DNA from: Candidatus Vogelbacteria bacterium
GTDB taxonomy: Bacteria > Patescibacteriota > Minisyncoccia > Phycocordibacterales > XYD1-FULL-46-19
Direction: 5' to 3'
Assembly: GCA_903864935.1 (NCBI GenBank)
Contig: CAIPHT010000007.1
Location: 16,293 to 80,292, forward strand
DNA: 64,000 nt
This document shows, in pieces, positions 1 to 64,000 of the stretch. A program made the translations under genes and the position numbers. The notes under the pieces are model-generated. The model worked only from the letters and a program-made list of their open reading frames with translations. It was not told the DNA's origin and searched no databases. Each line of letters begins with the position of its first letter. The first letter of the stretch is position 1.

Positions 1-323
1 CGCTTAGCAAAATCAAGATGCGTGCGGGGGACAGCTAAATAGAAATTGATTTCTTCACCAAGATTCTTGACCGCCACCTCGAAGACGAAGGGCTCATTGA
101 TTGATGAGAGAGAAGAGAAGAGTTGCTCGGACAAATTTATTTCCTTGAGCGGATCCATCTTGTCCTCACCGGCCAAACGGGGAATGCGAATCTGGAGTAT
201 TCTTAGGTTCAAACTCTTCCAATGTCTTCGTCGCTTGCGATACCAAGAGAAAAGGGCTATCCCAAGAACGCCCAAAACGGCCAAAGAAAGAAAAATGGAG
301 AGATAATAGCCGTAGTCAAACAT
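1..323 (-). CDS. N-terminus (truncated by window edge) of a probable VirD4/TraG-like type IV coupling protein
   Basis: ATG at 323 overlaps the upstream TAA (TAATG). Translates as MFDYGYYLSIFLSLAVLGVLGIALFSWYRKRRR...EINLSEQLFSSL...FVFEVAVKNLGEEINFYLAVP, a TM anchor plus a motif I recall from CPR coupling-protein N-termini. Not in the ORF track. Confidence 0.55.
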   Translation of the reverse strand, partial: MFDYGYYLSIFLSLAVLGVLGIALFSWYRKRRRHWKSLNLRILQIRIPRLAGEDKMDPLKEINLSEQLFSSLSSINEPFVFEVAVKNLGEEINFYLAVPRTHLDFAK

Positions 324-739
324 TATTTTGCTTTAATAAAGCCTCTTTGCACAAGTTCATCATACATGCGATCTACCAGAGCGTCGTGAAGAACATCCAC
401 CCGATAAGGTCCACTGATTTCGGCTTCGGCCACCGCCTTAGCAATCCCGGTCTCGGGCAATTTTTGAATCAAGAGACTTATCGCTTCGGCCGTCTCACTA
501 TCAACAGTATCAAGATAACTATCATCCTTCACCATTGTTGCCTGACTCGTCTGGGTCGAGCCATTTCCCGCAACAGGGACTTGCCCCATCGGCATTTGAT
601 TAGCGCCAGTAAACATCTCGCGCAAGGCACTCCCAACTAACTCCTTCTCTTCAACGATCCCACCTTGCTGCTCAAGTTGATTCTTCTTCTCTTCGATCTT
701 CTGCTGCAATTGCGCAATTTCTAATTCAAGATTATCCAT
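323..739 (-). CDS. hypothetical protein (N-terminal coiled coil)
   Basis: 138-aa ORF, translationally coupled to the downstream gene. Confidence 0.75.
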   Translation of the reverse strand: MDNLELEIAQLQQKIEEKKNQLEQQGGIVEEKELVGSALREMFTGANQMPMGQVPVAGNGSTQTSQATMVKDDSYLDTVDSETAEAISLLIQKLPETGIAKAVAEAEISGPYRVDVLHDALVDRMYDELVQRGFIKAK

Positions 740-801
740 ATTATTTTAATTATTTATATCCTCAATTATAGTATGTTATAGTTTAACAGTCTATAAAAAT
801 T

Positions 802-2691
802 ATGAATTATCTCGATCAATTAAATCAACCCCAAAGAGAGGCGGTGGAATATCAAGAAGGACCATTACTGGTAATTGCTGGCGCCGGCGCCGGGAAGACT
901 CGCACCATTGCTTATCGCATTTTGCACCTTATTAAATCCGGGATTGCGCCGGATAATATCTTGGCCATTACTTTTACCAACAAAGCCGCCCGCGAGATGC
1001 GCGAGCGAGTCGAAAAGCTGCTAGAAGGGGATAAGAAGGGGACACCAATGCTAACTACATTCCACTCTTTTGGCGTTTATGTCTTACGCCACAGCGGAGC
1101 CAGGCTCGGCCTCTCGACACACTTCTCAATCTTCGACCGCGATGAGTCAGTGGCCAAGATAAAAGAAGCCATGCGCGCTATGAGTATCGACGAGAAACGA
1201 TTCGAGCCTAAGAAAGTGTTAAATGCTATCTCTAAGCAAAAAGGAGATAATATTAGCGCCAAAGAATTTGCGGGGACTCAATCAAACAATGTCTATGGCA
1301 AGATAATTAGCCAGATTTGGACCAGATATGACGAATTGCTCAAGGCCAACAAGGCTCTTGATTTCGATGATTTGCTTCTTAAAACTGTTGAGCTGTTCAA
1401 GACCAACCCCGATATTCTTGCTACTTACCAAGACCGCTTCAAATATATTCATATTGATGAGTATCAGGATACTAATGTTGTGCAATACGAGCTCACCAAC
1501 CTTTTAGCCGCCAAATATAAAAATATCTGTGTGGTGGGCGATATGGACCAATCCATCTATGGCTGGCGCGGGGCCGACTTCACCAACCTCATGCGCTTCG
1601 AGAAGGATTATAAAGGCGCCAAGATGGTGCTCTTGGAAGAGAATTATCGTTCCACCCAGACAATTCTTAGCGCCGCCAACCAAGTCATTGAGAAAAACAA
1701 GCAACGCCACGAGAAAAAACTTTTTACCAAGAATAAAGAGGGGGCGCAGATCGGACTCTACACAGGGATGGAAGAAGGGGACGAAGCCAGCTTTATGGCC
1801 CAAAAAGCGAAGGAATTAATAAGTAGTGGAGTCACTCCTAACGAGATTGCCGTTCTTTACCGCGCCAACTTCCAATCCCGCGTACTTGAAGAGGCCTGCC
1901 TACGCGCCGATGTACCTTATCAGGTGCTCGGCACCCGCTTCTTCGATCGTAAAGAAATTAAAGATATTGTGGCCTTCGTGCGCGCGGCACTAAACCCCGA
2001 AGATTGGGAGAATATGAAGCGCGTTATCAATGTTCCACCAAGGGGGATTGGCAAAACAACATTACTAAAACTGGCGGCTGGACAATTCGAAGAACTCCCC
2101 GCTGGGATGAAGCTCAAAATTTCGCAGTTTAAAAAAATCCTTAGTGAAGTCAGTGATTTTGCCATTCAAAATAAACCATCTGAACTTATAAAATTTATTT
2201 TAGACAAGACAGGTCTAGAAAAAAGTCTTAAAGAAGATGGTGAAGACGGACAAGAAAGGCTTGAGAACATTAAAGAATTGGTCAACGTCGCCACCAAATA
2301 TGATGCCCTGCCCCCCGAAGAGGCGATTGAGGCCATGATGACTGAGATAGCGCTCGCCAGCGACCAAGATGAACTTGATCAGCCTAAATCTGGTATCAAA
2401 TTAATGACCGTCCACGCCGCCAAAGGATTAGAGTTTGATTATGTTTTTATCACCGGTCTCGAACAAGACCTCTTCCCTCATGCGGGGATGGGCGACGGTA
2501 AACGCGACACCGAAGAAGAGCGCCGTCTCTTCTACGTCGCTGTCACTCGTGCTCGACACAAACTCTATTTATCTTATGCCCAGACCCGCCAAGTCTTCGG
2601 TCAGCGTCGCGTCAATATGCCCTCCGAATTCATCTTCGACATCGACGAGAACCTCATCGAGACCGAGTCCGGCCTGTGGACGATAATTTAA
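802..2691 (+). CDS. pcrA: UvrD/PcrA SF1 DNA helicase
   Basis: AGAGAGKT Walker A, IDEYQDTN, LEENYRST, MTVHAAKGLEF, EEERRLFYVAVTRA motifs. Confidence 0.96.
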   Translation: MNYLDQLNQPQREAVEYQEGPLLVIAGAGAGKTRTIAYRILHLIKSGIAPDNILAITFTNKAAREMRERVEKLLEGDKKGTPMLTTFHSFGVYVLRHSGARLGLSTHFSIFDRDESVAKIKEAMRAMSIDEKRFEPKKVLNAISKQKGDNISAKEFAGTQSNNVYGKIISQIWTRYDELLKANKALDFDDLLLKTVELFKTNPDILATYQDRFKYIHIDEYQDTNVVQYELTNLLAAKYKNICVVGDMDQSIYGWRGADFTNLMRFEKDYKGAKMVLLEENYRSTQTILSAANQVIEKNKQRHEKKLFTKNKEGAQIGLYTGMEEGDEASFMAQKAKELISSGVTPNEIAVLYRANFQSRVLEEACLRADVPYQVLGTRFFDRKEIKDIVAFVRAALNPEDWENMKRVINVPPRGIGKTTLLKLAAGQFEELPAGMKLKISQFKKILSEVSDFAIQNKPSELIKFILDKTGLEKSLKEDGEDGQERLENIKELVNVATKYDALPPEEAIEAMMTEIALASDQDELDQPKSGIKLMTVHAAKGLEFDYVFITGLEQDLFPHAGMGDGKRDTEEERRLFYVAVTRARHKLYLSYAQTRQVFGQRRVNMPSEFIFDIDENLIETESGLWTII

Positions 2692-2711
2692 TTTAGGGCA
2701 TAATTGAGGAG

Positions 2712-3536
2712 ATGGAAAATGTTCGAGCAAAAAAATCTTTAGGGCAAAACTGGCTCAAGTCGGAGAGCGCAATCAAGGAGATTGTTAAAGCCGGTGAGAT
2801 TAAGCCAGGGGATTGGGTGCTCGAGATTGGCCCCGGCCGTGGGGTTCTCACCCAAGCCTTACTTCTCGCCGAAGCTCGTGTCGTCGCGGCCGAGAAGGAT
2901 GACCGGCTTATTGATTTCTTGCACGAGAAATTTGCTGAAGAAATAAAGGCAGGTAAACTCATTTTAATTCACGATGACATTCTAAATATCGATTTCTCAG
3001 TAGGGTGGAAGAGTAAGGCCGAACCCTACAAGCTCATCGCCAATATTCCTTATTACATCACCGGCCAAGTGATAAGGAAGTTCTTGAGCGAAGAAGAACT
3101 CCAACCAAGTTTAATGGTCTTAATGGTGCAAAAAGAGGTGGCGCGAAGAATTGTGGCTAGTGATAACAAAGAATCAATCTTATCAATGTCGGTCAAGGTT
3201 TATGGCGAACCAAAATATATCAAGACTGTCCCCGCTGGCGCCTTCGAACCCAAACCAAATGTTGACTCAGCGATTTTACAAATAAAAAATATCTCCCGCG
3301 ACTTCTTTTTAGCCAAAAAAGATTTACTAGAAGGTGACGGCGAAGAAATCAGCGAGGCCAACTTTTTCAAAATCTTAAAAAAAGGTTTCGCCCAAAAACG
3401 TAAGCTATTAAAGGGTAATTTGGGAGTGGGGGAGGAGACCCTGATCAATTGCAAGATCTCCCCCAACGCCCGCGCTGAAGATCTAGCTCTGGAGAACTGG
3501 CAATGTCTAACGCGAGAAATGGGCAAAATTAGCTAA
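2712..3536 (+). CDS. rsmA: 16S rRNA m6,2A dimethyltransferase
   Basis: AKKSLGQNWL, VLEIGPGRG, ANIPYYIT, PKPNVDSA. Confidence 0.96.
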   Translation: MENVRAKKSLGQNWLKSESAIKEIVKAGEIKPGDWVLEIGPGRGVLTQALLLAEARVVAAEKDDRLIDFLHEKFAEEIKAGKLILIHDDILNIDFSVGWKSKAEPYKLIANIPYYITGQVIRKFLSEEELQPSLMVLMVQKEVARRIVASDNKESILSMSVKVYGEPKYIKTVPAGAFEPKPNVDSAILQIKNISRDFFLAKKDLLEGDGEEISEANFFKILKKGFAQKRKLLKGNLGVGEETLINCKISPNARAEDLALENWQCLTREMGKIS

Positions 3537-3538
3537 GC

Positions 3539-4465
3539 CTACGCTGACATATGGTCGGCGTTGATACGAACGTGCCAGTGAGGACCCGAGCCTCCAGTAT
3601 TGCCATAATTCTCGTCAAGATACTCATCGCCATTAGGCATCACGTAGTGAGTCCCTGAGCTATTAGTATAATGACTCGCCGAATTACTCGTGACATAAGC
3701 ATCCACCCCAGGATCTTTATTGAGATCAAAAACTGGTTTGCCCGTACCATGCTCGCCCGGAGGGGTAGGGTTGCCGGGCTGGCGCGCTCCACTGGTAATC
3801 TCCACATTGCAACCTGGGCCACAATCTTGCGATAAATCTTCGGCCCCGGCAATCGCGTTATTAGGCAATTTGCCAACTGGAGACAAGGTAGGAGAAAGAC
3901 CAGGGGCAATATGAACCCCATTAGCCTCAAGACCCGCCCGAGTTTGAGCTTCTGTTTGGCCACCATCAGCCGGGGTCTCGCTCCCAGGGCCACTAGGCTT
4001 CACAGGGGGCTGAGTGGTGTTAGCCGAGGTCTCTTGATATTCAGAGCCTTGGGTTCCGTTATTATTTTGAGAAGACGAATTACCAGATTGGGCCAAATGA
4101 GTCGCGTCTGAAGTCCCAACAATCGTGATAACCGGATGCATTCCCAAACTAACCCGATAAGGACCCACCTGAATAGCGCATTCTTGTTCTCCCTGGACAT
4201 TGCCAAGAAGCCAATTGCCGGGGAGTTCAATATTGCTGTAAGGATAGAGACGGCTTGTCAGCTTATTAAAGATAACTTTTGGTGGACCAGCGACAGCGGT
4301 ATTGATGATTAATAAATTGCCGCCAGAGGCCGTGCAAATAATGACAAATAACGAAAAGCCCCCAAAAGGCGTTTGCCCGGCCGTCGCCAGAGCCCCTCTT
4401 AAAGGGAAAAGGCAAAAAAGAGCAATTATAAGGGGGAAAATAGTTATCCGAGTAAAAAATCTCAT
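3539..4465 (-). CDS. secreted protein with putative C-terminal M15/LAS-type zinc peptidase domain
   Basis: Signal peptide, low-complexity linker, then ITSGAR...EHGTGKPVFDL...GPHWHV (H..D..HxH ligand pattern). Confidence 0.6.
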   Translation of the reverse strand: MRFFTRITIFPLIIALFCLFPLRGALATAGQTPFGGFSLFVIICTASGGNLLIINTAVAGPPKVIFNKLTSRLYPYSNIELPGNWLLGNVQGEQECAIQVGPYRVSLGMHPVITIVGTSDATHLAQSGNSSSQNNNGTQGSEYQETSANTTQPPVKPSGPGSETPADGGQTEAQTRAGLEANGVHIAPGLSPTLSPVGKLPNNAIAGAEDLSQDCGPGCNVEITSGARQPGNPTPPGEHGTGKPVFDLNKDPGVDAYVTSNSASHYTNSSGTHYVMPNGDEYLDENYGNTGGSGPHWHVRINADHMSA

Positions 4466-4468
4466 ATT

Positions 4469-5230
4469 TTATCTTATTTGGTAGTTAAAAGTTAGCTCAC
4501 CACTCTTCCCGTTGGAATTAGTAACATAAACGGTAATCGGAACAGATATTGACGAGGCAACCCCTCCAGGCAAGGAGTTGATACTACTTAAAACTTCGCC
4601 ACTTAGCGGAATCGAGAAGTTGAAACTCAAACTTTGCCCGTCGGCCGAAGAGATATTATTAAAAGTCTGAAATTTAGTGATAATAGTGTTGCCCGTCTTA
4701 GTAAAACCCTCACCCCGAAGAGTTATTGTCCCCCCATTTGAGACAATTGTCGGTGAAAGAGAGTAAATTTTGGGCGTAATCTTCCTAATCGCCGGGGTCA
4801 CTCTCTGGGAGGAGACCGTCTCTTTAGTTTGAGCACTTGGTTCTGGCCAGTCAGTGGGGATAAGCGCCATCTTACTCTTTCTGGCGCTGAGCAATTTGGG
4901 ACCGAGTTGATTTATCAATTGAACAGTTTGCGGACCAATCTGGCCCGTTTCGCCCATAATTCCGTATTTTTTCTGGAATTTTATGACCGCCAGACGCGTT
5001 TTATCACCAAAGTATTCGGTCTCTTTGCCAAGTGACCCATCGCCAGACACTCCAAGCCTTGTCGCTGGGTCAAGGTTTAAGACAATTTGCGCGATCTGGA
5101 CAGCCAAACCACGCATACCCAAGAAAAGAACCGGGCTCGAGGTCGCCGCCAGAGTTTTGCCAGTTGGGAAAGCAATAATTACCCCCAAAATGGCCACCAG
5201 AAAAATTATTTTGAAAGAAATTTTAAACAT
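4469..5230 (-). CDS. secreted peptidoglycan-binding domain protein with IPT/TIG-like C-terminus
   Basis: Signal peptide; YFGDKTRLAVIKFQKKYGI..TGQIGPQT (PG_binding_1); PKIYSLSP..GGTITLRGEGF (IPT). Confidence 0.8.
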   Translation of the reverse strand: MFKISFKIIFLVAILGVIIAFPTGKTLAATSSPVLFLGMRGLAVQIAQIVLNLDPATRLGVSGDGSLGKETEYFGDKTRLAVIKFQKKYGIMGETGQIGPQTVQLINQLGPKLLSARKSKMALIPTDWPEPSAQTKETVSSQRVTPAIRKITPKIYSLSPTIVSNGGTITLRGEGFTKTGNTIITKFQTFNNISSADGQSLSFNFSIPLSGEVLSSINSLPGGVASSISVPITVYVTNSNGKSGELTFNYQIR

Positions 5231-5325
5231 AGAAATTGCGTAAGCTAATCATAAATTAAAATTAGCGATTTATCCACTATTTAACGTGCATAAAATGGAG
5301 ATTAAGTAGTATAATTAAGGCACTC

Positions 5326-6018
5326 TTGATTAATCTACCAAGCAAAAGAGTGATATGGCTAGTAATTGTCCTAGTGGTAATTGCCGTTAGTGTTTTGTGG
5401 TATGCCGGATATCAAGACCGCAAAGATAAAGAGGCCAAACTCGCGCAATATACCAAGGAATTTCTCGACAAACAAAAGAACATTGAAGCGGTCGCGGTTA
5501 AAGAACTACAAGGAGATGCCACCGGTAGGACTCCGATAGACAGTATCCCGCCACTTACGATATCAACCTCGACAGCCAGCTCCACCGAACAACTTCGCAT
5601 TTATAATCTCGCGGTCATTGAGGCCCTCAAGCCTCTGAGTGTTAAAAGGGCCAATGAACCCCAAGCTGTTCTTGAGGCGATAGATAAGAACGACCCTTCG
5701 CTACTACGACCGGTAGTGGAGTCAAGAATATATCATCAGACAGTAGCACAGAATCTAGCCCAGATTGTTGTTCCCAAAGAAATCCTAACCGAGCACAAGA
5801 AAATCATCAGTGATCTCAATTTTCTCGTGAGCATTCTTCGCAGTATGGAAGTGGCCACCGAGCAACCCCAGCTAGCTCTGACCAATAGCAAGGCTCTCAT
5901 CACCAATTACCCTGTTCTGATTAAGGATATCAATAACCTAACACAGCATCTTGTTGACCGCGGAGTAAAATTAGGAACCAAAGACCAAATTCAAATTTTT
6001 GTTAGTTTTGCCCAATAA
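5326..6018 (+). CDS. membrane-anchored hypothetical protein, first gene of the T4SS-like cluster
   Basis: TTG start, N-terminal TM helix, helical soluble domain. Confidence 0.7.
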   Translation: MINLPSKRVIWLVIVLVVIAVSVLWYAGYQDRKDKEAKLAQYTKEFLDKQKNIEAVAVKELQGDATGRTPIDSIPPLTISTSTASSTEQLRIYNLAVIEALKPLSVKRANEPQAVLEAIDKNDPSLLRPVVESRIYHQTVAQNLAQIVVPKEILTEHKKIISDLNFLVSILRSMEVATEQPQLALTNSKALITNYPVLIKDINNLTQHLVDRGVKLGTKDQIQIFVSFAQ

Positions 6019-6019
6019 A

Positions 6020-8629
6020 ATGCGACACCAGTTAAAAACCATAAGAAGTTTAAAAATCCTCCTTGTTTTAGGATTAGTTCTTTTTGTTTTTAATTTTGTC
6101 AGCCCCAAGGTAGCCTTAGCCCTACCATTCCCGAATATTGATACGAGTCTTCTCCCGGGGATAAGTGATACGATACTAGACCCAACGGCACCAACTAATG
6201 GAGATAACGCCGACCCCATTGCTGAACGCCAAAAGAAAGATGAGGAACAGGCAAAACTTGAAGCGGATAGATTGAAGAAAGCTCAAGAAGAAGAGGACGT
6301 TAAGCTCTGCAAGAAAGATCAAGAATCAGTCAACACCGAAGTCGGAGCCGCCGCCTCAGGCGATGCCAGACAAGCTGACGCTTATGACCCTAAGAAACCG
6401 ATAACCGACGCCAATGGTGATGGCATCCCAGACCCGATTCCACCCGCCTGCACCAGTGCCAATGGTAATTCGCCTGCCTATACCGCCGCCTGGGAAGGCT
6501 TCACCCCGAGAGCTTTTAATGACATGGGGCACCAGACAATTGGGATGGGACATCAAATTACCGGCCATGAACCATTCGATGTGAGTGGCGATATCACCCA
6601 AGCCCAAGCGCAACAGTTATATGATGCCGATTATGCCACCGCCCGTTCGAATGCGGAACAATCGGCCACACGACACGGTGTTGATTGGCAAACCCTAAGT
6701 CCAGAACGTCAAACCGTTCTGACTGATATGAGTTTCAACATGGGGGCCTCGGGAGGTGGCGGAGTTGATGGCTTCGGTGATATGTGGGCCAACACCCGAC
6801 AAGCCCAACAAACAGGGGATCAGCGCTATTGGGATGCTGCCGGAGATGAGATTGTTGACAGTACTTATGGGCACCAATTAAAAACACGGTCTGAATACAA
6901 TGCCAATGTCATGCGCACCAGCGATAGCGCCTCAGTTGACCAGCAAGCCAACGCGACAGCATTGAGTCGCGGTCTATGTAGTGGCACAACCGCCTTCAAC
7001 TGGCAGAAACCTTTTAGCCTCTTCGCCATGCTCTTCGGTTCACAAATCGCCGAAGCCGTTGGCGGAACATTTGTCCCCGTGCAAGAGCAAGAGGGGGGCC
7101 TGATGGACAAGACTAAAGAGATCCAAACCAACACCGAACAAACCAGGAATCTCTCTATCCAAATTTGTACTCATCTTCGAGCCATCAAACGCATCCAACA
7201 AGAATTCGAGAAAAAAATGGTAGAGGATGCCAATGTTTCCCGTGTCAAAGCGACTGAGATTGCGAAGTATCAACAAGCACTTAATGGCAACAACGGGTTA
7301 CTAAAAACCGGATATGCCCTAATAGACGAGGATGGAAATGAAACAAAATTGGACCAAGGAATGCCTCTCTATATAGTAAATCAACAAGACTACATGGAAA
7401 AAGCGTCAAGAGAGGGAATCCAGGTGGCAATTGACGATATTACCCAAACACACAATATTTATAATAACCTTGTCTTGGCGAGCCTCCAATCTGAAGCTGG
7501 AGACAACGGCTTAGACTCCGGTCCAAGTATGGAGGATATTCAGAATGTCTTAGGCACCGATAACCCACAAGCGTCAACTGTTGTTGCAAAAAGCTCTTTT
7601 GATAATATTCCCATAATAACAAGCCTGCTCAAACCATTGCGTCAAACTTTTGCCTGGCTAACAGGAAGCGAGGCTTACGCTCTCGACAATAGCACAACCC
7701 AAAACAAGAGCACTGATCCTCGCCAATATTGGCCTAGCCTTATAAAGTTAGCCAAGGAGAATCCCTACACCAGTTATTTAAAGAACGTTGATTATATTAA
7801 TCAAAGTGAAAGTAAAGCCGTGCTCGCAGCAAGAGACACAGCCATACAAGGACAGGGCTTTTTACCAATTCGAACCTGTTTGCAGAAAACCTCTGATGGC
7901 AAAACCTGCTCTATCTGGGGAACATCTCAACCGGGAGCAATTGTTAAAGAAACAACAGCCGCGGCCGCTAATTCTCGTCTCACTCAGTATGAGAATGCCG
8001 ACACGGTTGGCGAGATAATCCAAGGCAACGAACCAAACATTACCGAACTCATAACCAACCTCCCAGCCGAGGGGGGCGGAGGAGCCGTGGGGCCGGGGAT
8101 GAGATCGGCAGAACAGATTTCCCAATCAATACAAACAATGTCGAGTAACCCCTCGACAAATCTCCCCGGGCAAATCATTAACATTGGTGGCGGCAATAAC
8201 TATAACGACAATGTTAACAGTGCCTTAAACGCCTCTGGTCTTGAAGGTCTATTGGGTAGCCTCTTCGGCAACAGCGATAAGCCAAACTTGTCCTCAAATA
8301 GCGAGCTCCAAGGGATAATAGATTCTCTCAAGCAAACCTTTTCCCTTATCTGGAATTTACTAAATCCGATCGTCATTGTTGGCACTAAGGCCAAAGACAA
8401 CGGCAACAAATTGCTCTACTGGTACTCACCAAACGCCAATGATTGCTCAACCACCAATGATTGGATGAGCGCCGGAGCCGAACAGGGGGTTATTAAAGCC
8501 AAGGGCGAGAGCTTAGGCGGTGTTGATAGCAGTCTCTTGGTTACCCCCACCACCACTACGAAATATAAGTTAAAATGTATGAACGGTAATGGCAACTCTG
8601 ACGAGAAAACTCTTGAAGTAAAAATATAA
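6020..8629 (+). CDS. large secreted protein with an internal GH24/T4-type lysozyme domain
   Basis: ATG 6020; signal peptide; WEGFTPRAFNDMGHQTIGMGH...ITQAQAQQLYDAD...LSPERQTVLTDMSFNMG...DAAGDEIVDS at about 6479-6920. Confidence 0.8.
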   Translation: MRHQLKTIRSLKILLVLGLVLFVFNFVSPKVALALPFPNIDTSLLPGISDTILDPTAPTNGDNADPIAERQKKDEEQAKLEADRLKKAQEEEDVKLCKKDQESVNTEVGAAASGDARQADAYDPKKPITDANGDGIPDPIPPACTSANGNSPAYTAAWEGFTPRAFNDMGHQTIGMGHQITGHEPFDVSGDITQAQAQQLYDADYATARSNAEQSATRHGVDWQTLSPERQTVLTDMSFNMGASGGGGVDGFGDMWANTRQAQQTGDQRYWDAAGDEIVDSTYGHQLKTRSEYNANVMRTSDSASVDQQANATALSRGLCSGTTAFNWQKPFSLFAMLFGSQIAEAVGGTFVPVQEQEGGLMDKTKEIQTNTEQTRNLSIQICTHLRAIKRIQQEFEKKMVEDANVSRVKATEIAKYQQALNGNNGLLKTGYALIDEDGNETKLDQGMPLYIVNQQDYMEKASREGIQVAIDDITQTHNIYNNLVLASLQSEAGDNGLDSGPSMEDIQNVLGTDNPQASTVVAKSSFDNIPIITSLLKPLRQTFAWLTGSEAYALDNSTTQNKSTDPRQYWPSLIKLAKENPYTSYLKNVDYINQSESKAVLAARDTAIQGQGFLPIRTCLQKTSDGKTCSIWGTSQPGAIVKETTAAAANSRLTQYENADTVGEIIQGNEPNITELITNLPAEGGGGAVGPGMRSAEQISQSIQTMSSNPSTNLPGQIINIGGGNNYNDNVNSALNASGLEGLLGSLFGNSDKPNLSSNSELQGIIDSLKQTFSLIWNLLNPIVIVGTKAKDNGNKLLYWYSPNANDCSTTNDWMSAGAEQGVIKAKGESLGGVDSSLLVTPTTTTKYKLKCMNGNGNSDEKTLEVKI

Positions 8630-8630
8630 A

Positions 8631-10967
8631 ATGTTCAAGCTATTAACAAATAAGAAAAAAATAATTTTAACATTCCTCGTTGGTGTTGGTATCTTAATCA
8701 CCCTCCCAGGTTTAGCTTTAGCCGTTGATGGACCAATTGCAACAGAGGGTTACTCGGTCTCGTTTTCTGCCGGGACTGATTTACCCACCATTCCCGCGGC
8801 CACAGGGATAATGGCTCCAAGACCTTCAACCGAAGCCGAACTCACCCAAAGATCCAATAACGACCAGACCCAAATCGATAATCTCCTCCAACTAAAAAAA
8901 CAGCTGTCCATTGCCAGCGAACAGAGTTTTCTTAAAAATGCCAAGACGGGGGCAGTGGTGGGAGCAGCAAACGGTTATACTTATGGCGGAGTAATAGGAA
9001 CAGGCATTGGAGCAGTCAGGGGCTTCTTTTTATACAATAGCCAGAGAAAAAACTCTATTGCTTTGCTAGACAAAAATGCCGATGCCAAAATTGGAGCTCT
9101 CAAAGATGACCAAGGCGCCTGTCTTGATAAAATAAGTGACATTACTAAAGAGGCCGCTCTTGCCGCGGGCGATCAAGTGGCTCTCCAGGCGGCACTAAAT
9201 AAAGCTGATCAAGCAAAACAAAAAATGGCTCAGTCTCGGGCCGCCTACAATAAAGCCGTCGCTCAATTCAAAACCGTCAACAGCCTCGCCTGTTCGGTTA
9301 ATAATCTGGGTAATTGCGTTCTAGAGGTTACCAGCTGGATAGGGAACATTGTTACTTATGTTTTTGCTCTTCTGTTATGGGCGTCAAGTGGTATTTTTGA
9401 TATTGTCGTCAATTTTTCTATCTTGAATATTGGCACTTGGTTTAAACTACCGTTAGTCGCTAGCGCCTGGCGATTAATGAGAGACTTTGCCAATATTTTC
9501 TTCGTCTTTGTCCTTCTTTATATTGCGATTGGCACAATTTTTGACTTAAAGGGTGTCGGCCAAGGACTTCAAAAGACGATAGTTGGCGTTATTGTTATTG
9601 CCCTCTTAGTTAATTTTAGCGGCTTCTTCGTCCGCGTAGTTGTTGATGCTTCTAATATCATCGCCTATGAATTCTATTCGGGGATAAAAAAGGGGGACTC
9701 CACCTTTTCTTTAGGGACGAACCTAGTCCAAAAAATGGATTTGGGTGCTCGTTTTATTGATCCCAGCTCGTTAGAAGATGCCAAAGCACAGGCCGGGGGG
9801 GTCTTTAATAACTCCCCAATACCAGAGGAAGGGGCTGTCGACAAGCTTAGTTTCCTTAGTATTATTGCGGGAACCTTCGGTAACATTTTAATTATCTTGG
9901 CCACTTCTTTTGTTTTACTCACTGCCGCCATTCTATTTATCATCAGGACAATTACTTTATTGTTTATCTATATTATCGCTCCTTTTGCCTTCGTCTCCAA
10001 GATTATCCCAATAAAGAGTTTCAACAAGTTTGATAAATGGTCTGACACCTTAATCAAACAATCATTCTTTGCTCCGGCTTTTCTTATCCCACTTTATCTG
10101 GTCTTCTTAATCCTTGGCCCGACTGGTATCTCTCATCTGGCCTCCACCGCCAAAGGGACAGAGGGTTGGGCCTTTATTGGACAGGACTCCCTCCTTCTAG
10201 TAATGGCTGACGTTTTCATCCTTGGCTTGATTATTGCCTGCATCTTTATCGCTCAATCTTTAAGCGCTATTGGTTTGGGCTTTGCTACCGGTGTTGCTGG
10301 CAAGGCCAATGCCTTAGGCGTTAGAAATATAGGGAGATTTGTTGGCCGACCGGTGGCAACCGTCGCTGGAAAACTAGGAGGCAATAGACTTATTACTGAG
10401 GCTAAATGGGCAGCATCAAAGACCAGGGTCACCAAAGTTTGGAATTCTGCCTCAATGAAAGAAATTAGGGAGACAAAATTCGGCAAGAAGCTAGGCCAAG
10501 CTATAAAAAATCCAATGCTCTCAGCCAATGACGCTCTTGGTTCAGCCGCTGGTTTGGCAGGGGTAAAAAGTTTCAATGTCTTAGGCAGTTCGGCCGAATC
10601 AAGAAAAGATGCCGCCAAAGCAGAAAAGGAGAAAAAAGAAGAAGACGAAAAAAGAAAGAAAGAAGACAGAGAAAAAGCACTAAAAACCGCCAGTACAGCT
10701 GAAGCCTTAACGATACTTGGTGGTATGACTGACGGCGAGATCAAAGATTTACCAGCTGATATTATTACTTTACCAGCTATTTCTCTAAATCTAGAAAATG
10801 ACCAACTTGTAGCAATCAACAAGGCCGGAAAATTAACCAAAGACCATAAGAAGGCCGTTAAACAAATAATCATGGGAATCGCACCAAAAGGAATACCTGG
10901 CACGATGGGAACACCAGAAGGACAAATCTTCATGATGACGGGAGCGGGAGCGTCCTGGCCGAGATAA
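8631..10967 (+). CDS. VirB6/TrbL-like polytopic membrane protein
   Basis: WRLMRDFANIFFVFVLLYIAI, IALLVNFS, multiple TM helices; position in the PrgI/VirB4 cluster. Confidence 0.75.
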   Translation: MFKLLTNKKKIILTFLVGVGILITLPGLALAVDGPIATEGYSVSFSAGTDLPTIPAATGIMAPRPSTEAELTQRSNNDQTQIDNLLQLKKQLSIASEQSFLKNAKTGAVVGAANGYTYGGVIGTGIGAVRGFFLYNSQRKNSIALLDKNADAKIGALKDDQGACLDKISDITKEAALAAGDQVALQAALNKADQAKQKMAQSRAAYNKAVAQFKTVNSLACSVNNLGNCVLEVTSWIGNIVTYVFALLLWASSGIFDIVVNFSILNIGTWFKLPLVASAWRLMRDFANIFFVFVLLYIAIGTIFDLKGVGQGLQKTIVGVIVIALLVNFSGFFVRVVVDASNIIAYEFYSGIKKGDSTFSLGTNLVQKMDLGARFIDPSSLEDAKAQAGGVFNNSPIPEEGAVDKLSFLSIIAGTFGNILIILATSFVLLTAAILFIIRTITLLFIYIIAPFAFVSKIIPIKSFNKFDKWSDTLIKQSFFAPAFLIPLYLVFLILGPTGISHLASTAKGTEGWAFIGQDSLLLVMADVFILGLIIACIFIAQSLSAIGLGFATGVAGKANALGVRNIGRFVGRPVATVAGKLGGNRLITEAKWAASKTRVTKVWNSASMKEIRETKFGKKLGQAIKNPMLSANDALGSAAGLAGVKSFNVLGSSAESRKDAAKAEKEKKEEDEKRKKEDREKALKTASTAEALTILGGMTDGEIKDLPADIITLPAISLNLENDQLVAINKAGKLTKDHKKAVKQIIMGIAPKGIPGTMGTPEGQIFMMTGAGASWPR

Positions 10968-10990
10968 TTTAATAGGATATATTTAGAAAT

Positions 10991-11470
10991 ATGAAAATAG
11001 ACATAGAAAAAATGGATGAGGCTTATGCCCAATTACCAAAGAATTTACAAGACTTACTCGATAGTAAAGAAACAGCCGCAACAATTAATAATATTGGGAA
11101 GAAGTATGCTCTTCATATTGACCAATTAGGGCAGTTAGCTATCGTTGTTAGAGCCATTCTCTCGGGCTTAGTTTCAAGACAAAATTCTCTAAGCCAACTT
11201 CGTGAAGAAACCGGCCTCCCAGAGGACACTATCAATCTTATTGTCTATGACCTAAACCAACAAATTTTTTCTAAGATTCGCGAGGAGTTAGAAAAAGAGA
11301 CACTCCCAACACAAAACACGTCGTCCAAACAAATTTTCGAAGAAAAGATGAGCGGCGTGGCCAATGTCCCCAAACAAGAAGTTGAAGTTAAGACGCAAAC
11401 GGGGGATAATGATACTAAGGACGCGACAGTGAAGCCTCCGCGCGATCCATATCGCGAGCCAATTAATTAA
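10991..11470 (+). CDS. conserved hypothetical protein of the T4SS-like cluster
   Basis: 159-aa ORF ending DPYREPIN, coupled to the PrgI gene. Confidence 0.75.
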   Translation: MKIDIEKMDEAYAQLPKNLQDLLDSKETAATINNIGKKYALHIDQLGQLAIVVRAILSGLVSRQNSLSQLREETGLPEDTINLIVYDLNQQIFSKIREELEKETLPTQNTSSKQIFEEKMSGVANVPKQEVEVKTQTGDNDTKDATVKPPRDPYREPIN

Positions 11471-11910
11471 TGCAATTCCAATTGCCACAATTTATTGAGG
11501 TCGAGGATACCATTTTTGGACCTCTCACCTTCAAGCAATTCCTCTACCTGGCCGGTGGCGCCGGTTTGGCCTTTATTTGTTATGTTTATCTGCCTATCTA
11601 CTTGGCAATCTTTCCCATTATTGGAGTTATTGCCTTATCAACCCTACTCGCTTTTTATAAATACAATGGACGAAACTTTGTTTATATTGTTGAGTCGGCC
11701 ACCAAATTCTTCTTCTCCAGCAAACTCTATTTATGGAAGCAGACTCTGGCAGGAGAAAGTAAAAGAACGGTAGTGGTGAAGGAAGAGAAGAGCGCGCCGG
11801 AGGGTATTAATCTCCCTCGCTTATCAGCCAGCAAATTAAAAGATCTCACTTGGAGCCTTGACGTCCAAAACAGTCCCGAAGCTGAGCAACAAAATAATTA
11901 TGGCACTTAA
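11470..11910 (+). CDS. PrgI family (VirB3-like) protein
   Basis: MQFQLPQFIEVEDTIFGPLTFKQF plus two TM helices. Confidence 0.88.
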   Translation: MQFQLPQFIEVEDTIFGPLTFKQFLYLAGGAGLAFICYVYLPIYLAIFPIIGVIALSTLLAFYKYNGRNFVYIVESATKFFFSSKLYLWKQTLAGESKRTVVVKEEKSAPEGINLPRLSASKLKDLTWSLDVQNSPEAEQQNNYGT

Positions 11911-12577
11911 AGATTTTATCCCCAACAATAAATCCACCCAAGACTTCGTTCCAATCAAGGAGATTAAGAACGGAGTGGTGATTCTTAAGGATGGCTCTTT
12001 GCGAGCCGTGGTCATGGTCTCCTCGCTCAACTTTGGTCTCAAGTCAGACGACGAGAAAGTGGCAATCATCAGCGCCTTCCAAAACTTCCTTAACTCTATT
12101 GATTTCACTATTCAGATTTCCATTCAATCGAGACGCCTCAATATTGAGCCCTATCTCCAAACTCTAAGAGATCGCATGGCCGAGCAAACAAATGAGTTGC
12201 TCAAGGTCCAAATTAGAGAATACATAGAGTTTATTAGGTTCTATACTGATCATCAGAACGTCATGACCAAAACTTTCTTTGTCGTCGTTTCTTACGAACC
12301 AGCTTTAATTGCTGGGGGAGAGAGAGGTTTCCTCTCCAAGATTTTTAACAGCCAGAAAGCGAATTCCAAGAGCGCCATCATTAACGAATTCGACCAGAAT
12401 GTCGCGCAGCTAAATCAACGAACTAACGTTATCAAGAGCGGCCTAAGCCGGATGGGCTTAGTTAGCGCCGTGCTAGGAACCGAAGAGCTAATTGAGCTTT
12501 ATTTCAAATTATTCAATCCCGGGGAGAACGATGCCCCAGCCAGTAGCAATAATGGCTCAACCGCCGAAGCCAAATAA
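11900..12577 (+). CDS. TraC/VirB4-associated accessory protein
   Basis: STQDFVPIKEIKNGVVILKDG, NFGLKS.DE, FQNFLNS; directly upstream of VirB4. Confidence 0.75.
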   Translation: MALKDFIPNNKSTQDFVPIKEIKNGVVILKDGSLRAVVMVSSLNFGLKSDDEKVAIISAFQNFLNSIDFTIQISIQSRRLNIEPYLQTLRDRMAEQTNELLKVQIREYIEFIRFYTDHQNVMTKTFFVVVSYEPALIAGGERGFLSKIFNSQKANSKSAIINEFDQNVAQLNQRTNVIKSGLSRMGLVSAVLGTEELIELYFKLFNPGENDAPASSNNGSTAEAK

Positions 12578-12582
12578 GTTAT

Positions 12583-14412
12583 ATGAATATCCCTTTTCTA
12601 AACCAAAAAAATAAGAACGAGGAGCTGATTCCCATCCTCCCGCAAGACATTTACCAAGTTGGAGTCCTAGAGCTTCAAGACATTATTGCTCCCTCGGCCC
12701 TACGCGTGACACCCAAGAATCTTAATTTGGGCGAGAAGATTGCACGTACTCTCTTTGTCATTTCTTATCCTCGCTTCTTGAGCGAAGAGTGGTTCTCACC
12801 CATTATCAACCTAGATAGTGTCTTCGACATTTCAATCTTTGTCCACCCGCTCGACACAACAACAACTCTCCGCGCCCTGCAAAAGAAGATTGCCGAGGTT
12901 GAGAGCCAAATTATGGTCCGCGAACAGAAGGGGATGGTCCGTGACCCAATGCTTGATACCGCCCAAGCTGATATCGAGAGCCTGCGCGATCAATTAATGC
13001 AGGCCACCGAGAAAATGTTCAGTGTCGGCCTCTATCTCACCCTCTACGGTGAGAGTGAAGAAGAATTAGATCATACCGAGGGGCAAATTAAATCCGTTCT
13101 CGATGCCAAGCTAATTTATCTTAAGACCGCCCTCTTCCAGCAAGAAGAAGGGTTCAAGAGTGTGGCCCCCTTCGCTACCGACTACCTCGAGGTCAATAAT
13201 CGACTTAATTCCACACCCCTTTCTAGTATCTTCCCCTTTGTCTCCTTTGACTTAACTTCTAATAAGGGAATTCTCTATGGGCGTAATATGCATAATTCTT
13301 CTCTTGTCATTTTCGACCGTTTCTCGCTAGAGAACTACAACTCGGTCATTTTTGCCAAATCGGGTTCGGGGAAATCTTTTGCCACTAAACTGGAGATTCT
13401 TCGTAGTCTCATGTTTGATATTGATGTTCTAGTTATTGACCCAGAAAGGGAGTACGAATTCTTGGCCGAAGCTGTCGGTGGACGATATTTCAACATTTCT
13501 CTCGCCTCTGAGCACCACATTAACCCCTTCGACCTGCCTTTTGCCCGCGAAGATGAGTCACCGGCCGACGTTCTTCGGTCTAACATCATCAATCTGGTCG
13601 GTCTCTTCCGTATTATGTTGGGCGGTCTTAGCCCTGAAGAAGACTCAATCCTCGACAATGCCATCTCCGAGACCTATGCGCTTAAAGATATCACGCCGGA
13701 TTCCGATTTTACTAACAAACCGGCGCCCCTCTTGTCAGATCTCGAATTAGTCTTGGCCGGCATGGAGGGGGGAGATTCGCTGGCCCAGAGATTACTTAAG
13801 TATACTCAAGGCACCTGGGCGGGCTTTCTCAACAAACCAACCAACGTTGATATCAACAAGAAATTCGTCGTTTTCTCTATCCGCGACATGGAGGACGAAC
13901 TTAAGCCAGTGGCCATGTATATCGTCATGCACCACATTTGGAACGCGATTAGACGCAATCTCAAGCGCCGCCTCCTGGTTGTCGACGAGGCTTGGGTTAT
14001 GATGAAGGATGACGATACCGCCTCTTTCCTCTTCTCCTTGGTGAAGAGAGGCCGTAAGTATTATCTGGGCGTCGCCACTATTACTCAAGACGTGGGAGAC
14101 TTCATTCGTTCACAATACGGTCTGCCCATCATCACCAACTCGTCTATTCAAATTCTCTTGAAACAGTCACCAGCCTCTATTGATGAGGTTCAGAAGACCT
14201 TTAATCTTACCGATGAAGAGAAATACTTCCTCTTGGAGTCACCGGTCGGGAATGGAATTTTTATTGCTGGTCTGAAGAGGGTAGAGATCAGGATTGAAGC
14301 CTCTTATACCGAGGAACAAATTGTTACCTCTGATCCTTCACAAATTCTCGCCATTAAGAAAGCCAAGTTAGATTTCGATACCGCCAAACAAACTGAGCAA
14401 ACCAATGCCTAA
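12583..14412 (+). CDS. virB4: VirB4-like type IV secretion ATPase
   Basis: AKSGSGKS Walker A, VIDPEREY, INPFD, LVVDEAW Walker B, GRKY..ITQ. Confidence 0.9.
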   Translation: MNIPFLNQKNKNEELIPILPQDIYQVGVLELQDIIAPSALRVTPKNLNLGEKIARTLFVISYPRFLSEEWFSPIINLDSVFDISIFVHPLDTTTTLRALQKKIAEVESQIMVREQKGMVRDPMLDTAQADIESLRDQLMQATEKMFSVGLYLTLYGESEEELDHTEGQIKSVLDAKLIYLKTALFQQEEGFKSVAPFATDYLEVNNRLNSTPLSSIFPFVSFDLTSNKGILYGRNMHNSSLVIFDRFSLENYNSVIFAKSGSGKSFATKLEILRSLMFDIDVLVIDPEREYEFLAEAVGGRYFNISLASEHHINPFDLPFAREDESPADVLRSNIINLVGLFRIMLGGLSPEEDSILDNAISETYALKDITPDSDFTNKPAPLLSDLELVLAGMEGGDSLAQRLLKYTQGTWAGFLNKPTNVDINKKFVVFSIRDMEDELKPVAMYIVMHHIWNAIRRNLKRRLLVVDEAWVMMKDDDTASFLFSLVKRGRKYYLGVATITQDVGDFIRSQYGLPIITNSSIQILLKQSPASIDEVQKTFNLTDEEKYFLLESPVGNGIFIAGLKRVEIRIEASYTEEQIVTSDPSQILAIKKAKLDFDTAKQTEQTNA

Positions 14413-14803
14413 TGCTAAGATGAGGATAAGCCCGATTGTCGCCTCTTTTATGATTGGACTGGCCTTGGTTTATGATACCCTTAAATTTTTGTTGAGTTTC
14501 ATTTTGATGGGGTGGGTCGTCGCTATTTGGTCGTTCCTAACCTTCTGGTTCTGGTTTACTTACTTAGGAGTCAGTTTTATGAAGCCAGGCAAGATGAGAG
14601 GGGCGAAGATTGCGTCGCTTAGCGTCCCGGCAATAATTGGAATCTTACCCTTCATCTCCGCACTACCAGGCGAAACTCTGGGGGTAACAACGACAATAGG
14701 CATTGCTAGCGCCGAAGATCTGACCAAGGGGATTACTCCAGAGGTAGCCCAAGCTCTTGGCTCAGGATTAAAACAATTTAAGGGGGGAGGGATTGGCCAT
14801 TAA
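14405..14803 (+). CDS. small membrane protein
   Basis: Several hydrophobic segments, overlaps the virB4 stop. Confidence 0.7.
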   Translation: MPNAKMRISPIVASFMIGLALVYDTLKFLLSFILMGWVVAIWSFLTFWFWFTYLGVSFMKPGKMRGAKIASLSVPAIIGILPFISALPGETLGVTTTIGIASAEDLTKGITPEVAQALGSGLKQFKGGGIGH

Positions 14804-14831
14804 CTATTTAAGTATTATAATTAAAGAGAAA

Positions 14832-15848
14832 ATGACTAAAAACTTTTTTTTAACTTTAATTCTAGCATTATTATTTATACCGACGACAATTCTGGCCGTC
14901 ACCGAGACAGGGGTTGGTAGTAATGTCTTGGCCACCATCACCCCCACTAACCCTCGGCCGGGGGATATCGTTAATATTTCCTTAAGCGGGTATGGCTTCG
15001 ATACGAATCAGAGTTATTTTAAATGGATGAGAGATGGTAAGGACGTTTTGTCTGGCAATGGACAGAGTCAATACTCCTTCCAACTTGGGCGCCTAGGGGT
15101 CGCCACAAAAATTGATGTGACAATTTTCTCGGACACCAGAGCTCTAGCGACAAAATCATTCTATTTTGAACCCGCCGACATTGATTTTGTTTGGCAAGCG
15201 GACACCTTTGTCCCGCCTTTTTACAAAGGAAAAGAGCGAGCCAGTGCCGGAGCGAATATTAAAATACTCGCCACCCCTTATCTTATTAATAATTTAGGTC
15301 AAGCAGAGAATAAATCTAACCTTAATTACTCTTGGTCACAAGATGGTAAGCCGCTCAACGATCGTTCAGGGCTGGGCAAATCAAACATAACTATTGCCAC
15401 TGGGCCAGACAAGAATCAGATTAAAATTGATTTAGCTGTTAGCACAATTGATAAAAGCCGTTCAACTAACAAATCTTTAATTATAAATTTAGATAAGCCA
15501 GAACTGGCTTTCTATGAGATTAAGCCTCTCGCGGGAACTAATTTTTTAAAACAAGTTATCGGGAGCTATGACCTCTATGATGATGAGGCAAGTTTCTTGG
15601 CTATCCCTTATTTCTGGCCCCGCAATCAAATAAATAACATCAATTATCTTTGGGCAATTAACGGCCTCCAGGCTTCTCCACAAAAAGATCCTTGGTCGCT
15701 AACCGTCCGCGAACCAAGCGGGGGAGCGGGGCAAAACGAGATAAATCTTCAGGTTAGTGATGCCCAAAATAGCTTAGGCCCTGTCAGCAACCACTTTAAT
15801 ATTAAATTTGGTAATAATTTGTTAAAATTCAATAATGCAAACCAATAA
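14832..15848 (+). CDS. secreted Ig-like beta-sandwich repeat protein
   Basis: Signal peptide, repeated Y.W..DG / YLWAING motifs, DTFVPPFYKGK. Confidence 0.7.
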   Translation: MTKNFFLTLILALLFIPTTILAVTETGVGSNVLATITPTNPRPGDIVNISLSGYGFDTNQSYFKWMRDGKDVLSGNGQSQYSFQLGRLGVATKIDVTIFSDTRALATKSFYFEPADIDFVWQADTFVPPFYKGKERASAGANIKILATPYLINNLGQAENKSNLNYSWSQDGKPLNDRSGLGKSNITIATGPDKNQIKIDLAVSTIDKSRSTNKSLIINLDKPELAFYEIKPLAGTNFLKQVIGSYDLYDDEASFLAIPYFWPRNQINNINYLWAINGLQASPQKDPWSLTVREPSGGAGQNEINLQVSDAQNSLGPVSNHFNIKFGNNLLKFNNANQ

Positions 15849-16218
15849 CTCAAACCTACTGGCCGCCACCGCTGGGTACACCCTGCTCGAACCCTCAGTG
15901 GTTCAACCTGACCCATCCAAGGCTTCAGGTACTCCAATCAGTCTTAGTCTCTACCTTAAGGGGGCCTATGTCACAATGTTTATTGTTGTCATTATTGGGG
16001 CGATTTTGGTTATGGTTTATTATGGTATTGGTTATATGATGTCGGATGTCGCGAGTTTCAAAGGAACAGCCAAAAGCCGTCTGACAAAAGTCTTTATTGG
16101 TATCGGTATCGCCATCCTCTCCTTTATCTTGCTCAACCAGATTAACCCGGACTTGGCTGGTAATCTAGGCAAAAATAGCAACAATATCATCCTCAACGGT
16201 CTTAACTCTTTATTTTAA
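15835..16218 (+). CDS. VirB2/TrbC-like pilin
   Basis: Two TM helices, GIGYMMS...AKSRL..GIGIAILSFILLNQINPDL. Confidence 0.75.
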   Translation: MQTNNSNLLAATAGYTLLEPSVVQPDPSKASGTPISLSLYLKGAYVTMFIVVIIGAILVMVYYGIGYMMSDVASFKGTAKSRLTKVFIGIGIAILSFILLNQINPDLAGNLGKNSNNIILNGLNSLF

Positions 16219-16221
16219 AAA

Positions 16222-17433
16222 ATGAAAAAAGCGCTAACTATAATTCTCCTAGTCCTTATCGCTGGTTCTTTAGGCACTCTTGGTTTTTTTATTTATAAGC
16301 AAAGTCAATCTACTACAAGAACTGTCACCAATACCCCAGTCTCGGAAGAGTCACCCTTCCCAATGGGGAGTAGTACTAACCCCGTTACCACCAACTATAA
16401 CTCCGGCAATAGTTCAACTAATTATCCTGAGGCTAATCAGCCCCTCGGCGTTCCTAACCAACCAGCCTTAAGCCAAATGAGTTTGGCGGGTATAACAGTT
16501 CTTTCAATTAACAAAAATCTCCAAACTTTTTTTACGGATAAAGAAACAGGTAATATATATTCTCTCGACGGCCAAAATAATCCCACGAGACTTAGTCTCG
16601 TGACCCTCCCCGGAGTTGAGGAATCTTATCTTGGTTATAGAAACAACAGTTTAGGTATTATCTTGCGACAAATCAAAGGGTTAAATATTGTAAATGAAAT
16701 CGGCCAAATTAAACTAGACAGCTCAGCCCCGACAACATTAAACCCCCACCTTTGGGATATCTCTCTCAGTTCTCTTGCCCTCTCTCCCAACAGCCAAAAA
16801 ATTTCTTTCTTAACCGAGATAACGGATAAAACCATACTTTATACGACAGATTGGTCCCTCCAAAAACCTAAGAAACTCTGGAGCTCACCACTCTCCAGTT
16901 GGAATATTTCATGGCCCAAAGATAGTTTAATTGTCATTACCTCTAAACCCTCTTATGATTACCCCGGTGTGGCTTATTTCCTAGATGCCCAAACCGGCAA
17001 AGAAACGAAGATATTAAACAACATTAATGGGCTAAATCTGTCTGTTTCGCCCAATGGAGACAAACTTATCTATACCAAGAGTTTACTTAGTGGCTTTAGC
17101 TTGTACTCTTATGATACAAAAGTAGAGGAAAGTCGTCTTCTCGATTTCAACACTCTTCCCGATAAATGTGTTTGGTCTGACAATGATACTTTATATTGTG
17201 CAGTACCAAAAAATATCCCAACTGGGCACTACCCCGATAATTGGTATCAAGGCAAAATTAGTTTCTCTGACAATGTTTGGAAAATTGATTTAAAACAAAA
17301 GACAACTACCATCGTCAGCACCCTAAAGGGGGATTATGATTTGTATAACCTAGTCATAAACAAACAAACAGGCTGGCTCTATGCCCTTAATCGAGGAGAT
17401 AATAAGCTCCAAGCCTTTAGTTTGAAGCCTTAG
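16222..17433 (+). CDS. membrane-anchored beta-propeller (TolB-like) protein
   Basis: N-terminal TM; SPNSQKI, SPNGDKLIY repeats; TLPDKCVW, YPDNWYQG. Confidence 0.7.
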   Translation: MKKALTIILLVLIAGSLGTLGFFIYKQSQSTTRTVTNTPVSEESPFPMGSSTNPVTTNYNSGNSSTNYPEANQPLGVPNQPALSQMSLAGITVLSINKNLQTFFTDKETGNIYSLDGQNNPTRLSLVTLPGVEESYLGYRNNSLGIILRQIKGLNIVNEIGQIKLDSSAPTTLNPHLWDISLSSLALSPNSQKISFLTEITDKTILYTTDWSLQKPKKLWSSPLSSWNISWPKDSLIVITSKPSYDYPGVAYFLDAQTGKETKILNNINGLNLSVSPNGDKLIYTKSLLSGFSLYSYDTKVEESRLLDFNTLPDKCVWSDNDTLYCAVPKNIPTGHYPDNWYQGKISFSDNVWKIDLKQKTTTIVSTLKGDYDLYNLVINKQTGWLYALNRGDNKLQAFSLKP

Positions 17434-18178
17434 GGGCCCTTAGGACCGCGTCCTGGTCCTTAATCTTCTTAATAACCACCACCTCATAGATGGCGGAGAA
17501 AACGTTACTGGTGACCCAATAAAGGGAGATGGCCGCGGGTAAAGTAAAGGCGATAACCGCCGTCATCACCGGCATAGCATAACGCATTTGGAAATCCATA
17601 CTCTTGGCTAAATCCTGGCCAAAAGAGACCTCTTTTTTGTCTGAAGACTTATTTTTTTCTCGCTTGGGTAGAGAAAGTGTAACCTGGAGATATTGAGTTA
17701 CCCCAGTTAAAAAGGCGAGAGCATAATTATGACTAACCGTTAATTTAACAAAACCCAAGAAAATTGTGTTGATATGATTGGGGATAGTAATAAAAGAGTA
17801 AACAAGGTTGATGTCAATAGTAAAACTCTGGCGAAAGACATAAAAAAGGGAAATAATAATAGGAATTTGGATAAGCAAAACCAAAAAGCTGCTAAAGGGG
17901 TTAATCTTCTCTTTTTTATATAATTCCATCGTCAGGCGAGACTGTTCGGGTAAATTATCTTTGTTTTGCTCTTTTATCGCCTTCAATTCACCCTCGACAG
18001 CCTTCATTTTTATTTGAGTCATTACCGAGGTCTTATAGAGAGGGAAAATGACAATTTTAACTAGAATAGTAAGAAGAATAATGGCCAAACCAAGATCTGC
18101 CCCAGGGAGAATCGCCGTGAGCCAAACCAGAAGATTGTAGAGGGGGATAAAAACAATTATTTTGAAAAAATTAATCAT
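17417..18178 (-). CDS. yidC: membrane protein insertase YidC
   Basis: GLAIILLTILVK, LYKKEKINP, QIPI, ISLYWVTSN; synteny with rnpA-rpmH. Confidence 0.93.
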   Translation of the reverse strand: MINFFKIIVFIPLYNLLVWLTAILPGADLGLAIILLTILVKIVIFPLYKTSVMTQIKMKAVEGELKAIKEQNKDNLPEQSRLTMELYKKEKINPFSSFLVLLIQIPIIISLFYVFRQSFTIDINLVYSFITIPNHINTIFLGFVKLTVSHNYALAFLTGVTQYLQVTLSLPKREKNKSSDKKEVSFGQDLAKSMDFQMRYAMPVMTAVIAFTLPAAISLYWVTSNVFSAIYEVVVIKKIKDQDAVLRAPKASN

Positions 18179-18195
18179 ATTTTGCTATTCTAACA

Positions 18196-18552
18196 CTATT
18201 TTAAAATTTTAGCTGTTCTAATTAAAGCCAAGACCTCTTCCTCAAACTGTTTGAATTCAAGTCTAGAAAGATCCTCTTTTACTTGGATGATAATATCTGA
18301 ATTATTTACCACTTCGGGCCAGATTTTTTCTAAAATAGCGTGGAGACGCCTCTTGATCAAATGGCGACGGGCCGAGAGGGGAACAACCTTATTCCCAATA
18401 ACCACCGCCACCCTCGGACTTTGGCCATAATTCTCCTCTGTGGATAACCTGTTATGAACTCGAATATTAAGACTAGGGGACGAGAAAACCCTGTTTTGTT
18501 TCAAAACAAGGGGTAAAAGCTCTTTATTTATACGGTATTTAACCGGAAGCAT
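18196..18552 (-). CDS. rnpA: ribonuclease P protein component
   Basis: RVAVVIGNKV..SARRHLIKRRL (RNR-like motif); synteny. Confidence 0.88.
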   Translation of the reverse strand: MLPVKYRINKELLPLVLKQNRVFSSPSLNIRVHNRLSTEENYGQSPRVAVVIGNKVVPLSARRHLIKRRLHAILEKIWPEVVNNSDIIIQVKEDLSRLEFKQFEEEVLALIRTAKILK

Positions 18553-18555
18553 TAA

Positions 18556-18690
18556 TTAGACAGCCAATTTATGGCGACCTTTGAGACGGCGTCGGGCCAA
18601 AACCTTAGCCCCGGTTGGGGACTTAGTTCGAGCCAAAAAACCATGGGTAGTGGCTCGTTTCTTCTTTTTAGGATTATACGTAAAAGACAT
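18556..18690 (-). CDS. rpmH: 50S ribosomal protein L34
   Basis: Manual translation [44 protein letters not shown]; below the ORF-track cutoff. Confidence 0.95.
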
Positions 18691-18699
18691 GGGGATAGT

Positions 18700-18820
18700 A
18701 TACCAGAAAAAAAGCTTTTAGCAATATCCACAAGTAATCCACCACATATAAACAGAATAGGTAAGATTGCTAGTTTTTCCACAAGGCCTATAATTGAAGC
18801 AAGTAAGATAATTATTTTAT
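18700..18820. promoter_or_regulatory. rpmH-dnaA intergenic region with DnaA-box-like sites
   Basis: ATATCCACA (about 18724) and TTTTCCACA (about 18775), each one mismatch from TTATCCACA. Confidence 0.65.
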
Positions 18821-20197
18821 ATGGAAGGAATTTTAGACAACAAGAAACTCTGGGAAAATGCCCTTAATGAGATCGAGTTGTCTATCTCTAAAGCTAACTT
18901 CGGCACCTGGTTTAAAAACACCCACATTATTAAATGTGATGACGGAATTATTCAATTAGCTGTTCCCAATGCTTTTGTTCGTGACTGGTTAGCTAATAAG
19001 TATCACAAGTTCATCTTGAAAGCTCTCCGCGATATGGAAGATGGGGTAAGATCTATCGAATACGTAATTAGCCGCCCCGACGACCAATCATCTAGTAATA
19101 AGGCTAAGATTGGTGTCAACAAAGACAACCTTCTTAGTAATGACCTTGGTTTAAAGGATCTCTATATTAACAAAGAGAGTAATCTTAATCCTAAATATGA
19201 TTTTAGCACCTTCATTGTTGGATCCTTTAATGATGTGGCCTATGCCGCTGGTCAAGCGGTAATTAAGAATCCAGGGACTGTTCATAATCCACTCTTTATT
19301 TATGGTGGAACAGGTTTGGGTAAGACCCACCTTCTCCAAGCAATTGGCAACCAGATTAAAAAGAATAATCCTAATAAATCAGTTTATTATATTAGTTCGG
19401 AGAACTTCATTGTGGAACTTATTAGTAATATTCAGAACAATAAAGGTAATAGCTTTAAGGAAAAGTTCCGCAAATATGACCTTCTTATTATTGATGATGT
19501 CCAATTTTTCTCTAACAAAGAGCATTCTCAAGAAGAACTCTTCCATTTATTCAATCATTATTACGATAACAATAAACAAATTATCTTTTCTTCAGATAAA
19601 CCCCCTAAATTTATTCCTAACCTTGAGGAGAGACTGCGTTCACGCTTCGAAGGGGGGATTATTATTGATATTTCCAAGCCTGATTATGAATCACGCTTAG
19701 CTATCCTAAGAAATAAGAATAAAACCTTAGAAATAAAGATTCCTGATGAGGTTCTCGAGTATCTTGCTTCTGTTATTCAAGACAGTATTAGAGAACTAGA
19801 GGGTTCTCTTAACTCTATTATTCTCCAATCTCAGGCTAAAAATAAAGAGATTACCTTACAAGAAGTGAAGGGGATTATTAAGAATAATATCAAACCTCAG
19901 AAAACTATTTCTATTAAAGACGTTATGCATGTTGTGGCTGATTACTATAATATTGAAGAGGCAATTCTCTATGAGAAAACTCGTCGTAAAGAGGTGGTTA
20001 AACCACGACAAATTATTATGTATATATTAAGAGAAGACTTTAATACTTCTTACCCTTATATTGGCCAAAAATTAGGTGGGAGAGACCACACAACAGTTAT
20101 TCACGCTTACGAAAAAATAAAAGAAGAAGTAAAAAATAATTCAGCCCTTGTCCAAGAGTTAGAACAAATTAGATCACTTCTTTACGCTAATAATTAA
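18821..20197 (+). CDS. dnaA: chromosomal replication initiator DnaA
   Basis: NPLFIYGGTGLGKTHL, IIDDVQF, RELEG, GGRDHTTV. Confidence 0.98.
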   Translation: MEGILDNKKLWENALNEIELSISKANFGTWFKNTHIIKCDDGIIQLAVPNAFVRDWLANKYHKFILKALRDMEDGVRSIEYVISRPDDQSSSNKAKIGVNKDNLLSNDLGLKDLYINKESNLNPKYDFSTFIVGSFNDVAYAAGQAVIKNPGTVHNPLFIYGGTGLGKTHLLQAIGNQIKKNNPNKSVYYISSENFIVELISNIQNNKGNSFKEKFRKYDLLIIDDVQFFSNKEHSQEELFHLFNHYYDNNKQIIFSSDKPPKFIPNLEERLRSRFEGGIIIDISKPDYESRLAILRNKNKTLEIKIPDEVLEYLASVIQDSIRELEGSLNSIILQSQAKNKEITLQEVKGIIKNNIKPQKTISIKDVMHVVADYYNIEEAILYEKTRRKEVVKPRQIIMYILREDFNTSYPYIGQKLGGRDHTTVIHAYEKIKEEVKNNSALVQELEQIRSLLYANN

Positions 20198-20432
20198 ATT
20201 TCTGTTAATAACCTGTGGAGAAGATTGTTAATAAAAAGATATTAAAAACAGGATAAGTTATAGAAAAATAAAAATATTATTTTAGAAGTAAAATTAATCT
20301 TAAGTAATCAACAGTTGAATAAAATTTATTATCTCAAATATGTTGCCAAATAAAGATATTCTGAGTTCTCCACATATCCCCAACTATAACAATAATAAGT
20401 TTCTTTTTAATTAAAAATAATTTATAAATACT
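20198..20432. other. probable oriC (AT-rich, DnaA boxes)
   Basis: Very AT-rich dnaA-dnaN spacer with TGTGGAGAA (about 20214) and TTCTCCACA (about 20366). By eye the + strand is C-rich to the left and G/T-rich further right. Confidence 0.75.
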
Positions 20433-21536
20433 ATGAAGCTAGAATGTCTAAAAGATAAATTTAAAGATGCTATTATCTTAGCCGAGAAGATAAGTGGGCG
20501 TAACTTAACCTTACCAATTCTAAGTACTATCCTGCTTGAGACTAAGAATAAGAATTTAATAATCAGAGCGACAAACTTAGAAGTGGGGATAGAAATAGAG
20601 ATTCCGGCCAAGATTGAAACTAGTGGTTTAGTGGCGGTTAATGCGAGTATTCTCTTGAATTATCTTAATAATCTTACTAAAGAAGAAAAAATAACCCTTG
20701 AGCTAGATAATAATAATCTTAAATTAAGTACTGAATCAACCCAAACGATTATTAAGAGTCTGGCGCCTGAAGATTTTCCTATTATTCCTAAAATTGCTCA
20801 GGAAGGTGGTTTTGAGATTAAGGCAGTTGATTTTGTCTCAGGCTTACAAGCTGTCTCTTTTGCAAGTGCAGTATCTGATATAAAACCAGAGATATCTAGC
20901 GTTTATCTTCATAATGAGAATCAAGATTTGATTTTTGTTGCCACCGACTCCTTTAGATTAGCCGAGAAAACAATAAATAATATCCCTAATTTAAGTAATC
21001 TTAATATTATTATTCCCTTTAAGAACGTGAACGAATTGATTAGAGTTCTAACTAGTTTGGGGACGAACCAAGTTGTTGTTAGTTATAATAAGAATCAATT
21101 AGCTATCCAGACAGACAATCTCTATCTTACTTTAAGGGTAATTGATGGTAATTATCCCGATTATAAACAAATCATCCCAACCAAATTTAATACTGAATTA
21201 AATATCAAAAAAGAAGATTTTGTTGGGTTACTTAAACTCTCAACAATTTTCTCTGATCGCTTTAATCAAATTGATATAACCTTTAAACCAGATTCTAATA
21301 CACTAGAAGTTTTATCTCATAACCAAGAAGTAGGGGAGAATAAATCGTCTTTAGTAATTAAAATTAAGGGCGAACCATTAATTATTAGCTTTAATGCTAA
21401 GTATTTACTAGATTGCCTTAGTTCCTTTAGTGATAATGTAATTAATCTACGTTTTACTGAGACAAGTCGACCTCTAATGATAGAGGGGACAACGGATAAC
21501 TCTTTCCATTATCTTGTGATGCCGATCAATAAGTAA
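20433..21536 (+). CDS. dnaN: DNA polymerase III beta clamp
   Basis: ATNLE, VATDSFRLA, GNYPDY, FNAKYL, YLVMP. Confidence 0.97.
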   Translation: MKLECLKDKFKDAIILAEKISGRNLTLPILSTILLETKNKNLIIRATNLEVGIEIEIPAKIETSGLVAVNASILLNYLNNLTKEEKITLELDNNNLKLSTESTQTIIKSLAPEDFPIIPKIAQEGGFEIKAVDFVSGLQAVSFASAVSDIKPEISSVYLHNENQDLIFVATDSFRLAEKTINNIPNLSNLNIIIPFKNVNELIRVLTSLGTNQVVVSYNKNQLAIQTDNLYLTLRVIDGNYPDYKQIIPTKFNTELNIKKEDFVGLLKLSTIFSDRFNQIDITFKPDSNTLEVLSHNQEVGENKSSLVIKIKGEPLIISFNAKYLLDCLSSFSDNVINLRFTETSRPLMIEGTTDNSFHYLVMPINK

Positions 21537-21537
21537 G

Positions 21538-21789
21538 ATGGATAACTTCAAAGATCTCCTTAAACTTTATAGTCAAAAATTAAATAGTACTCAATTAATT
21601 ATTGACGAAATTCTAGCTGTTATAAATAAAGAAACCGGTCTAAATCTTAATAAAACAAATTTAGTAACCAGAGATGGTATTGCTTATCTTAAAGTTAAAC
21701 CAAAACAAAAATTAGAGATTATCCTACATAAAGACAGGATAATCTCTAATTTTAAAGAAGAAAAAATTCTAATTACTGACCTAAAGTAA
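21538..21789 (+). CDS. small hypothetical protein, possibly DciA/DUF721-like
   Basis: 83 aa, starts 2 nt after the dnaN stop; DGIAYLKV...KLEIILHKDRII...ITDLK. Confidence 0.6.
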   Translation: MDNFKDLLKLYSQKLNSTQLIIDEILAVINKETGLNLNKTNLVTRDGIAYLKVKPKQKLEIILHKDRIISNFKEEKILITDLK

Positions 21790-24226
21790 AAATGACTGTT
21801 TTGGTACTACTATTACCAGCTTGGTCATAAATAACAGCTTTTAGTTCATGTTTTCCTTTAGAAATAAGTGATTCTCCTGGGTTGAAAGCAAGAGAAAAAG
21901 GAGAATTTTTGGTTGATGTTAATTTATTATTATCAATAAAATAATCAACTTGAGATAAATTTAGATTACTAGGGAGAAGAAGAGAAATGTTAATATCACT
22001 TTGAAGTGAAAAATTACTTCCCTCTGTGGGGGAAAGAATATCAACCTGGTTGAGAAGTCTCACTTGATCTGGGTTAGGGGCACTCATAATCGTTTCTCCT
22101 CCTAAGCGTTGTGCTTTGGTCTTGAGCCATTGTTGAATAGGATATTCCCAAAGATTAAATTGCGGATCACCCGCTGGGTTACTTGGCCGTGGTCCCAAAG
22201 GATTATTTTTATCAAGCCAGTAGAGGATAGAATGAACATTATTATTAAGGACTTCTTGTCCGTTGATAATACTTGTCTCTCCACCTTGCCAATAACCACG
22301 AAGGACAGGCTTCAGACCGGCATAATTGACCACAGGGGGGATGAATTTCTCGTCTGGGGTGATAGCTAGCGCCTCCTTCATGACAGAGCTCCAGAGAGGT
22401 GTTAGGAGGTAACCAGCCACCTTCTTCTCCATTGGGGTGTTGTCACTGTTACCAGCCCAGGCCCCAACCACAACATTGGGGGTATAACCAATAACCCAAG
22501 CGTCCTTGTAGTCGTTTGTTGTCCCCGTTTTAACAGCCACCTGACGATTACCAAACCAGAGGTTAGAGTGGACACCATAAGCAGGAGCACGCGCGTTGTC
22601 ATCAGCCAAAATATCCGTTATTAATCTAGCGGTATTAACAGGAAGAACAACCTCATTCTTATCCTGATACTCTTCTATTTTGTCGCCATTTGGCCCAAGA
22701 ACACTAAGAACACCAACGGTGGCATGTTTAACTCCATCAGTGGCAAAGGTGCCATAAGCACCAGTCATATCGAGGAGAGAGACTTCACCACCACCCAAAA
22801 CGAGGGTTAAACCATATTGATTTTTATCACCAAGATTAGTAATTCCCATTTTTTTGGCTAAATCCAAAGCATCATTAATCCCAACGAGGTAAAGTAATTT
22901 AACCGCTGGGATATTGCGTGATTGGCCAAGAGCCTGTCTTAAGGTTAAGGGTCCGGGGAATTTTAAGTCATAATCATTAGGGGAGTAACATTTTGCTCCA
23001 GCGGTGAGCGGTTTGCTGGTAGGACTACAATTAGTATTAAATTCAGTTTTGAGGTCAAAAAGAACGGTCTGGTCAGTATAGCCTTTATTGAAGGCAGCGG
23101 CATAAACAAAGGGTTTGAAGGAAGAACCTGGTTGGCGATAAGCCGTGGCCACATTGAAATTACCACTAATTGCTTGGTTGAAGTAGTCACGCGAGCCGGT
23201 AAAAGCAAGAATTTGCCCTGTTTTCGGATCAATAATAACAATACTATTATTCTTAGCATTAAACTTGGTCTCGTTCTCGGTACCATATTTCTTAGCTAAT
23301 TCCTCAACTTTTTGTTGTAGATCCCAATTGATAGTGGAGATAACTTTGAAATCGTTATTCTCAATATTATCTAAGCCATAACGCTCAGCTAATTGATCCT
23401 TAAGCCAGAGAACAAAGTGAGGAGCCTTGATTCCCTGATTGATCTTCTCGTAGAAGGCGACTCGCTCTTGTTTAGCTTTATTATAATCAGTTTGAGAAAT
23501 GAGCTTGAGATCTAACATACGACTTAAGACCAAATTCTTTCTTTGTTCTAGTTTGGCTTTATTTGCCCCATAAGGAGAGTAATAATTAGGGGCTTGGGGC
23601 ATCGAGGCTAAATAAGCAGCCTCCGCGAGAGTAATCTGGGTAATATCTTTATGGAAATAGGCTTTAGCGGCCTCTTGAACCCCATAAATATTACCCCCAT
23701 AAGGAGATTGATTAAGATAAACATTCAAGATCTCGTCCTTCGTCATATTATTCTCCAGTTTAATTGAGAGAATAACTTCTTTAATCTTGCGAGTAATCGT
23801 CTTATCGCGTGTTAGAAGAGAATTTTTTACTACTTGCTGGGTGATTGTAGAGCCACCTTGTTGGGCCCCGCCAGAGACGAGGTCAACCAATAAGGCTCGG
23901 GCGATTGAGGTTGGTTGAATTCCTTTGTGTTGATAGAAACCAGCATCTTCGATTGCGATTGTGGCGTTCTTCATAATTTGGGGGATGGTCTGGAAAACGA
24001 CCGGAGTACGACGAACCCCTTTAACATCATAGAGCAAAATTTGACCAGTCCGGTCATAAATTTTCATTGACCGCTCAGCAATTTGTTTGGTGAAGAAGGT
24101 CTCGAAATCAGGCACCGGGAGAGTGATAGCCCAAATGGTAGTAAAACTACTCAAAAGGAGAAAAGCCGTGATAACAAAGAGGATTAAACTATAAATTTTA
24201 CTAAGATTATTTTTATGTTTAGACAT
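21773..24226 (-). CDS. class A penicillin-binding protein with C-terminal Ig-like domain
   Basis: AIEDAGFYQH, GGSTITQQ, RKIKE (transglycosylase); SSFK, SRN, KTGT (transpeptidase). Confidence 0.95.
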   Translation of the reverse strand: MSKHKNNLSKIYSLILFVITAFLLLSSFTTIWAITLPVPDFETFFTKQIAERSMKIYDRTGQILLYDVKGVRRTPVVFQTIPQIMKNATIAIEDAGFYQHKGIQPTSIARALLVDLVSGGAQQGGSTITQQVVKNSLLTRDKTITRKIKEVILSIKLENNMTKDEILNVYLNQSPYGGNIYGVQEAAKAYFHKDITQITLAEAAYLASMPQAPNYYSPYGANKAKLEQRKNLVLSRMLDLKLISQTDYNKAKQERVAFYEKINQGIKAPHFVLWLKDQLAERYGLDNIENNDFKVISTINWDLQQKVEELAKKYGTENETKFNAKNNSIVIIDPKTGQILAFTGSRDYFNQAISGNFNVATAYRQPGSSFKPFVYAAAFNKGYTDQTVLFDLKTEFNTNCSPTSKPLTAGAKCYSPNDYDLKFPGPLTLRQALGQSRNIPAVKLLYLVGINDALDLAKKMGITNLGDKNQYGLTLVLGGGEVSLLDMTGAYGTFATDGVKHATVGVLSVLGPNGDKIEEYQDKNEVVLPVNTARLITDILADDNARAPAYGVHSNLWFGNRQVAVKTGTTNDYKDAWVIGYTPNVVVGAWAGNSDNTPMEKKVAGYLLTPLWSSVMKEALAITPDEKFIPPVVNYAGLKPVLRGYWQGGETSIINGQEVLNNNVHSILYWLDKNNPLGPRPSNPAGDPQFNLWEYPIQQWLKTKAQRLGGETIMSAPNPDQVRLLNQVDILSPTEGSNFSLQSDINISLLLPSNLNLSQVDYFIDNNKLTSTKNSPFSLAFNPGESLISKGKHELKAVIYDQAGNSSTKTVIFTLGQ

Positions 24227-24274
24227 TTTTCTATCCTAGCACATTTTGCGTAAAAAGATAAGTGTGGTGTTATT

Positions 24275-24322
24275 AATAAAAAGACCAGGCTGACTTTATT
24301 TAGTCAGCCTGGTCTTTTTATT
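24275..24322. terminator. intrinsic terminator (21-bp stem)
   Basis: AATAAAAAGACCAGGCTGACT-ttattt-AGTCAGCCTGGTCTTTTTATT. Confidence 0.85.
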
Positions 24323-24333
24323 GTGAGACGATT

Positions 24334-24492
24334 TTAAAATTCTTCGTCAAAATCTTCCCCCCCCCCTTCTTCTTCGTCAGCAACCATATCTGGATCGTCC
24401 AAAAGGGGATCATCTAAGTCGATATCTTCAGCAATTGGGGGGGTGACAGTATCATCGTCACTACCCATAATTATTTGATCATCGTCAGGCAT
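24334..24492 (-). CDS. 52-aa extremely acidic peptide
   Basis: MPDDDQIIMGSDDDTVTPPIAEDIDLDDPLLDDPDMVADEEEGGGEDFDEEF; AT-rich leader, strong terminator directly after the stop. Confidence 0.7.
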   Translation of the reverse strand: MPDDDQIIMGSDDDTVTPPIAEDIDLDDPLLDDPDMVADEEEGGGEDFDEEF

Positions 24493-24591
24493 TTTTTTAA
24501 AAAATTATTTTTATAATAAAAACTAAACTATTACTTTTTAACATATCGGTATTTTTTTGCAACTTTTTACCTGCTAGTTTGGGGATAACAT

Positions 24592-25071
24592 TTATTTGGG
24601 TGGATGATAGATGGCTAAGTGGGTAAGAGCAATAGCGATCGCGTCATACTCGTCATCATATTTTACTTCCTTAGAAATTTTGATTAAACGAGGCACCATC
24701 TCGGCCACCTGTTTTTTGTTGGCATTACCATAACCAGTAACCGTGAGTTTTATCTCTGGCGGGGTATATTCGAAGAGGGGGATATGATGCTTGGCCGACA
24801 GATATGATATCACCCCCCGTGCTTCAGCTACAGCCATAGCCGTCTTTTGATTGACGGTAAAATAGAGCTTCTCGGTGGCCACGGTATCGGGCTTATACTC
24901 TTTTATTAATTTTTCTAACTCACTTCCCACTGACAAAAGCCTCTCGCCAAGACAGTCTTTATTAGAAGAAAGAAAACAAGCAGAAAAAACCAACTCCTCT
25001 TTGCCGTTATCTTTTTTTATAAGAGCGACTCCGAGACGATCATAACCAGGGTCAATGCCTAGAACTAACAT
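24592..25071 (-). CDS. ruvC: Holliday junction resolvase RuvC
   Basis: LGIDPG, AEARGV, GYGNANKKQV, DDEYDAIAIA. Confidence 0.96.
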   Translation of the reverse strand: MLVLGIDPGYDRLGVALIKKDNGKEELVFSACFLSSNKDCLGERLLSVGSELEKLIKEYKPDTVATEKLYFTVNQKTAMAVAEARGVISYLSAKHHIPLFEYTPPEIKLTVTGYGNANKKQVAEMVPRLIKISKEVKYDDEYDAIAIALTHLAIYHPPK

Positions 25072-25100
25072 TTTATTTTTTTATTTAGAATAATTAGAAA

Positions 25101-25640
25101 TTAGGTCAATTCGGCATTACTAAAGACATTCTTGATATCTTCGTGTTCTTCAATTTCTTCAATTAGGCCAGAGAGTTTTTCTTGATCGGCTTCTGAGAGG
25201 GGAATCATCGCTTGAGGAACGAAATTCCCTTCCTCATCTTTGGTAAAAGCCCAAGCGGTGGAACCTTGGGTACCGAGGCTCCCGCCGTGTTCGGAAAGAA
25301 TATGTTTAATCTCTGGTGTTGTTCTGTTTTTATTGTCTGTCACTCCGGTAATAAGTAGAGCCACTCCGGCTGGACCATAAGCCTCATAGGTGACCTCTTC
25401 GAAGTTCTCAGCGCCGCCGCCAAAGCCTTTTTGCACAGCGCGTTCAATATTATCAAGAGGCATATTGGCGTCTTTGGCACGAATAATCGCTGCTTTGAGA
25501 CTTGGAGCCTCTTTATTACCACCAGCGCGCTTAGCCTCCATGGTAATCATTCGCACGAGCATTGAGAATAACTTACTGCGCTTAGCATCTGTTACCCCTT
25601 TCTTGTTCTTAATCTGTGACCATTTATTATGTCCACTCAT
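25101..25640 (-). CDS. yebC: YebC/PmpR family protein (short form, 179 aa)
   Basis: MSGHNKWSQIK, YEAYGPAG, TDNKNRT; middle domain absent. Confidence 0.93.
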   Translation of the reverse strand: MSGHNKWSQIKNKKGVTDAKRSKLFSMLVRMITMEAKRAGGNKEAPSLKAAIIRAKDANMPLDNIERAVQKGFGGGAENFEEVTYEAYGPAGVALLITGVTDNKNRTTPEIKHILSEHGGSLGTQGSTAWAFTKDEEGNFVPQAMIPLSEADQEKLSGLIEEIEEHEDIKNVFSNAELT

Positions 25641-25713
25641 ATAGTTTGTAGTATAGCGTATTTGATATAGAGGTAAAGAGCGAAAATTTTGCAAAACATG
25701 TTAAAATAAAAAC

Positions 25714-26322
25714 ATGAGATATGCTTTTATTGATGTTCAGAATACTATGGGGACAGTTAATCAACTCTTAAATTTCTCTATTGACTGGGGAAAACTTATC
25801 AGGCACCTAAAAAATGAGAAATGGGATTGCGCAAAAGTTTTTTATTACAAAGGCCGAAGAAAAGGCGAAGAAGAAGATAAAAGAATCCAAGACCTAGAGA
25901 ATTTGGGCTATATCGTTCGCAGTAAACTTACCCATATCCACCCAGATAAAACATTCACCCAAAAAGGTTTTTGCCAAAAATGTGGGGCAGAGACAGAGTC
26001 AAAATATATTATTAAGGGAGACCATAAATCAAATTGTGATGTTGAATTGACGGTAGATGCTTTAAAAATTGCGTATGCCAATAATTCGGAAAAAGAATTT
26101 TTGATTTTTACTGGTGATGGCGACTTCCGTTTCTTAATTGAAGCCCTTATTGAAAAGGGGATAAAAGTTATAATTATCTCTAATACTAAAAAGAATAGTA
26201 ACGGCGACAAGAGGTTCAGCACTAGATTAAGAGATTTAATCAAACAAGAAGAAAATAAGGGTAAATCAGGCCTAGTTGATTTTATTGATATTAATGACTG
26301 GAAACAGAGTATAAAAATATAA
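25714..26322 (+). CDS. NYN (LabA/PIN-like) ribonuclease with CxxC insertion
   Basis: AFIDVQN, KSNCDVEL, FTGDGDF; CQKC insertion. Confidence 0.85.
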   Translation: MRYAFIDVQNTMGTVNQLLNFSIDWGKLIRHLKNEKWDCAKVFYYKGRRKGEEEDKRIQDLENLGYIVRSKLTHIHPDKTFTQKGFCQKCGAETESKYIIKGDHKSNCDVELTVDALKIAYANNSEKEFLIFTGDGDFRFLIEALIEKGIKVIIISNTKKNSNGDKRFSTRLRDLIKQEENKGKSGLVDFIDINDWKQSIKI

Positions 26323-26362
26323 AAACAAACCGCCCTCAAGCGTGGCGGTTTGCGAATGATGT
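26321..26362 (-). ncRNA. putative short hairpin RNA convergent with the NYN gene (hairpin can also act as terminator)
   Basis: Minus-strand TTGACT(26394-89)-16 nt-TATTAT(26372-67) with TG, followed by stem CAAACCGCC/GGCGGTTTG and a U-run. Confidence 0.45.
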
Positions 26363-26404
26363 AATAATAATAGCAAGGTGCTGGCAAAAGTCAAGTAGTA
26401 GATA

Positions 26405-26466
26405 TAAAAAGAAAAGGGTACCTAAGGCACTAACACCTTTCGGGCCCCCTCTTCGTCTTAATATGC
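26405..26466 (-). ncRNA. putative NYN-associated three-way-junction small RNA, copy 1
   Basis: Minus-strand TTGAAT-18-TAGGAT promoter; GAAGAGGG..CC-GAAA-GG..CC-TTA-GG..CCCTTTTC; similar to 40236-40286. Confidence 0.55.
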
Positions 26467-26544
26467 TGAGTATCCTAACAAAAGCAGGTCACTAGATTCA
26501 AGTCTTCTAACCAAAATGAAAATCCTTGTAGTGGAAAATCTTAT

Positions 26545-27087
26545 CTAGGTCGTTTCCTCAATAATTTCTCCTGTTTCCGGCACTCTTTCTCCAACCTTAA
26601 CCTTCTTTATTGACACGCCTTCTTTGGGGTAATATTTTTTCCACTGGCCCAAGGCTTCTTCCTTAGAGAGCTCTATCCCGTCGGCGACACCGCTTATTGT
26701 CTCCGTGTCTATGGCCATAAGTTCGCTTCCTTCTTTTATGTTGGCTGTGATGATTATATTATGTTCCCCCTCTTCATCCGTTTCCATTATGCTCATAAAT
26801 ACCTTAGTCTTATCCTCATTTGTCTCTATATTAACACTGCGTTCTACTCTTGCTTCATAAATGGGTTGTCTTTTTTCTTCGCCGGTTTCTTCGTTGTAGC
26901 CTTGGCCATGAACACCGTATTTTTTCCTCAGTTTGTCCAGCTCCTCATTACTTTTTTCTGCACTTTGTTTGTCTCTTTCTTTAAGATAATCCGTCATTGC
27001 ATGACCTTCTTTTAGAATCTCCAAAGGGGATTTGGCCCCCGGGGTCGACTTTTGTTGTTCTGGGACACCAAAATTTTCCATTGACAT
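26545..27087 (-). CDS. acidic hypothetical protein
   Basis: 180-aa ORF, no recognised motif. Confidence 0.7.
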   Translation of the reverse strand: MSMENFGVPEQQKSTPGAKSPLEILKEGHAMTDYLKERDKQSAEKSNEELDKLRKKYGVHGQGYNEETGEEKRQPIYEARVERSVNIETNEDKTKVFMSIMETDEEGEHNIIITANIKEGSELMAIDTETISGVADGIELSKEEALGQWKKYYPKEGVSIKKVKVGERVPETGEIIEETT

Positions 27088-27197
27088 ATTATAAAATAGT
27101 TATTTTGATAAAAACTAGCGACATTGTCATTTTACCATAATCTCTGTTTTTGCTAAACTGTGGTCAGATATTATAAAGTCTAATTTAACACAAATTT

Positions 27198-27623
27198 ATG
27201 TCTAATTTTGAATTTATCCCAGATCCAAGTAAAAATGAGCCCAAGGGTGAGACTCATGTCGAATTCCCTAAATGGGATAAAAATACGGGCTTTGATCCGG
27301 ACTTAAGTAAAAATGAGTCTACCCCAAATAATAAAGAGGATAAGCCTTTAGAAACGGGGAATTTTCAAGTTAAGAAGAAGGAGGAAGAGGCTAGGGGTGC
27401 ATTGTTGGGGGTTTATGGTGATATCGCTGGCGATCTTAATAAAACCCTAGAGGAGCAAGCTAAAGACAATGATGATTTTATTAAAAGAGAGTTAAAAAGA
27501 CTGGGGAAAGATCCCGCTGAATTTGAAAGAAGAGCGGCTAAATTGGCTTGGCAAAACAAAACACTTGGTCAAAAAGCCTCTAGTATTTTCAAGGGTCTGG
27601 GGAAGAAGCTTTCTGGTAAATAA
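27198..27623 (+). CDS. hypothetical protein
   Basis: 141-aa charged ORF. Confidence 0.7.
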   Translation: MSNFEFIPDPSKNEPKGETHVEFPKWDKNTGFDPDLSKNESTPNNKEDKPLETGNFQVKKKEEEARGALLGVYGDIAGDLNKTLEEQAKDNDDFIKRELKRLGKDPAEFERRAAKLAWQNKTLGQKASSIFKGLGKKLSGK

Positions 27624-27628
27624 TTTAC

Positions 27629-28828
27629 ATGGAAGGTTTACCAGGGGAAAATATTAGCAATAACGAGGGTTTAGAAAGAGCTGAAAAGTTGGCCCGAAAG
27701 CTTATTGGCTTAATGACAGCTAAGATTGGGATTAATATTCCTGAAGAAAATTGGCCTGAAATAAAAATTTCCCCAGAAGGTTACAATACTTCTGCGTATG
27801 ACAAGAAAGACAATGTTATTTATCTAAACGAGTCACGCTTAGGTAGTGGCATCACTTACGGCGAAGAAATAGGGCATTTCATCAGATGCTATTTTGAGAG
27901 AGAAAATGGAGAGGCCGATATTTTTTGGGGTAATCCCAAGGTTGCGGTTGATGAATTTTATGGCCGTTTGGGTGAAAATATTGCCCGAGAAGTTTCCATG
28001 GGCACAGAGTTAGAAGTGCTCTTTGGCGAAGAGGACGAACGCAAACATTTTAAAGATGAAAAACTTGAAGAGGAAATAAAAAATGACATTAACAAGACAA
28101 AACCACTTTTAGATAAACTCGAAGAAGTGGCAAGAGCTAATCGTGAGGGTAAAATTAAAATAGCTGACAATATTAAATCATTTTTTGCTAAGCTTAAAGA
28201 TGCCGAATTGCTGTGCCAAGAAGCGAAACAACAAAAAATGTCTCCGGCTGAGTTGGGAAAAGAAGTTCTTAGTCTTGTCACCGAAGGCAGTGGAGGAAGA
28301 GAAGAATTAGCCGTTTTGGCCAAGTCCTTAATTAAAGATGGTGGTTATCCCGATTGGGCCCAGGGTCTGTTTGATGTTCTTACTGCGGCCGAAAAAAATC
28401 TCGCCGCCTTTAAAAGCAAGATTGAAGAAATGGGGTCATCTAAAGATGATAGTTTATACACTTTCCTCGAGAGTGATATTTGGTTTATAAAATCAAGCTG
28501 TAAAATGGCTATGATGAAATTATCAAACTTGGACCAGAGACTTGGTGGTATTGAGATGATAAATAACGCTCAGGTTAGCCTCCACCACACCATTGGGTAT
28601 GCTGCCGCTGAGAAATATATGCAGAAAGATCCTGATTGGCTTAGCAAGATACCCGTAATTTTTAAATATAAAAACAGGGAGGCGTTGGAAGAATTTATTG
28701 AAAATGATGATTTTCAGGATTGGCTACAGAGCAACGAATCAATGACCGTGTTAAAGGAAATGATTGAACAGTTAAAAAGAATTAGTGACTTGTCTATTTT
28801 CCCTTCAGAAGAATACGATTTAGACTAA
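27629..28828 (+). CDS. hypothetical protein with zincin-like EExGH segment
   Basis: 399-aa ORF; [13 protein letters not shown]...YGEEIGHFI. Confidence 0.7.
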
Positions 28829-29808
28829 GAGGAGGAAGGGTAATCAAAACCCATATGTTCGTAAGCGCGCTGAGTGGCAACGCGACCACGGGAGGTGCGT
28901 TCGATGAAGCCGAGTTGGATGAGGTAGGGCTCGTAGACATCCTCGATGGTGGCGTCTTCTTCGGAAATAGCGGTGGCAATGGTGCCGACACCAACGGGTC
29001 CACCATTAAATTTGGAGATAATAATATCTAAGATCTGGCGATCGGGATCAGTGAGTCCCATCTCATCTATTCCCTGTAAAGCCAAAGCCTCTTTTACTGT
29101 TTTAAGGTCAAGAGATTTTTTGGTAATTTGCGCATAATCTCGACAGCGTTTGAGGAGATGGTTGGCGATACGCGGGGTGAAACGAGAACGACGAGCGACT
29201 TCGATAGCGCCCGCCTCATCAATTTCTATACCCAAAATTCCTGCCGAGCGTTTAATTATTTCGGTAATTTCTTCTTCGGTATAAAATTCGAGACGATAAG
29301 TCCCGCCCGAGAAACGAGAGCGAAGAGGGGAGGAGAGTAGGGCGACACGAGTGGTGGCCGCAAGGAGAGTGAAGGGTGGTAAGTCAATCTGGATGACTCT
29401 CGCCCCTGGCCCTTTGCCAATAACAATATTAAGCATCCCAGACTCCATGGCGGGGTAGAGGACTTCCTCAATCATTTTATTGAGCCGATGGACTTCATCT
29501 ATAAAGAGAATATCTCCAGGCGAGAGGTTGGTAAGGATAGAGGCGAGGTCACCCACCTTCTCAATAGCGGGGCCGGAGGTAATCTTAATTTGAGCGCTCA
29601 TTTCCTTAGCAATCAGGTGAGCAAGAGTGGTCTTACCGAGACCGGGAGGGCCATAAAATAGGAGGTGCTCAGGCGGATGATTGCGCTCTTTAGCGGCTTG
29701 GAGGAGGATTTTTAGGTTATCTTTGATATTCTTTTGCCCTACATACTCCTCCCAGAGAGCGGGACGCAAGGAGCGATCTAAAAAGGTGTCATTTTCGATA
29801 CTTGACAT
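28825..29808 (-). CDS. ruvB: Holliday junction branch migration helicase RuvB
   Basis: [33 protein letters not shown]. Confidence 0.98.
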
Positions 29809-29830
29809 ATAATTCTTGATGTGCTAACAT
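29802..29830 (+). promoter_or_regulatory. sigma70 promoter of the intergenic RNA
   Basis: TTGACA-17 nt-(TG)TAACAT overlapping the ruvB start. Confidence 0.7.
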
Positions 29831-29837
29831 TAAGCTC

Positions 29838-30020
29838 AGGTAATCAAGTAGACAAATCTCTAAACAATCTAGATCAATTTATTGATCTAACGGATTTATT
29901 TGAGAGGACGTTTCGGTTCCCACCCTAGCAGTGGATCAGACGGAAACTATCCTGGATTATTTATTTAACTTTAGTTGCATAACGAAAGCGATTGTTTAGA
30001 GATTTGTACACTCGATTATC
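29838..30020 (+). ncRNA. 6S RNA-like rod-shaped RNA (about 183 nt)
   Basis: Perfect 18-bp closing stem 29852-69/29990-30007, AT-rich central bubble, apical stem 29905-29953, own promoter, no ORF. Confidence 0.5.
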
Positions 30021-30038
30021 AAAGAGCCGGGAACTGGG

Positions 30039-31736
30039 CTAAATTATCTCCTCGTACAGATCTATCACACGGCCCATTTCTTCTATCGTTGTTTCTCCTT
30101 TAATAACCTTCAGGACTCCATCTTGGCGCATGTCCAAGATTTTTTGCGGTATGGCGGCAATCTTAATTTCTTTTTCATTTGGATTGGTAATGGCGGCGGC
30201 TGCTACGGCGTCATCCATATAAATGGCTTCGAAGATGCCCTGACGGCCCTTGAAGCCAGTATTGTGGCACTCGTCACAACCAACACTTTTATAAACCTTA
30301 GTCCAAGTAGCGGGGACAAGCCCAGGGCGCTTTTTCTTAATGCTCTCTAAGACCTTATCAATTAACTCTTTCTCCCAAGGCTCAGGTTCTCGCTCTTGTT
30401 TGCAGACGGGGCAGAGCTTGCGCAAGAGACGCTGGGCAATAGATAGAGTAAGGGCGGAGGTAATAATCTTGGGATTAAGATTAAGATCAATCAAGCGGGG
30501 GATAGCGCCTTGGGCGTTATTGGTGTGCAAGGTTGAGAAGACTAAGTGCCCTGTTAACGATGATTGCACAGCAATCTTAGCGGTCTCGGGATCGCGAATT
30601 TCTCCCACCATGATAATATCCGGGTCTTGACGCAAGGCGCTTCGGAGACCAGAGAGGAAAGTGTAACCTTGCTTCCTATTGACCTGAGTCTGGTTGATGC
30701 CCTCGAGGTGATATTCAATTGGGTCTTCAATCGTGATGATTTTGCTCTCGGTGGAGTTAATCTCGCGCAAGAAGGAGTAGAGGGTCGTGGTTTTACCAGA
30801 GCCGGTTGGACCAGTAAGTAAGACAAGGCCGTTCGGCTTGTGAATTTCTTTATTAAAGACCTCAAACAATTCTTTCTCGATGCCCAATTTCTCGAAGGTG
30901 ACATTGATCGACTCCGGATTCAAGATACGCATAACGACCGATTCGCCATAGGCGGTGGGGATGACCGAAGAACGAATTTCAATCTCAGTATTCTTAAGTA
31001 TAATACTGAAGCGACCATCTTGAGAGGCGAGTTTAACATTCAACTTCATACCTGAGACAAGCTTGAGACGAGAGATAATCTGATTATAGATTTTGCTCGG
31101 GAAAACAGCCACATCTTCAAGTACGCCATCGAGGCGATAACGGAGACGAATATTGTCTTGCTCTGGTTCAATATGAATATCAGAGGCATCAGTCACGAGT
31201 CCGCCAGCCATAATAATTTCTAAGATAATAGAGATACCGCCCTGCTTCTCGGCGAGGTTGCTCTCTTTCTCGATCTCGACTCGGATATCCTTAAGAGTTT
31301 TGAAGCGGGTGGTATAATCCGCGATACTCTCACTGGAGATTTCGATTAGACCAGCATGAGACCTCTCAGATTTGGAGATTTCTTCATATTTGGCCCAGGC
31401 GCTCTCGAGGCCACTTAGAGAAGTGACATATAGAGTTATTTCAAAATTCTTGTTTTTTAATTCCTCAATGATACCCAAGGTCTCTGGTTTGTTGGGAGAG
31501 TCAACGGCGACATTTATTTTTTTGCCTGAGACAGAGAAAGCGACAATACTACCGGCGCGAGCGTCGGCTTCGGTCACCAGACGAAGAGCATCGGTATTAA
31601 CAAGAGTGCGAGTGAGATCAATGTAGGGGAGCTTGTATTTATCCGCCATCACTTGAGCCAGCTCTTCAGCCTCTCTGGTTCGCAAATCAGAAATTTGCTC
31701 ATCAGTAACTCCTTGTTTAAGTGGATCGTTGCTCAT
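30039..31736 (-). CDS. pilB: GspE/PilB type IV pilus assembly ATPase
   Basis: ASDIHIEP, GPTGSGKTT, TIEDPIE, LRQDPDIIMVGEIRD, CPVC/CDEC. Confidence 0.92.
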   Translation of the reverse strand: MSNDPLKQGVTDEQISDLRTREAEELAQVMADKYKLPYIDLTRTLVNTDALRLVTEADARAGSIVAFSVSGKKINVAVDSPNKPETLGIIEELKNKNFEITLYVTSLSGLESAWAKYEEISKSERSHAGLIEISSESIADYTTRFKTLKDIRVEIEKESNLAEKQGGISIILEIIMAGGLVTDASDIHIEPEQDNIRLRYRLDGVLEDVAVFPSKIYNQIISRLKLVSGMKLNVKLASQDGRFSIILKNTEIEIRSSVIPTAYGESVVMRILNPESINVTFEKLGIEKELFEVFNKEIHKPNGLVLLTGPTGSGKTTTLYSFLREINSTESKIITIEDPIEYHLEGINQTQVNRKQGYTFLSGLRSALRQDPDIIMVGEIRDPETAKIAVQSSLTGHLVFSTLHTNNAQGAIPRLIDLNLNPKIITSALTLSIAQRLLRKLCPVCKQEREPEPWEKELIDKVLESIKKKRPGLVPATWTKVYKSVGCDECHNTGFKGRQGIFEAIYMDDAVAAAAITNPNEKEIKIAAIPQKILDMRQDGVLKVIKGETTIEEMGRVIDLYEEII

Positions 31737-31812
31737 TTTTATAATTTTACCGCGTTACTACTTACATTACTAGCACCCATTAAACTTAACGCAAAGTGGA
31801 TAAGTACCATTC

Positions 31813-31963
31813 GGCTTAGTAGTTTTGAAAACCACACAAAAATCTCCGGCGAAGATTTTTGCTCGCGTTCCGCGTTGCCGTTTTGCCTTCGCACTGCTGT
31901 GCATAAGGAAGGCAAAATCCCTGCCGGCAACAGCTTCACGAGGCTTTTCAAAATTACTAAGCC
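31813..31963. repeat. nested palindromic element (MITE/REP-like or structured RNA)
   Basis: 19-bp terminal IR GGCTTAGTAGTTTTGAAAA/TTTTCAAAATTACTAAGCC with internal hairpins. Confidence 0.65.
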
Positions 31964-32017
31964 TCATTTGTTGTCCGGAGAGGCTTTTTAAACGAAACAA
32001 CCTTCGTTCATTTGTGC

Positions 32018-32046
32018 TTGACAGATATGTTAGACTATGCTATACT
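32018..32046 (+). promoter_or_regulatory. sigma70 promoter
   Basis: TTGACA-17-(TG)TATACT. Confidence 0.75.
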
Positions 32047-32119
32047 ATAGGTAGAAATGCAGTATTGAGTTGGGAATAACTGGCGAGCTTAAAGGCCGCC
32101 TTAATGAAAGGATTTCCCC

Positions 32120-32779
32120 ATGAAGAACCTTGTTATAGTCGTTGTTTTTGTTGTCATGTTGGCGTCGGTTGCTTTTGCCCAGTCTGGGCAGAGCGTGACC
32201 TTTCACCAGCCCAACGGCGGGACGTCCACCTGGACCCCGCCGGCGGCGCAGATGGTCAAGACCCCGTGCTACGGCACGGTGCCGAGAGCCAACGGACCGG
32301 TCGTCCGTCAGCTTCAGTCGCAGTGGCCTTCTCAGGTCTCCGCCCCGATGCCGCCGGTTGTGGGTGGGACAACATCGGCTGATCCGAGCGGTGTAGCCTC
32401 CCTTCGGGGTGGCATAGTTGCCGCGCGCCCTGTTCCTTCGGGTAACCCCGAGGTCGACAGAGACAACAACCAGACGGACCTCCAATGGGGTCAGTTGGCG
32501 GCTGAGCGTGAGCGCAGCAACCAGCAGGCTGATCTGGAGAGAGTCCAGATCGAAAGGCAATACGACATCCAACGCCGTGAAGAGTCTCGCCAGACGGTTC
32601 AGACTTTGGCCAATGTCATCCAGAATTGGCAGGATGGACAGGCTCGGCGCGAAGACTCGAAGGCCTCGCGGCGAATTGAGGCAAACTGGCAGGCTCAGAA
32701 CGCCGCTCAGCAAGCGGCAGACCGCGCGAGCCAGTTGGCCCAAACGGCCATGTCAGCGGCCGCCGCGGCCAGGCACTAA
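32120..32779 (+). CDS. GC-rich secreted hypothetical protein with Q/R-rich coiled coil
   Basis: AAAGGA SD, signal peptide ending AFA, own promoter and terminator. Confidence 0.75.
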   Translation: MKNLVIVVVFVVMLASVAFAQSGQSVTFHQPNGGTSTWTPPAAQMVKTPCYGTVPRANGPVVRQLQSQWPSQVSAPMPPVVGGTTSADPSGVASLRGGIVAARPVPSGNPEVDRDNNQTDLQWGQLAAERERSNQQADLERVQIERQYDIQRREESRQTVQTLANVIQNWQDGQARREDSKASRRIEANWQAQNAAQQAADRASQLAQTAMSAAAAARH

Positions 32780-32796
32780 GTTTAGTAAAGGGTCCG

Positions 32797-32838
32797 AGCC
32801 CCTGGGAGAGAGTCACTCTCCCAGGGGCTTTTTCTTTT
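32797..32838 (+). terminator. intrinsic terminator
   Basis: AGCCCCTGGGAGAG-agtca-CTCTCCCAGGGGCT followed by a T-run. Confidence 0.85.
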
Positions 32839-32878
32839 GTCCTCATTTTGTTACGCTTATCGTTGTAGAATAAATAAT

Positions 32879-33367
32879 ATGAAAGAGACAAAAATTATTT
32901 CTAAATCACTCGAAGATACTTATAATGTTGCCAAGCTTTTTCTTTCTAACCTAAAACCTAAAAGTTTACCCCGTGGCGGAGCTTTACGGGGCTCCCAAGC
33001 TGCTGTTGTTTTACTCGAAGGGGACTTAGGAGGAGGTAAGACCACGTTTACTCAAGCCTTGGCCCGCGAACTTGGGGTGAAGAATTATCTTACGAGTCCG
33101 ACCTTTGTTTTAATGAAAAGCTACAAGATTTCTCCCGAAGTCACTGAGAGGCTTCGCCTCTCAGTTAAGAATCTTATTCATATTGATGCTTATCGCTTAA
33201 ATTCTGGCGCTGATTTGTTGAATCTTGGCTGGGCTGAGCTCGTCGCTAATCCCGCCCACTTAATTGTGTTAGAATGGCCAGAGAAGGTGGCCGACCTCTT
33301 CGACGGTTTGGAGCACAAAATCAAGTTCAAATTTATTGATGAACAAAAAAGAGAAATAATTTTATAA
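32879..33367 (+). CDS. tsaE: tRNA threonylcarbamoyladenosine biosynthesis ATPase TsaE
   Basis: LEGDLGGGKTTF, TSPTF, HIDAYRL, VLEWPE. Confidence 0.95.
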   Translation: MKETKIISKSLEDTYNVAKLFLSNLKPKSLPRGGALRGSQAAVVLLEGDLGGGKTTFTQALARELGVKNYLTSPTFVLMKSYKISPEVTERLRLSVKNLIHIDAYRLNSGADLLNLGWAELVANPAHLIVLEWPEKVADLFDGLEHKIKFKFIDEQKREIIL

Positions 33368-33789
33368 TGATGGAAGACAATATTTTTGATTTTTCTAAAT
33401 TTAAGAGAGAGAAGGAAGAAAAGAAGTCTGAGGTAATAAAAGCTGAAGGTAAGAAATCAGAACCAGATAATCTGGCCGGCTTTATGGGTATGATGGCAGA
33501 TATGATTGGGCAAGTGTCTGATGCCGGTGGTGCAGATAAATCGGTTAGTGATGCCCTCTCAGCTTTTCAATTAGAATTTTCGCCCAATGGTGTGATTATT
33601 AATAAGGTTAGGTACTCTGTGAATCCTCAATCAACAGCTTATCGGGAAGCCTATGAGAGAGCTGACCAGTTGTCGCTTGAAGAAATTCGCGGACAAATAG
33701 AATCCGCGAACGAGATGCCAATTAAGGCTCATCCGACTTGGTATGTTGTCCTTATTGATAACCTGATGAATCGCTCAAAGCCGAAATAA
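33367..33789 (+). CDS. hypothetical protein
   Basis: 140-aa ORF coupled to tsaE. Confidence 0.65.
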   Translation: MMEDNIFDFSKFKREKEEKKSEVIKAEGKKSEPDNLAGFMGMMADMIGQVSDAGGADKSVSDALSAFQLEFSPNGVIINKVRYSVNPQSTAYREAYERADQLSLEEIRGQIESANEMPIKAHPTWYVVLIDNLMNRSKPK

Positions 33790-33857
33790 CTTTATAAAAT
33801 AAGGCCTAATAGAGGTCTCACTTCCATAAGCCGTAGCCACGTTAAATAATCAAGACC

Positions 33858-33888
33858 TTGACGAGTAGGGCTATTTAGGGGTATATCT
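33858..33888 (+). promoter_or_regulatory. promoter shared with the 39012 gene
   Basis: TTGACGAGTAGGGCTATTTAGGGGTATA; 24/28 identical to 38851-38878. Confidence 0.6.
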
Positions 33889-33972
33889 GAAGCAGATAAT
33901 CATTGTCATTTTACTCGGTGTCTCTGGGTGAAATGTTGAAATATCGGCGAACAGAAATAAGGAAAACTGACC

Positions 33973-34614
33973 ATGGATTACATGCTCAGCAAAGCGCTCC
34001 GCGAATTCAATTCCGGACCGCTTCATCAACTTCTAGTGAATCTTGGTGGGGAAGAGGGCGCAATGTGGGAAGCAGAGCTCAAAAAGTTCAATCGCAAGGA
34101 AACCTGCTGGCCCAAGACGAACCCCTACCTGCGCAAGCTCGCGGACGGCACGCTTCCGGCGACCGACGGCCAGCGAACGATGGTCAGGGCGAAGGACATG
34201 TTTCCCGGCTACTTCGGGAAAGATTACGCTAACTGGGGAACGGATGTCCCTGGCAAAGCGACGCCGGAAATGCCATTCCAAGTGTATGAGCTGGTCATGG
34301 ACGGTAAATTCGCGCAGATCTTCGGCGGATTCGCCCGTCCACTCGGCGAGTTGTGCTGGGAACAAGACAAGATCCTCGCGTTTGTGGAGGGTCACCCCGA
34401 ACGGCTCCACCCGCAGGGCTACGGGACCTTCTTCTTGTTCAAGGTTAAGTTCAAGGAGAACACCGAGAACAAGCGAGAGGAGTTCTTCGTTGCCAACGTC
34501 TACCGGGACGGTGGCCAGCTCAAGGCGCACGTGTTCCGGTTCTCGTTCGACAGCGTCTGGCCTGCCGGGTATCGCTATCGCTTCGTGGTCCCGCAACTGG
34601 CCTCAGCCGTTTAG
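33973..34614 (+). CDS. putative DGR target (variable) protein, family 1
   Basis: GC-rich ORF; C-terminus FFVANVYRDGGQLKAHVFRFSFDSVWPAGYRYRFVVPQL enriched in NNC/NNT codons; hairpin at 34646-34679. Confidence 0.6.
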   Translation: MDYMLSKALREFNSGPLHQLLVNLGGEEGAMWEAELKKFNRKETCWPKTNPYLRKLADGTLPATDGQRTMVRAKDMFPGYFGKDYANWGTDVPGKATPEMPFQVYELVMDGKFAQIFGGFARPLGELCWEQDKILAFVEGHPERLHPQGYGTFFLFKVKFKENTENKREEFFVANVYRDGGQLKAHVFRFSFDSVWPAGYRYRFVVPQLASAV

Positions 34615-34708
34615 TCTCTGTTTCCCCTTTGTCGCTTTGATCCTCAATCCCTTGGACCCTTTCGGGGGCCCAGGGGATTTTTGCTATAAATGAGTTATAC
34701 TTAAGGCA

Positions 34709-37210
34709 ATGGCCAAAAAGAATTATAAAACCAAAATCGTCCTCATTGACGCCCATGCTATCTTGCATCGGGCTTATCATGCTTTGCCGGATTTCTCTTC
34801 GAGTAAGGGTGAGCCGACGGGCGGGCTCTACGGCTTGGCCTCGATGATGCTTCGGATTATTGCTGACCTTAAGCCAGATTATATTTTTGCTTGTTATGAC
34901 CGCGCTGAGCCAACCTTCCGTAAGCAAGTTTATGATGAATATAAGGCGGGGCGCGCTAAGGCTGAGCCAGAGTTGGTGGCGCAGATTATTCGTTCGCGCG
35001 ATATCTTCACCGCGCTTCATATACCAATCTACGATCTGGCCGGTTTTGAGGCGGATGATATTATTGGGACGATAGTTGAGAAATTGTCAAAAGGAGTTCG
35101 AGGAGAGACCTCGGGCTCACTCGAGGACTCACCTCGAACGCGACAGGCCTCCTCGGCTCAGATAATAATTGCCTCGGGTGATATGGACACCCTCCAGCTG
35201 GTTGATGACGATAGGGTTGTTGTCTTCACACTTAAGAAAGGTCTCAATGATACTGTCGTCTATGATGAGAAGATGGTGCGCGAGCGTTATGGCTTCGAAC
35301 CCAAATTCCTGATTGATTATAAAGGTTTAAGAGGTGACCCGTCTGATAATATTATTGGTGTGGAGGGTATCGGAGAGAAAACGGCGACAACTTTGATTCA
35401 AGAGTTTGGCACAATTGAAGATATTTATAAACAGATTAAAAAGGATGAGCAGGTTTTGCTTGATCGAGGTGTTAAAGCTCGAATTCTGGAGATTTTAAAG
35501 AATAGCGAAGAAGAGGCGATTTTTTCTAAAACCTTGGCAACGATCAGGCGTGATGCTGGTATTGATTTTAAATTACCTAAGGAGACTTGGGCCGAGACTT
35601 TTGAGACGACCAAGGCCGAGGGCTTATTCAATGATTTGGAGTTTAGGACTTTGATTGGGAGGTTGAAGAAACTTGAGATCGGGCCTCGCCCCACGGGCGA
35701 AGTTGGACTTCAGGGCTCATCGAAGTCCAACTTCTCACGACCGGGCTCGGCCGAGGGAGGTGAGCCGGCTGTGGGAAGTCCGACTTCAAGTGAGCCCGAA
35801 GTCGTACTTCACTCACCGGCTGAGGAACTTGAAATTAAACAACTTGCCATCGCCCTCTGGCTTATCAATTCAGACACTACCAACCCCAAGCTTGAAGATA
35901 TTTTCGAATACACCCGAACCGAAGACTTGGCCAAGGCCAAAGAAAAATTGTTGGCTGACTTAGAGAAGCTTGGCCTAACTAAAATTTACCAAGAAGTGGA
36001 ACTGCCTCTCATCCCAATACTTGAAGAGGCTCAGGCACGGGGGATTAAGGTGGATAAGAAATTATTGGCAGATTTGTCTGTTGATTATCATGCCAAGCTC
36101 AAAGATTTGGAGAAAAAGATTTATGAGCTGGCTGGCTCTGAATTCAACATTAATTCGCCCAAGCAACTAGGAGAGATTCTTTTTACCAAGCTTAATTTGT
36201 CGGTGAAGGGTCTTAAGAAGACAGCGGGAGGCAGTCAATCTACTCGCGAATCGGAGATTGCCAAGCTGAAGGATGTCCACCCAATTATCAACGAGATTCT
36301 GGCCTATCGCGAATTGCAGAAGTTGCTCTCAACTTATATTGATAATCTCCCTAAGCTCTTAGACGAGGACGATATTTTGCACCCGACCCTCAACCAGACG
36401 GGTACCACGACCGGGCGTATGTCCTCAACTAACCCTAACGTGCAGAATATCCCGACGCGGGGTGAGCAAGGGGCAGCGATTAGGACAGCCTTCGTCGCGC
36501 GCGAGGGGTATGAATTAATGGCTTTTGACTATTCTCAGATTGAGCTGCGAGTTTTGGCTGCCCTCTCACAAGATCCAGAATTAATTAAGATTTTTAACGA
36601 AGGTAAGGACATCCACACTTCGGTTGCGTCACGCGTTTTTGGAGTTATTGAGGGAGATGTGACTAAAGAGATGAGGCGACGGGCAAAGGTGATTAATTTT
36701 GGCATTATCTATGGGATGGGGGTTAATGCGCTTAAGGCCAATCTTGGGACAACTCGTGATGAAGCCCAAGAATTCATGGATAATTATTTTGCCTCTTTCC
36801 CCACTATCAAGAAATACTTCGAATTGGTGATTGAGGGAGCCAGAGACAGGGGATACACCGAGACTCTCTTTGGTCGTCGTCGTTATTTGCCGGCTCTTCA
36901 CTCTCAATTGCCTCAAATTAAGGCCAGCGCTGAGCGTATGGCGATGAATGCCCCACTTCAGGGGACGGCAGCCGATATTATTAAGCTGGCCATGATTCGG
37001 GCTGATAAAGATATCAAGGAGGCTGGTTTGTCAGACAAAGCCTTCTTGTTGCTCCAGATCCACGATGAACTTATTTTTGAAGTAAAAGAGGGACTTAGTG
37101 CTAAAGTTATGCCTTTAATTAAGAAATCCATGGAGGAGGTGATTAAGATGAATGTTCCCCTAGAGGTCTCATCGGCTCGTGGTCCTCGCTGGGGGGAACT
37201 TGAGAAATAA
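34709..37210 (+). CDS. polA: DNA polymerase I (5'-3' exonuclease + polymerase; 3'-5' exonuclease region degenerate)
   Basis: IDAHAILHRAYHA, FEADD, GDPSDNI, TTTGRMSS, DYSQIELR, LLQIHDEL. Confidence 0.97.
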   Translation: MAKKNYKTKIVLIDAHAILHRAYHALPDFSSSKGEPTGGLYGLASMMLRIIADLKPDYIFACYDRAEPTFRKQVYDEYKAGRAKAEPELVAQIIRSRDIFTALHIPIYDLAGFEADDIIGTIVEKLSKGVRGETSGSLEDSPRTRQASSAQIIIASGDMDTLQLVDDDRVVVFTLKKGLNDTVVYDEKMVRERYGFEPKFLIDYKGLRGDPSDNIIGVEGIGEKTATTLIQEFGTIEDIYKQIKKDEQVLLDRGVKARILEILKNSEEEAIFSKTLATIRRDAGIDFKLPKETWAETFETTKAEGLFNDLEFRTLIGRLKKLEIGPRPTGEVGLQGSSKSNFSRPGSAEGGEPAVGSPTSSEPEVVLHSPAEELEIKQLAIALWLINSDTTNPKLEDIFEYTRTEDLAKAKEKLLADLEKLGLTKIYQEVELPLIPILEEAQARGIKVDKKLLADLSVDYHAKLKDLEKKIYELAGSEFNINSPKQLGEILFTKLNLSVKGLKKTAGGSQSTRESEIAKLKDVHPIINEILAYRELQKLLSTYIDNLPKLLDEDDILHPTLNQTGTTTGRMSSTNPNVQNIPTRGEQGAAIRTAFVAREGYELMAFDYSQIELRVLAALSQDPELIKIFNEGKDIHTSVASRVFGVIEGDVTKEMRRRAKVINFGIIYGMGVNALKANLGTTRDEAQEFMDNYFASFPTIKKYFELVIEGARDRGYTETLFGRRRYLPALHSQLPQIKASAERMAMNAPLQGTAADIIKLAMIRADKDIKEAGLSDKAFLLLQIHDELIFEVKEGLSAKVMPLIKKSMEEVIKMNVPLEVSSARGPRWGELEK

Positions 37211-37348
37211 GGCTTAAAAACTAGACCACTTTATCCCCAAAGGGGGAATCTTGATTTTTTTGCTCCAAAGCCCTATTATTAGGGAGCAATAAGATTTGCA
37301 AACCAAAAAATAAAGGTCGGTTATTAACCTTTTATTGAATTTTTTCAA

Positions 37349-37555
37349 ATGAAGAATTATATCATTGTTGCTGTTATCATCATCCTCATCATTGTTGGTG
37401 TTGTTTGGTTCAAGGCTAAGAGCCCAGCCCCTGTTGGTGAGACCACTGTCACTACCGAACCAGCTACTACTACTGACACCACTGTTGTCCCTGCCGCTGA
37501 AGTTCCAGCTGCTGAGACCCCAGCTGCCAGTACTACTGCCCCAGCTGCTCAATAA
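37349..37555 (+). CDS. small membrane-anchored P/A/T-rich protein
   Basis: TM helix plus low-complexity tail; followed by a terminator. Confidence 0.75.
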   Translation: MKNYIIVAVIIILIIVGVVWFKAKSPAPVGETTVTTEPATTTDTTVVPAAEVPAAETPAASTTAPAAQ

Positions 37556-37572
37556 TCTTAAAAAGATTTAGA

Positions 37573-37602
37573 AAAACAACCCCGCTTAGCGGGGTTGTTT
37601 TC
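37573..37602 (+). terminator. intrinsic terminator
   Basis: AAAACAACCCCGC-tta-GCGGGGTTGTTTT. Confidence 0.85.
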
Positions 37603-37632
37603 GTTTACTTAAAAGTTTATAATTTTAGTTAT

Positions 37633-38154
37633 ATGGATTTAACTCTTATTGGTTACTCAAGCTTGTTTATTAGTTTATTAGCAGCCGTTTTTTTGGGTGC
37701 GGTCTTGGGGATTGAGAGAAATTTGGCCGGCAAGATGGCTGGTATGCGCACCTACTCCCTAGTTAGTCTTGGCTCAGCTCTCTTTGTTATCATCTCACGT
37801 TCGGTGATTGCCGAGTCGGGCCCATTAACGGCCGGGATTGACCCGCTTCGTATGGCTTCGCAAATTATTGTGGGCATCGGCTTCATTGGAGCCGGACTTG
37901 TTGTTTTGCGAGGTTCAAGATTAACCGGTATTACAACCGCGGCTGGAGTTTGGGTTTCGGCGGGGGTTGGTATGGCCTGTGGCTTCGGTCTCTATGCCCT
38001 AGCTCTGTTTACCACGGGGCTTACGCTCTTCATCTTTACCATTCTTTGGATTATTGAGCGTGATTATGTTCGCCGAATGTTAATTAAGGGAGAAATTCCT
38101 ACGCCGACTCAAGAAGAAGGTGACGAAGAAGATAATGGCGATAACGAAGAATAA
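37633..38154 (+). CDS. MgtC/SapB family membrane protein
   Basis: LGIER, AGMRTY.LV, DPLRMASQII.GIGFIGAG, GITTAA. Confidence 0.93.
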   Translation: MDLTLIGYSSLFISLLAAVFLGAVLGIERNLAGKMAGMRTYSLVSLGSALFVIISRSVIAESGPLTAGIDPLRMASQIIVGIGFIGAGLVVLRGSRLTGITTAAGVWVSAGVGMACGFGLYALALFTTGLTLFIFTILWIIERDYVRRMLIKGEIPTPTQEEGDEEDNGDNEE

Positions 38155-38764
38155 CCTTAGCGAGCGAGATGTAGCTCTTAAGAAAATCAGAGACGAAGTC
38201 TTAACCCTAGAAGACTCGCCTCTGTTTTTGTATCGGACAGAGAATAATTATTTGCCGGTGATCGGCGAAGGGAGTCACATTGCGAAGATTATGTTGGTGG
38301 GGGAGGCCCCAGGGAGGAATGAGGCGAAGTCGGGCAAACCTTTTTGTGGTTCGGCGGGAAAGATCTTAGACTCTCTCTTGGCCGAAGCCGGATTAAAAAG
38401 AGAAGAAATTTATATTACGAATATTGTCAAAGACCGACCACAAAAGAATAGAGATCCCTTGCCAGAGGAGATAGAAATGTATGGCCCATTTTTAGACCGG
38501 CAAATTGATATCATTCAGCCGAGAGTTTTAGTTGGCCTCGGGCGTTATTCATCCAAGTATCTCCTAGGGAAATTTGGTTTGGCCGAAGCAACACTCCCAA
38601 TTAGTGAACTCCACGGGAGGGCTTTTGAGGCAGTCGCTCCTTATGGTAAAGTGACCATAGTCCCTCTCTACCACCCCGCCGCCGCGATTTATAACCAACG
38701 CCTGATTGAGACTCTCAAAAAAGATTTTAAGATTTTGCCCTCCCTCCTCCCGCCAGACCTCTAG
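38135..38764 (+). CDS. udg: uracil-DNA glycosylase family 4
   Basis: VGEAPG, PFCG.AG, YITNIVK.RP, LYHPAA. Confidence 0.93.
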   Translation: MAITKNNLSERDVALKKIRDEVLTLEDSPLFLYRTENNYLPVIGEGSHIAKIMLVGEAPGRNEAKSGKPFCGSAGKILDSLLAEAGLKREEIYITNIVKDRPQKNRDPLPEEIEMYGPFLDRQIDIIQPRVLVGLGRYSSKYLLGKFGLAEATLPISELHGRAFEAVAPYGKVTIVPLYHPAAAIYNQRLIETLKKDFKILPSLLPPDL

Positions 38765-38815
38765 TGCTGTGCCCCTCGAAGCTTTAGCGAAGTGGGGAGC
38801 CCGAGGTCTGGCGGG
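38749..38815. repeat. palindromic element overlapping the udg stop
   Basis: 13-bp stem CCCGCCAGACCTC/GAGGTCTGGCGGG enclosing CCCCTCGAAGCTTTAGCGAAGTGGGG. Confidence 0.7.
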
Positions 38816-38850
38816 TCTTAAATTGTCTTAAAACAAGGCTTTTCTTACTA

Positions 38851-38880
38851 TTGACAAGTAGGGCAATTTGGGTGTATAAT
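38851..38880 (+). promoter_or_regulatory. sigma70 promoter
   Basis: TTGACA-18-TATAAT. Confidence 0.75.
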
Positions 38881-39011
38881 GTAAGTAGAAGTTTGAAATA
38901 GAAATAGCGTTTTTTGTGAGGCAAACCGTGTTTGTCTTGCTGTCTTGTTTGGCCTCTTGCCTATCAGGTGAGAGGAACCCCCGACTATCAGTCGGGAGAA
39001 AGGCTACGGCC

Positions 39012-39605
39012 ATGTCAAAGTATGGACACAGAACAGGAGACTGGTGTGAGGCGATTGTGAACAAGCTTGGAGGAGAAGAAGCGGCTGACGCTTTCCTTCG
39101 GGACGAGTTGGTCATCTCCAAACGGCCCGCCGATGCCATCCTCGAGTTCGTCGGCACGGCCAACATCGCCGCCACGACAACGAAGTTCGTCGCCAAGGAA
39201 AAGTTCAAGCTGAAGAAGGATGGGGGCATCTGCTCCTATATCGGCGACAACTTCAAGGACTGGTTCGGCGGCAAAGAGGAGGATCCGCTTGCCGAAACCA
39301 CGCTCCGCTATGCCAAACTCCGCAAGTCGTCCGTCGACACCCCGATTGTCGCCGAGCTTGGCGGTGAAGCAAAGGCCGAGACCACGTTGACGGAAGTCTT
39401 TGGTCTTATGTCCAAACAGGCCAAGGCCGAGACTGGCGTTCTCCTCACCAATGGCTGGGCGAACATCTTCTATGTTCGCGATCAGAATGGTGTGTTGCGC
39501 GCGGTCTTCGTCCACTGGGACGACGGCGGCTGGAGCGTGCACGCGGGCGAGCTCGGCTACCCGGATACGTGGCTCGATGGCTACCAGGTGTTCTCTCGCA
39601 ATTAG
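39012..39605 (+). CDS. putative DGR target (variable) protein, family 2
   Basis: GC-rich ORF; C-terminus VLRAVFVHWDDGGWSVHAGELGYPDTWLDGYQVFSRN with NNC codons at the apparently variable sites; two hairpins downstream. Confidence 0.7.
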   Translation: MSKYGHRTGDWCEAIVNKLGGEEAADAFLRDELVISKRPADAILEFVGTANIAATTTKFVAKEKFKLKKDGGICSYIGDNFKDWFGGKEEDPLAETTLRYAKLRKSSVDTPIVAELGGEAKAETTLTEVFGLMSKQAKAETGVLLTNGWANIFYVRDQNGVLRAVFVHWDDGGWSVHAGELGYPDTWLDGYQVFSRN

Positions 39606-39674
39606 CGCTTAGGGTCTTGGAAACTTCGGGTTTCTGACCCTTAGATCCTTTTGACCCTTTGGCCCTGTTCCCTT

Positions 39675-39712
39675 AACCCCCGGACGCATTTCGTCCGGGG
39701 GTTTCGCTTTTT
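39675..39712 (+). terminator. hairpin/terminator after the DGR-target-like gene
   Basis: AACCCCCGGACG-cattt-CGTCCGGGGGTT. Confidence 0.75.
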
Positions 39713-39727
39713 GGGAATTGTTATAGA

Positions 39728-40255
39728 ATGAGGGGGATGAATCTAGCCTTTATTGACGGGCAAAATTTGTATTTCAACACGGCCAAAAAAGAAATTGAGC
39801 CGTGGGTGGTGGATTTGGCCCGTTTTCGAATTTATTTGGAGAAAAAATATCAAGTCAAAGAGGCTTATTATTTTTTGGGTTATGAACAAGAAGAGAATAA
39901 AGATTTGTATGAAGAAATTAGAAAAGCTGGATTTGTTTTAAAATTTCGCAGTCATAATTTAGCAATGGAGGGTAAGAAAAAGGGTAATGTCGATTCGGAC
40001 ATTATCTTTCACATTATGAAAAAGTTATACAAAAAGGAGGATTTCGATAAGATTGTCTTAGTTTCTGGTGACGGGGACTATAAATTACTGGTTGATTTTC
40101 TGATTGAGGAGGGGAAATTTGAGAGAATTTTGTTCCCGGACAAGAGATTTAGATCGTCTTTGTATCAAGAATTGGGTTCAGAATATTTTGATTATCTAGA
40201 AAGCAAGAGTATTAAAGAAAAAATTCAGTATAAACGAAAAGGGCTCCTTAGGTAG
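39728..40255 (+). CDS. NYN (LabA/PIN-like) ribonuclease
   Basis: AFIDGQNL, KKGNVDSDI, VSGDGDY; start may be 39737. Confidence 0.9.
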   Translation: MRGMNLAFIDGQNLYFNTAKKEIEPWVVDLARFRIYLEKKYQVKEAYYFLGYEQEENKDLYEEIRKAGFVLKFRSHNLAMEGKKKGNVDSDIIFHIMKKLYKKEDFDKIVLVSGDGDYKLLVDFLIEEGKFERILFPDKRFRSSLYQELGSEYFDYLESKSIKEKIQYKRKGLLR

Positions 40256-40288
40256 TTAGCCGTTCGGATCCCTTTTCTTCTGAATACT
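40231..40288 (-). ncRNA. putative NYN-associated three-way-junction small RNA, copy 2
   Basis: Minus-strand TTGACT(40320-15)-17-(TG)TATTAT(40297-92); GAAAAGGG..CC-GAAC-GG..CC-TAA-GG..CCCTTTTC overlapping the NYN 3' end. Confidence 0.6.
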
Positions 40289-40339
40289 TAAATAATAGCA
40301 AAATAGACAGAAAAAGTCAACCAAGTATAATGCAATAAT

Positions 40340-41101
40340 ATGTCCACTAAACTCAAAATTTATTCTTGGAATGTGAATGGCATACGCGCGGCGGTGAAGA
40401 ACGGTTTTGTGGAGTGGTTGAAGGAGGAGAAGCCAGATATTGTGGGTCTCCAAGAAATTAAAATTAATGACGTAGCCCGAGCCAAAGAGGAATTCGATTT
40501 TGCCGGTTACAATGAGTATTGGCATCATGCCAAGCGCCCGGGCTATTCAGGGACAGCTGTTCTCTCAAAGATTGAACCCATTTCTGTTAGTCGTGGTGAT
40601 TGGGATGACGAAGGGCGGGTGATAACCCTTGAGTTTGAGAAGTTCTATTTTGTTAATTGTTATTTTCCTAACTCGCAACACGAGTTAGCTCGGCTTGATT
40701 TCAAAGAAGAATTTAATAAGAAGTGGCTGGCTTATATTAAGAAGTTAGAGGAGAAGAAACCGGTCGTCACTTGTGGCGACTTCAATGTGGCCCATCAAGA
40801 GATAGACTTGGCTCGACCTAAGGATAATGTTGGCAACCCTGGCTTTACCAATGAAGAGCGAGCATGGGCCGATAAATTCCTCCAACATGGCCTCATTGAT
40901 ACCTATCGCTTGATAAATGGCGACAAAGTGCAGTATTCTTGGTGGAGTTATCGGATGGCGGCCCGTGCGCGGAATATTGGTTGGCGTATTGATTATTTTC
41001 TCGTGAGCGAGAAATTAAAGAAAAATATTAAGGATGCTTTTATTCATGATACCCAGATGGGCTCCGACCATTGCCCGGTCGGAATTGTTCTTGAGATTTA
41101 A
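40340..41101 (+). CDS. xth: exodeoxyribonuclease III / AP endonuclease
   Basis: SWNVNGIRA, LQEIK, GDFNVAH, GWRIDY, SDHCP. Confidence 0.96.
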   Translation: MSTKLKIYSWNVNGIRAAVKNGFVEWLKEEKPDIVGLQEIKINDVARAKEEFDFAGYNEYWHHAKRPGYSGTAVLSKIEPISVSRGDWDDEGRVITLEFEKFYFVNCYFPNSQHELARLDFKEEFNKKWLAYIKKLEEKKPVVTCGDFNVAHQEIDLARPKDNVGNPGFTNEERAWADKFLQHGLIDTYRLINGDKVQYSWWSYRMAARARNIGWRIDYFLVSEKLKKNIKDAFIHDTQMGSDHCPVGIVLEI

Positions 41102-41103
41102 CT

Positions 41104-41134
41104 TTACTACTTACTACTTATTACTTACTACTAC
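41104..41134. repeat. short imperfect tandem repeat (TTACTAC-like)
   Basis: ttactacttactacttattacttactactac between xth and holA. Confidence 0.7.
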
Positions 41135-41139
41135 CCAAA

Positions 41140-41955
41140 ATGATCTACCTTTTTTATGGCAATGATGAGATAAGAAGTCGCGATAAGTATAACGCGGTGA
41201 TTAATTTGCTTTTGGCGAAGAGTCCTGAGGCGAGCCTCTTCCGTCTCACTAAAGAAACCTTCAAAGAAGATGATGTGAGCGAATTAACCCGCGGGCAAGG
41301 CCTCTTCTATAATAAATTTATTGTGGCTTGTGATAATCTTTTGAGTCCGGTTAAAAAAGTGAAGGAAGGTAAGGACGAGAAAGACCCCTCGACTGCGCTC
41401 GGGGCAGGGGATGGCGATAATTCTTTTGTGGAAAGTGAGGAGAAGAGTGATAAAACAGATTGGATTAAATTAGCGGCGAAGTCGGAGAATGTTTTTATTT
41501 TTCTTGAGAATAATTTGCCGGCGAAGACTTTAGAAAAGCTGGAGAAATTGGCGGCTAAGACCCAAAACTTCGAGAAGAGTGGGGGAGCCCTCCGACTTTA
41601 TGGTGGAGCTCCTGGCTTCAACATTTTCTCAATCACCGACGCCTTCACGGCCAAGAATAAGAATCGCGCTTGGGCCCTCTATCAAGAGGCGATGATGCAT
41701 GGCATTTCATCTGAAGAAATATTATGGAAGTTGATTTGGGCGACAAATAACTTAATGTTGGTGAAGAATACTAAAGATGCGAGCAAGCTCAAGATGAAGC
41801 CCTTCCCTTTGGCCAAAGCTAAGTCGGCCGCCAAGACTTTCTCTAATGATGAACTTAAAAAACTCTCGGGGAGCTTCGTTGATCTCTATCACGAGAACTA
41901 CCTTGGGACTGACGAGTTTGAGTTTGGGTTAGAGAGGATAATCTTAAGTATTTGA
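41140..41955 (+). CDS. holA: DNA polymerase III delta subunit (divergent)
   Basis: MIYLFYGND, GQGLF, FNIFSITDA, KPFP..KA, LERIIL. Confidence 0.8.
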   Translation: MIYLFYGNDEIRSRDKYNAVINLLLAKSPEASLFRLTKETFKEDDVSELTRGQGLFYNKFIVACDNLLSPVKKVKEGKDEKDPSTALGAGDGDNSFVESEEKSDKTDWIKLAAKSENVFIFLENNLPAKTLEKLEKLAAKTQNFEKSGGALRLYGGAPGFNIFSITDAFTAKNKNRAWALYQEAMMHGISSEEILWKLIWATNNLMLVKNTKDASKLKMKPFPLAKAKSAAKTFSNDELKKLSGSFVDLYHENYLGTDEFEFGLERIILSI

Positions 41956-41990
41956 AATTAGCCAGAATTTTGCTATTATCTTCTTGTTAT

Positions 41991-42063
41991 CCGCTCATAG
42001 CTCAGCTGGTAGAGCAGCTCCCTTTTAAGGAGACGGTCGCAGGTTCGATTCCTGCTGAGCGGA
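41991..42063 (+). tRNA. tRNA-Lys(UUU)
   Basis: CCGCTCA/TGAGCGG acceptor, anticodon loop CTTTTAA, GGTTCGATTCC. Confidence 0.93.
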
Positions 42064-42279
42064 CAAAATAAAGAACCGCGTAGGCGGTTTTTATTTTGTC
42101 CGCGAAAGCAAGCAAACTGCTTTGCTTGCGAGCAGGAATCGAACAGCGGAGCGATGTTTCTTCACCAGAAGAAACTAGCGAGCTGGTGCCCAGACAAGAC
42201 CGAGCGACGGCGAGGGCTTAGTCGCGGGAGATTCCTTTGTGGCTAGAAAAAAAGTTAATGGACTGGTATTGTAACTCTA

Positions 42280-42753
42280 ATGAAAAAAGAAGCTATAATT
42301 ATCCTCCCCGACATTCGGAGTTCTCTAAATGTTGGCTCAATCTTTCGCACCGCTGATGCCTGTGGGGTGAGCAAAATATACCTTGCTGGCTATACTCCGG
42401 CGCCTGTCGATCAATTCGGACGAGCTGATAAACAGATTGCGAAGACGGCTCTCGGGGCCGAGAAGAACATCCCTTGGGAGAAGGCCGAAGGTATTGATAA
42501 ACTTATCACTAAATTAAAAAAAGAGGGATTTTATATTGTTGCCATCGAGCAAGCTGAGAATTCGGTTGATTATAAAAAAGTTAAGGCCAAGGCTAAAACT
42601 GCTTTTCTCTTTGGCAACGAAGTTGAGGGTATCTCCAAAACTATTCTGAAAAAGTGCGATGTGACTGCCGAGATCCCGATGGCGGGGGACAAGGAATCCC
42701 TTAATGTCTCCGTCTCCGCCGGCGTGGCTTTATTTCGGATTTTGAATGTATAA
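42280..42753 (+). CDS. TrmH/SpoU RNA methyltransferase
   Basis: NVGSIFRTADA, FGNEVEG, IPM.G.KESLNVS. Confidence 0.93.
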   Translation: MKKEAIIILPDIRSSLNVGSIFRTADACGVSKIYLAGYTPAPVDQFGRADKQIAKTALGAEKNIPWEKAEGIDKLITKLKKEGFYIVAIEQAENSVDYKKVKAKAKTAFLFGNEVEGISKTILKKCDVTAEIPMAGDKESLNVSVSAGVALFRILNV

Positions 42754-42870
42754 AAAAGGGCCATCACTGAGTCGGTGCCCTTTTTCGCTCGCCACTACTT
42801 GGGCTCTCCGATTCGCGAGGTTTACTCTTTCCTCGTTCTCACCATTGGACTGGCTGTGATGGCCGTTTGA
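42752..42870 (-). ncRNA. putative structured small RNA A
   Basis: Minus-strand (TG)TAAGCT -10; 5' GGCCATCAC pairs with 3' GTGATGGCC in the terminator; internal hairpins. Confidence 0.45.
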
Positions 42871-42906
42871 ACAGCTTAACATAATACTTAGTTAAGTAAA
42901 CATCTC

Positions 42907-42944
42907 TTGACATTTAATTTAGCTGTAATACAATGTATTACAGC
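42907..42944 (+). promoter_or_regulatory. TA promoter with palindromic operator
   Basis: TTGACA-16-TACAAT overlapped by GCTGTAATAC-aat-GTATTACAGC. Confidence 0.8.
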
Positions 42945-42969
42945 ATTATTAATATAATAAAATAATAAT

Positions 42970-43185
42970 ATGCGTAGCATTGTAAATATTTCATTACCTC
43001 CTAGTTTGCTTAAGGAGGTCAACAAAGAGGTCAAAGATGGCGGGTTTGCTTCTAAGAGTGAATTTTTCCGTCAGCTTTTGCGATCTTGGCGCGAGGCCAA
43101 ACTCTTTTTAGAGTTAGAAAAAAGTCACAAAGAAGTCCTGGCTGGCAAGGCTAAGGTGCTAAAGTCTCTTAAAGATCTTCGTTAA
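42970..43185 (+). CDS. ribbon-helix-helix antitoxin
   Basis: VNISLP..L..EV...V..GGFASKSEFFRQLLR; upstream of a RelE-like gene. Confidence 0.85.
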   Translation: MRSIVNISLPPSLLKEVNKEVKDGGFASKSEFFRQLLRSWREAKLFLELEKSHKEVLAGKAKVLKSLKDLR

Positions 43186-43189
43186 AAAC

Positions 43190-43447
43190 ATGAAACTTTT
43201 TTACACTAGCAAATTTGCTCGGGAGTATAAAAAGTTGAATACAGAAATCCAGGATCTGGTGGATGGGAAAATAGAGATATTCAGGGAATCCTCGTTTTCT
43301 TCCAAGCTAAGAACACACAAGCTTCACGGTTCGCTGGCTAATTATTATGCTTTTTCTGTTACCTCAAAAATAAGGATTATTTTTCGTTATGGTGAAAAAG
43401 GGGAGGCTTATCTTCATTCCGTTGGTGATCACGGAATTTATGAATAA
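43190..43447 (+). CDS. RelE/YafQ-family mRNA interferase toxin
   Basis: YTSKFAREYKKL, LRTHKLHG, RIIF, VGDHGIY. Confidence 0.88.
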   Translation: MKLFYTSKFAREYKKLNTEIQDLVDGKIEIFRESSFSSKLRTHKLHGSLANYYAFSVTSKIRIIFRYGEKGEAYLHSVGDHGIYE

Positions 43448-43449
43448 AT

Positions 43450-43585
43450 AAAAAAGGCCATCGCTTGGTTGCCTTTTTTGGACTTGAAGTCCTCAGGGTC
43501 TCCTGTCAACTCAAGTAGAATACTACACTCTTGAGGCACAGGTCAGTGCAGCCGACCCCACAATAGGGGGTTGCGATGGCAAATT
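43450..43585 (-). ncRNA. putative structured small RNA B (same architecture as A)
   Basis: Minus-strand (TG)TAAATT -10; 5' GCCATCGC pairs with 3' GCGATGGC in the terminator; three internal hairpins. Confidence 0.45.
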
Positions 43586-43613
43586 CAATTTAGCATATAT
43601 TTTAATTTTAAAC

Positions 43614-43740
43614 AAAAAAGCCCTGCCGTTGGAAATACGGCAGGGTGGACAGAGCCATACGCTAGTCGGGGTCCGTCTGGTGCTTCAGTTTGACCTCCAC
43701 CACAGACTAGATTTTCCCGAGCCTGCAACGCATAACCCAA
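43614..43740 (-). ncRNA. putative structured small RNA C, or structured 3' UTR of mutM, ending in a terminator
   Basis: GGGTTATGCG/CGTATGGCTC closing stem; terminator CCCTGCCGT/ACGGCAGGG plus U-run; TATAAT at 43751-46. Confidence 0.35.
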
Positions 43741-43767
43741 ATCCAATTATATTTCTAGCAGATTACC

Positions 43768-44673
43768 TTACTTTTGGCAACTGGCACAAAAGTGAGTACC
43801 CCTGCCGGCGTGGCGGATCTTTTGGATCGGGCGACCACAGACCTTGCAAGGCTCGCCTTCGCGACCATAGACATTAAGATGGGGGACGAAGCCGCCCCTG
43901 GTGCCATCGCTCCGGCGGTAATTGCGAGAGGAAGTGCCTTTCTTTTGGATTGAGAGCTTGAGAACTTTAATAATATTGTCTCGCAAATTTTTTATCTCCG
44001 CTGGCTTGAGGGTTGAAACTTTTCTCGTTGGGAGAAATTTAGACAAGAAGCAGGCTTCATCGGCATAGATATTCCCAATCCCAGCAATCAGGGTTTGATC
44101 AAGAAGTATTTGTTTGATTGTTCTATTTTTATATTTCTTAAATATCTCAGCAAGAAGGCTGGGAGTGAAGATGGGGGAGAGCGGTTCGGGGCCGATATTC
44201 TCGACGAGTTTGCCTATTTGCTTATCATCCGCTAGTCTTACCCAACCAAATTTGCGCAGGTCATTGAAGTAGAGTTTAGACTTATCAGTGAATTCAAAAA
44301 TGAGGCGAGTGTATTTGGAGGGTTGCTTCTCGAGCATTTGGTCATCGGGATGTCCTCCAAGGACCGCTTGCCCGAGGACAGTCCTTGAACTGCCCCTAAG
44401 GACTGTCCTCGGGCAAGCTGGAACAAAAATTAATTGCCCTGTCATCTTGAGATGCACCGCGAGCGCCAAGTCACCCTCAAAATCAATAAAAAGCATTTTG
44501 GCCCTGCGCCTTACTTCTTTTATTTTTTTCCCTTTTATTTGTTTGAGAAATTCGTTGGGTGAGAAAGGACCCACCGTTTTAGCCCAAAGAACCTGAGTGT
44601 CTTTAATCTCCAGACCAATCAGGACTTTATTTAGTTCGCGTTTTAGAGTCTCAACTTCTGGTAGTTCGGGCAT
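43768..44673 (-). CDS. mutM: formamidopyrimidine-DNA glycosylase
   Basis: MPELPEVET, HLKMTG, DLRKFG, GIGNIYADE, C-terminal zinc finger. Confidence 0.97.
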   Translation of the reverse strand: MPELPEVETLKRELNKVLIGLEIKDTQVLWAKTVGPFSPNEFLKQIKGKKIKEVRRRAKMLFIDFEGDLALAVHLKMTGQLIFVPACPRTVLRGSSRTVLGQAVLGGHPDDQMLEKQPSKYTRLIFEFTDKSKLYFNDLRKFGWVRLADDKQIGKLVENIGPEPLSPIFTPSLLAEIFKKYKNRTIKQILLDQTLIAGIGNIYADEACFLSKFLPTRKVSTLKPAEIKNLRDNIIKVLKLSIQKKGTSSRNYRRSDGTRGGFVPHLNVYGREGEPCKVCGRPIQKIRHAGRGTHFCASCQK

Positions 44674-44686
44674 AAAACCCAATATA

Positions 44687-46021
44687 CTATGAATTTAGAA
44701 TTTTCTGCAATTCTTCTTTAACGACGATGCGATCATCCCAAGGGGAAGTAATTCCATTGACGGTGATGGATTGCTCAGCGCCTTTGCCAGTGATTATCAC
44801 CACGTCACCTGAGCGGGCGAGGGAGAGGCACTTATTGATGCCGGCGCGGCGGTCTTCGATTACAAATAAATTTTCATTTCTGGTTTTGCCATTAACTTCG
44901 GCCACTTTGGCAATATCCTCGGCAATCTCGGTCGGGCTGTCATCATAAGGGTCAACATTACTTACCACTACATAGTCGGCCCGTTTGCCCACAATCTCGC
45001 CCATTAGGGCGCGCTTAGCTTTGTCGCGACCACCACCCTCGGCTCCTAAGTTCACAATAATCCGCCGGCTGGCGGAACCCGTGTCATTTTCTCGAATCAT
45101 CTCAGCTGTCTCCATTGCTCGCGTCATGCTCTCTTTCTCGTGGGCATAGTCCACAATTACGGTGAAGTCTTGCCCTAAGTTTATCTTTTCCATTCGGCCG
45201 GGGATTAAGCTTAATTTGGCTAAGCCATTTTTAATTTGATCATTCGAGAGCCCGGCTTCTTGGCCAACAATAATGGCTGGTAAAGCGTTGTAGATATTAA
45301 AAGCGCCAACGATATTAATTTTGTATTTCTCATTATTAACTTCGAATTCTACCCCTTCTTCGTTGCCGGAGATATTGGTGGCGATAAAAGCAGCATCTGT
45401 TTCTAAGCCGTATGTAATTTTTTTATCGGCGGGGAAGCTTAAGAAGAAATCTTTGTTTGGGTCGTCATTATTAATAACCGAAAGTGATTTAATCTCACGA
45501 TTTCCTATTATTTTTTTGTGGTTTTTAAGGGTAGCAAAGAGTTCACCTTTTTTACCCTTATATTCCTCGAAGCTGTTGTTGTGAGAGGCGAGATGTTCTG
45601 GCGTGAGGTTGGTAAATATAACCCAATCATAATTAATGCCAATGTGGCGGAATTGTTTGATACCCTCTGAGGTGGTCTCGACAATACAATATTTACATCC
45701 AGCATCGAGCATTTGCTTGAAGAACTTTTGCAGGACGAAGCGCCCAGGCATGGTCATGTGGTATTTGTTTAGAATCTCTTTGTCTCCAATTCTTATGTTT
45801 GCTGTCCCTGTCAGCCCAGTTTTTAGGCCGTTCTCATTAAGAACTGACCAGAGGAAATTGCCGGCGGAGGTCTTGCCCTTGGTGCCTGTTATCCCAATAA
45901 CAATCATCTTGTTTGTGGGATGACCATAATAAAAGGCGGCTAAGTGGGAGAGGGCCCAGTGGTAACGAAGGAAAAGTTTTTCTGGTAAGAACCTTTTAAT
46001 TATTCTTTTTAATTTCTTCAT
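44687..46021 (-). CDS. murE: UDP-MurNAc-tripeptide ligase
   Basis: ITGTKGKTS, ETTSEG, TNLTPEHL, PGRME, VDYAH, TGKGAE. Confidence 0.9.
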   Translation of the reverse strand: MKKLKRIIKRFLPEKLFLRYHWALSHLAAFYYGHPTNKMIVIGITGTKGKTSAGNFLWSVLNENGLKTGLTGTANIRIGDKEILNKYHMTMPGRFVLQKFFKQMLDAGCKYCIVETTSEGIKQFRHIGINYDWVIFTNLTPEHLASHNNSFEEYKGKKGELFATLKNHKKIIGNREIKSLSVINNDDPNKDFFLSFPADKKITYGLETDAAFIATNISGNEEGVEFEVNNEKYKINIVGAFNIYNALPAIIVGQEAGLSNDQIKNGLAKLSLIPGRMEKINLGQDFTVIVDYAHEKESMTRAMETAEMIRENDTGSASRRIIVNLGAEGGGRDKAKRALMGEIVGKRADYVVVSNVDPYDDSPTEIAEDIAKVAEVNGKTRNENLFVIEDRRAGINKCLSLARSGDVVIITGKGAEQSITVNGITSPWDDRIVVKEELQKILNS

Positions 46022-46033
46022 TTTGTTTTTTAG

Positions 46034-47029
46034 TTATTTTTTGAATTTACGCCTTAGGTTATAAATCAGATACCAGAAAGGTTGCCCGACGAGATCAAAG
46101 AGGGGAGAGTAACTGAGCATCTCGCCGCCAAATCTTTTTTTATAAATCGAGAGACCACTCCACTGGTGTCCACTTTTCCCGGCCGAATTCTCGATGGCGC
46201 CAAAATTATACCAAGAAAGGCCACGTCTCTTGGCCTCGCAAATGGCTTCCCAGTGGAGGAGTTGAGTTGGCATTTTTTCTCGCCCGATATTAGAAGAGGC
46301 GCCAAAGGGGTAATAGGCGGTATCCCCAAAGAAGAGTATGAGATGCATCGCCAAGATCTGATTCTGGTACCTTGCGATAAAAAGATTAAGTTGATCTGTT
46401 TCTTTGGCCGAGTTCCAAATTATCTCATAATAGCTCTTGGGGTGAAGTCTAAACTCGTTACGGGTGGCCGTGTCACTCATTAATTGGTAAAAATCGTTGA
46501 AGTATTTGGCCATATCTTTTCCCTCGACTTTCTCGACAGTCACTTCTTTGCGCTTAGCGAGATTAATGCCATAGCGTGTTTTCTCATGCATGGTTTTGAG
46601 TAATTCATCCTCACTCTTGTTGAGATTAAGACGCCAGTCATTGGGGGATTGGACGAATGATGATTTATAAGAAACTTCAGGGGCGGTCTTAAAATATTTT
46701 TGCCAGAGCTTGGTTGAAGCATCTTCTTTGGGCCATGGCTCGAAACGCAGGAAGACGGAGTCCGTTTCGGCCAAAAGTTTTTTGTTGACGGTCTTGAATT
46801 CTTCAACCAGCTTCTCTGTTAATCGCCCGATAATGATTGGACCATGGGGAATATACCAATAGCTTTTGCCAAGGAGGAGGGGATAGCAAATACTTTGCCA
46901 AGCCAATTGGTTTTCTCCATCAGAGAGAGAAAAAATTTTAACCTTTCGGCCAGCTGCTTCTTGCCACTCGCGATAGATAGCACTTTGGGTAAAGTGGGGG
47001 GATGCTTCTTTTTCTTTATTTTCCATCAT
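46034..47029 (-). CDS. FemABX peptidoglycan interpeptide bridge aminoacyltransferase
   Basis: KTRYGIN, TATRNEF, YPFGAS, LHWEAI..AK, YKKRFGG. Confidence 0.9.
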   Translation of the reverse strand: MMENKEKEASPHFTQSAIYREWQEAAGRKVKIFSLSDGENQLAWQSICYPLLLGKSYWYIPHGPIIIGRLTEKLVEEFKTVNKKLLAETDSVFLRFEPWPKEDASTKLWQKYFKTAPEVSYKSSFVQSPNDWRLNLNKSEDELLKTMHEKTRYGINLAKRKEVTVEKVEGKDMAKYFNDFYQLMSDTATRNEFRLHPKSYYEIIWNSAKETDQLNLFIARYQNQILAMHLILFFGDTAYYPFGASSNIGREKMPTQLLHWEAICEAKRRGLSWYNFGAIENSAGKSGHQWSGLSIYKKRFGGEMLSYSPLFDLVGQPFWYLIYNLRRKFKK

Positions 47030-47601
47030 CTTTTATTGCCAAGTTGTTTTAGAACTTCTTTAACTTGTTCGCTGGTATCGGTAATGTCGGCCGGTATTTT
47101 TCTTAAGGCTTCGCGAGCCTCTTTGTTAGAATAGCCAAGAGATTCGAGGGCAAGTATCGTCTCAGCTTCTTGGTCAAGATTTCCTCCTTCGCTCTCAATA
47201 ACGCCAATTTTGTCACGAAGCTCGAGAACTATTTTCTCAGCAATCTTGCGCCCTATCCCTGAGACCTGAGTTAAGTAAGAGGTGTTGCCTGACGAGATTG
47301 CTCTCTTTAAAGTGTCAGGAGGCGCGAGGGAGAGGATAGAGAGCGCTCCCCGTGGGCCAACACCAGAGATACTAATAAGGAGCTCAAAGAAGTCGAGCTC
47401 GTTCTTGGTAAGGAAGCCGTATAGATCAAGAACATCTTCTCTCACAACGAGATGGGTCCAGAAGTTGAGGGGGGTTTGGCCAATTTGGACCTTGCTCAGG
47501 GTGTCTGCTGAGACAAAAAGCTTGTACCCGACGCCGTTGACCTCGAGGATGAGGGACCGGCTGTCGCTATAAGCTATTTTGCCAGTAAGTTGACCAATCA
47601 T
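47026..47601 (-). CDS. ruvA: Holliday junction DNA-binding RuvA
   Basis: MIGQLTG, VNGVGY, VRED..LYGF, SGVGPR.AL, ALESLGY. Confidence 0.96.
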   Translation of the reverse strand: MIGQLTGKIAYSDSRSLILEVNGVGYKLFVSADTLSKVQIGQTPLNFWTHLVVREDVLDLYGFLTKNELDFFELLISISGVGPRGALSILSLAPPDTLKRAISSGNTSYLTQVSGIGRKIAEKIVLELRDKIGVIESEGGNLDQEAETILALESLGYSNKEAREALRKIPADITDTSEQVKEVLKQLGNKR

Positions 47602-47668
47602 AGCTTCATAATACACCAGCGAGGCATACCCTTGCAATTAAGCGCAAAATCTTGTATTCTTTCCCTGT

Positions 47669-47932
47669 ATGCCAATAATCAAATCAGCAAAAAAGGCTTT
47701 ACGCGGCAGTCAGCGTAAGAAAGTTTATAACGATCGTCGCAACAAAGCTATGAAGGCGGCGGTTAAAGATGTGAAGAAATTAGTTGTAGCTAAGGAGCCT
47801 AAGCAGGCCCTCGCCGAACTAAAGACCGCCTACAAGGCGATCGACAAGGCCGCCAAGCGTGGAATTATCAAAAAAAATACCGCTGCTCGCAAAAAGTCCC
47901 GTCTCGCCAAACTTATCAAAAAATCAGTCTAG
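47669..47932 (+). CDS. rpsT: 30S ribosomal protein S20
   Basis: MPIIKSAKKALR, IDKAAKRGIIKKNTAARKKSRL. Confidence 0.97.
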   Translation: MPIIKSAKKALRGSQRKKVYNDRRNKAMKAAVKDVKKLVVAKEPKQALAELKTAYKAIDKAAKRGIIKKNTAARKKSRLAKLIKKSV

Positions 47933-47939
47933 TCTCTAA

Positions 47940-47977
47940 TAATCAAAAAACCGCCCCAAGGGGCGGTTTTTTGATTA
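47940..47977. terminator. bidirectional terminator
   Basis: TAATCAAAAAACCGCCCC-aa-GGGGCGGTTTTTTGATTA. Confidence 0.88.
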
Positions 47978-47992
47978 GCGGAATTTTGTTTT

Positions 47993-48067
47993 TGGTGCTC
48001 CCGGCAGGAATCGAACCTACATCACATCCTCCGCAAGGATGCATTCTATCCGTTGAACTACGGGAGC
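47993..48067 (-). tRNA. tRNA-Arg(GCG)
   Basis: GCTCCCG acceptor, CATCC-TTGCGGA-GGATG anticodon arm, encoded CCA. Confidence 0.92.
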
Positions 48068-48094
48068 ATTGATTGATACGTTAACACAAAACTA

Positions 48095-48565
48095 TTAAAA
48101 ACCCAAGGACTCGAAGATCACTTCGGTAAAAGTCTCCACATGCTTTTCTTCTTCACCATAATTAAGCATTAACTGGCGAACTTCCTCAGGATTTTGCCCG
48201 ATAATTGGGATATGAATATTGGGGACGAAGAGGCGACGGTAGTGGAGGATAAGGCGAGCTGGTTTGTCGCCCGACGCTTCTTCAACCCAGAAAGAAGCAA
48301 TCTTCTCATAAGTAAAAAGTTCTTTGTTTAGTTGGACTCCTTGCTTGGTTATCTTCACCCATAATTTGGGATCAACCGGGCGTTTCTCATGATGGTAGAG
48401 AGAGAAAGCGCCTAGACCGATAATTAAAGCGAGAAGGATATTCCCAAAGAAAAGAGAAATAATCGCTGAGAAAACAGCAATCGCGCCAAGTGCCCAAAAC
48501 CAATCCTCACTTCGCTCAATTGGTTCACTGCTATATGATTCCCACTCCAAAATTGGATCGTTCAT
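48095..48565 (-). CDS. conserved two-TM hypothetical protein (PH-like C-terminus)
   Basis: ERSEDWFW, two TM helices, IASFW, ends LGF. Confidence 0.8.
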   Translation of the reverse strand: MNDPILEWESYSSEPIERSEDWFWALGAIAVFSAIISLFFGNILLALIIGLGAFSLYHHEKRPVDPKLWVKITKQGVQLNKELFTYEKIASFWVEEASGDKPARLILHYRRLFVPNIHIPIIGQNPEEVRQLMLNYGEEEKHVETFTEVIFESLGF

Positions 48566-48657
48566 TTGCTCTAATTATAACAGTTTTTCCTTTTTTAAAG
48601 TAGAGTGGAAAAGTTTTATTTTCCTTTAAATTCTGCTAGTATTCTTAGTGTTTACTG

Positions 48658-48744
48658 GGAGGGGTGCTTGAGAGGCTGAAAAGGTCGGTCTTGAAAACCG
48701 AAATACCCGAAAGGGTATCGTGGGTTCGAATCCCACCCCCTCCG
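48658..48744 (+). tRNA. tRNA-Ser(UGA)
   Basis: GGAGGGG/CCCCTCC acceptor, loop CTTGAAA, long variable arm. Confidence 0.95.
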
Positions 48745-48820
48745 CCTTCGGTTCGCCGAAGCGAACCTACGGCGTGACGAAGTCCGCCAGAAGATGAGCG
48801 ACAGCGGGAATAAAATAATT

Positions 48821-49189
48821 ATGTCCAACGAATCACCTAAAGATCAAATTGCTAATTCTGTCGACAGCGAAGCTGAGGCCTCTTGGAATGGGCAAAAAAT
48901 GCGCATACTCTCGCTTAGGAAGGAGGTCATTGATGAAGTAAAAAGAAAAATTGTTTTCGAACCATCCCAACATCTAAGCGATTTGGTTAGTGAAGTTAGG
49001 GATCGTCTTCTTAAGAAAACTGGTTTAGATGAAGACGAGTTAAGAAAGTTTGCGGCCTTTAATTTTATTTCTGGTAGCACGATTGATTATGTTAGCGTCC
49101 CCAATTTTGATTTGCCTGGGAATTTAATTACGGGGACCTTCATATCTGTTTTTGGTCGTGAGTTACGTAATCTGGAGGCCTTAACTTAA
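48821..49189 (+). CDS. hypothetical protein
   Basis: ORF between tRNA-Ser and ruvX; start uncertain (48794 or 48821). Confidence 0.6.
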   Translation: MSNESPKDQIANSVDSEAEASWNGQKMRILSLRKEVIDEVKRKIVFEPSQHLSDLVSEVRDRLLKKTGLDEDELRKFAAFNFISGSTIDYVSVPNFDLPGNLITGTFISVFGRELRNLEALT

Positions 49190-49191
49190 TT

Positions 49192-49590
49192 ATGCGTTAT
49201 CTAGGAATTGACTATGGTAATAGAAAAGTGGGCCTCGCCATCTCCGATGAAGCGGGGAGCTTTGCTTTTCCTTATCAAGTAATTGAGAACAGGGGATTGG
49301 ATAACTTAATCGCTCAGATTGAGAAAATTTGTGACAACGAAGGCGTCGGGAGCATAGTCTTGGGTGAATCAATAGACCTGTCAGGCCTTGCCAATGACAT
49401 CCAAAAGGACATCTCAAACTTTAAAGAAAAATTAGAAAAAGAAACGGGGCGCGAGGTCATCTTAGAAAAAGAATTCTTCACCACTCAAGAAGCCAGACGA
49501 ATTATTGACGAGGATCAAGTTGATAGACAAACCGATGCTCGGGCCGCCGCGCTCATTCTTAAGTCATATCTGGATAAAAATTCTAGATAG
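49192..49590 (+). CDS. ruvX: YqgF/RuvX pre-16S rRNA nuclease
   Basis: YLGIDYG..KVGLAISD, EFFTT.EA, DARAAALIL. Confidence 0.93.
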   Translation: MRYLGIDYGNRKVGLAISDEAGSFAFPYQVIENRGLDNLIAQIEKICDNEGVGSIVLGESIDLSGLANDIQKDISNFKEKLEKETGREVILEKEFFTTQEARRIIDEDQVDRQTDARAAALILKSYLDKNSR

Positions 49591-49619
49591 TTTTCTTACT
49601 TTAGATTATAATTAGAGAG

Positions 49620-50693
49620 ATGGATAAGGATTTGCTTCTTAAATTTTTTCCGGTGCCAGACTTTTTACTTCGGCCGGCGGTTGGTTTCGATATCTCTGAT
49701 CAATCCATAAAATTTATGGAGTTAATTAGAGTTGGTGATAAGTTTAAAATTGGCCGTTTTGGTGAAGTGGAGATACCGCTCGGTCTTATCGAAGGCGGGG
49801 TGCTTAAGGATGCTGAAGCTTTTCTCAAAATTCTTATTGACCTTAAACATAAGTGGCATTTTTCTAACGTTTTTATTTCTCTGCCGGATGATCATACTTA
49901 TACTATTAATCTCAAGTTGCCGTTATTAAAGCCCGAGGAAGTTTATGGGAGCATTGAATTGCAAATTGAAGAATATGTCTCTTTGCCGGCCCCTGAAGTT
50001 GTCTTCGACTTTGAACTTATCCACCAAGATAAAGAGGGTGACAAATTAGATGTTGGAGTCACCGCTTCTCCGCGCAAGATGATTGAGAGTTATCAAGATG
50101 TTTTTTCTCGGGCGGGACTTAATCTCTTGGCTGTTGAGACGCAAGGAGTGGCCTTAGCCAGAACTTTTGCTGGGGCAGGTAAAAGTAATAATGTTGCCAT
50201 TGTTGATCTTGGGAAGAATCATACGGCAATCTTTTGGGTCAAACGGGGGGTGGTGATACACGCTTCGGCGGCCATTGTGGGTGGAGCGACAATTACTCGT
50301 AATTTGCAAAAAGCTCTTGGCCTAGAATTTGCCGAAGCCGAGAAAATTAAGATGACTCAAGGCCTTCTTCGTTCGGGGGAGAATCAACCCGCTTTTGAAG
50401 CGATGGTTCCCGTCGTCTCGGCTATTCGTGACGAGATTGAACGTTTGACTTCCTTCTGGTTGGGTCAAATTGAAGAAGCGGAGCCTAAACTAGACCAAAT
50501 TATTTTGACTGGCGGACAGTCTTCCTTGCCGGGGTTTGCCGAATATCTGGGCAATCACTTGTCTTGCCCCGTAACAATTGGCAATCCTTGGGAAAAAGTT
50601 TTTCCCGCCAATACGACAGTCAAAGAATTGGTTTATAATGAAGCTCTCCGTTATGGGACAGCAATTGGCTTAGCTCTGCGAAACTTTAGATAA
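49620..50693 (+). CDS. pilM: type IV pilus assembly protein PilM
   Basis: VGFDISDQSIK, VDLG, ILTGG, AIGLALR. Confidence 0.9.
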   Translation: MDKDLLLKFFPVPDFLLRPAVGFDISDQSIKFMELIRVGDKFKIGRFGEVEIPLGLIEGGVLKDAEAFLKILIDLKHKWHFSNVFISLPDDHTYTINLKLPLLKPEEVYGSIELQIEEYVSLPAPEVVFDFELIHQDKEGDKLDVGVTASPRKMIESYQDVFSRAGLNLLAVETQGVALARTFAGAGKSNNVAIVDLGKNHTAIFWVKRGVVIHASAAIVGGATITRNLQKALGLEFAEAEKIKMTQGLLRSGENQPAFEAMVPVVSAIRDEIERLTSFWLGQIEEAEPKLDQIILTGGQSSLPGFAEYLGNHLSCPVTIGNPWEKVFPANTTVKELVYNEALRYGTAIGLALRNFR

Positions 50694-50702
50694 GAATTAA
50701 AA

Positions 50703-51245
50703 ATGGCAAATCTTTTAACCAACGAAGCAAAAAAGAAGTTAGTTCGCGAAAGAAAAATTCGAGAGCTGGTTTTGTCACTCGGACTCTTGGCTGTACTCCT
50801 GCTAATTGCCGTGGTTCTTAATGTTTCTCTTTGGTTGAGCTTTAGAATTCAGAAGGACATCCCAATAGCAAAAGGACTCGCGACTTCGAGTCCCTCGAGT
50901 GCTCCCGTCAATTCAATTAAGGAGACAGTACAAATCAAAGAGAAGTTATCTCTATTATCTAAATGGTGGCCAAACAATACTTGGTCTTCAGTTGTTGCAA
51001 AAGTTGAGAAGATAAGACCAGCAACTGTTAAAATCAGTCAGATTACCGGTTTATTAAGCGAGAAGGATAATACCATAAGTCTTGCTATCTCCGGTCAGGC
51101 TCTTGGTCGTCAGGAATTGGTGAAGTTTGTTGATGATTTAAAAAAAGAAAAAGCCTTTAGTAAGGTCGATCTGCCGATTGATTATTTGCTTAGTACGGCC
51201 AAAGGGCAATTTACTATAAATTTAGAAATAAAAAACAATGATTAA
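50703..51245 (+). CDS. pilN: PilN-like protein
   Basis: MANLL motif, TM, ISGQA..RQEL..F...L. Confidence 0.75.
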   Translation: MANLLTNEAKKKLVRERKIRELVLSLGLLAVLLLIAVVLNVSLWLSFRIQKDIPIAKGLATSSPSSAPVNSIKETVQIKEKLSLLSKWWPNNTWSSVVAKVEKIRPATVKISQITGLLSEKDNTISLAISGQALGRQELVKFVDDLKKEKAFSKVDLPIDYLLSTAKGQFTINLEIKNND

Positions 51246-51729
51246 GTCACCTTCAAGCAAATGGGTAATTGCTCTTGGATTAATTGTTTTGTTGGCAATT
51301 GGTGTGTGGGGTGTCTTGTTTTTATTTATTCAGCAGGATAAAAAGATTGTGATCGAAATAAACCAAAAGAGCGAACAGTCTGGCGGAGGGGAGGGTGTTG
51401 TCGGTCTTCGTCTAAATCAGGAAAAAATAACTAAAATAAAAAATTACTTTATCTCGGGCGAGTCCACTGTTAAATTGTTGGAAGAGCTTGAGCAACTTGG
51501 ACGCAAAACGAATGTTAATCTCACGATTGGTCAGGCGGGAGAGGCGGAGACAGAACTAAAATTAAATCTCTCAACCGAGGGAACATTTTCTGGGACGATG
51601 AAATTCCTTCAGGGTTTGGAGAACTTGCCTTATGCGACAAGGATTGACCGTTTAGAGTTAAAGAAGAGTGAGAAAATGTGGCAAAGCGTTTTTATCCTTA
51701 GAGTTTTAAAAGATAATACCAGTATTTAA
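51238..51729 (+). CDS. pilO: PilO-like protein
   Basis: TM, GTFSGTMKFLQGLENLPY. Confidence 0.7.
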   Translation: MIKSPSSKWVIALGLIVLLAIGVWGVLFLFIQQDKKIVIEINQKSEQSGGGEGVVGLRLNQEKITKIKNYFISGESTVKLLEELEQLGRKTNVNLTIGQAGEAETELKLNLSTEGTFSGTMKFLQGLENLPYATRIDRLELKKSEKMWQSVFILRVLKDNTSI

Positions 51730-51731
51730 AA

Positions 51732-52022
51732 ATGTTTGATAAATTTAAAAAAATTAATTTGTCTGACCCAACCGTCTTCTGGCGTTTGGCGATGATGGCC
51801 TCTGGCTTTGGCTTAATTTTAATCTTTGTTGGGCAAACCGTCTTCATGTTCATTGTGAGCGAGACAGGTCCCAGCCAAACAGTGACCCTGTCTTCAGTTG
51901 ATACTGGTGCTGGTCTTGATGCCAAGAGGATAGAGACTTTGCTAAAAGAATTAGAAGCTCGTCCCCTAAGAGCAGAGAGTGCCCTCGCCACCACCACCCT
52001 CTTTGTTGACCCGAGCCTATAA
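51732..52022 (+). CDS. small membrane protein of the pilMNO operon
   Basis: TM helix, ends VDPSL. Confidence 0.65.
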   Translation: MFDKFKKINLSDPTVFWRLAMMASGFGLILIFVGQTVFMFIVSETGPSQTVTLSSVDTGAGLDAKRIETLLKELEARPLRAESALATTTLFVDPSL

Positions 52023-52053
52023 TTATTGCTATATTTTAAGAGCCTTAAGTTTT

Positions 52054-52125
52054 GCCCCTGTAGTTAAATGGATATAACAGCGGACTTCTAAGCCGTTATT
52101 CGAGGTTCGATTCCTCGCGGGGGCA
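52054..52125 (+). tRNA. tRNA-Arg(UCU)
   Basis: GCCCCTG/CGGGGGC acceptor, loop CTTCTAA. Confidence 0.92.
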
Positions 52126-52144
52126 CAGTTGCTTTAAAATTAAT

Positions 52145-52217
52145 GGGTGGTTAGCTCAGTTGGTAGAGCGTCCGGTTTACATCCGGCAGGTCACAGGTTC
52201 GAGTCCTGTACCACCCA
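52145..52217 (+). tRNA. tRNA-Val(UAC)
   Basis: GGGTGGT/ACCACCC acceptor, loop TTTACAT. Confidence 0.93.
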
Positions 52218-52222
52218 CATAA

Positions 52223-52963
52223 ATGTTAGACACCCAAATCATCTATGAAGATAAGGACCTCTTGGTTATTAATAAACCGAGTGGTTTGTCGGTGCATGGG
52301 GACGGATTTAATCTGGAGACAAAGACGCTGGTTGATTGGTTGATGGGTAAGTATCCAGAGATTGAAAGTGTAGGAGAGAGTATGTTTACTCAGAAGGGGG
52401 AGGAGATTAAGAAGCCTGGGATTATCCATCGGTTAGATAAGGAGACTAGTGGGGTTATGATTATTGCTAAGACTCAAGAGGCTTTCTTGTGTTTCAAAAA
52501 ACAATTTCAAGATCATGAGGTGAAGAAGATTTATCGAGCTATTCTCTCTGGCCATGTTAACTTGCCGGTGGGGGAGGAGAAGATTCTCGATTGGCCCATT
52601 GGTCGTAGCAAGAATGACCCAAGAATTAGGGTGGCCCGTCTCCATGGGAAGGGCAAATTGCGCGAAGCGGTTACTATCTTCCGTCTCCTTGAAAATATTT
52701 GTTCTAGTTACGCTTATATTGAGGCCGAACCTAAGAGTGGTCGCACTCATCAACTTCGAGCCCACTTTAAGGCCTACAACCATCCGATTATTGGTGATCA
52801 TTTATACAATCAAGAGGATGATGGTGGGGGAGCCATTGGTCGCACCGCACTCCATGCTTACTCCTTGTCTCTTAAGGGACTCTCGGGCGAGAGCGTGACC
52901 TTCGTGGCCCCTTTGCCGACTGATTTTGTGTCAGCGCTTGAAAAACTTAAGTCTTCATGTTAA
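52223..52963 (+). CDS. RluA-family pseudouridine synthase
   Basis: [32 protein letters not shown]. Confidence 0.95.
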
Positions 52964-52976
52964 ACTGCTTCGCGTT

Positions 52977-53456
52977 ATGGCAAAGGCAACAGAATTCCTA
53001 ATTTCCCCAGTAGATATGGTTAAGCGCCAGAAGTTGGCCTTGAAGCCCGGCTTTACTGTTAAGGTTTGGCAGAAGGTTCCTGATAAGGGTGGCAAGTTCC
53101 GCTTGCAGGCTTATGAGGGTCTTATTATCGCGACCAAACATGGTAATGAGGCTGGTGCCACTTTCACTGTTCGTCGTGTCGCCTCCGGTGTTGGGATGGA
53201 AAAGATTTTCCCTCTCTATTCTCCAATGATTGATAAGATTGAAATTCTACGAGAAGTTAAGGTTCGTCGTTCTAAATTGTATTATATCCGTGAGAAGGCC
53301 GCTCGTGAGATTCGTCGCCGTATGCGTAAGATTGTTACTGGCAAGCGCGAGCCCGATGAATTGGTTGAGCAGGTAACTGCCGGTGTTGTGCTTGAACCGG
53401 TTGCTGAAGAGGAGATGATTGAAGCACCAGTAACTGAAGCCGAAACCAAAGAATAA
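52977..53456 (+). CDS. rplS: 50S ribosomal protein L19
   Basis: [37 protein letters not shown]. Confidence 0.96.
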
Positions 53457-53459
53457 TTA

Positions 53460-53493
53460 AACAAAAAACTCGCCAATTGGCGAGTTTTTTGTT
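53460..53493. terminator. terminator (perfect palindrome)
   Basis: AACAAAAAACTCGCCAATTGGCGAGTTTTTTGTT. Confidence 0.85.
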
Positions 53494-53515
53494 ATAGTCA
53501 GAGTGTTCAAAATTT

Positions 53516-53599
53516 GCCCAGGTGGTGAAATTGGTATACACGCTACCTTGAGGTGGTAGAGCCAGCAATGGTGTGGAGGTTCGAGTCCTCTCCTGGGCA
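53516..53599 (+). tRNA. tRNA-Leu(GAG)
   Basis: GCCCAGG/CCTGGGC acceptor, CTACC-TTGAGGT-GGTAG, long variable arm. Confidence 0.95.
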
Positions 53600-53721
53600 C
53601 AAAAAGTCGGCCAACGCCGATTTTTTTTGTGCCCGCGGAAGAGTCCTCCTTTTTTGCTTGACAATTTAGACCAGTATGGTATACTTAGATGCAGGGTGTT
53701 CTAACCAAAGGAGGTGTTGCC

Positions 53722-53901
53722 GTGGAGACATCGTTTTACCTTTATGGGGAGTCTGGTCGTTATCTGGGGACAGTTGTTCTGTCTGTGGAAACGACAAGCG
53801 CAACCGATTTCTGGAAGGCCCTTTTGGAGAAGGATCGGGCCTTGTATGAAGAGACCGCAACCTTCGCCCCCGTTTCTGGCTTCACAGCACACGCTGTCTA
53901 G
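53722..53901 (+). CDS. 59-aa hypothetical protein in a stand-alone cassette
   Basis: TTGACA-16-TATACT promoter (53658-85), AAGGAGGT SD, GTG start, hairpin GGCGCCA..TGGCGCC downstream. Confidence 0.6.
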   Translation: METSFYLYGESGRYLGTVVLSVETTSATDFWKALLEKDRALYEETATFAPVSGFTAHAV

Positions 53902-53977
53902 CCAAGCCAGATCGAATGGCGCCATGCCCTGTGGGTGGCGCCTTTGTCTTTTCCCTTTTTTTATGTTAAAAATAGAT

Positions 53978-54505
53978 ATGCTTTATACAGGCAAAGGGGA
54001 TAATGGTAAAACAAATCTCTTTCATTGTGACCAGCGTTTGTCCAAGAGTTCGCTCGTGGCTGAAGCGCTTGGTTCACTTGACGAGATCAATTCCTTTCTT
54101 GGTTGGTGTAAGGTTAAGACTTCAGGCAAAGTTCTGTCTCAACTTTCTTCGACTCAAGACAACCTCTTTTCTGTTCAGGCCGAAGTGGCCGGAGCTGATA
54201 AATTTGTCACTGCGAGCGACGTAGAAGAATTAGAGACCTGGATCGCTGAGATTGAGAAAGATCTACCCGAAATCAAGTCCTTCATTGTCTCTGGTGGTAC
54301 AGAATTAGCAGCGATGTTTGATTTTGCTCGGACTATTGCTCGTCGTACTGAGCGTAAGGTTGTCGCTGTTTCCGAAGCAGGAGATGTTGCCCTTAATCCT
54401 GAGACTCTTGCTTATCTCAATCGTCTATCATCATTTCTCTATGCCTTGGCTCGCCAGGCGAACAACGAAGCGGGGATAGAGGAGGAGAAGCCCAAATACA
54501 ATTAA
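53978..54505 (+). CDS. pduO: PduO-type cob(I)alamin adenosyltransferase
   Basis: YTGKGDNGKT, GSLDEINS, RTIARRTER, YLNRLSSFLY. Confidence 0.92.
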   Translation: MLYTGKGDNGKTNLFHCDQRLSKSSLVAEALGSLDEINSFLGWCKVKTSGKVLSQLSSTQDNLFSVQAEVAGADKFVTASDVEELETWIAEIEKDLPEIKSFIVSGGTELAAMFDFARTIARRTERKVVAVSEAGDVALNPETLAYLNRLSSFLYALARQANNEAGIEEEKPKYN

Positions 54506-54561
54506 ACTTGTCCACAGGGAATAGTGTTTACCTGTGGTTATTTTTATATTAAAATTAGTTA

Positions 54562-55074
54562 ATGCTGTTAATCTCTTGCAAAAATTGTGGCAAGATTTTT
54601 AAAAAGAAGCCTTCTCAAGTTGAACGTTCAAAAGAACATTTTTGCTCTGCTTTTTGTCAACATGAAGCAAAAAAGTCAGGTGGAATGAAAGAATGCTTTA
54701 TCTGCGGTGAAAAAATTTATCGACAAAGCAAGTTTTTGAAGCAATCTCAAAGTGGTAAATTTTTTTGTAGCAAAAAGTGTAGTCTAAAATGGCAAAATAC
54801 AGAATTTATTGGAGAAAAACATCCAAATTGGATTAGTGGTGAATATTCCTATCGGGCAATTCTAAAAAAAACAGGGGTCGCTCAGAGGTGCTGTCTGTGT
54901 GACAAAGATGACAAGAGGATTCTCGCTGTTCACCATTTGGATAAAAATCGTCAGAATAATAAAAAAGCTAATCTCGTCTGGCTCTGCCATAATTGTCATC
55001 ATTTGGTGCATCATTATGATGTGGATAAAGAATTTTTGGCTAAAATAAAACAAAATGGTAATAAGACTTTGTAA
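54562..55074 (+). CDS. HNH endonuclease with zinc-finger (CxxC/FCS) repeats
   Basis: CKNC, FCS..C repeats, VHHLDKNRQNN..NLVWLCHNCHH. Confidence 0.9.
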   Translation: MLLISCKNCGKIFKKKPSQVERSKEHFCSAFCQHEAKKSGGMKECFICGEKIYRQSKFLKQSQSGKFFCSKKCSLKWQNTEFIGEKHPNWISGEYSYRAILKKTGVAQRCCLCDKDDKRILAVHHLDKNRQNNKKANLVWLCHNCHHLVHHYDVDKEFLAKIKQNGNKTL

Positions 55075-55546
55075 AATTTGCGGGGAATCTTTTAAAACAA
55101 AACCCTCTTTTGTTGAGAAGGGGCAGGGGATATATTGCTCGAATACTTGTCATTATCGAGACAAGAAGGGTGAAAAAATTAAATGTTTTGTCTGTGGCCA
55201 GGAAACATACCGGCCTATTTCTCGACTTGGTAATTCTAAAAGTGGAAAATATTTCTGTGGCAAGTCTTGTCAAACTAAATGGCGGAATAAGGAATTTAGC
55301 GGAGAAAAGAGTTTGATGTGGAAAAATGGTCAATCAACATATAGACGGGTAATAATAAAGAGCTCTGTTAAAAAGGAGTGTCAGTTGTGCCAAGAAAATG
55401 ATCAGAGAGTCTTGGCTGTCCACCATATCGATAAAAATCGAAAAAATTACAAAGTTGAAAATCTGGCTTGGCTGTGCCATAATTGCCATTACTTGGTGCA
55501 TCACCATGATTCGGAGATGCAAAAGTTTATGGAGGCATTGGTGTAG
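55055..55546 (+). CDS. HNH endonuclease paralogue; 3' end overlaps tRNA-His
   Basis: VHHIDKNRKN..NLAWLCHNCH; last codons EALV* lie inside the tRNA. Confidence 0.9.
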   Translation: MVIRLCKICGESFKTKPSFVEKGQGIYCSNTCHYRDKKGEKIKCFVCGQETYRPISRLGNSKSGKYFCGKSCQTKWRNKEFSGEKSLMWKNGQSTYRRVIIKSSVKKECQLCQENDQRVLAVHHIDKNRKNYKVENLAWLCHNCHYLVHHHDSEMQKFMEALV

Positions 55547-55602
55547 TAGTAGCACAACGACCTGTGGAGTCGTCAGCAAGGGTGCGACCCCCTTATGCCT
55601 CC
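55531..55602 (+). tRNA. tRNA-His(GUG)
   Basis: G-1 plus GAGGCAT/ATGCCTC-C acceptor, ACGAC-CTGTGGA-GTCGT; atypical T-loop TGCGACC. Confidence 0.85.
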
Positions 55603-55699
55603 CATCACAGATTTTCTCAATCAGCCTTTATTTTAAGGCGTCTTTTGGTTTTTGTGGACAAGGATTGTTTTTGCTGAGATGGCTAGATATAATATCGGT

Positions 55700-56344
55700 A
55701 TGGATTTTGAGGAATTAGATGTCAAACAAGTTGAGGTAGAATTAACCGATCTAATTAAAAAGTTAAAGATTGGTGATAAAATTTCGGTCGCTTGGATTAA
55801 AGATTTTACCTACAATTTTGACGCACCGGACAATCAAATTGCTCAAAAATACTTTGGTGCGCTTTTTGATTTATTGCCCAAAAACATTAGTGAGAAAGAT
55901 TTTGAAACGGCGGTTAGGGTTTTTAATAATGCCTGGAATGCTTTTCCTCAAAAGATAATGGGTGGAATTTCGCCTCAAGAAAAAATGCTCGGAGCTAATT
56001 CCTTAGAAGAACATTTTGCTGTCGCAAAAAAAGACCTTGATAAATATTTAGATTGGGCAGGAAAAGAAGTTCTTCCTAATTACAAAAAGAGTTTGGAAAA
56101 TTTAAAATTGGACAAAATAAAAAAAAGAAATGCCGTTGGCGTAGCCGAAGTTTTATTTCAAATTTGTGGTCAGCTCGGGATGCTCGATTTTCGACGTTTG
56201 CCGCCAGATTTTATTAAAGATTTCCCTGAAATTTTTAAGAAGGAGGTGGTCGGTCCAAAAATTTCTCAGGAGAAAGTGGCGGAATATTTAGGTAATTTTC
56301 TAGCATTTTTAGACTTATTTTATGGTATCAAAGCTGTTGACTAA
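55700..56344 (+). CDS. hypothetical protein
   Basis: AWNAFPQKIMGGISPQE motif; AT-rich start context. Confidence 0.7.
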   Translation: MDFEELDVKQVEVELTDLIKKLKIGDKISVAWIKDFTYNFDAPDNQIAQKYFGALFDLLPKNISEKDFETAVRVFNNAWNAFPQKIMGGISPQEKMLGANSLEEHFAVAKKDLDKYLDWAGKEVLPNYKKSLENLKLDKIKKRNAVGVAEVLFQICGQLGMLDFRRLPPDFIKDFPEIFKKEVVGPKISQEKVAEYLGNFLAFLDLFYGIKAVD

Positions 56345-56424
56345 GATAATCCGTCCACCTCTTGTCTTTCTCTTTTGTAAATAGTAGTATCGATTTGGAT
56401 AAACAAACAAGAAAGGAGGTGCCC

Positions 56425-56793
56425 ATGGCATCGCTTAAGGAATTGGTAGACCTTTTCAACAATGGCGCTCTTGGCAAAATGCTGGCCGAGAGGTTCCATG
56501 GAGAGCGGGGTCACGTGTACCCCCGCCAAGACTCGGAGTTTGTGATTGGCTTCGCTTCGGAGGAAGCGACGCCATCAGGTGAGGCGATTGGGATAGCTGT
56601 GACCGAGTTTTACCAAGGTCTTGGTTATGTGGTCAAAGTGCTCAGGTATAATGATCCAGACGTCTTCGTCGCCAATGTTTATTGTCCGAAGGAGAATTTT
56701 GGAGTTATCCTGGTGAATATTACGACGAAGTACCCCATCTCCCTTGGTGGACCACACGACCATCTTCGGGTGATGACCAATGCCACAATCTGA
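56425..56793 (+). CDS. hypothetical protein in a stand-alone cassette
   Basis: TTGTCT-17-TAGTAT, AAGGAGGT SD, ATG 56425. Confidence 0.7.
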   Translation: MASLKELVDLFNNGALGKMLAERFHGERGHVYPRQDSEFVIGFASEEATPSGEAIGIAVTEFYQGLGYVVKVLRYNDPDVFVANVYCPKENFGVILVNITTKYPISLGGPHDHLRVMTNATI

Positions 56794-56858
56794 TCCCCAC
56801 GCCTTTCTTGCGCGGCTTCTCTGTAATCAGGGGGGCCGTTTTGTTTTTAATCTTTTTC

Positions 56859-57008
56859 TTATAACACCTTCTGGCCTCTAATTACTCGGATTAGAATTAC
56901 TACAAGGGCAACAACAAGAAGCAGGTGGATGAAGCCACCTAAGGTATAAGAGGTGACGAGACCCAAGAGCCAAAGCAAGATTAGAACAGCAGCAATTATT
57001 TCTAACAT
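56859..57008 (-). CDS. lmo0937-family (DUF5670) small membrane protein
   Basis: MLEIIAAVLILLWLLGLVTSYTLGGFIHLLLVVALVVILIRVIRGQKVL (manual translation). Confidence 0.88.
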   Translation of the reverse strand: MLEIIAAVLILLWLLGLVTSYTLGGFIHLLLVVALVVILIRVIRGQKVL

Positions 57009-57053
57009 AAAATTTATTTTTAAATTAAGCTATTAATTTTAAAGCCTGGGCGC

Positions 57054-57218
57054 TCAGTCATCTAAATGGCCTACCTCCACTTTCCCCCCGAACAATTGGA
57101 CAAGGATGGCGATAACCGCGATTATTAAGAGAAGGTGGATGAGCCCACCTAGGGTATAGGCAGTGGCTAGGCCAAGGAGCCAAATAATAATAAAAACAAT
57201 GGCGAGTGCGTACAACAT
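57054..57218 (-). CDS. lmo0937-family (DUF5670) small membrane protein, paralogue
   Basis: MLYALAIVFIIIWLLGLATAYTLGGLIHLLLIIAVIAILVQLFGGKVEVGHLDD (manual translation). Confidence 0.85.
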   Translation of the reverse strand: MLYALAIVFIIIWLLGLATAYTLGGLIHLLLIIAVIAILVQLFGGKVEVGHLDD

Positions 57219-57342
57219 ATCTTTGTATTTAAAATTAGGCGACTAATTTAAACCTTTCTATAAACTAAAAGACGGCAAAACCTTTGATTATTACAAATCC
57301 TCCCTCGCTACCCTAAAGTTTTAAAAGGTATATTATTAGAAT

Positions 57343-57789
57343 ATGAAGAAAACAATAGGGTTAATTACGATTTTGGTAATTTTAGCTTTGGCACTAATTT
57401 ACTTATTTGTAATTAGGCAGAGTGTCCAAAGGCCAAAAGTAGTCTGCAATTATCAATATCAAGAGGCTCAATATTTCCTCGCCTCAACCACCAATTTTTT
57501 ACTTATTGATCAGGGGACAGCGCCTGACCCCAGAGTTATTATTGTCTATGACCTAAATAAGTGTGCAAAAGTTTATGAAGGGCAATACTCCAAACCTTTC
57601 GCGCTTGCCGGTGAGACAGCTACTTATTGGGACCCGATTAATGACGAAGTTAGCGATGAGAATTGTCCCAAGAACAAGGATTATCTAAAAGAGGGGTTAG
57701 GAGTTGGCCTTGAATCTCATATTGCCCTTAATCTCTCTAATTTAACAAAAAAGAGTTTGGGCGAGGTTCGCTGTTCCCCTCGGCAATAA
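57343..57789 (+). CDS. membrane-anchored exported hypothetical protein
   Basis: N-terminal TM, DQGTAPDPR, four Cys. Confidence 0.75.
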   Translation: MKKTIGLITILVILALALIYLFVIRQSVQRPKVVCNYQYQEAQYFLASTTNFLLIDQGTAPDPRVIIVYDLNKCAKVYEGQYSKPFALAGETATYWDPINDEVSDENCPKNKDYLKEGLGVGLESHIALNLSNLTKKSLGEVRCSPRQ

Positions 57790-57838
57790 AGTCGTGCTAG
57801 GATATAGACATATTATTAATTTATAAAATATAAGGCTT

Positions 57839-58597
57839 ATGGGTATTATTGTTGTGGTCATTATTATTGTTCTCTTCTTTTTGGCGACCTCTTTGCGCGT
57901 GGTTAAGGAGTATGATCGAGGCGTTATCTTTTTTCTCGGTAAGTGTACCGGTGTTCGTGGGCCAGGGCTTATTATCCTTATTCCGATTCTAGAACAAATG
58001 ACCAAGGTCACCTTGCGTACCATTACGATGAATATTCCATCGCAGAAGATTATTACTAAAGATAATGTCTCTATTGATATTGCCGCCGTCGCTTACTATC
58101 ACATTGTTGATGCTGAGAAGTCGGTTGTGGCGATTGAGGATGTTTATGACGCGGTGAATCAGATTAGTCAGACAACAGTAAGAAATGTCGTTGGTCGCTT
58201 TTCTCTTGACCAACTTCTTTCTCAGACCAGTGATATCAATGTTCAGATTAAGGATGTTATTGATTCTCACACTGAACCATGGGGTGCTCAAGTGACGGCG
58301 GTAGAGATTAAGGATATTCAACTTCCTGAGAACATGCAACGGGCGATGGCTAAAGAGGCTGAGGCTGAGCGTGAGCGACGAGCTAAGATTGTGGCCGCTG
58401 AAGGAGAATTTCAGGCTGCTGTTAAACTTGGTGAAGCCGCTGATATTATTGCTTCTCACCCGGTCGCCCTTCAATTGCGAACACTCCAGACCATGGCCGA
58501 GATTAGCGTGGAGAAGAATTCAACCATAATTTTCCCTGCTCAATTTATGACGACTGTCTCCGAGGCAATTAAGATGATTAAGGGGGACAATGCTTAG
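57839..58597 (+). CDS. SPFH/stomatin (slipin) family protein
   Basis: EYDRGVIF, ITKDNV, MQRAMAKEAEAERERRAK, LQLRTLQT. Confidence 0.95.
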   Translation: MGIIVVVIIIVLFFLATSLRVVKEYDRGVIFFLGKCTGVRGPGLIILIPILEQMTKVTLRTITMNIPSQKIITKDNVSIDIAAVAYYHIVDAEKSVVAIEDVYDAVNQISQTTVRNVVGRFSLDQLLSQTSDINVQIKDVIDSHTEPWGAQVTAVEIKDIQLPENMQRAMAKEAEAERERRAKIVAAEGEFQAAVKLGEAADIIASHPVALQLRTLQTMAEISVEKNSTIIFPAQFMTTVSEAIKMIKGDNA

Positions 58598-58630
58598 CTA
58601 GTTATAAAAAATTAAGTATATAATTATTAC

Positions 58631-59017
58631 ATGACAATAAATTATCTAGGTATCATTTTGGGGACAGCTCTTAATATTGTTCTGGCTCGAATTTGGTACG
58701 GGGTCTTCTTTAAGGATCTTTGGCGGTCTCTTACCAATCGCACGGCCACCGAGAAGCCGGATAGGTTGCAGATGGTTGTCGCCCTTATTTTTGGCTTAAT
58801 GATGTCTCTTGGGGTTAATCTTTTGGTTGGACTCTTTGCTATTGATACTCTTGCTTGGGGTTTGTTTATTGGTCTTGTTCTTGGCGTCCTCATTGTTGCC
58901 CCGATTATCTTGGGGGAGTGGATTTGGGATAAGAAAAATTTTGAACTCGCGGCCATAAACGCCGGTTTCTATCTGGTTTATCTCGTCTTAGCTTTCTTTA
59001 TCTTCGTTTTGGTTTAA
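58631..59017 (+). CDS. DUF1761 family membrane protein
   Basis: INYL, IWYG.FF..W, four TM helices, AINAGF. Confidence 0.8.
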   Translation: MTINYLGIILGTALNIVLARIWYGVFFKDLWRSLTNRTATEKPDRLQMVVALIFGLMMSLGVNLLVGLFAIDTLAWGLFIGLVLGVLIVAPIILGEWIWDKKNFELAAINAGFYLVYLVLAFFIFVLV

Positions 59018-59080
59018 TTTCTAAATTTTCCAAGGCCCCCGCGACAAGGGCGGAACATCCTTTGGGGTATCACATAGGTC

Positions 59081-59272
59081 TTGACAATACGCAATAAAGG
59101 GTGTATAATTAAAAAAGATAAGTAATAAGAAGTGCTGGTTCTTTTAAAAACTGGTTGCGCCTAGCCAGCGTAATTGTTGCCCTCGTTCGGGGGATTACGG
59201 CTCTCTGTTCCATGTGGCGCAGAGGAAAGTAAAACTGGCCAAACGGCCACATTCCCCTGAAAGGAGGAAAAG
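59081..59272 (+). promoter_or_regulatory. consensus promoter plus long structured leader
   Basis: TTGACA-17-TATAAT (59081-59109), four short hairpins, AAAGGAGG SD. Confidence 0.65.
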
Positions 59273-59920
59273 ATGAGGCAGGTGAAATTCAAGGCGACAT
59301 GGGATCACAAACCGTTCGCCGAAATTGACGGATGGCCAGCTTGGCCAACATCGGAAGGGGTTCAGCCCATGGTCGGTGAGACATGGGAGGTGGACGTTGC
59401 TGGTGTTAAGAGCGGGATGGACAAGTGGATAAGACTTGTCCGTAAGGTAGAGGCAGAACCCGTTGCTGGGCCTGCTACTATCGTTGTCGTGAGGGACAGC
59501 AATGATATGTTGTACTCACCGACGAATTGGAAAGTCCTGATCGATGGCCAGCCATTACGGAAAGATGCGCCAGTTGTTGATGCTGTGAGGAGCATTAAGT
59601 TCGCTCTTCCGAGCAACGATCGGGCGAAGGAGTATGCGAACTCCCTGTTTCAGCTGGAGGAAGGAAGGATTTACGTTTTGATCTTTGAGACGTACAACTC
59701 GAGGAATACCCCTCGCATTGTAAGTGAAGGGGGACTGATTCGGGTGTTCGCCTATGGCGATGGTCACGGAATGTCGTGGGCGGCGTTGTTCAAGGTAAGC
59801 GAACCATCCTGGACCGTCGACTGGAATACGCCGAGCGGCAAGTACCGGATCGTTGGGTCCGGAGAGAAGTACGTTCATAAGGACGAGGAACGAAGGGTTG
59901 AAGAAGCCCCTATCGCATAA
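59273..59920 (+). CDS. hypothetical protein (GC-richer, stand-alone cassette)
   Basis: 215-aa ORF with strong SD and downstream hairpin/T-run. Confidence 0.75.
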   Translation: MRQVKFKATWDHKPFAEIDGWPAWPTSEGVQPMVGETWEVDVAGVKSGMDKWIRLVRKVEAEPVAGPATIVVVRDSNDMLYSPTNWKVLIDGQPLRKDAPVVDAVRSIKFALPSNDRAKEYANSLFQLEEGRIYVLIFETYNSRNTPRIVSEGGLIRVFAYGDGHGMSWAALFKVSEPSWTVDWNTPSGKYRIVGSGEKYVHKDEERRVEEAPIA

Positions 59921-60035
59921 AAACTTCATTGCCCACCATTCGAACACAGGGAAACCTCCCGTCGTGAGATGGTGGGTTTTCTTTTTAAAAAATTAAGTAG
60001 AACCTTTTTCTTATTTAAGCTATTATAGTTCTACT

Positions 60036-60641
60036 ATGTTTAATATTGTCGCTTTGGTAAAAACTTTTGGCTACTTGGGAATTTTTGGGGTTGTCTTTGC
60101 CGAGTCGGGATTATTTTTTGGTTTCTTCTTGCCGGGGGATTCGCTGGTTTTTACGGCGGGATTTTTAGCTTCGCAAAATTATCTTAATATTTACATTCTT
60201 CTTGTTGGCTTACTCATCTCAGCGGTAGTGGGGGATAATGTGGGTTATTGGTTTGGGGCGAAGGTGGGGCCAATGATTTTCAAAAAAGAGGATTCCCGTT
60301 TTTTCAAAAAACATTATGTTGAAGAAGCTCACAAATTTTTTGAGAAGTATGGGGGCAAGAGTTTGATCTTGGCGCGCTTCGTTCCCGTTGTGCGCACCTT
60401 TATCCCGATTGTGGCCGGGGTGGCAAAAATGGAATACAAAAAGTTTTTTCTCTTTAATGTTGTTGGCGGTTTGCTCTGGGCGGTGGGTCTATGTTTGGCC
60501 GGCTTTTATCTCGGGCGAGTGATCCCCGATGCTGATACTTACATTATCCCTATTATCCTTCTGATTATTGTCGTTTCTGTTTTGCCTGGCTTGGGTCACT
60601 TCGGCGGAACTTATGTCTCTCGGAAAATTAGGAAGAAGTAA
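60036..60641 (+). CDS. DedA/VTT family membrane protein
   Basis: FAESGL..GFFLPGDSL, GDNVGY, ARFVPVVRTF. Confidence 0.95.
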   Translation: MFNIVALVKTFGYLGIFGVVFAESGLFFGFFLPGDSLVFTAGFLASQNYLNIYILLVGLLISAVVGDNVGYWFGAKVGPMIFKKEDSRFFKKHYVEEAHKFFEKYGGKSLILARFVPVVRTFIPIVAGVAKMEYKKFFLFNVVGGLLWAVGLCLAGFYLGRVIPDADTYIIPIILLIIVVSVLPGLGHFGGTYVSRKIRKK

Positions 60642-60654
60642 GGTTTAAAGTTAT

Positions 60655-61350
60655 TTAATTAATTCTGTAAATAACATCCTTGCGTTCGACAATCACTGGC
60701 CACTTATTGAGTTTGGCATAACGATAGAGCTTCTCGTTAGGATTAAAGCAAATTGGCTTCTCAACAGCTTCGAGCATGGGAATGTCGGCGCTGGTATCGC
60801 CAACCGCGATCGAACCTTCAAGGGTTAGATTTTCTTTCTCGACAACGCGATGAATGATATTGGCCTTGTTGGCAATTAAGTGTTCATCAACAATGGCTCC
60901 GGTAAATTTGTCGCCCGGGCCAAGTTCGTAGAAGCGACCATAAATTTTATCAAAGCCGAGTTCTTGGCAAAAAATGTCGAGGATACCCTTGGGTGAGCCG
61001 GAGATGGCAATAAGATAATAACCACGTTTCTTAAGATTGCGAACAAGTTCGCGCGTATAGACATAAGTACGATTCTTTTTCTCGCTCATTAACTTTTTGA
61101 CCACTCCGATAAAATCGCCATAAGAGATCCCTTTAATATTCTTGTTAAAGACAGTAATTATATCTTCAATATATTTGCCATACTCGTCTTCGCGATTGAG
61201 CCACTTCTCGAAAGAGGCACGATACTCGACCCGAGCTTCGGGCGGGAAGAGGCCTTCATCAATAAGAGCTTCGGTCAGCTCAATCAACAAGCTTGAACGG
61301 AAGATGGTCCCGTCAATATCAAAAGCGGCAAATTTTTTAGGCTTCTCCAT
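60655..61350 (-). CDS. HAD-IB family phosphatase (SerB-like)
   Basis: FDIDGT, ISGS, GDTSADIPML, FNP. Confidence 0.9.
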   Translation of the reverse strand: MEKPKKFAAFDIDGTIFRSSLLIELTEALIDEGLFPPEARVEYRASFEKWLNREDEYGKYIEDIITVFNKNIKGISYGDFIGVVKKLMSEKKNRTYVYTRELVRNLKKRGYYLIAISGSPKGILDIFCQELGFDKIYGRFYELGPGDKFTGAIVDEHLIANKANIIHRVVEKENLTLEGSIAVGDTSADIPMLEAVEKPICFNPNEKLYRYAKLNKWPVIVERKDVIYRIN

Positions 61351-61389
61351 AATCTTTAAATAATACCACAAATTTGCTACAATCAAGGG

Positions 61390-61845
61390 ATGAGAGAAAA
61401 AGCCGAAATCCTTGTTCAAAAGTATATTATAACGGCCGTTTACCTCTTTGTTTGGGCCGGGACTCTCGGCAGTCTTTATTTTAGCGAGGTCAAACATCTG
61501 CCACCTTGTTCCCTTTGCCTTATCCAGCGCGGATTGATGTATCCACTTATCCTTATTATGGGGATCGGGTTGTGGAAGAAGGATCGCTGGTTGCCTTATT
61601 ATGTCTTACCCTTCTCCATCTTAGGCCTAATTGTCTCGGGTTATCACAATTTGCTGGTTTGGCATTTAGCCCCCGCTGATCTCATTGTTTGCTCTATCCA
61701 GCTACCTTGCACCATTCAAGAATTTGCCCTTTTGGGCTTCGTCACCATCCCCTTAATGTCCTTCTTTGCTTTTGCCTTTATAACGGCGGGGATAATTACT
61801 TATGCAAAATTAACCCTTAAAATTAAGGGTCCTGGGCGGGGTTGA
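61390..61845 (+). CDS. dsbB: disulfide bond formation protein DsbB/BdbC
   Basis: GSLYFSE, PCSLCLIQR, GFVTIPLMS. Confidence 0.9.
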   Translation: MREKAEILVQKYIITAVYLFVWAGTLGSLYFSEVKHLPPCSLCLIQRGLMYPLILIMGIGLWKKDRWLPYYVLPFSILGLIVSGYHNLLVWHLAPADLIVCSIQLPCTIQEFALLGFVTIPLMSFFAFAFITAGIITYAKLTLKIKGPGRG

Positions 61846-61947
61846 CTTTTTAGGCGAGAAGGGGTATCATTAAGAGTAATAAGCCCGCGGGGGCTTTTTT
61901 TAAAAACTGACAATTTTAGCAATTTTATTAGCTTAATAAAAAATACT

Positions 61948-62133
61948 ATGTCTAGACTCCTCAATTACTTCAAAGATACTCGTAGCGAGATGAAGCACGT
62001 GAGCTGGCCCACCCAGAGCCAGACCATTAACTTCACAATCATGGTTCTCGCCATTTCGATTTTTACCGGCTTACTTCTTGGCTTGTTTGATGTTATCTTC
62101 CAACTTGGTCTAAAAAGTTTTATTCTAAAATAA
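61948..62133 (+). CDS. secE: preprotein translocase SecE
   Basis: EMKHVSWP plus TM; synteny with nusG. Confidence 0.95.
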   Translation: MSRLLNYFKDTRSEMKHVSWPTQSQTINFTIMVLAISIFTGLLLGLFDVIFQLGLKSFILK

Positions 62134-62141
62134 AAATAATT

Positions 62142-62687
62142 ATGGCAAAACAAGAACTAGAACAAGGGCGTAATTGGTACGCCATCCACACCTACTCAGG
62201 CTACGAGAATGCGGTCGCCCGTAATCTTAAACAGCGTATTGAGTCTCTTGGTATGGAGAACAAAATTTTTAACGTGATTGTCCCCACTGAGAAAAAGGTT
62301 AAGGTGAAGGGAGGGAAGCGTGTGACCGAAGATGAGAAGATTTACCCAGGTTATGTCTTAGTAGATATGACGGTGACCGATGACTCTTGGTATGTTGTCC
62401 GTAATACCCCGCGAGTGACTGGCTTTATCGGCTCGGGTGTCGTCCCTGTTCCTCTTGAGAAGAAGGAGGTGGATGAACTCTTCAGTCGTATGAGTGACGA
62501 TAGTGTGAAGCATAATATTGACTTGGTGAAGGGTGAGTTGGTAACCATTGTCGATGGCCCATTTAAGGAGTTTGAAGGTAAGGTTAGTGAGACAGATGAA
62601 GTTCGTGGTAAGGTTAAGGTCTTGGTCTCCATGTTTGGTCGCGAGACCCCGGTCGAACTCGATTTCTTGCAAGTTAAGAAGATTTAA
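62142..62687 (+). CDS. nusG: transcription factor NusG
   Basis: WYAIHTYSGYE, PGYVLV, VRNTPRVTGF, KOW, FGRETPVEL. Confidence 0.98.
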   Translation: MAKQELEQGRNWYAIHTYSGYENAVARNLKQRIESLGMENKIFNVIVPTEKKVKVKGGKRVTEDEKIYPGYVLVDMTVTDDSWYVVRNTPRVTGFIGSGVVPVPLEKKEVDELFSRMSDDSVKHNIDLVKGELVTIVDGPFKEFEGKVSETDEVRGKVKVLVSMFGRETPVELDFLQVKKI

Positions 62688-62710
62688 GGTAAATTAGCTA
62701 AGCAACTATT

Positions 62711-63136
62711 ATGGCAACACAAAAAGTAACAAAAAAGATTAAATTACAGATTCCGGCTGGTAAAGCTACCCCAGCTCCTCCAGTTGGTACCGCTTTGGGT
62801 CCTGCTGGCGTGAACATTGGTGATTTCGTTCAGAAGTTCAATGCGGCCACCGCTGAGATGGCTGGCAACATTATTCCGGTTGAATTATCTGTCTACGCCG
62901 ACCGCAGTTTCGACTTTATTCTTAAGACCCCACCAGCCGCCAATCTCTTGATGAAGGCTGCCGGTATTGAGAAAGGTTCTGGTAAGAACTTGGTCAGTAA
63001 GTCTGGCAAAGTCACTAAGGCTCAGGTTCGTGAGATTGCTGAACGCAAGATGCCTGACCTCAACACTACCGATATTGAACAAGCCGTTCGCATGATCGAA
63101 GGCACTGCCCGCTCGATGGGAATGGAAATCAAGTAA
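62711..63136 (+). CDS. rplK: 50S ribosomal protein L11
   Basis: [25 protein letters not shown]. Confidence 0.98.
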
Positions 63137-63150
63137 TTAAGTTTAAATTT

Positions 63151-63197
63151 AAAAACAAAGACCTTGAACAGCTTATCTGTCAAGGTTTTTGTTTTGC
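63151..63197 (+). terminator. terminator after rplK
   Basis: AAAACAAAGACCTTGA..TCAAGGTTTTTGTTTT. Confidence 0.7.
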
Positions 63198-63219
63198 TTT
63201 AATTTGTTAAAATAGAGAT

Positions 63220-63792
63220 ATGAGATTAGCTGTTGTTGGTCCGCAGAATACGGGCAAGTCCACCTTTATTCAGGATTTTGTAAAAACTTTTCCTGATTAT
63301 ATTACGCCGGCCGAGACTTATCGGGACGTTATTAAACGTAAAAAATTAGACATAAATCAGAAGGGGAGCGAAGAGACACAGAAGGCCATCCGTGATTTTC
63401 TCTACAACCAGATTTGTCATAACCAGGAAAGGAATGTTCTCTTCGACCGTTGTGTGATTGATAATTATGTTTACTCGCTGGCCCTTTATGAGAAAAAACA
63501 GGCGAGTCTCGAATTTCTAAATGAGACTTTTGACATGGCCGTTAAGCATCTAGAGTTCCTTGATGGCATCATCTTCATTCCATCGGCCGTCTCGGTAAAA
63601 TTGGTCAACGACGATCTACGAGATATTGAGACAAAATATATTGATAAGATTAACCGTTTCTTTATTAAGACACTATTCCTTCTTCATAAAGACCGACCGA
63701 TTGAAGTCTTCGTTATCTCGGGGGATAGGAAGGAGAGATTAAAACTAGCTCGAGACATCTTCCACTTTATCAATTATCGTCTAAGACTGTAA
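63220..63792 (+). CDS. AAA_28/NadR-like P-loop kinase
   Basis: GPQNTGKST, LFDRCVIDNYVY. Confidence 0.8.
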   Translation: MRLAVVGPQNTGKSTFIQDFVKTFPDYITPAETYRDVIKRKKLDINQKGSEETQKAIRDFLYNQICHNQERNVLFDRCVIDNYVYSLALYEKKQASLEFLNETFDMAVKHLEFLDGIIFIPSAVSVKLVNDDLRDIETKYIDKINRFFIKTLFLLHKDRPIEVFVISGDRKERLKLARDIFHFINYRLRL

Positions 63793-63797
63793 AAATA

Positions 63798-64000
63798 ATG
63801 AAAGACAAACAAATCGAAAATTTAATTAAGGCCGAAGAGAAGCGCCAAAAGAGTGTGGTTAATCTTACCGCTTCAGAGAACTATGTGTCCAAAGATGTTC
63901 TCATGGCCTTAGGCTCAATCCTGACGAATAAATACGCTGAGGGCTATTCAGTTCAGCGCTATTATTATGGTACTGATATTAGCGACCAGATCGAAAATCT
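63798..64000 (+). CDS. glyA: serine hydroxymethyltransferase (N-terminus, truncated by window edge)
   Basis: MKDKQIENLIKAEEKRQ..NLTASENYVS..ALGSILTNKYAEGY..RYY. Confidence 0.93.
   Translation, partial: MKDKQIENLIKAEEKRQKSVVNLTASENYVSKDVLMALGSILTNKYAEGYSVQRYYYGTDISDQIEN

Follow-up and report, generated by a model that had tools for sequence, protein, structure and literature searches.

Introduction

PIN-fold toxins such as VapC are held in check by protein antitoxins. Type III loci are defined by a layout in which tandem repeats are followed by a terminator and then by the toxin gene (PMC12283969). In AbiF/AbiFr and in the AbiF/RCd22 system of C. difficile, a cis-encoded RNA, also active in trans, binds an RNase directly and restrains it, with unpaired nucleotides of the RNA inhibiting the active site (PMC12737573; bioRxiv 10.1101/2025.04.15.648962). 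Cas13 is reported to descend from AbiF, the HEPN case (PMC12737573). The DUF3800-I to XI, drum and skipping-rope motifs are RNAs of unrelated structure, each linked to a single protein family (PMC5737381); the main text of that report contains neither "NYN" nor "DUF88". Among NYN proteins, the NYN.COG1432 cluster was listed as of unknown function in a 2017 review (PMC5499597), and HEC-09 was presented as a single-gene NYN candidate defence system (bioRxiv 10.1101/2024.01.29.577857), in a paper whose main text leaves non-coding RNA unmentioned (two terms, 0 occurrences).

Here we describe a window, that is, the whole stretch of 64,000 nt analyzed, from Candidatus Vogelbacteria bacterium (GCA_903864935.1, contig CAIPHT010000007.1, positions 16,293-80,292, forward strand). 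It carries two accessory NYN genes with promoter-hairpin units. On the strength of sequence comparisons, we consider it probable, though by no means certain, that such a gene and its unit form an RNA-antitoxin module, a type III-like toxin-antitoxin (TA) system with a PIN/NYN toxin.

Results

Both genes that the preliminary description had taken for NYN genes belong to the Pfam family NYN (PF01936; E = 1.9e-15 and 1.8e-16), with scores of 58 and 61 bits against a curated cut-off of 24.2, and their proteins gave no other Pfam match. They had been called divergent, which is correct for their sequences (about 20% identity) but not for their orientation, as both lie on the plus strand. NYN1 (25714-26322, +) encodes a predicted NYN/LabA-type RNase of 202 aa with a CxxC...CxxC-type insert. 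Its acidic active site is intact, and all 46 sequences compared share D7, D109, D115, D135 and D137, together with C87 and C90. An extended -10-like site was read from the sequence at 25699-25707 (+), 6 nt ahead of the start codon, and the NYN1 mRNA is predicted to be leaderless. Such a box, 4-8 nt ahead of the ATG, was present at 50 of 79 NYN1-type loci versus 6 of 27 core loci.

NYN2 (39728-40255, +) is also a predicted NYN/LabA-type RNase. Its true start is likely to be the second ATG, at 39737, 7 nt past a TAGAAT box (39724-39729), and an intrinsic-terminator-like hairpin at 39675-39703 (+) insulates the cassette on its upstream side. No variation was seen at D10, D89, D115 and D117 among 24 sequences. 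The AlphaFold model (pLDDT 87) has 2qip (VPA0982) and the MARF1 NYN domain as nearest folds. A tblastn search with NYN2 of plasmid and phage collections returned no match.

The two element sequences quoted in the preliminary description were both found in place, and their resemblance is real: the global alignment score of copies 1 and 2 was 19, whereas 2000 shuffles averaged -16.6 and never exceeded 2. With the window rows left out of its building, an HMM still picked out both places (1e-14 and 4e-10) and no other in the 825-kb genome at E<1e-9, the next match being at 0.009. The same element does not, however, directly follow each NYN gene, as had been proposed. NYN1 is directly trailed by a different promoter-hairpin unit, overlooked at first, with copy 1 some 85 nt beyond. 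This RNA unit A (26318-26361, -) is the cognate unit of NYN1. It comprises a short leader ending in CATTC, a 29-nt hairpin (z = -4.3) and a T-rich tail, about 44 nt in all, and is preceded by a sigma70-type promoter (TTGACT-16-TATTAT; 26367-26394, -) recovered by promoter scan and kept in homologous loci. Unit A was present at 79 of 81 NYN1-type loci and scored 52 bits in the window with model R2. Copy 1 was thus rejected as the partner of NYN1, because NYN1 owns the unit common to NYN1-type loci and because model R1 found no unit B (best 21 bits) in 81 other loci, 74 of them NYN1-type.

Copy 1 is an orphan RNA unit B (26404-26465, -) stacked behind unit A, a rod hairpin of NYN2 type whose subtype differs from copy 2; loci L013, L023, L114 and L115 have a matching inner stem and loop. 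The sequence TTGAAT-18-TAGGAT previously read as its promoter is present (26472-26501, -; TG ahead of the -10) but is weaker, its 8/12 consensus positions placing it under the scan threshold. Copy 2, the cognate unit B of NYN2 (40230-40286, -), has a leader of about 9 unpaired nt, an interrupted rod hairpin and a T tail, and scored 73 bits with model R1. As noted earlier, it overlaps the end of NYN2, by the last 20 nt of the gene, and the promoter scan recovered its sigma70-type promoter TTGACT-17-TATTAT (40292-40320, -). This promoter stands back to back with an xth promoter-like site (40304-40331, +). A match of model R3 at 24266-24323 was discarded as an ordinary bidirectional terminator.

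A fixed detector, which required a convergent sigma70 promoter and a self-terminating hairpin at the stop codon, found the unit at 22/25 NYN2-type, 74/80 NYN1-type, 8/8 C5-type and 23/30 C6-type loci, versus 1/30 core NYN loci. At most of the missed loci, the motif is visible by eye. Searches starting from the motif agreed with the NYN enrichment expected in the preliminary description, as 16 of 18 R1 matches and 11 of 15 R3 matches outside the own loci were at an NYN stop. In the genome of the window, 5 of 772 ORFs pass the filter, three of them NYN. RNA type tracks protein clade: each of the four accessory clades has its own conserved unpaired leader and covarying stem. Linkage alone would also make the RNA type follow the protein clade.

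The expected covariation was found in the stem of unit A and in the rod of unit B. The unit A stem is 99% paired, with 76 compensatory cells (0/500 shuffles as high). For unit B, the three-way junction first suggested did not hold: of 25 copies examined, 23 could be parsed and all 23 are more stable as a nested rod, with no junction pair above a probability of 0.0001. Its two supposedly conserved mini-hairpins fared no better, for the junction mini-helices lack compensatory change, whereas the rod has it. In these models the fold of unit B is an interrupted rod hairpin, and a nested rod accounts for the covariation in both units. The unpaired leader, an internal mismatch and the loop are all kept. 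The 7 unpaired nt ahead of the stem have a pairwise identity of 0.59-0.92, versus 0.32-0.39 in the adjacent promoter spacer. With Rfam 15, tRNAs alone reached the gathering threshold in the window and the units had no match; a search of 21 loci with E up to 0.5-1 likewise gave no near-threshold match at the units, abiF-type families included.

These data bear on the idea that the unit is a reused DNA module, a bidirectional terminator plus promoter carried along with accessory cassettes, its RNA product being inconsequential. The hairpin is able to terminate on both strands, the NYN2 unit promoter overlaps the xth promoter site, and orphan units trail unrelated genes (a RhuM/Fic gene, an amidase, an ABC transporter), as such a module would. 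Nevertheless, the promoter points into the hairpin, so that its product would be only a 40-60 nt RNA, and the leader, mismatch and loop are conserved. Moreover, four motifs track four NYN clades while only 2 of the approximately 766 other ORFs of the genome pass the filter, and ordinary terminators score 27-32 bits with R2 and lack a promoter, compared with 52-57 bits in true units. We judge this explanation very improbable.

The cassettes are patchy, with NYN1-type genes in 2/401 genomes and C5-type genes in 8/201, versus 56/61 for core NYN, and they are missing from the same sites in relatives. These empty sites, and the stacking of units in the window and at L125, L275 and L027, would suit a hairpin that is the end of a mobile element mobilized by NYN itself. 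But most loci have a single unit per gene, a scan of 19 window proteins turned up no transposase or integrase, a DNA end would have no need of a promoter at fixed spacing, and the NYN fold is an RNase fold; this possibility appears to us hardly credible. Viral contigs contained no relative of the C4 NYN and gave no exact match when searched with one pattern each for motif A and motif B.

Orientation raises another alternative. The units are convergent to NYN in 78/79 NYN1-type cases and in all NYN-adjacent motif-first matches, and the hairpin overlaps the last NYN codons by up to about 30 nt. A cis-antisense, type I-like RNA that pairs with the 3' end of the NYN mRNA, or hinders its transcription and so lowers its level, would have this arrangement, and txpA/RatA and fst are convergent type I loci. 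Near-universal convergence in the four Patescibacteria clades is predicted by an antisense mechanism as well. For such an RNA, however, complementarity would be automatic and a conserved leader and loop needless, yet both are conserved, and the RNA is nearly all stable hairpin. Besides, at L058 the unit behind an intact NYN1-type gene is sense-oriented, orphans at L117, L270, L272, L278 and L282 retain intact promoters, and the RNA lies upstream in a sister clade. We therefore hold the antisense explanation to be unlikely. The position of the unit relative to NYN seems, from the loci compared, not to be fixed. Also, two tandem units stand behind one promoter at L277.

This sister clade, the fifth, corresponds to PADLOC HEC-09 (PDLC04163) and has hairpin RNAs upstream of NYN. 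In by-eye readings of 13 hand-picked loci, hairpins and a terminator were upstream at 10, downstream and convergent at one (L287), and two had no unit; the RNA sequences are unlike the Patescibacteria units. On E. coli and Klebsiella plasmids, the clade shows tandem repeats and a terminator, which is the type III layout. Promoter, repeats, terminator and toxin follow in this order at L288, L289 and L293, and L288, on a 4.6-kb E. coli plasmid, has 33-nt tandem repeats leading to a terminator and NYN. The type III layout is seen in this sister clade and not in the four Patescibacteria clades. The C4 NYN of the genome matches the HEC-09 model at E = 8e-40; in PADLOC, the model gives a weak match for NYN2 (E = 4e-5) and none for NYN1. 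The anti-phage role considered in the preliminary description finds no support in this relative, for HEC-09 gave E. coli no protection against the phages tried, according to the published account (bioRxiv 10.1101/2024.01.29.577857).

Discussion

The central proposal of the preliminary description, an NYN nuclease accompanied by a structured RNA that has its own promoter and is not just a terminator, came through every comparative test applied, namely NYN enrichment, covariation and conservation of the unpaired leader and loop. It is further supported by the type III layout of the related HEC-09 clade, even though its junction and its assignment of copy 1 were wrong. Under the RNA-antitoxin reading, a strong promoter would yield a self-terminating RNA of 40-60 nt, predicted to inactivate the cognate NYN ribonuclease by binding it. 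The starting point is observed: intact catalytic residues, cassettes lacking at relatives' sites, and a clade-specific motif with covarying stem and unpaired leader. The RNA would then be made in excess over a weakly promoted, probably leaderless NYN mRNA; promoter scores are about 10 for the RNA and 8 for NYN out of 12, a comparison biased by the fact that a promoter score of at least 9 was a selection criterion. The protein may read the stem and loop, while the single-stranded 5' leader would mimic a substrate and fill the open active site of NYN. Were the cassette lost or transcription shut off, the nuclease would be freed, resulting in addiction or dormancy. Copy 1 and other orphan RNAs may be the remains of replaced cassettes that might retain the ability to neutralize related nucleases in trans. 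Where the unit is convergent, its hairpin probably doubles as the NYN terminator. Counting against the reading are the lack of phage protection by HEC-09 in E. coli, the search of plasmid and phage collections in which NYN2 had no match, and the window RNAs, in which no pseudoknot or repeat array was seen.

Clade-specific RNAs would suit any protein-RNA pair, including one in which the RNA is a cofactor, substrate or trigger of a non-toxic nuclease and the ribonucleoprotein acts on other RNA or senses phage or plasmid. DUF3800-associated RNAs offer a similar association of no known function (PMC5737381), and cloning and expression of a HEC-09 gene in E. coli proved feasible (bioRxiv 10.1101/2024.01.29.577857). 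The clone described there contained the native promoter region, however, and thus may have carried its RNA. In addition, the leader is conserved within a clade and not variable, so the RNA is not a programmable guide, and RNAs lacking a nuclease gene are easier to explain as antitoxins. A non-toxic partnership therefore strikes us as unlikely as well.

If the RNA-antitoxin reading is true, the PIN fold would gain an RNA antitoxin, and with it type III logic would reach a further nuclease superfamily. The reading would give accessory LabA/NYN genes a concrete, testable function. It also suggests how ultra-small Patescibacteria, using an antitoxin of about 100 bp, retain accessory nucleases, and why a lone NYN gene is found on E. 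coli plasmids of 4-5 kb. With the cassette of the E. coli plasmid, the question can be tested directly in a laboratory strain. More tentatively, and with something short of even confidence, we propose a superfamily of RNA-antitoxin systems on PIN/NYN nucleases, widespread and undescribed, which would comprise at least five clades with their own 40-60 nt RNA, convergent in Patescibacteria and with type III repeats on Pseudomonadota plasmids; stacked orphan RNAs could be an archive of immunity against incoming nucleases. No paper on an NYN-linked RNA was found among those listed by the literature searches, which reached few subscription journals. An NYN nuclease with a cognate promoter-hairpin RNA, which likely serves as its antidote, would be a TA kind absent from that literature.

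Comparison with known systems

Type I toxins are typically small hydrophobic peptides, whereas the window NYN proteins are soluble and of 175-202 aa. The hairpin overlaps the predicted 3' end of the mRNA in convergent loci, but not at L058 or in the upstream HEC-09 loci. AbiF is a HEPN nuclease, in contrast to the NYN proteins of the window, whose units lack the abiF RNA motif. The DUF3800, drum and skipping-rope RNAs resemble the NYN units in comprising several dissimilar structures, each with its protein family, in often ending in a terminator and in standing on either side and in either orientation (PMC5737381), but they belong to another protein family and the NYN units have no Rfam match. 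HEC-09 shares the single-gene NYN composition. LabA-like NYN.COG1432 proteins, core Patescibacteria NYN included, share the Pfam family and the fold (2qip) (PMC5499597); unlike the accessory clades, the core NYN is near-universal and lacks the RNA unit at all but 1 of 30 loci.

The type III systems toxIN, cptIN and tenpIN are alike in combining a predicted endoribonuclease with a small structured RNA (PMC12283969). The toxin fold differs, being PIN/NYN here, with no homology to ToxN, CptN or TenpN by Pfam or fold. The window RNAs also differ, as they are single rod hairpins, downstream of and convergent to NYN, on the opposite strand and with their own promoter. Neither a pseudoknot nor a repeat array was seen in them, and upstream tandem RNA repeats with a terminator, absent from the window NYN loci, were seen only in the plasmid loci of the HEC-09 clade. 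Nevertheless, the broad mark of type III, a conserved structured RNA specifically linked to a nuclease gene, was found, and the sister HEC-09 clade shares with toxIN, cptIN and tenpIN the complete order of promoter, repeats, terminator and toxin.

NYN genes and adjoining RNA units

Both NYN genes in the window, NYN1 (25714..26322) and NYN2 (39728..40255), match Pfam PF01936, in agreement with the preliminary description; they lie on the + strand and share about 20% identity. The catalytic aspartates of the NYN proteins are invariant, and the predicted model of NYN2 matches the folds of VPA0982 and MARF1 NYN. Also, the mRNAs of the accessory NYN clades may be leaderless, as suggested by a -10-like box 4-8 nt 5′ of the ATG in many of these genes and by Shine-Dalgarno sequences being almost never present.

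The two element sequences quoted earlier are present in the window (copy 1, 26404..26465; copy 2, 40230..40286), and their likeness far exceeds chance (alignment score 19, shuffle maximum 2). An HMM from 23 other loci gave E<1e-9 only at these copies in the 825-kb genome, and no Rfam family matched the RNA units in the window and the 21 loci searched. The claim that the same element follows each NYN gene had to be abandoned: NYN1 is directly adjoined by a different unit (unit A, ~26361-26318, - strand), whose promoter at 26394-26367 lies past the NYN1 stop but short of copy 1 and drives a CATTC-ending leader and a 29-nt hairpin.

Among 81 NYN1-type loci, 79 carry unit A. One locus comes from a genome and the other 80 are the best of 317 metagenome matches; the set includes several duplicates and three frameshifted loci anchored by hand. 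Of the two exceptions, one ends without downstream sequence, and in the other the promoter pattern failed to pick up a unit that is visible by eye. The stem of unit A reaches 99% pairing and has 76 compensatory cells. Since NYN1-type loci carry unit A and the NYN2-type unit was not found in 74 other NYN1-type loci, copy 1 is an orphan and not the partner of NYN1. It shares the subtype of L013, L023, L114 and L115 and differs from copy 2. Comparable stacks occur at L125, L275 and L027, and orphans with intact promoters lie between unrelated genes at L117, L270, L272, L278 and, in the same genome as the window, G000:C5:64120-64177. The latter (L282) is a C6-type unit with a near-consensus promoter and no NYN gene nearby. 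A distinct promoter-driven multi-hairpin RNA of ~85 nt, without Rfam match, is stacked behind unit A at L027 (~2140-2240, - strand) and also at L072.

RNA structure

Two pairings are open to the CC/GG dinucleotides of the quoted element, one giving two mini-hairpins and the other a nested rod. The three-way junction first proposed was not borne out, the rod being more stable in 23 of 23 parsable copies (of 25 taken) and the pairs of the junction having a probability of at most 0.0001. On alignment, 6 rod pairs are changed on both sides and the junction inner helices show no compensatory change. Hence the NYN2-type element consists of an unpaired leader at the 5′ end, then an interrupted rod, then a T tail. 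The inner stem is variable (longer in L012 and L015, absent in L022 and L124). Covariation, proposed as a check, was found in the stems of NYN2-type, C6-type and NYN1-type RNAs; for the C6-type, 8 of 17 pairs carry both-sided changes among 16 ungapped sequences picked from ~35, a level that 0 of 500 shuffles attained.

Distribution across NYN clades

A convergent promoter and the motif at the stop codon were seen by eye in all 25 NYN2 relatives fetched, mostly Patescibacteria records, L024 being a divergent variant. A fixed detector recovered the unit at 22/25 NYN2-type, 8/8 C5, 23/30 C6 and 74/80 NYN1-type loci, and at 1/30 loci of the core NYN clade; in the seven C6 misses the RNA is visible by eye and all score with R3, the C6-type model. 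The core clade is present in 56 of 61 genomes. Accessory clades are patchy (NYN1-type 2/401, C5 8/201, the broad C6/NYN2 group 68/201 genomes).

The genome holding the window has six NYN genes. When its 772 ORFs were filtered for a convergent promoter with a self-terminating hairpin, five remained, three of them NYN, and the unit of its C6 gene was found with R3 (77 bits). The expected NYN enrichment also held when the motif was searched first. With R1, the NYN2-type model, 16 of 18 non-own matches in 150 genomes of the class stood behind NYN2/C6-group NYN genes (two own matches and one reverse-strand duplicate dropped); of the other two, one stood behind a RhuM/Fic gene and one is a terminator without promoter. 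With R3, in 150 genomes of the phylum, 11 of 15 non-own matches were beside NYN genes, the remainder being three orphans and one false match. A reused promoter-terminator module is an improbable account of the units. A weak R3 match at window 24266-24323, between a PBP gene and ruvC, was rejected as false: it is an ordinary, perfect bidirectional terminator-like hairpin.

RNA type follows protein clade (FastTree tree, 106 of 163 distinct proteins), which is less telling because linkage alone would produce it. More telling is that the 7 unpaired nt 5′ of the stem show identities of 0.59-0.92 between loci, against 0.32-0.39 for the equally linked promoter spacer (six rows without anchor omitted).

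Other arrangements were observed. At L008:468-2048 and L159, two NYN cassettes stand in tandem; they belong to different subtypes, and an RNA unit accompanies each. A short ORF between the two L008 cassettes resembles, by eye, a RhuM fragment. At two NYN2-type genes, L112:107-240 holds two copies of a ~60-65-nt repeat between gene and RNA unit, and L001:843-1121 a group I intron match (52 bits) upstream of the gene.

Insertion sites

Both window cassettes are insertions. The NYN gene at the yebC site is absent in the 10 relatives examined (24 fetched); at the xth site, none of 11 loci examined (24 fetched) has one, and in 10 of these udg directly precedes xth. The 19 window proteins scanned include no transposase or integrase; that the RNA marks a mobile-element end is highly improbable. 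A 229-aa ORF (38916-39605, +) is absent along with NYN2 from the relatives' udg-xth junction, and a 180-aa ORF (26545-27087, -) lies within ~1.4 kb inserted next to yebC in comparison with G584; neither has a Pfam or PADLOC match. The C-terminus of the former may resemble C-type-lectin-like variable proteins, targets of DGRs. Relatives carry other accessory genes at the same two sites (L222, L252), which we take by eye to be PemK-like beside yebC and unrelated before xth. The window probably includes the replication origin, since dnaA and dnaN lie at 18821-21536 and GC skew is lowest near 18-20 kb.

Orientation and the HEC-09 clade

The C4 NYN of the same genome belongs to the PADLOC family HEC-09, and tblastn matches it to 432 plasmid records. 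Among 13 HEC-09-clade loci, hand-picked and read by eye, hairpins and a terminator lie upstream in 10, downstream and convergent in one (L287), with nothing clear in two. Promoter, hairpin and terminator precede the C4 gene (G000:C4, L145:974-1060), and a similar RNA is found at L287, a Paenarthrobacter plasmid locus, in the downstream convergent position. On E. coli and Klebsiella plasmids of 4-5 kb (L288:536-680, L289, L293), tandem RNA-like repeats and a terminator lie directly 5′ of a lone NYN gene (33-nt period and 96% match in L288), which makes these cassettes a ready test system. One and the same hairpin is shared between Phaeobacter, Acetobacter and E. coli loci. At L277, one promoter precedes two tandem units.

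A protein-binding RNA may occupy any position, an antisense RNA may not. Antisense control of the NYN gene keeps its place as a rival because Patescibacteria units are almost always convergent, but it is unlikely in view of the sense-oriented unit behind the intact NYN1-type gene of L058 and the upstream hairpins at those 10 HEC-09-clade loci.

Proposed mechanism and comparison with known systems

The NYN-RNA module is real, and an RNA-antitoxin module is its most likely reading, one we favor with some reserve. A strong promoter would yield a short self-terminating RNA that binds its cognate NYN RNase and whose unpaired leader occludes the active site. The comparisons show that RNA and NYN gene are linked, that the RNA is structured and that its sequence is constrained; that the RNA is transcribed, that the nuclease is toxic, that the two bind and what they do in the cell is inferred. 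A nuclease that is itself non-toxic, with the RNA as its cofactor or trigger, seems unlikely. The suggested anti-phage role is unsupported, because HEC-09, the one relative tested, gave no protection in E. coli against the phages tried (bioRxiv 10.1101/2024.01.29.577857).

No description of a NYN-linked RNA was found in the literature searched, a set with most subscription papers and the PMC5737381 supplement outside it. The accessible part of PMC5737381 describes a similar association of an RNA with DUF3800, a different protein. The type III-like label stands, at the reserve just stated, for the mode of action, in which the proposed module resembles type III TA and AbiF systems; it does not extend to membership in toxIN, cptIN, tenpIN or AbiF, as toxin fold and window layout differ from theirs. 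In layout, the likeness to type III TA lies in the HEC-09-clade plasmid loci with their tandem array and terminator, since type III loci are defined, in the accessible part of PMC12283969, by upstream tandem repeats followed by a terminator.
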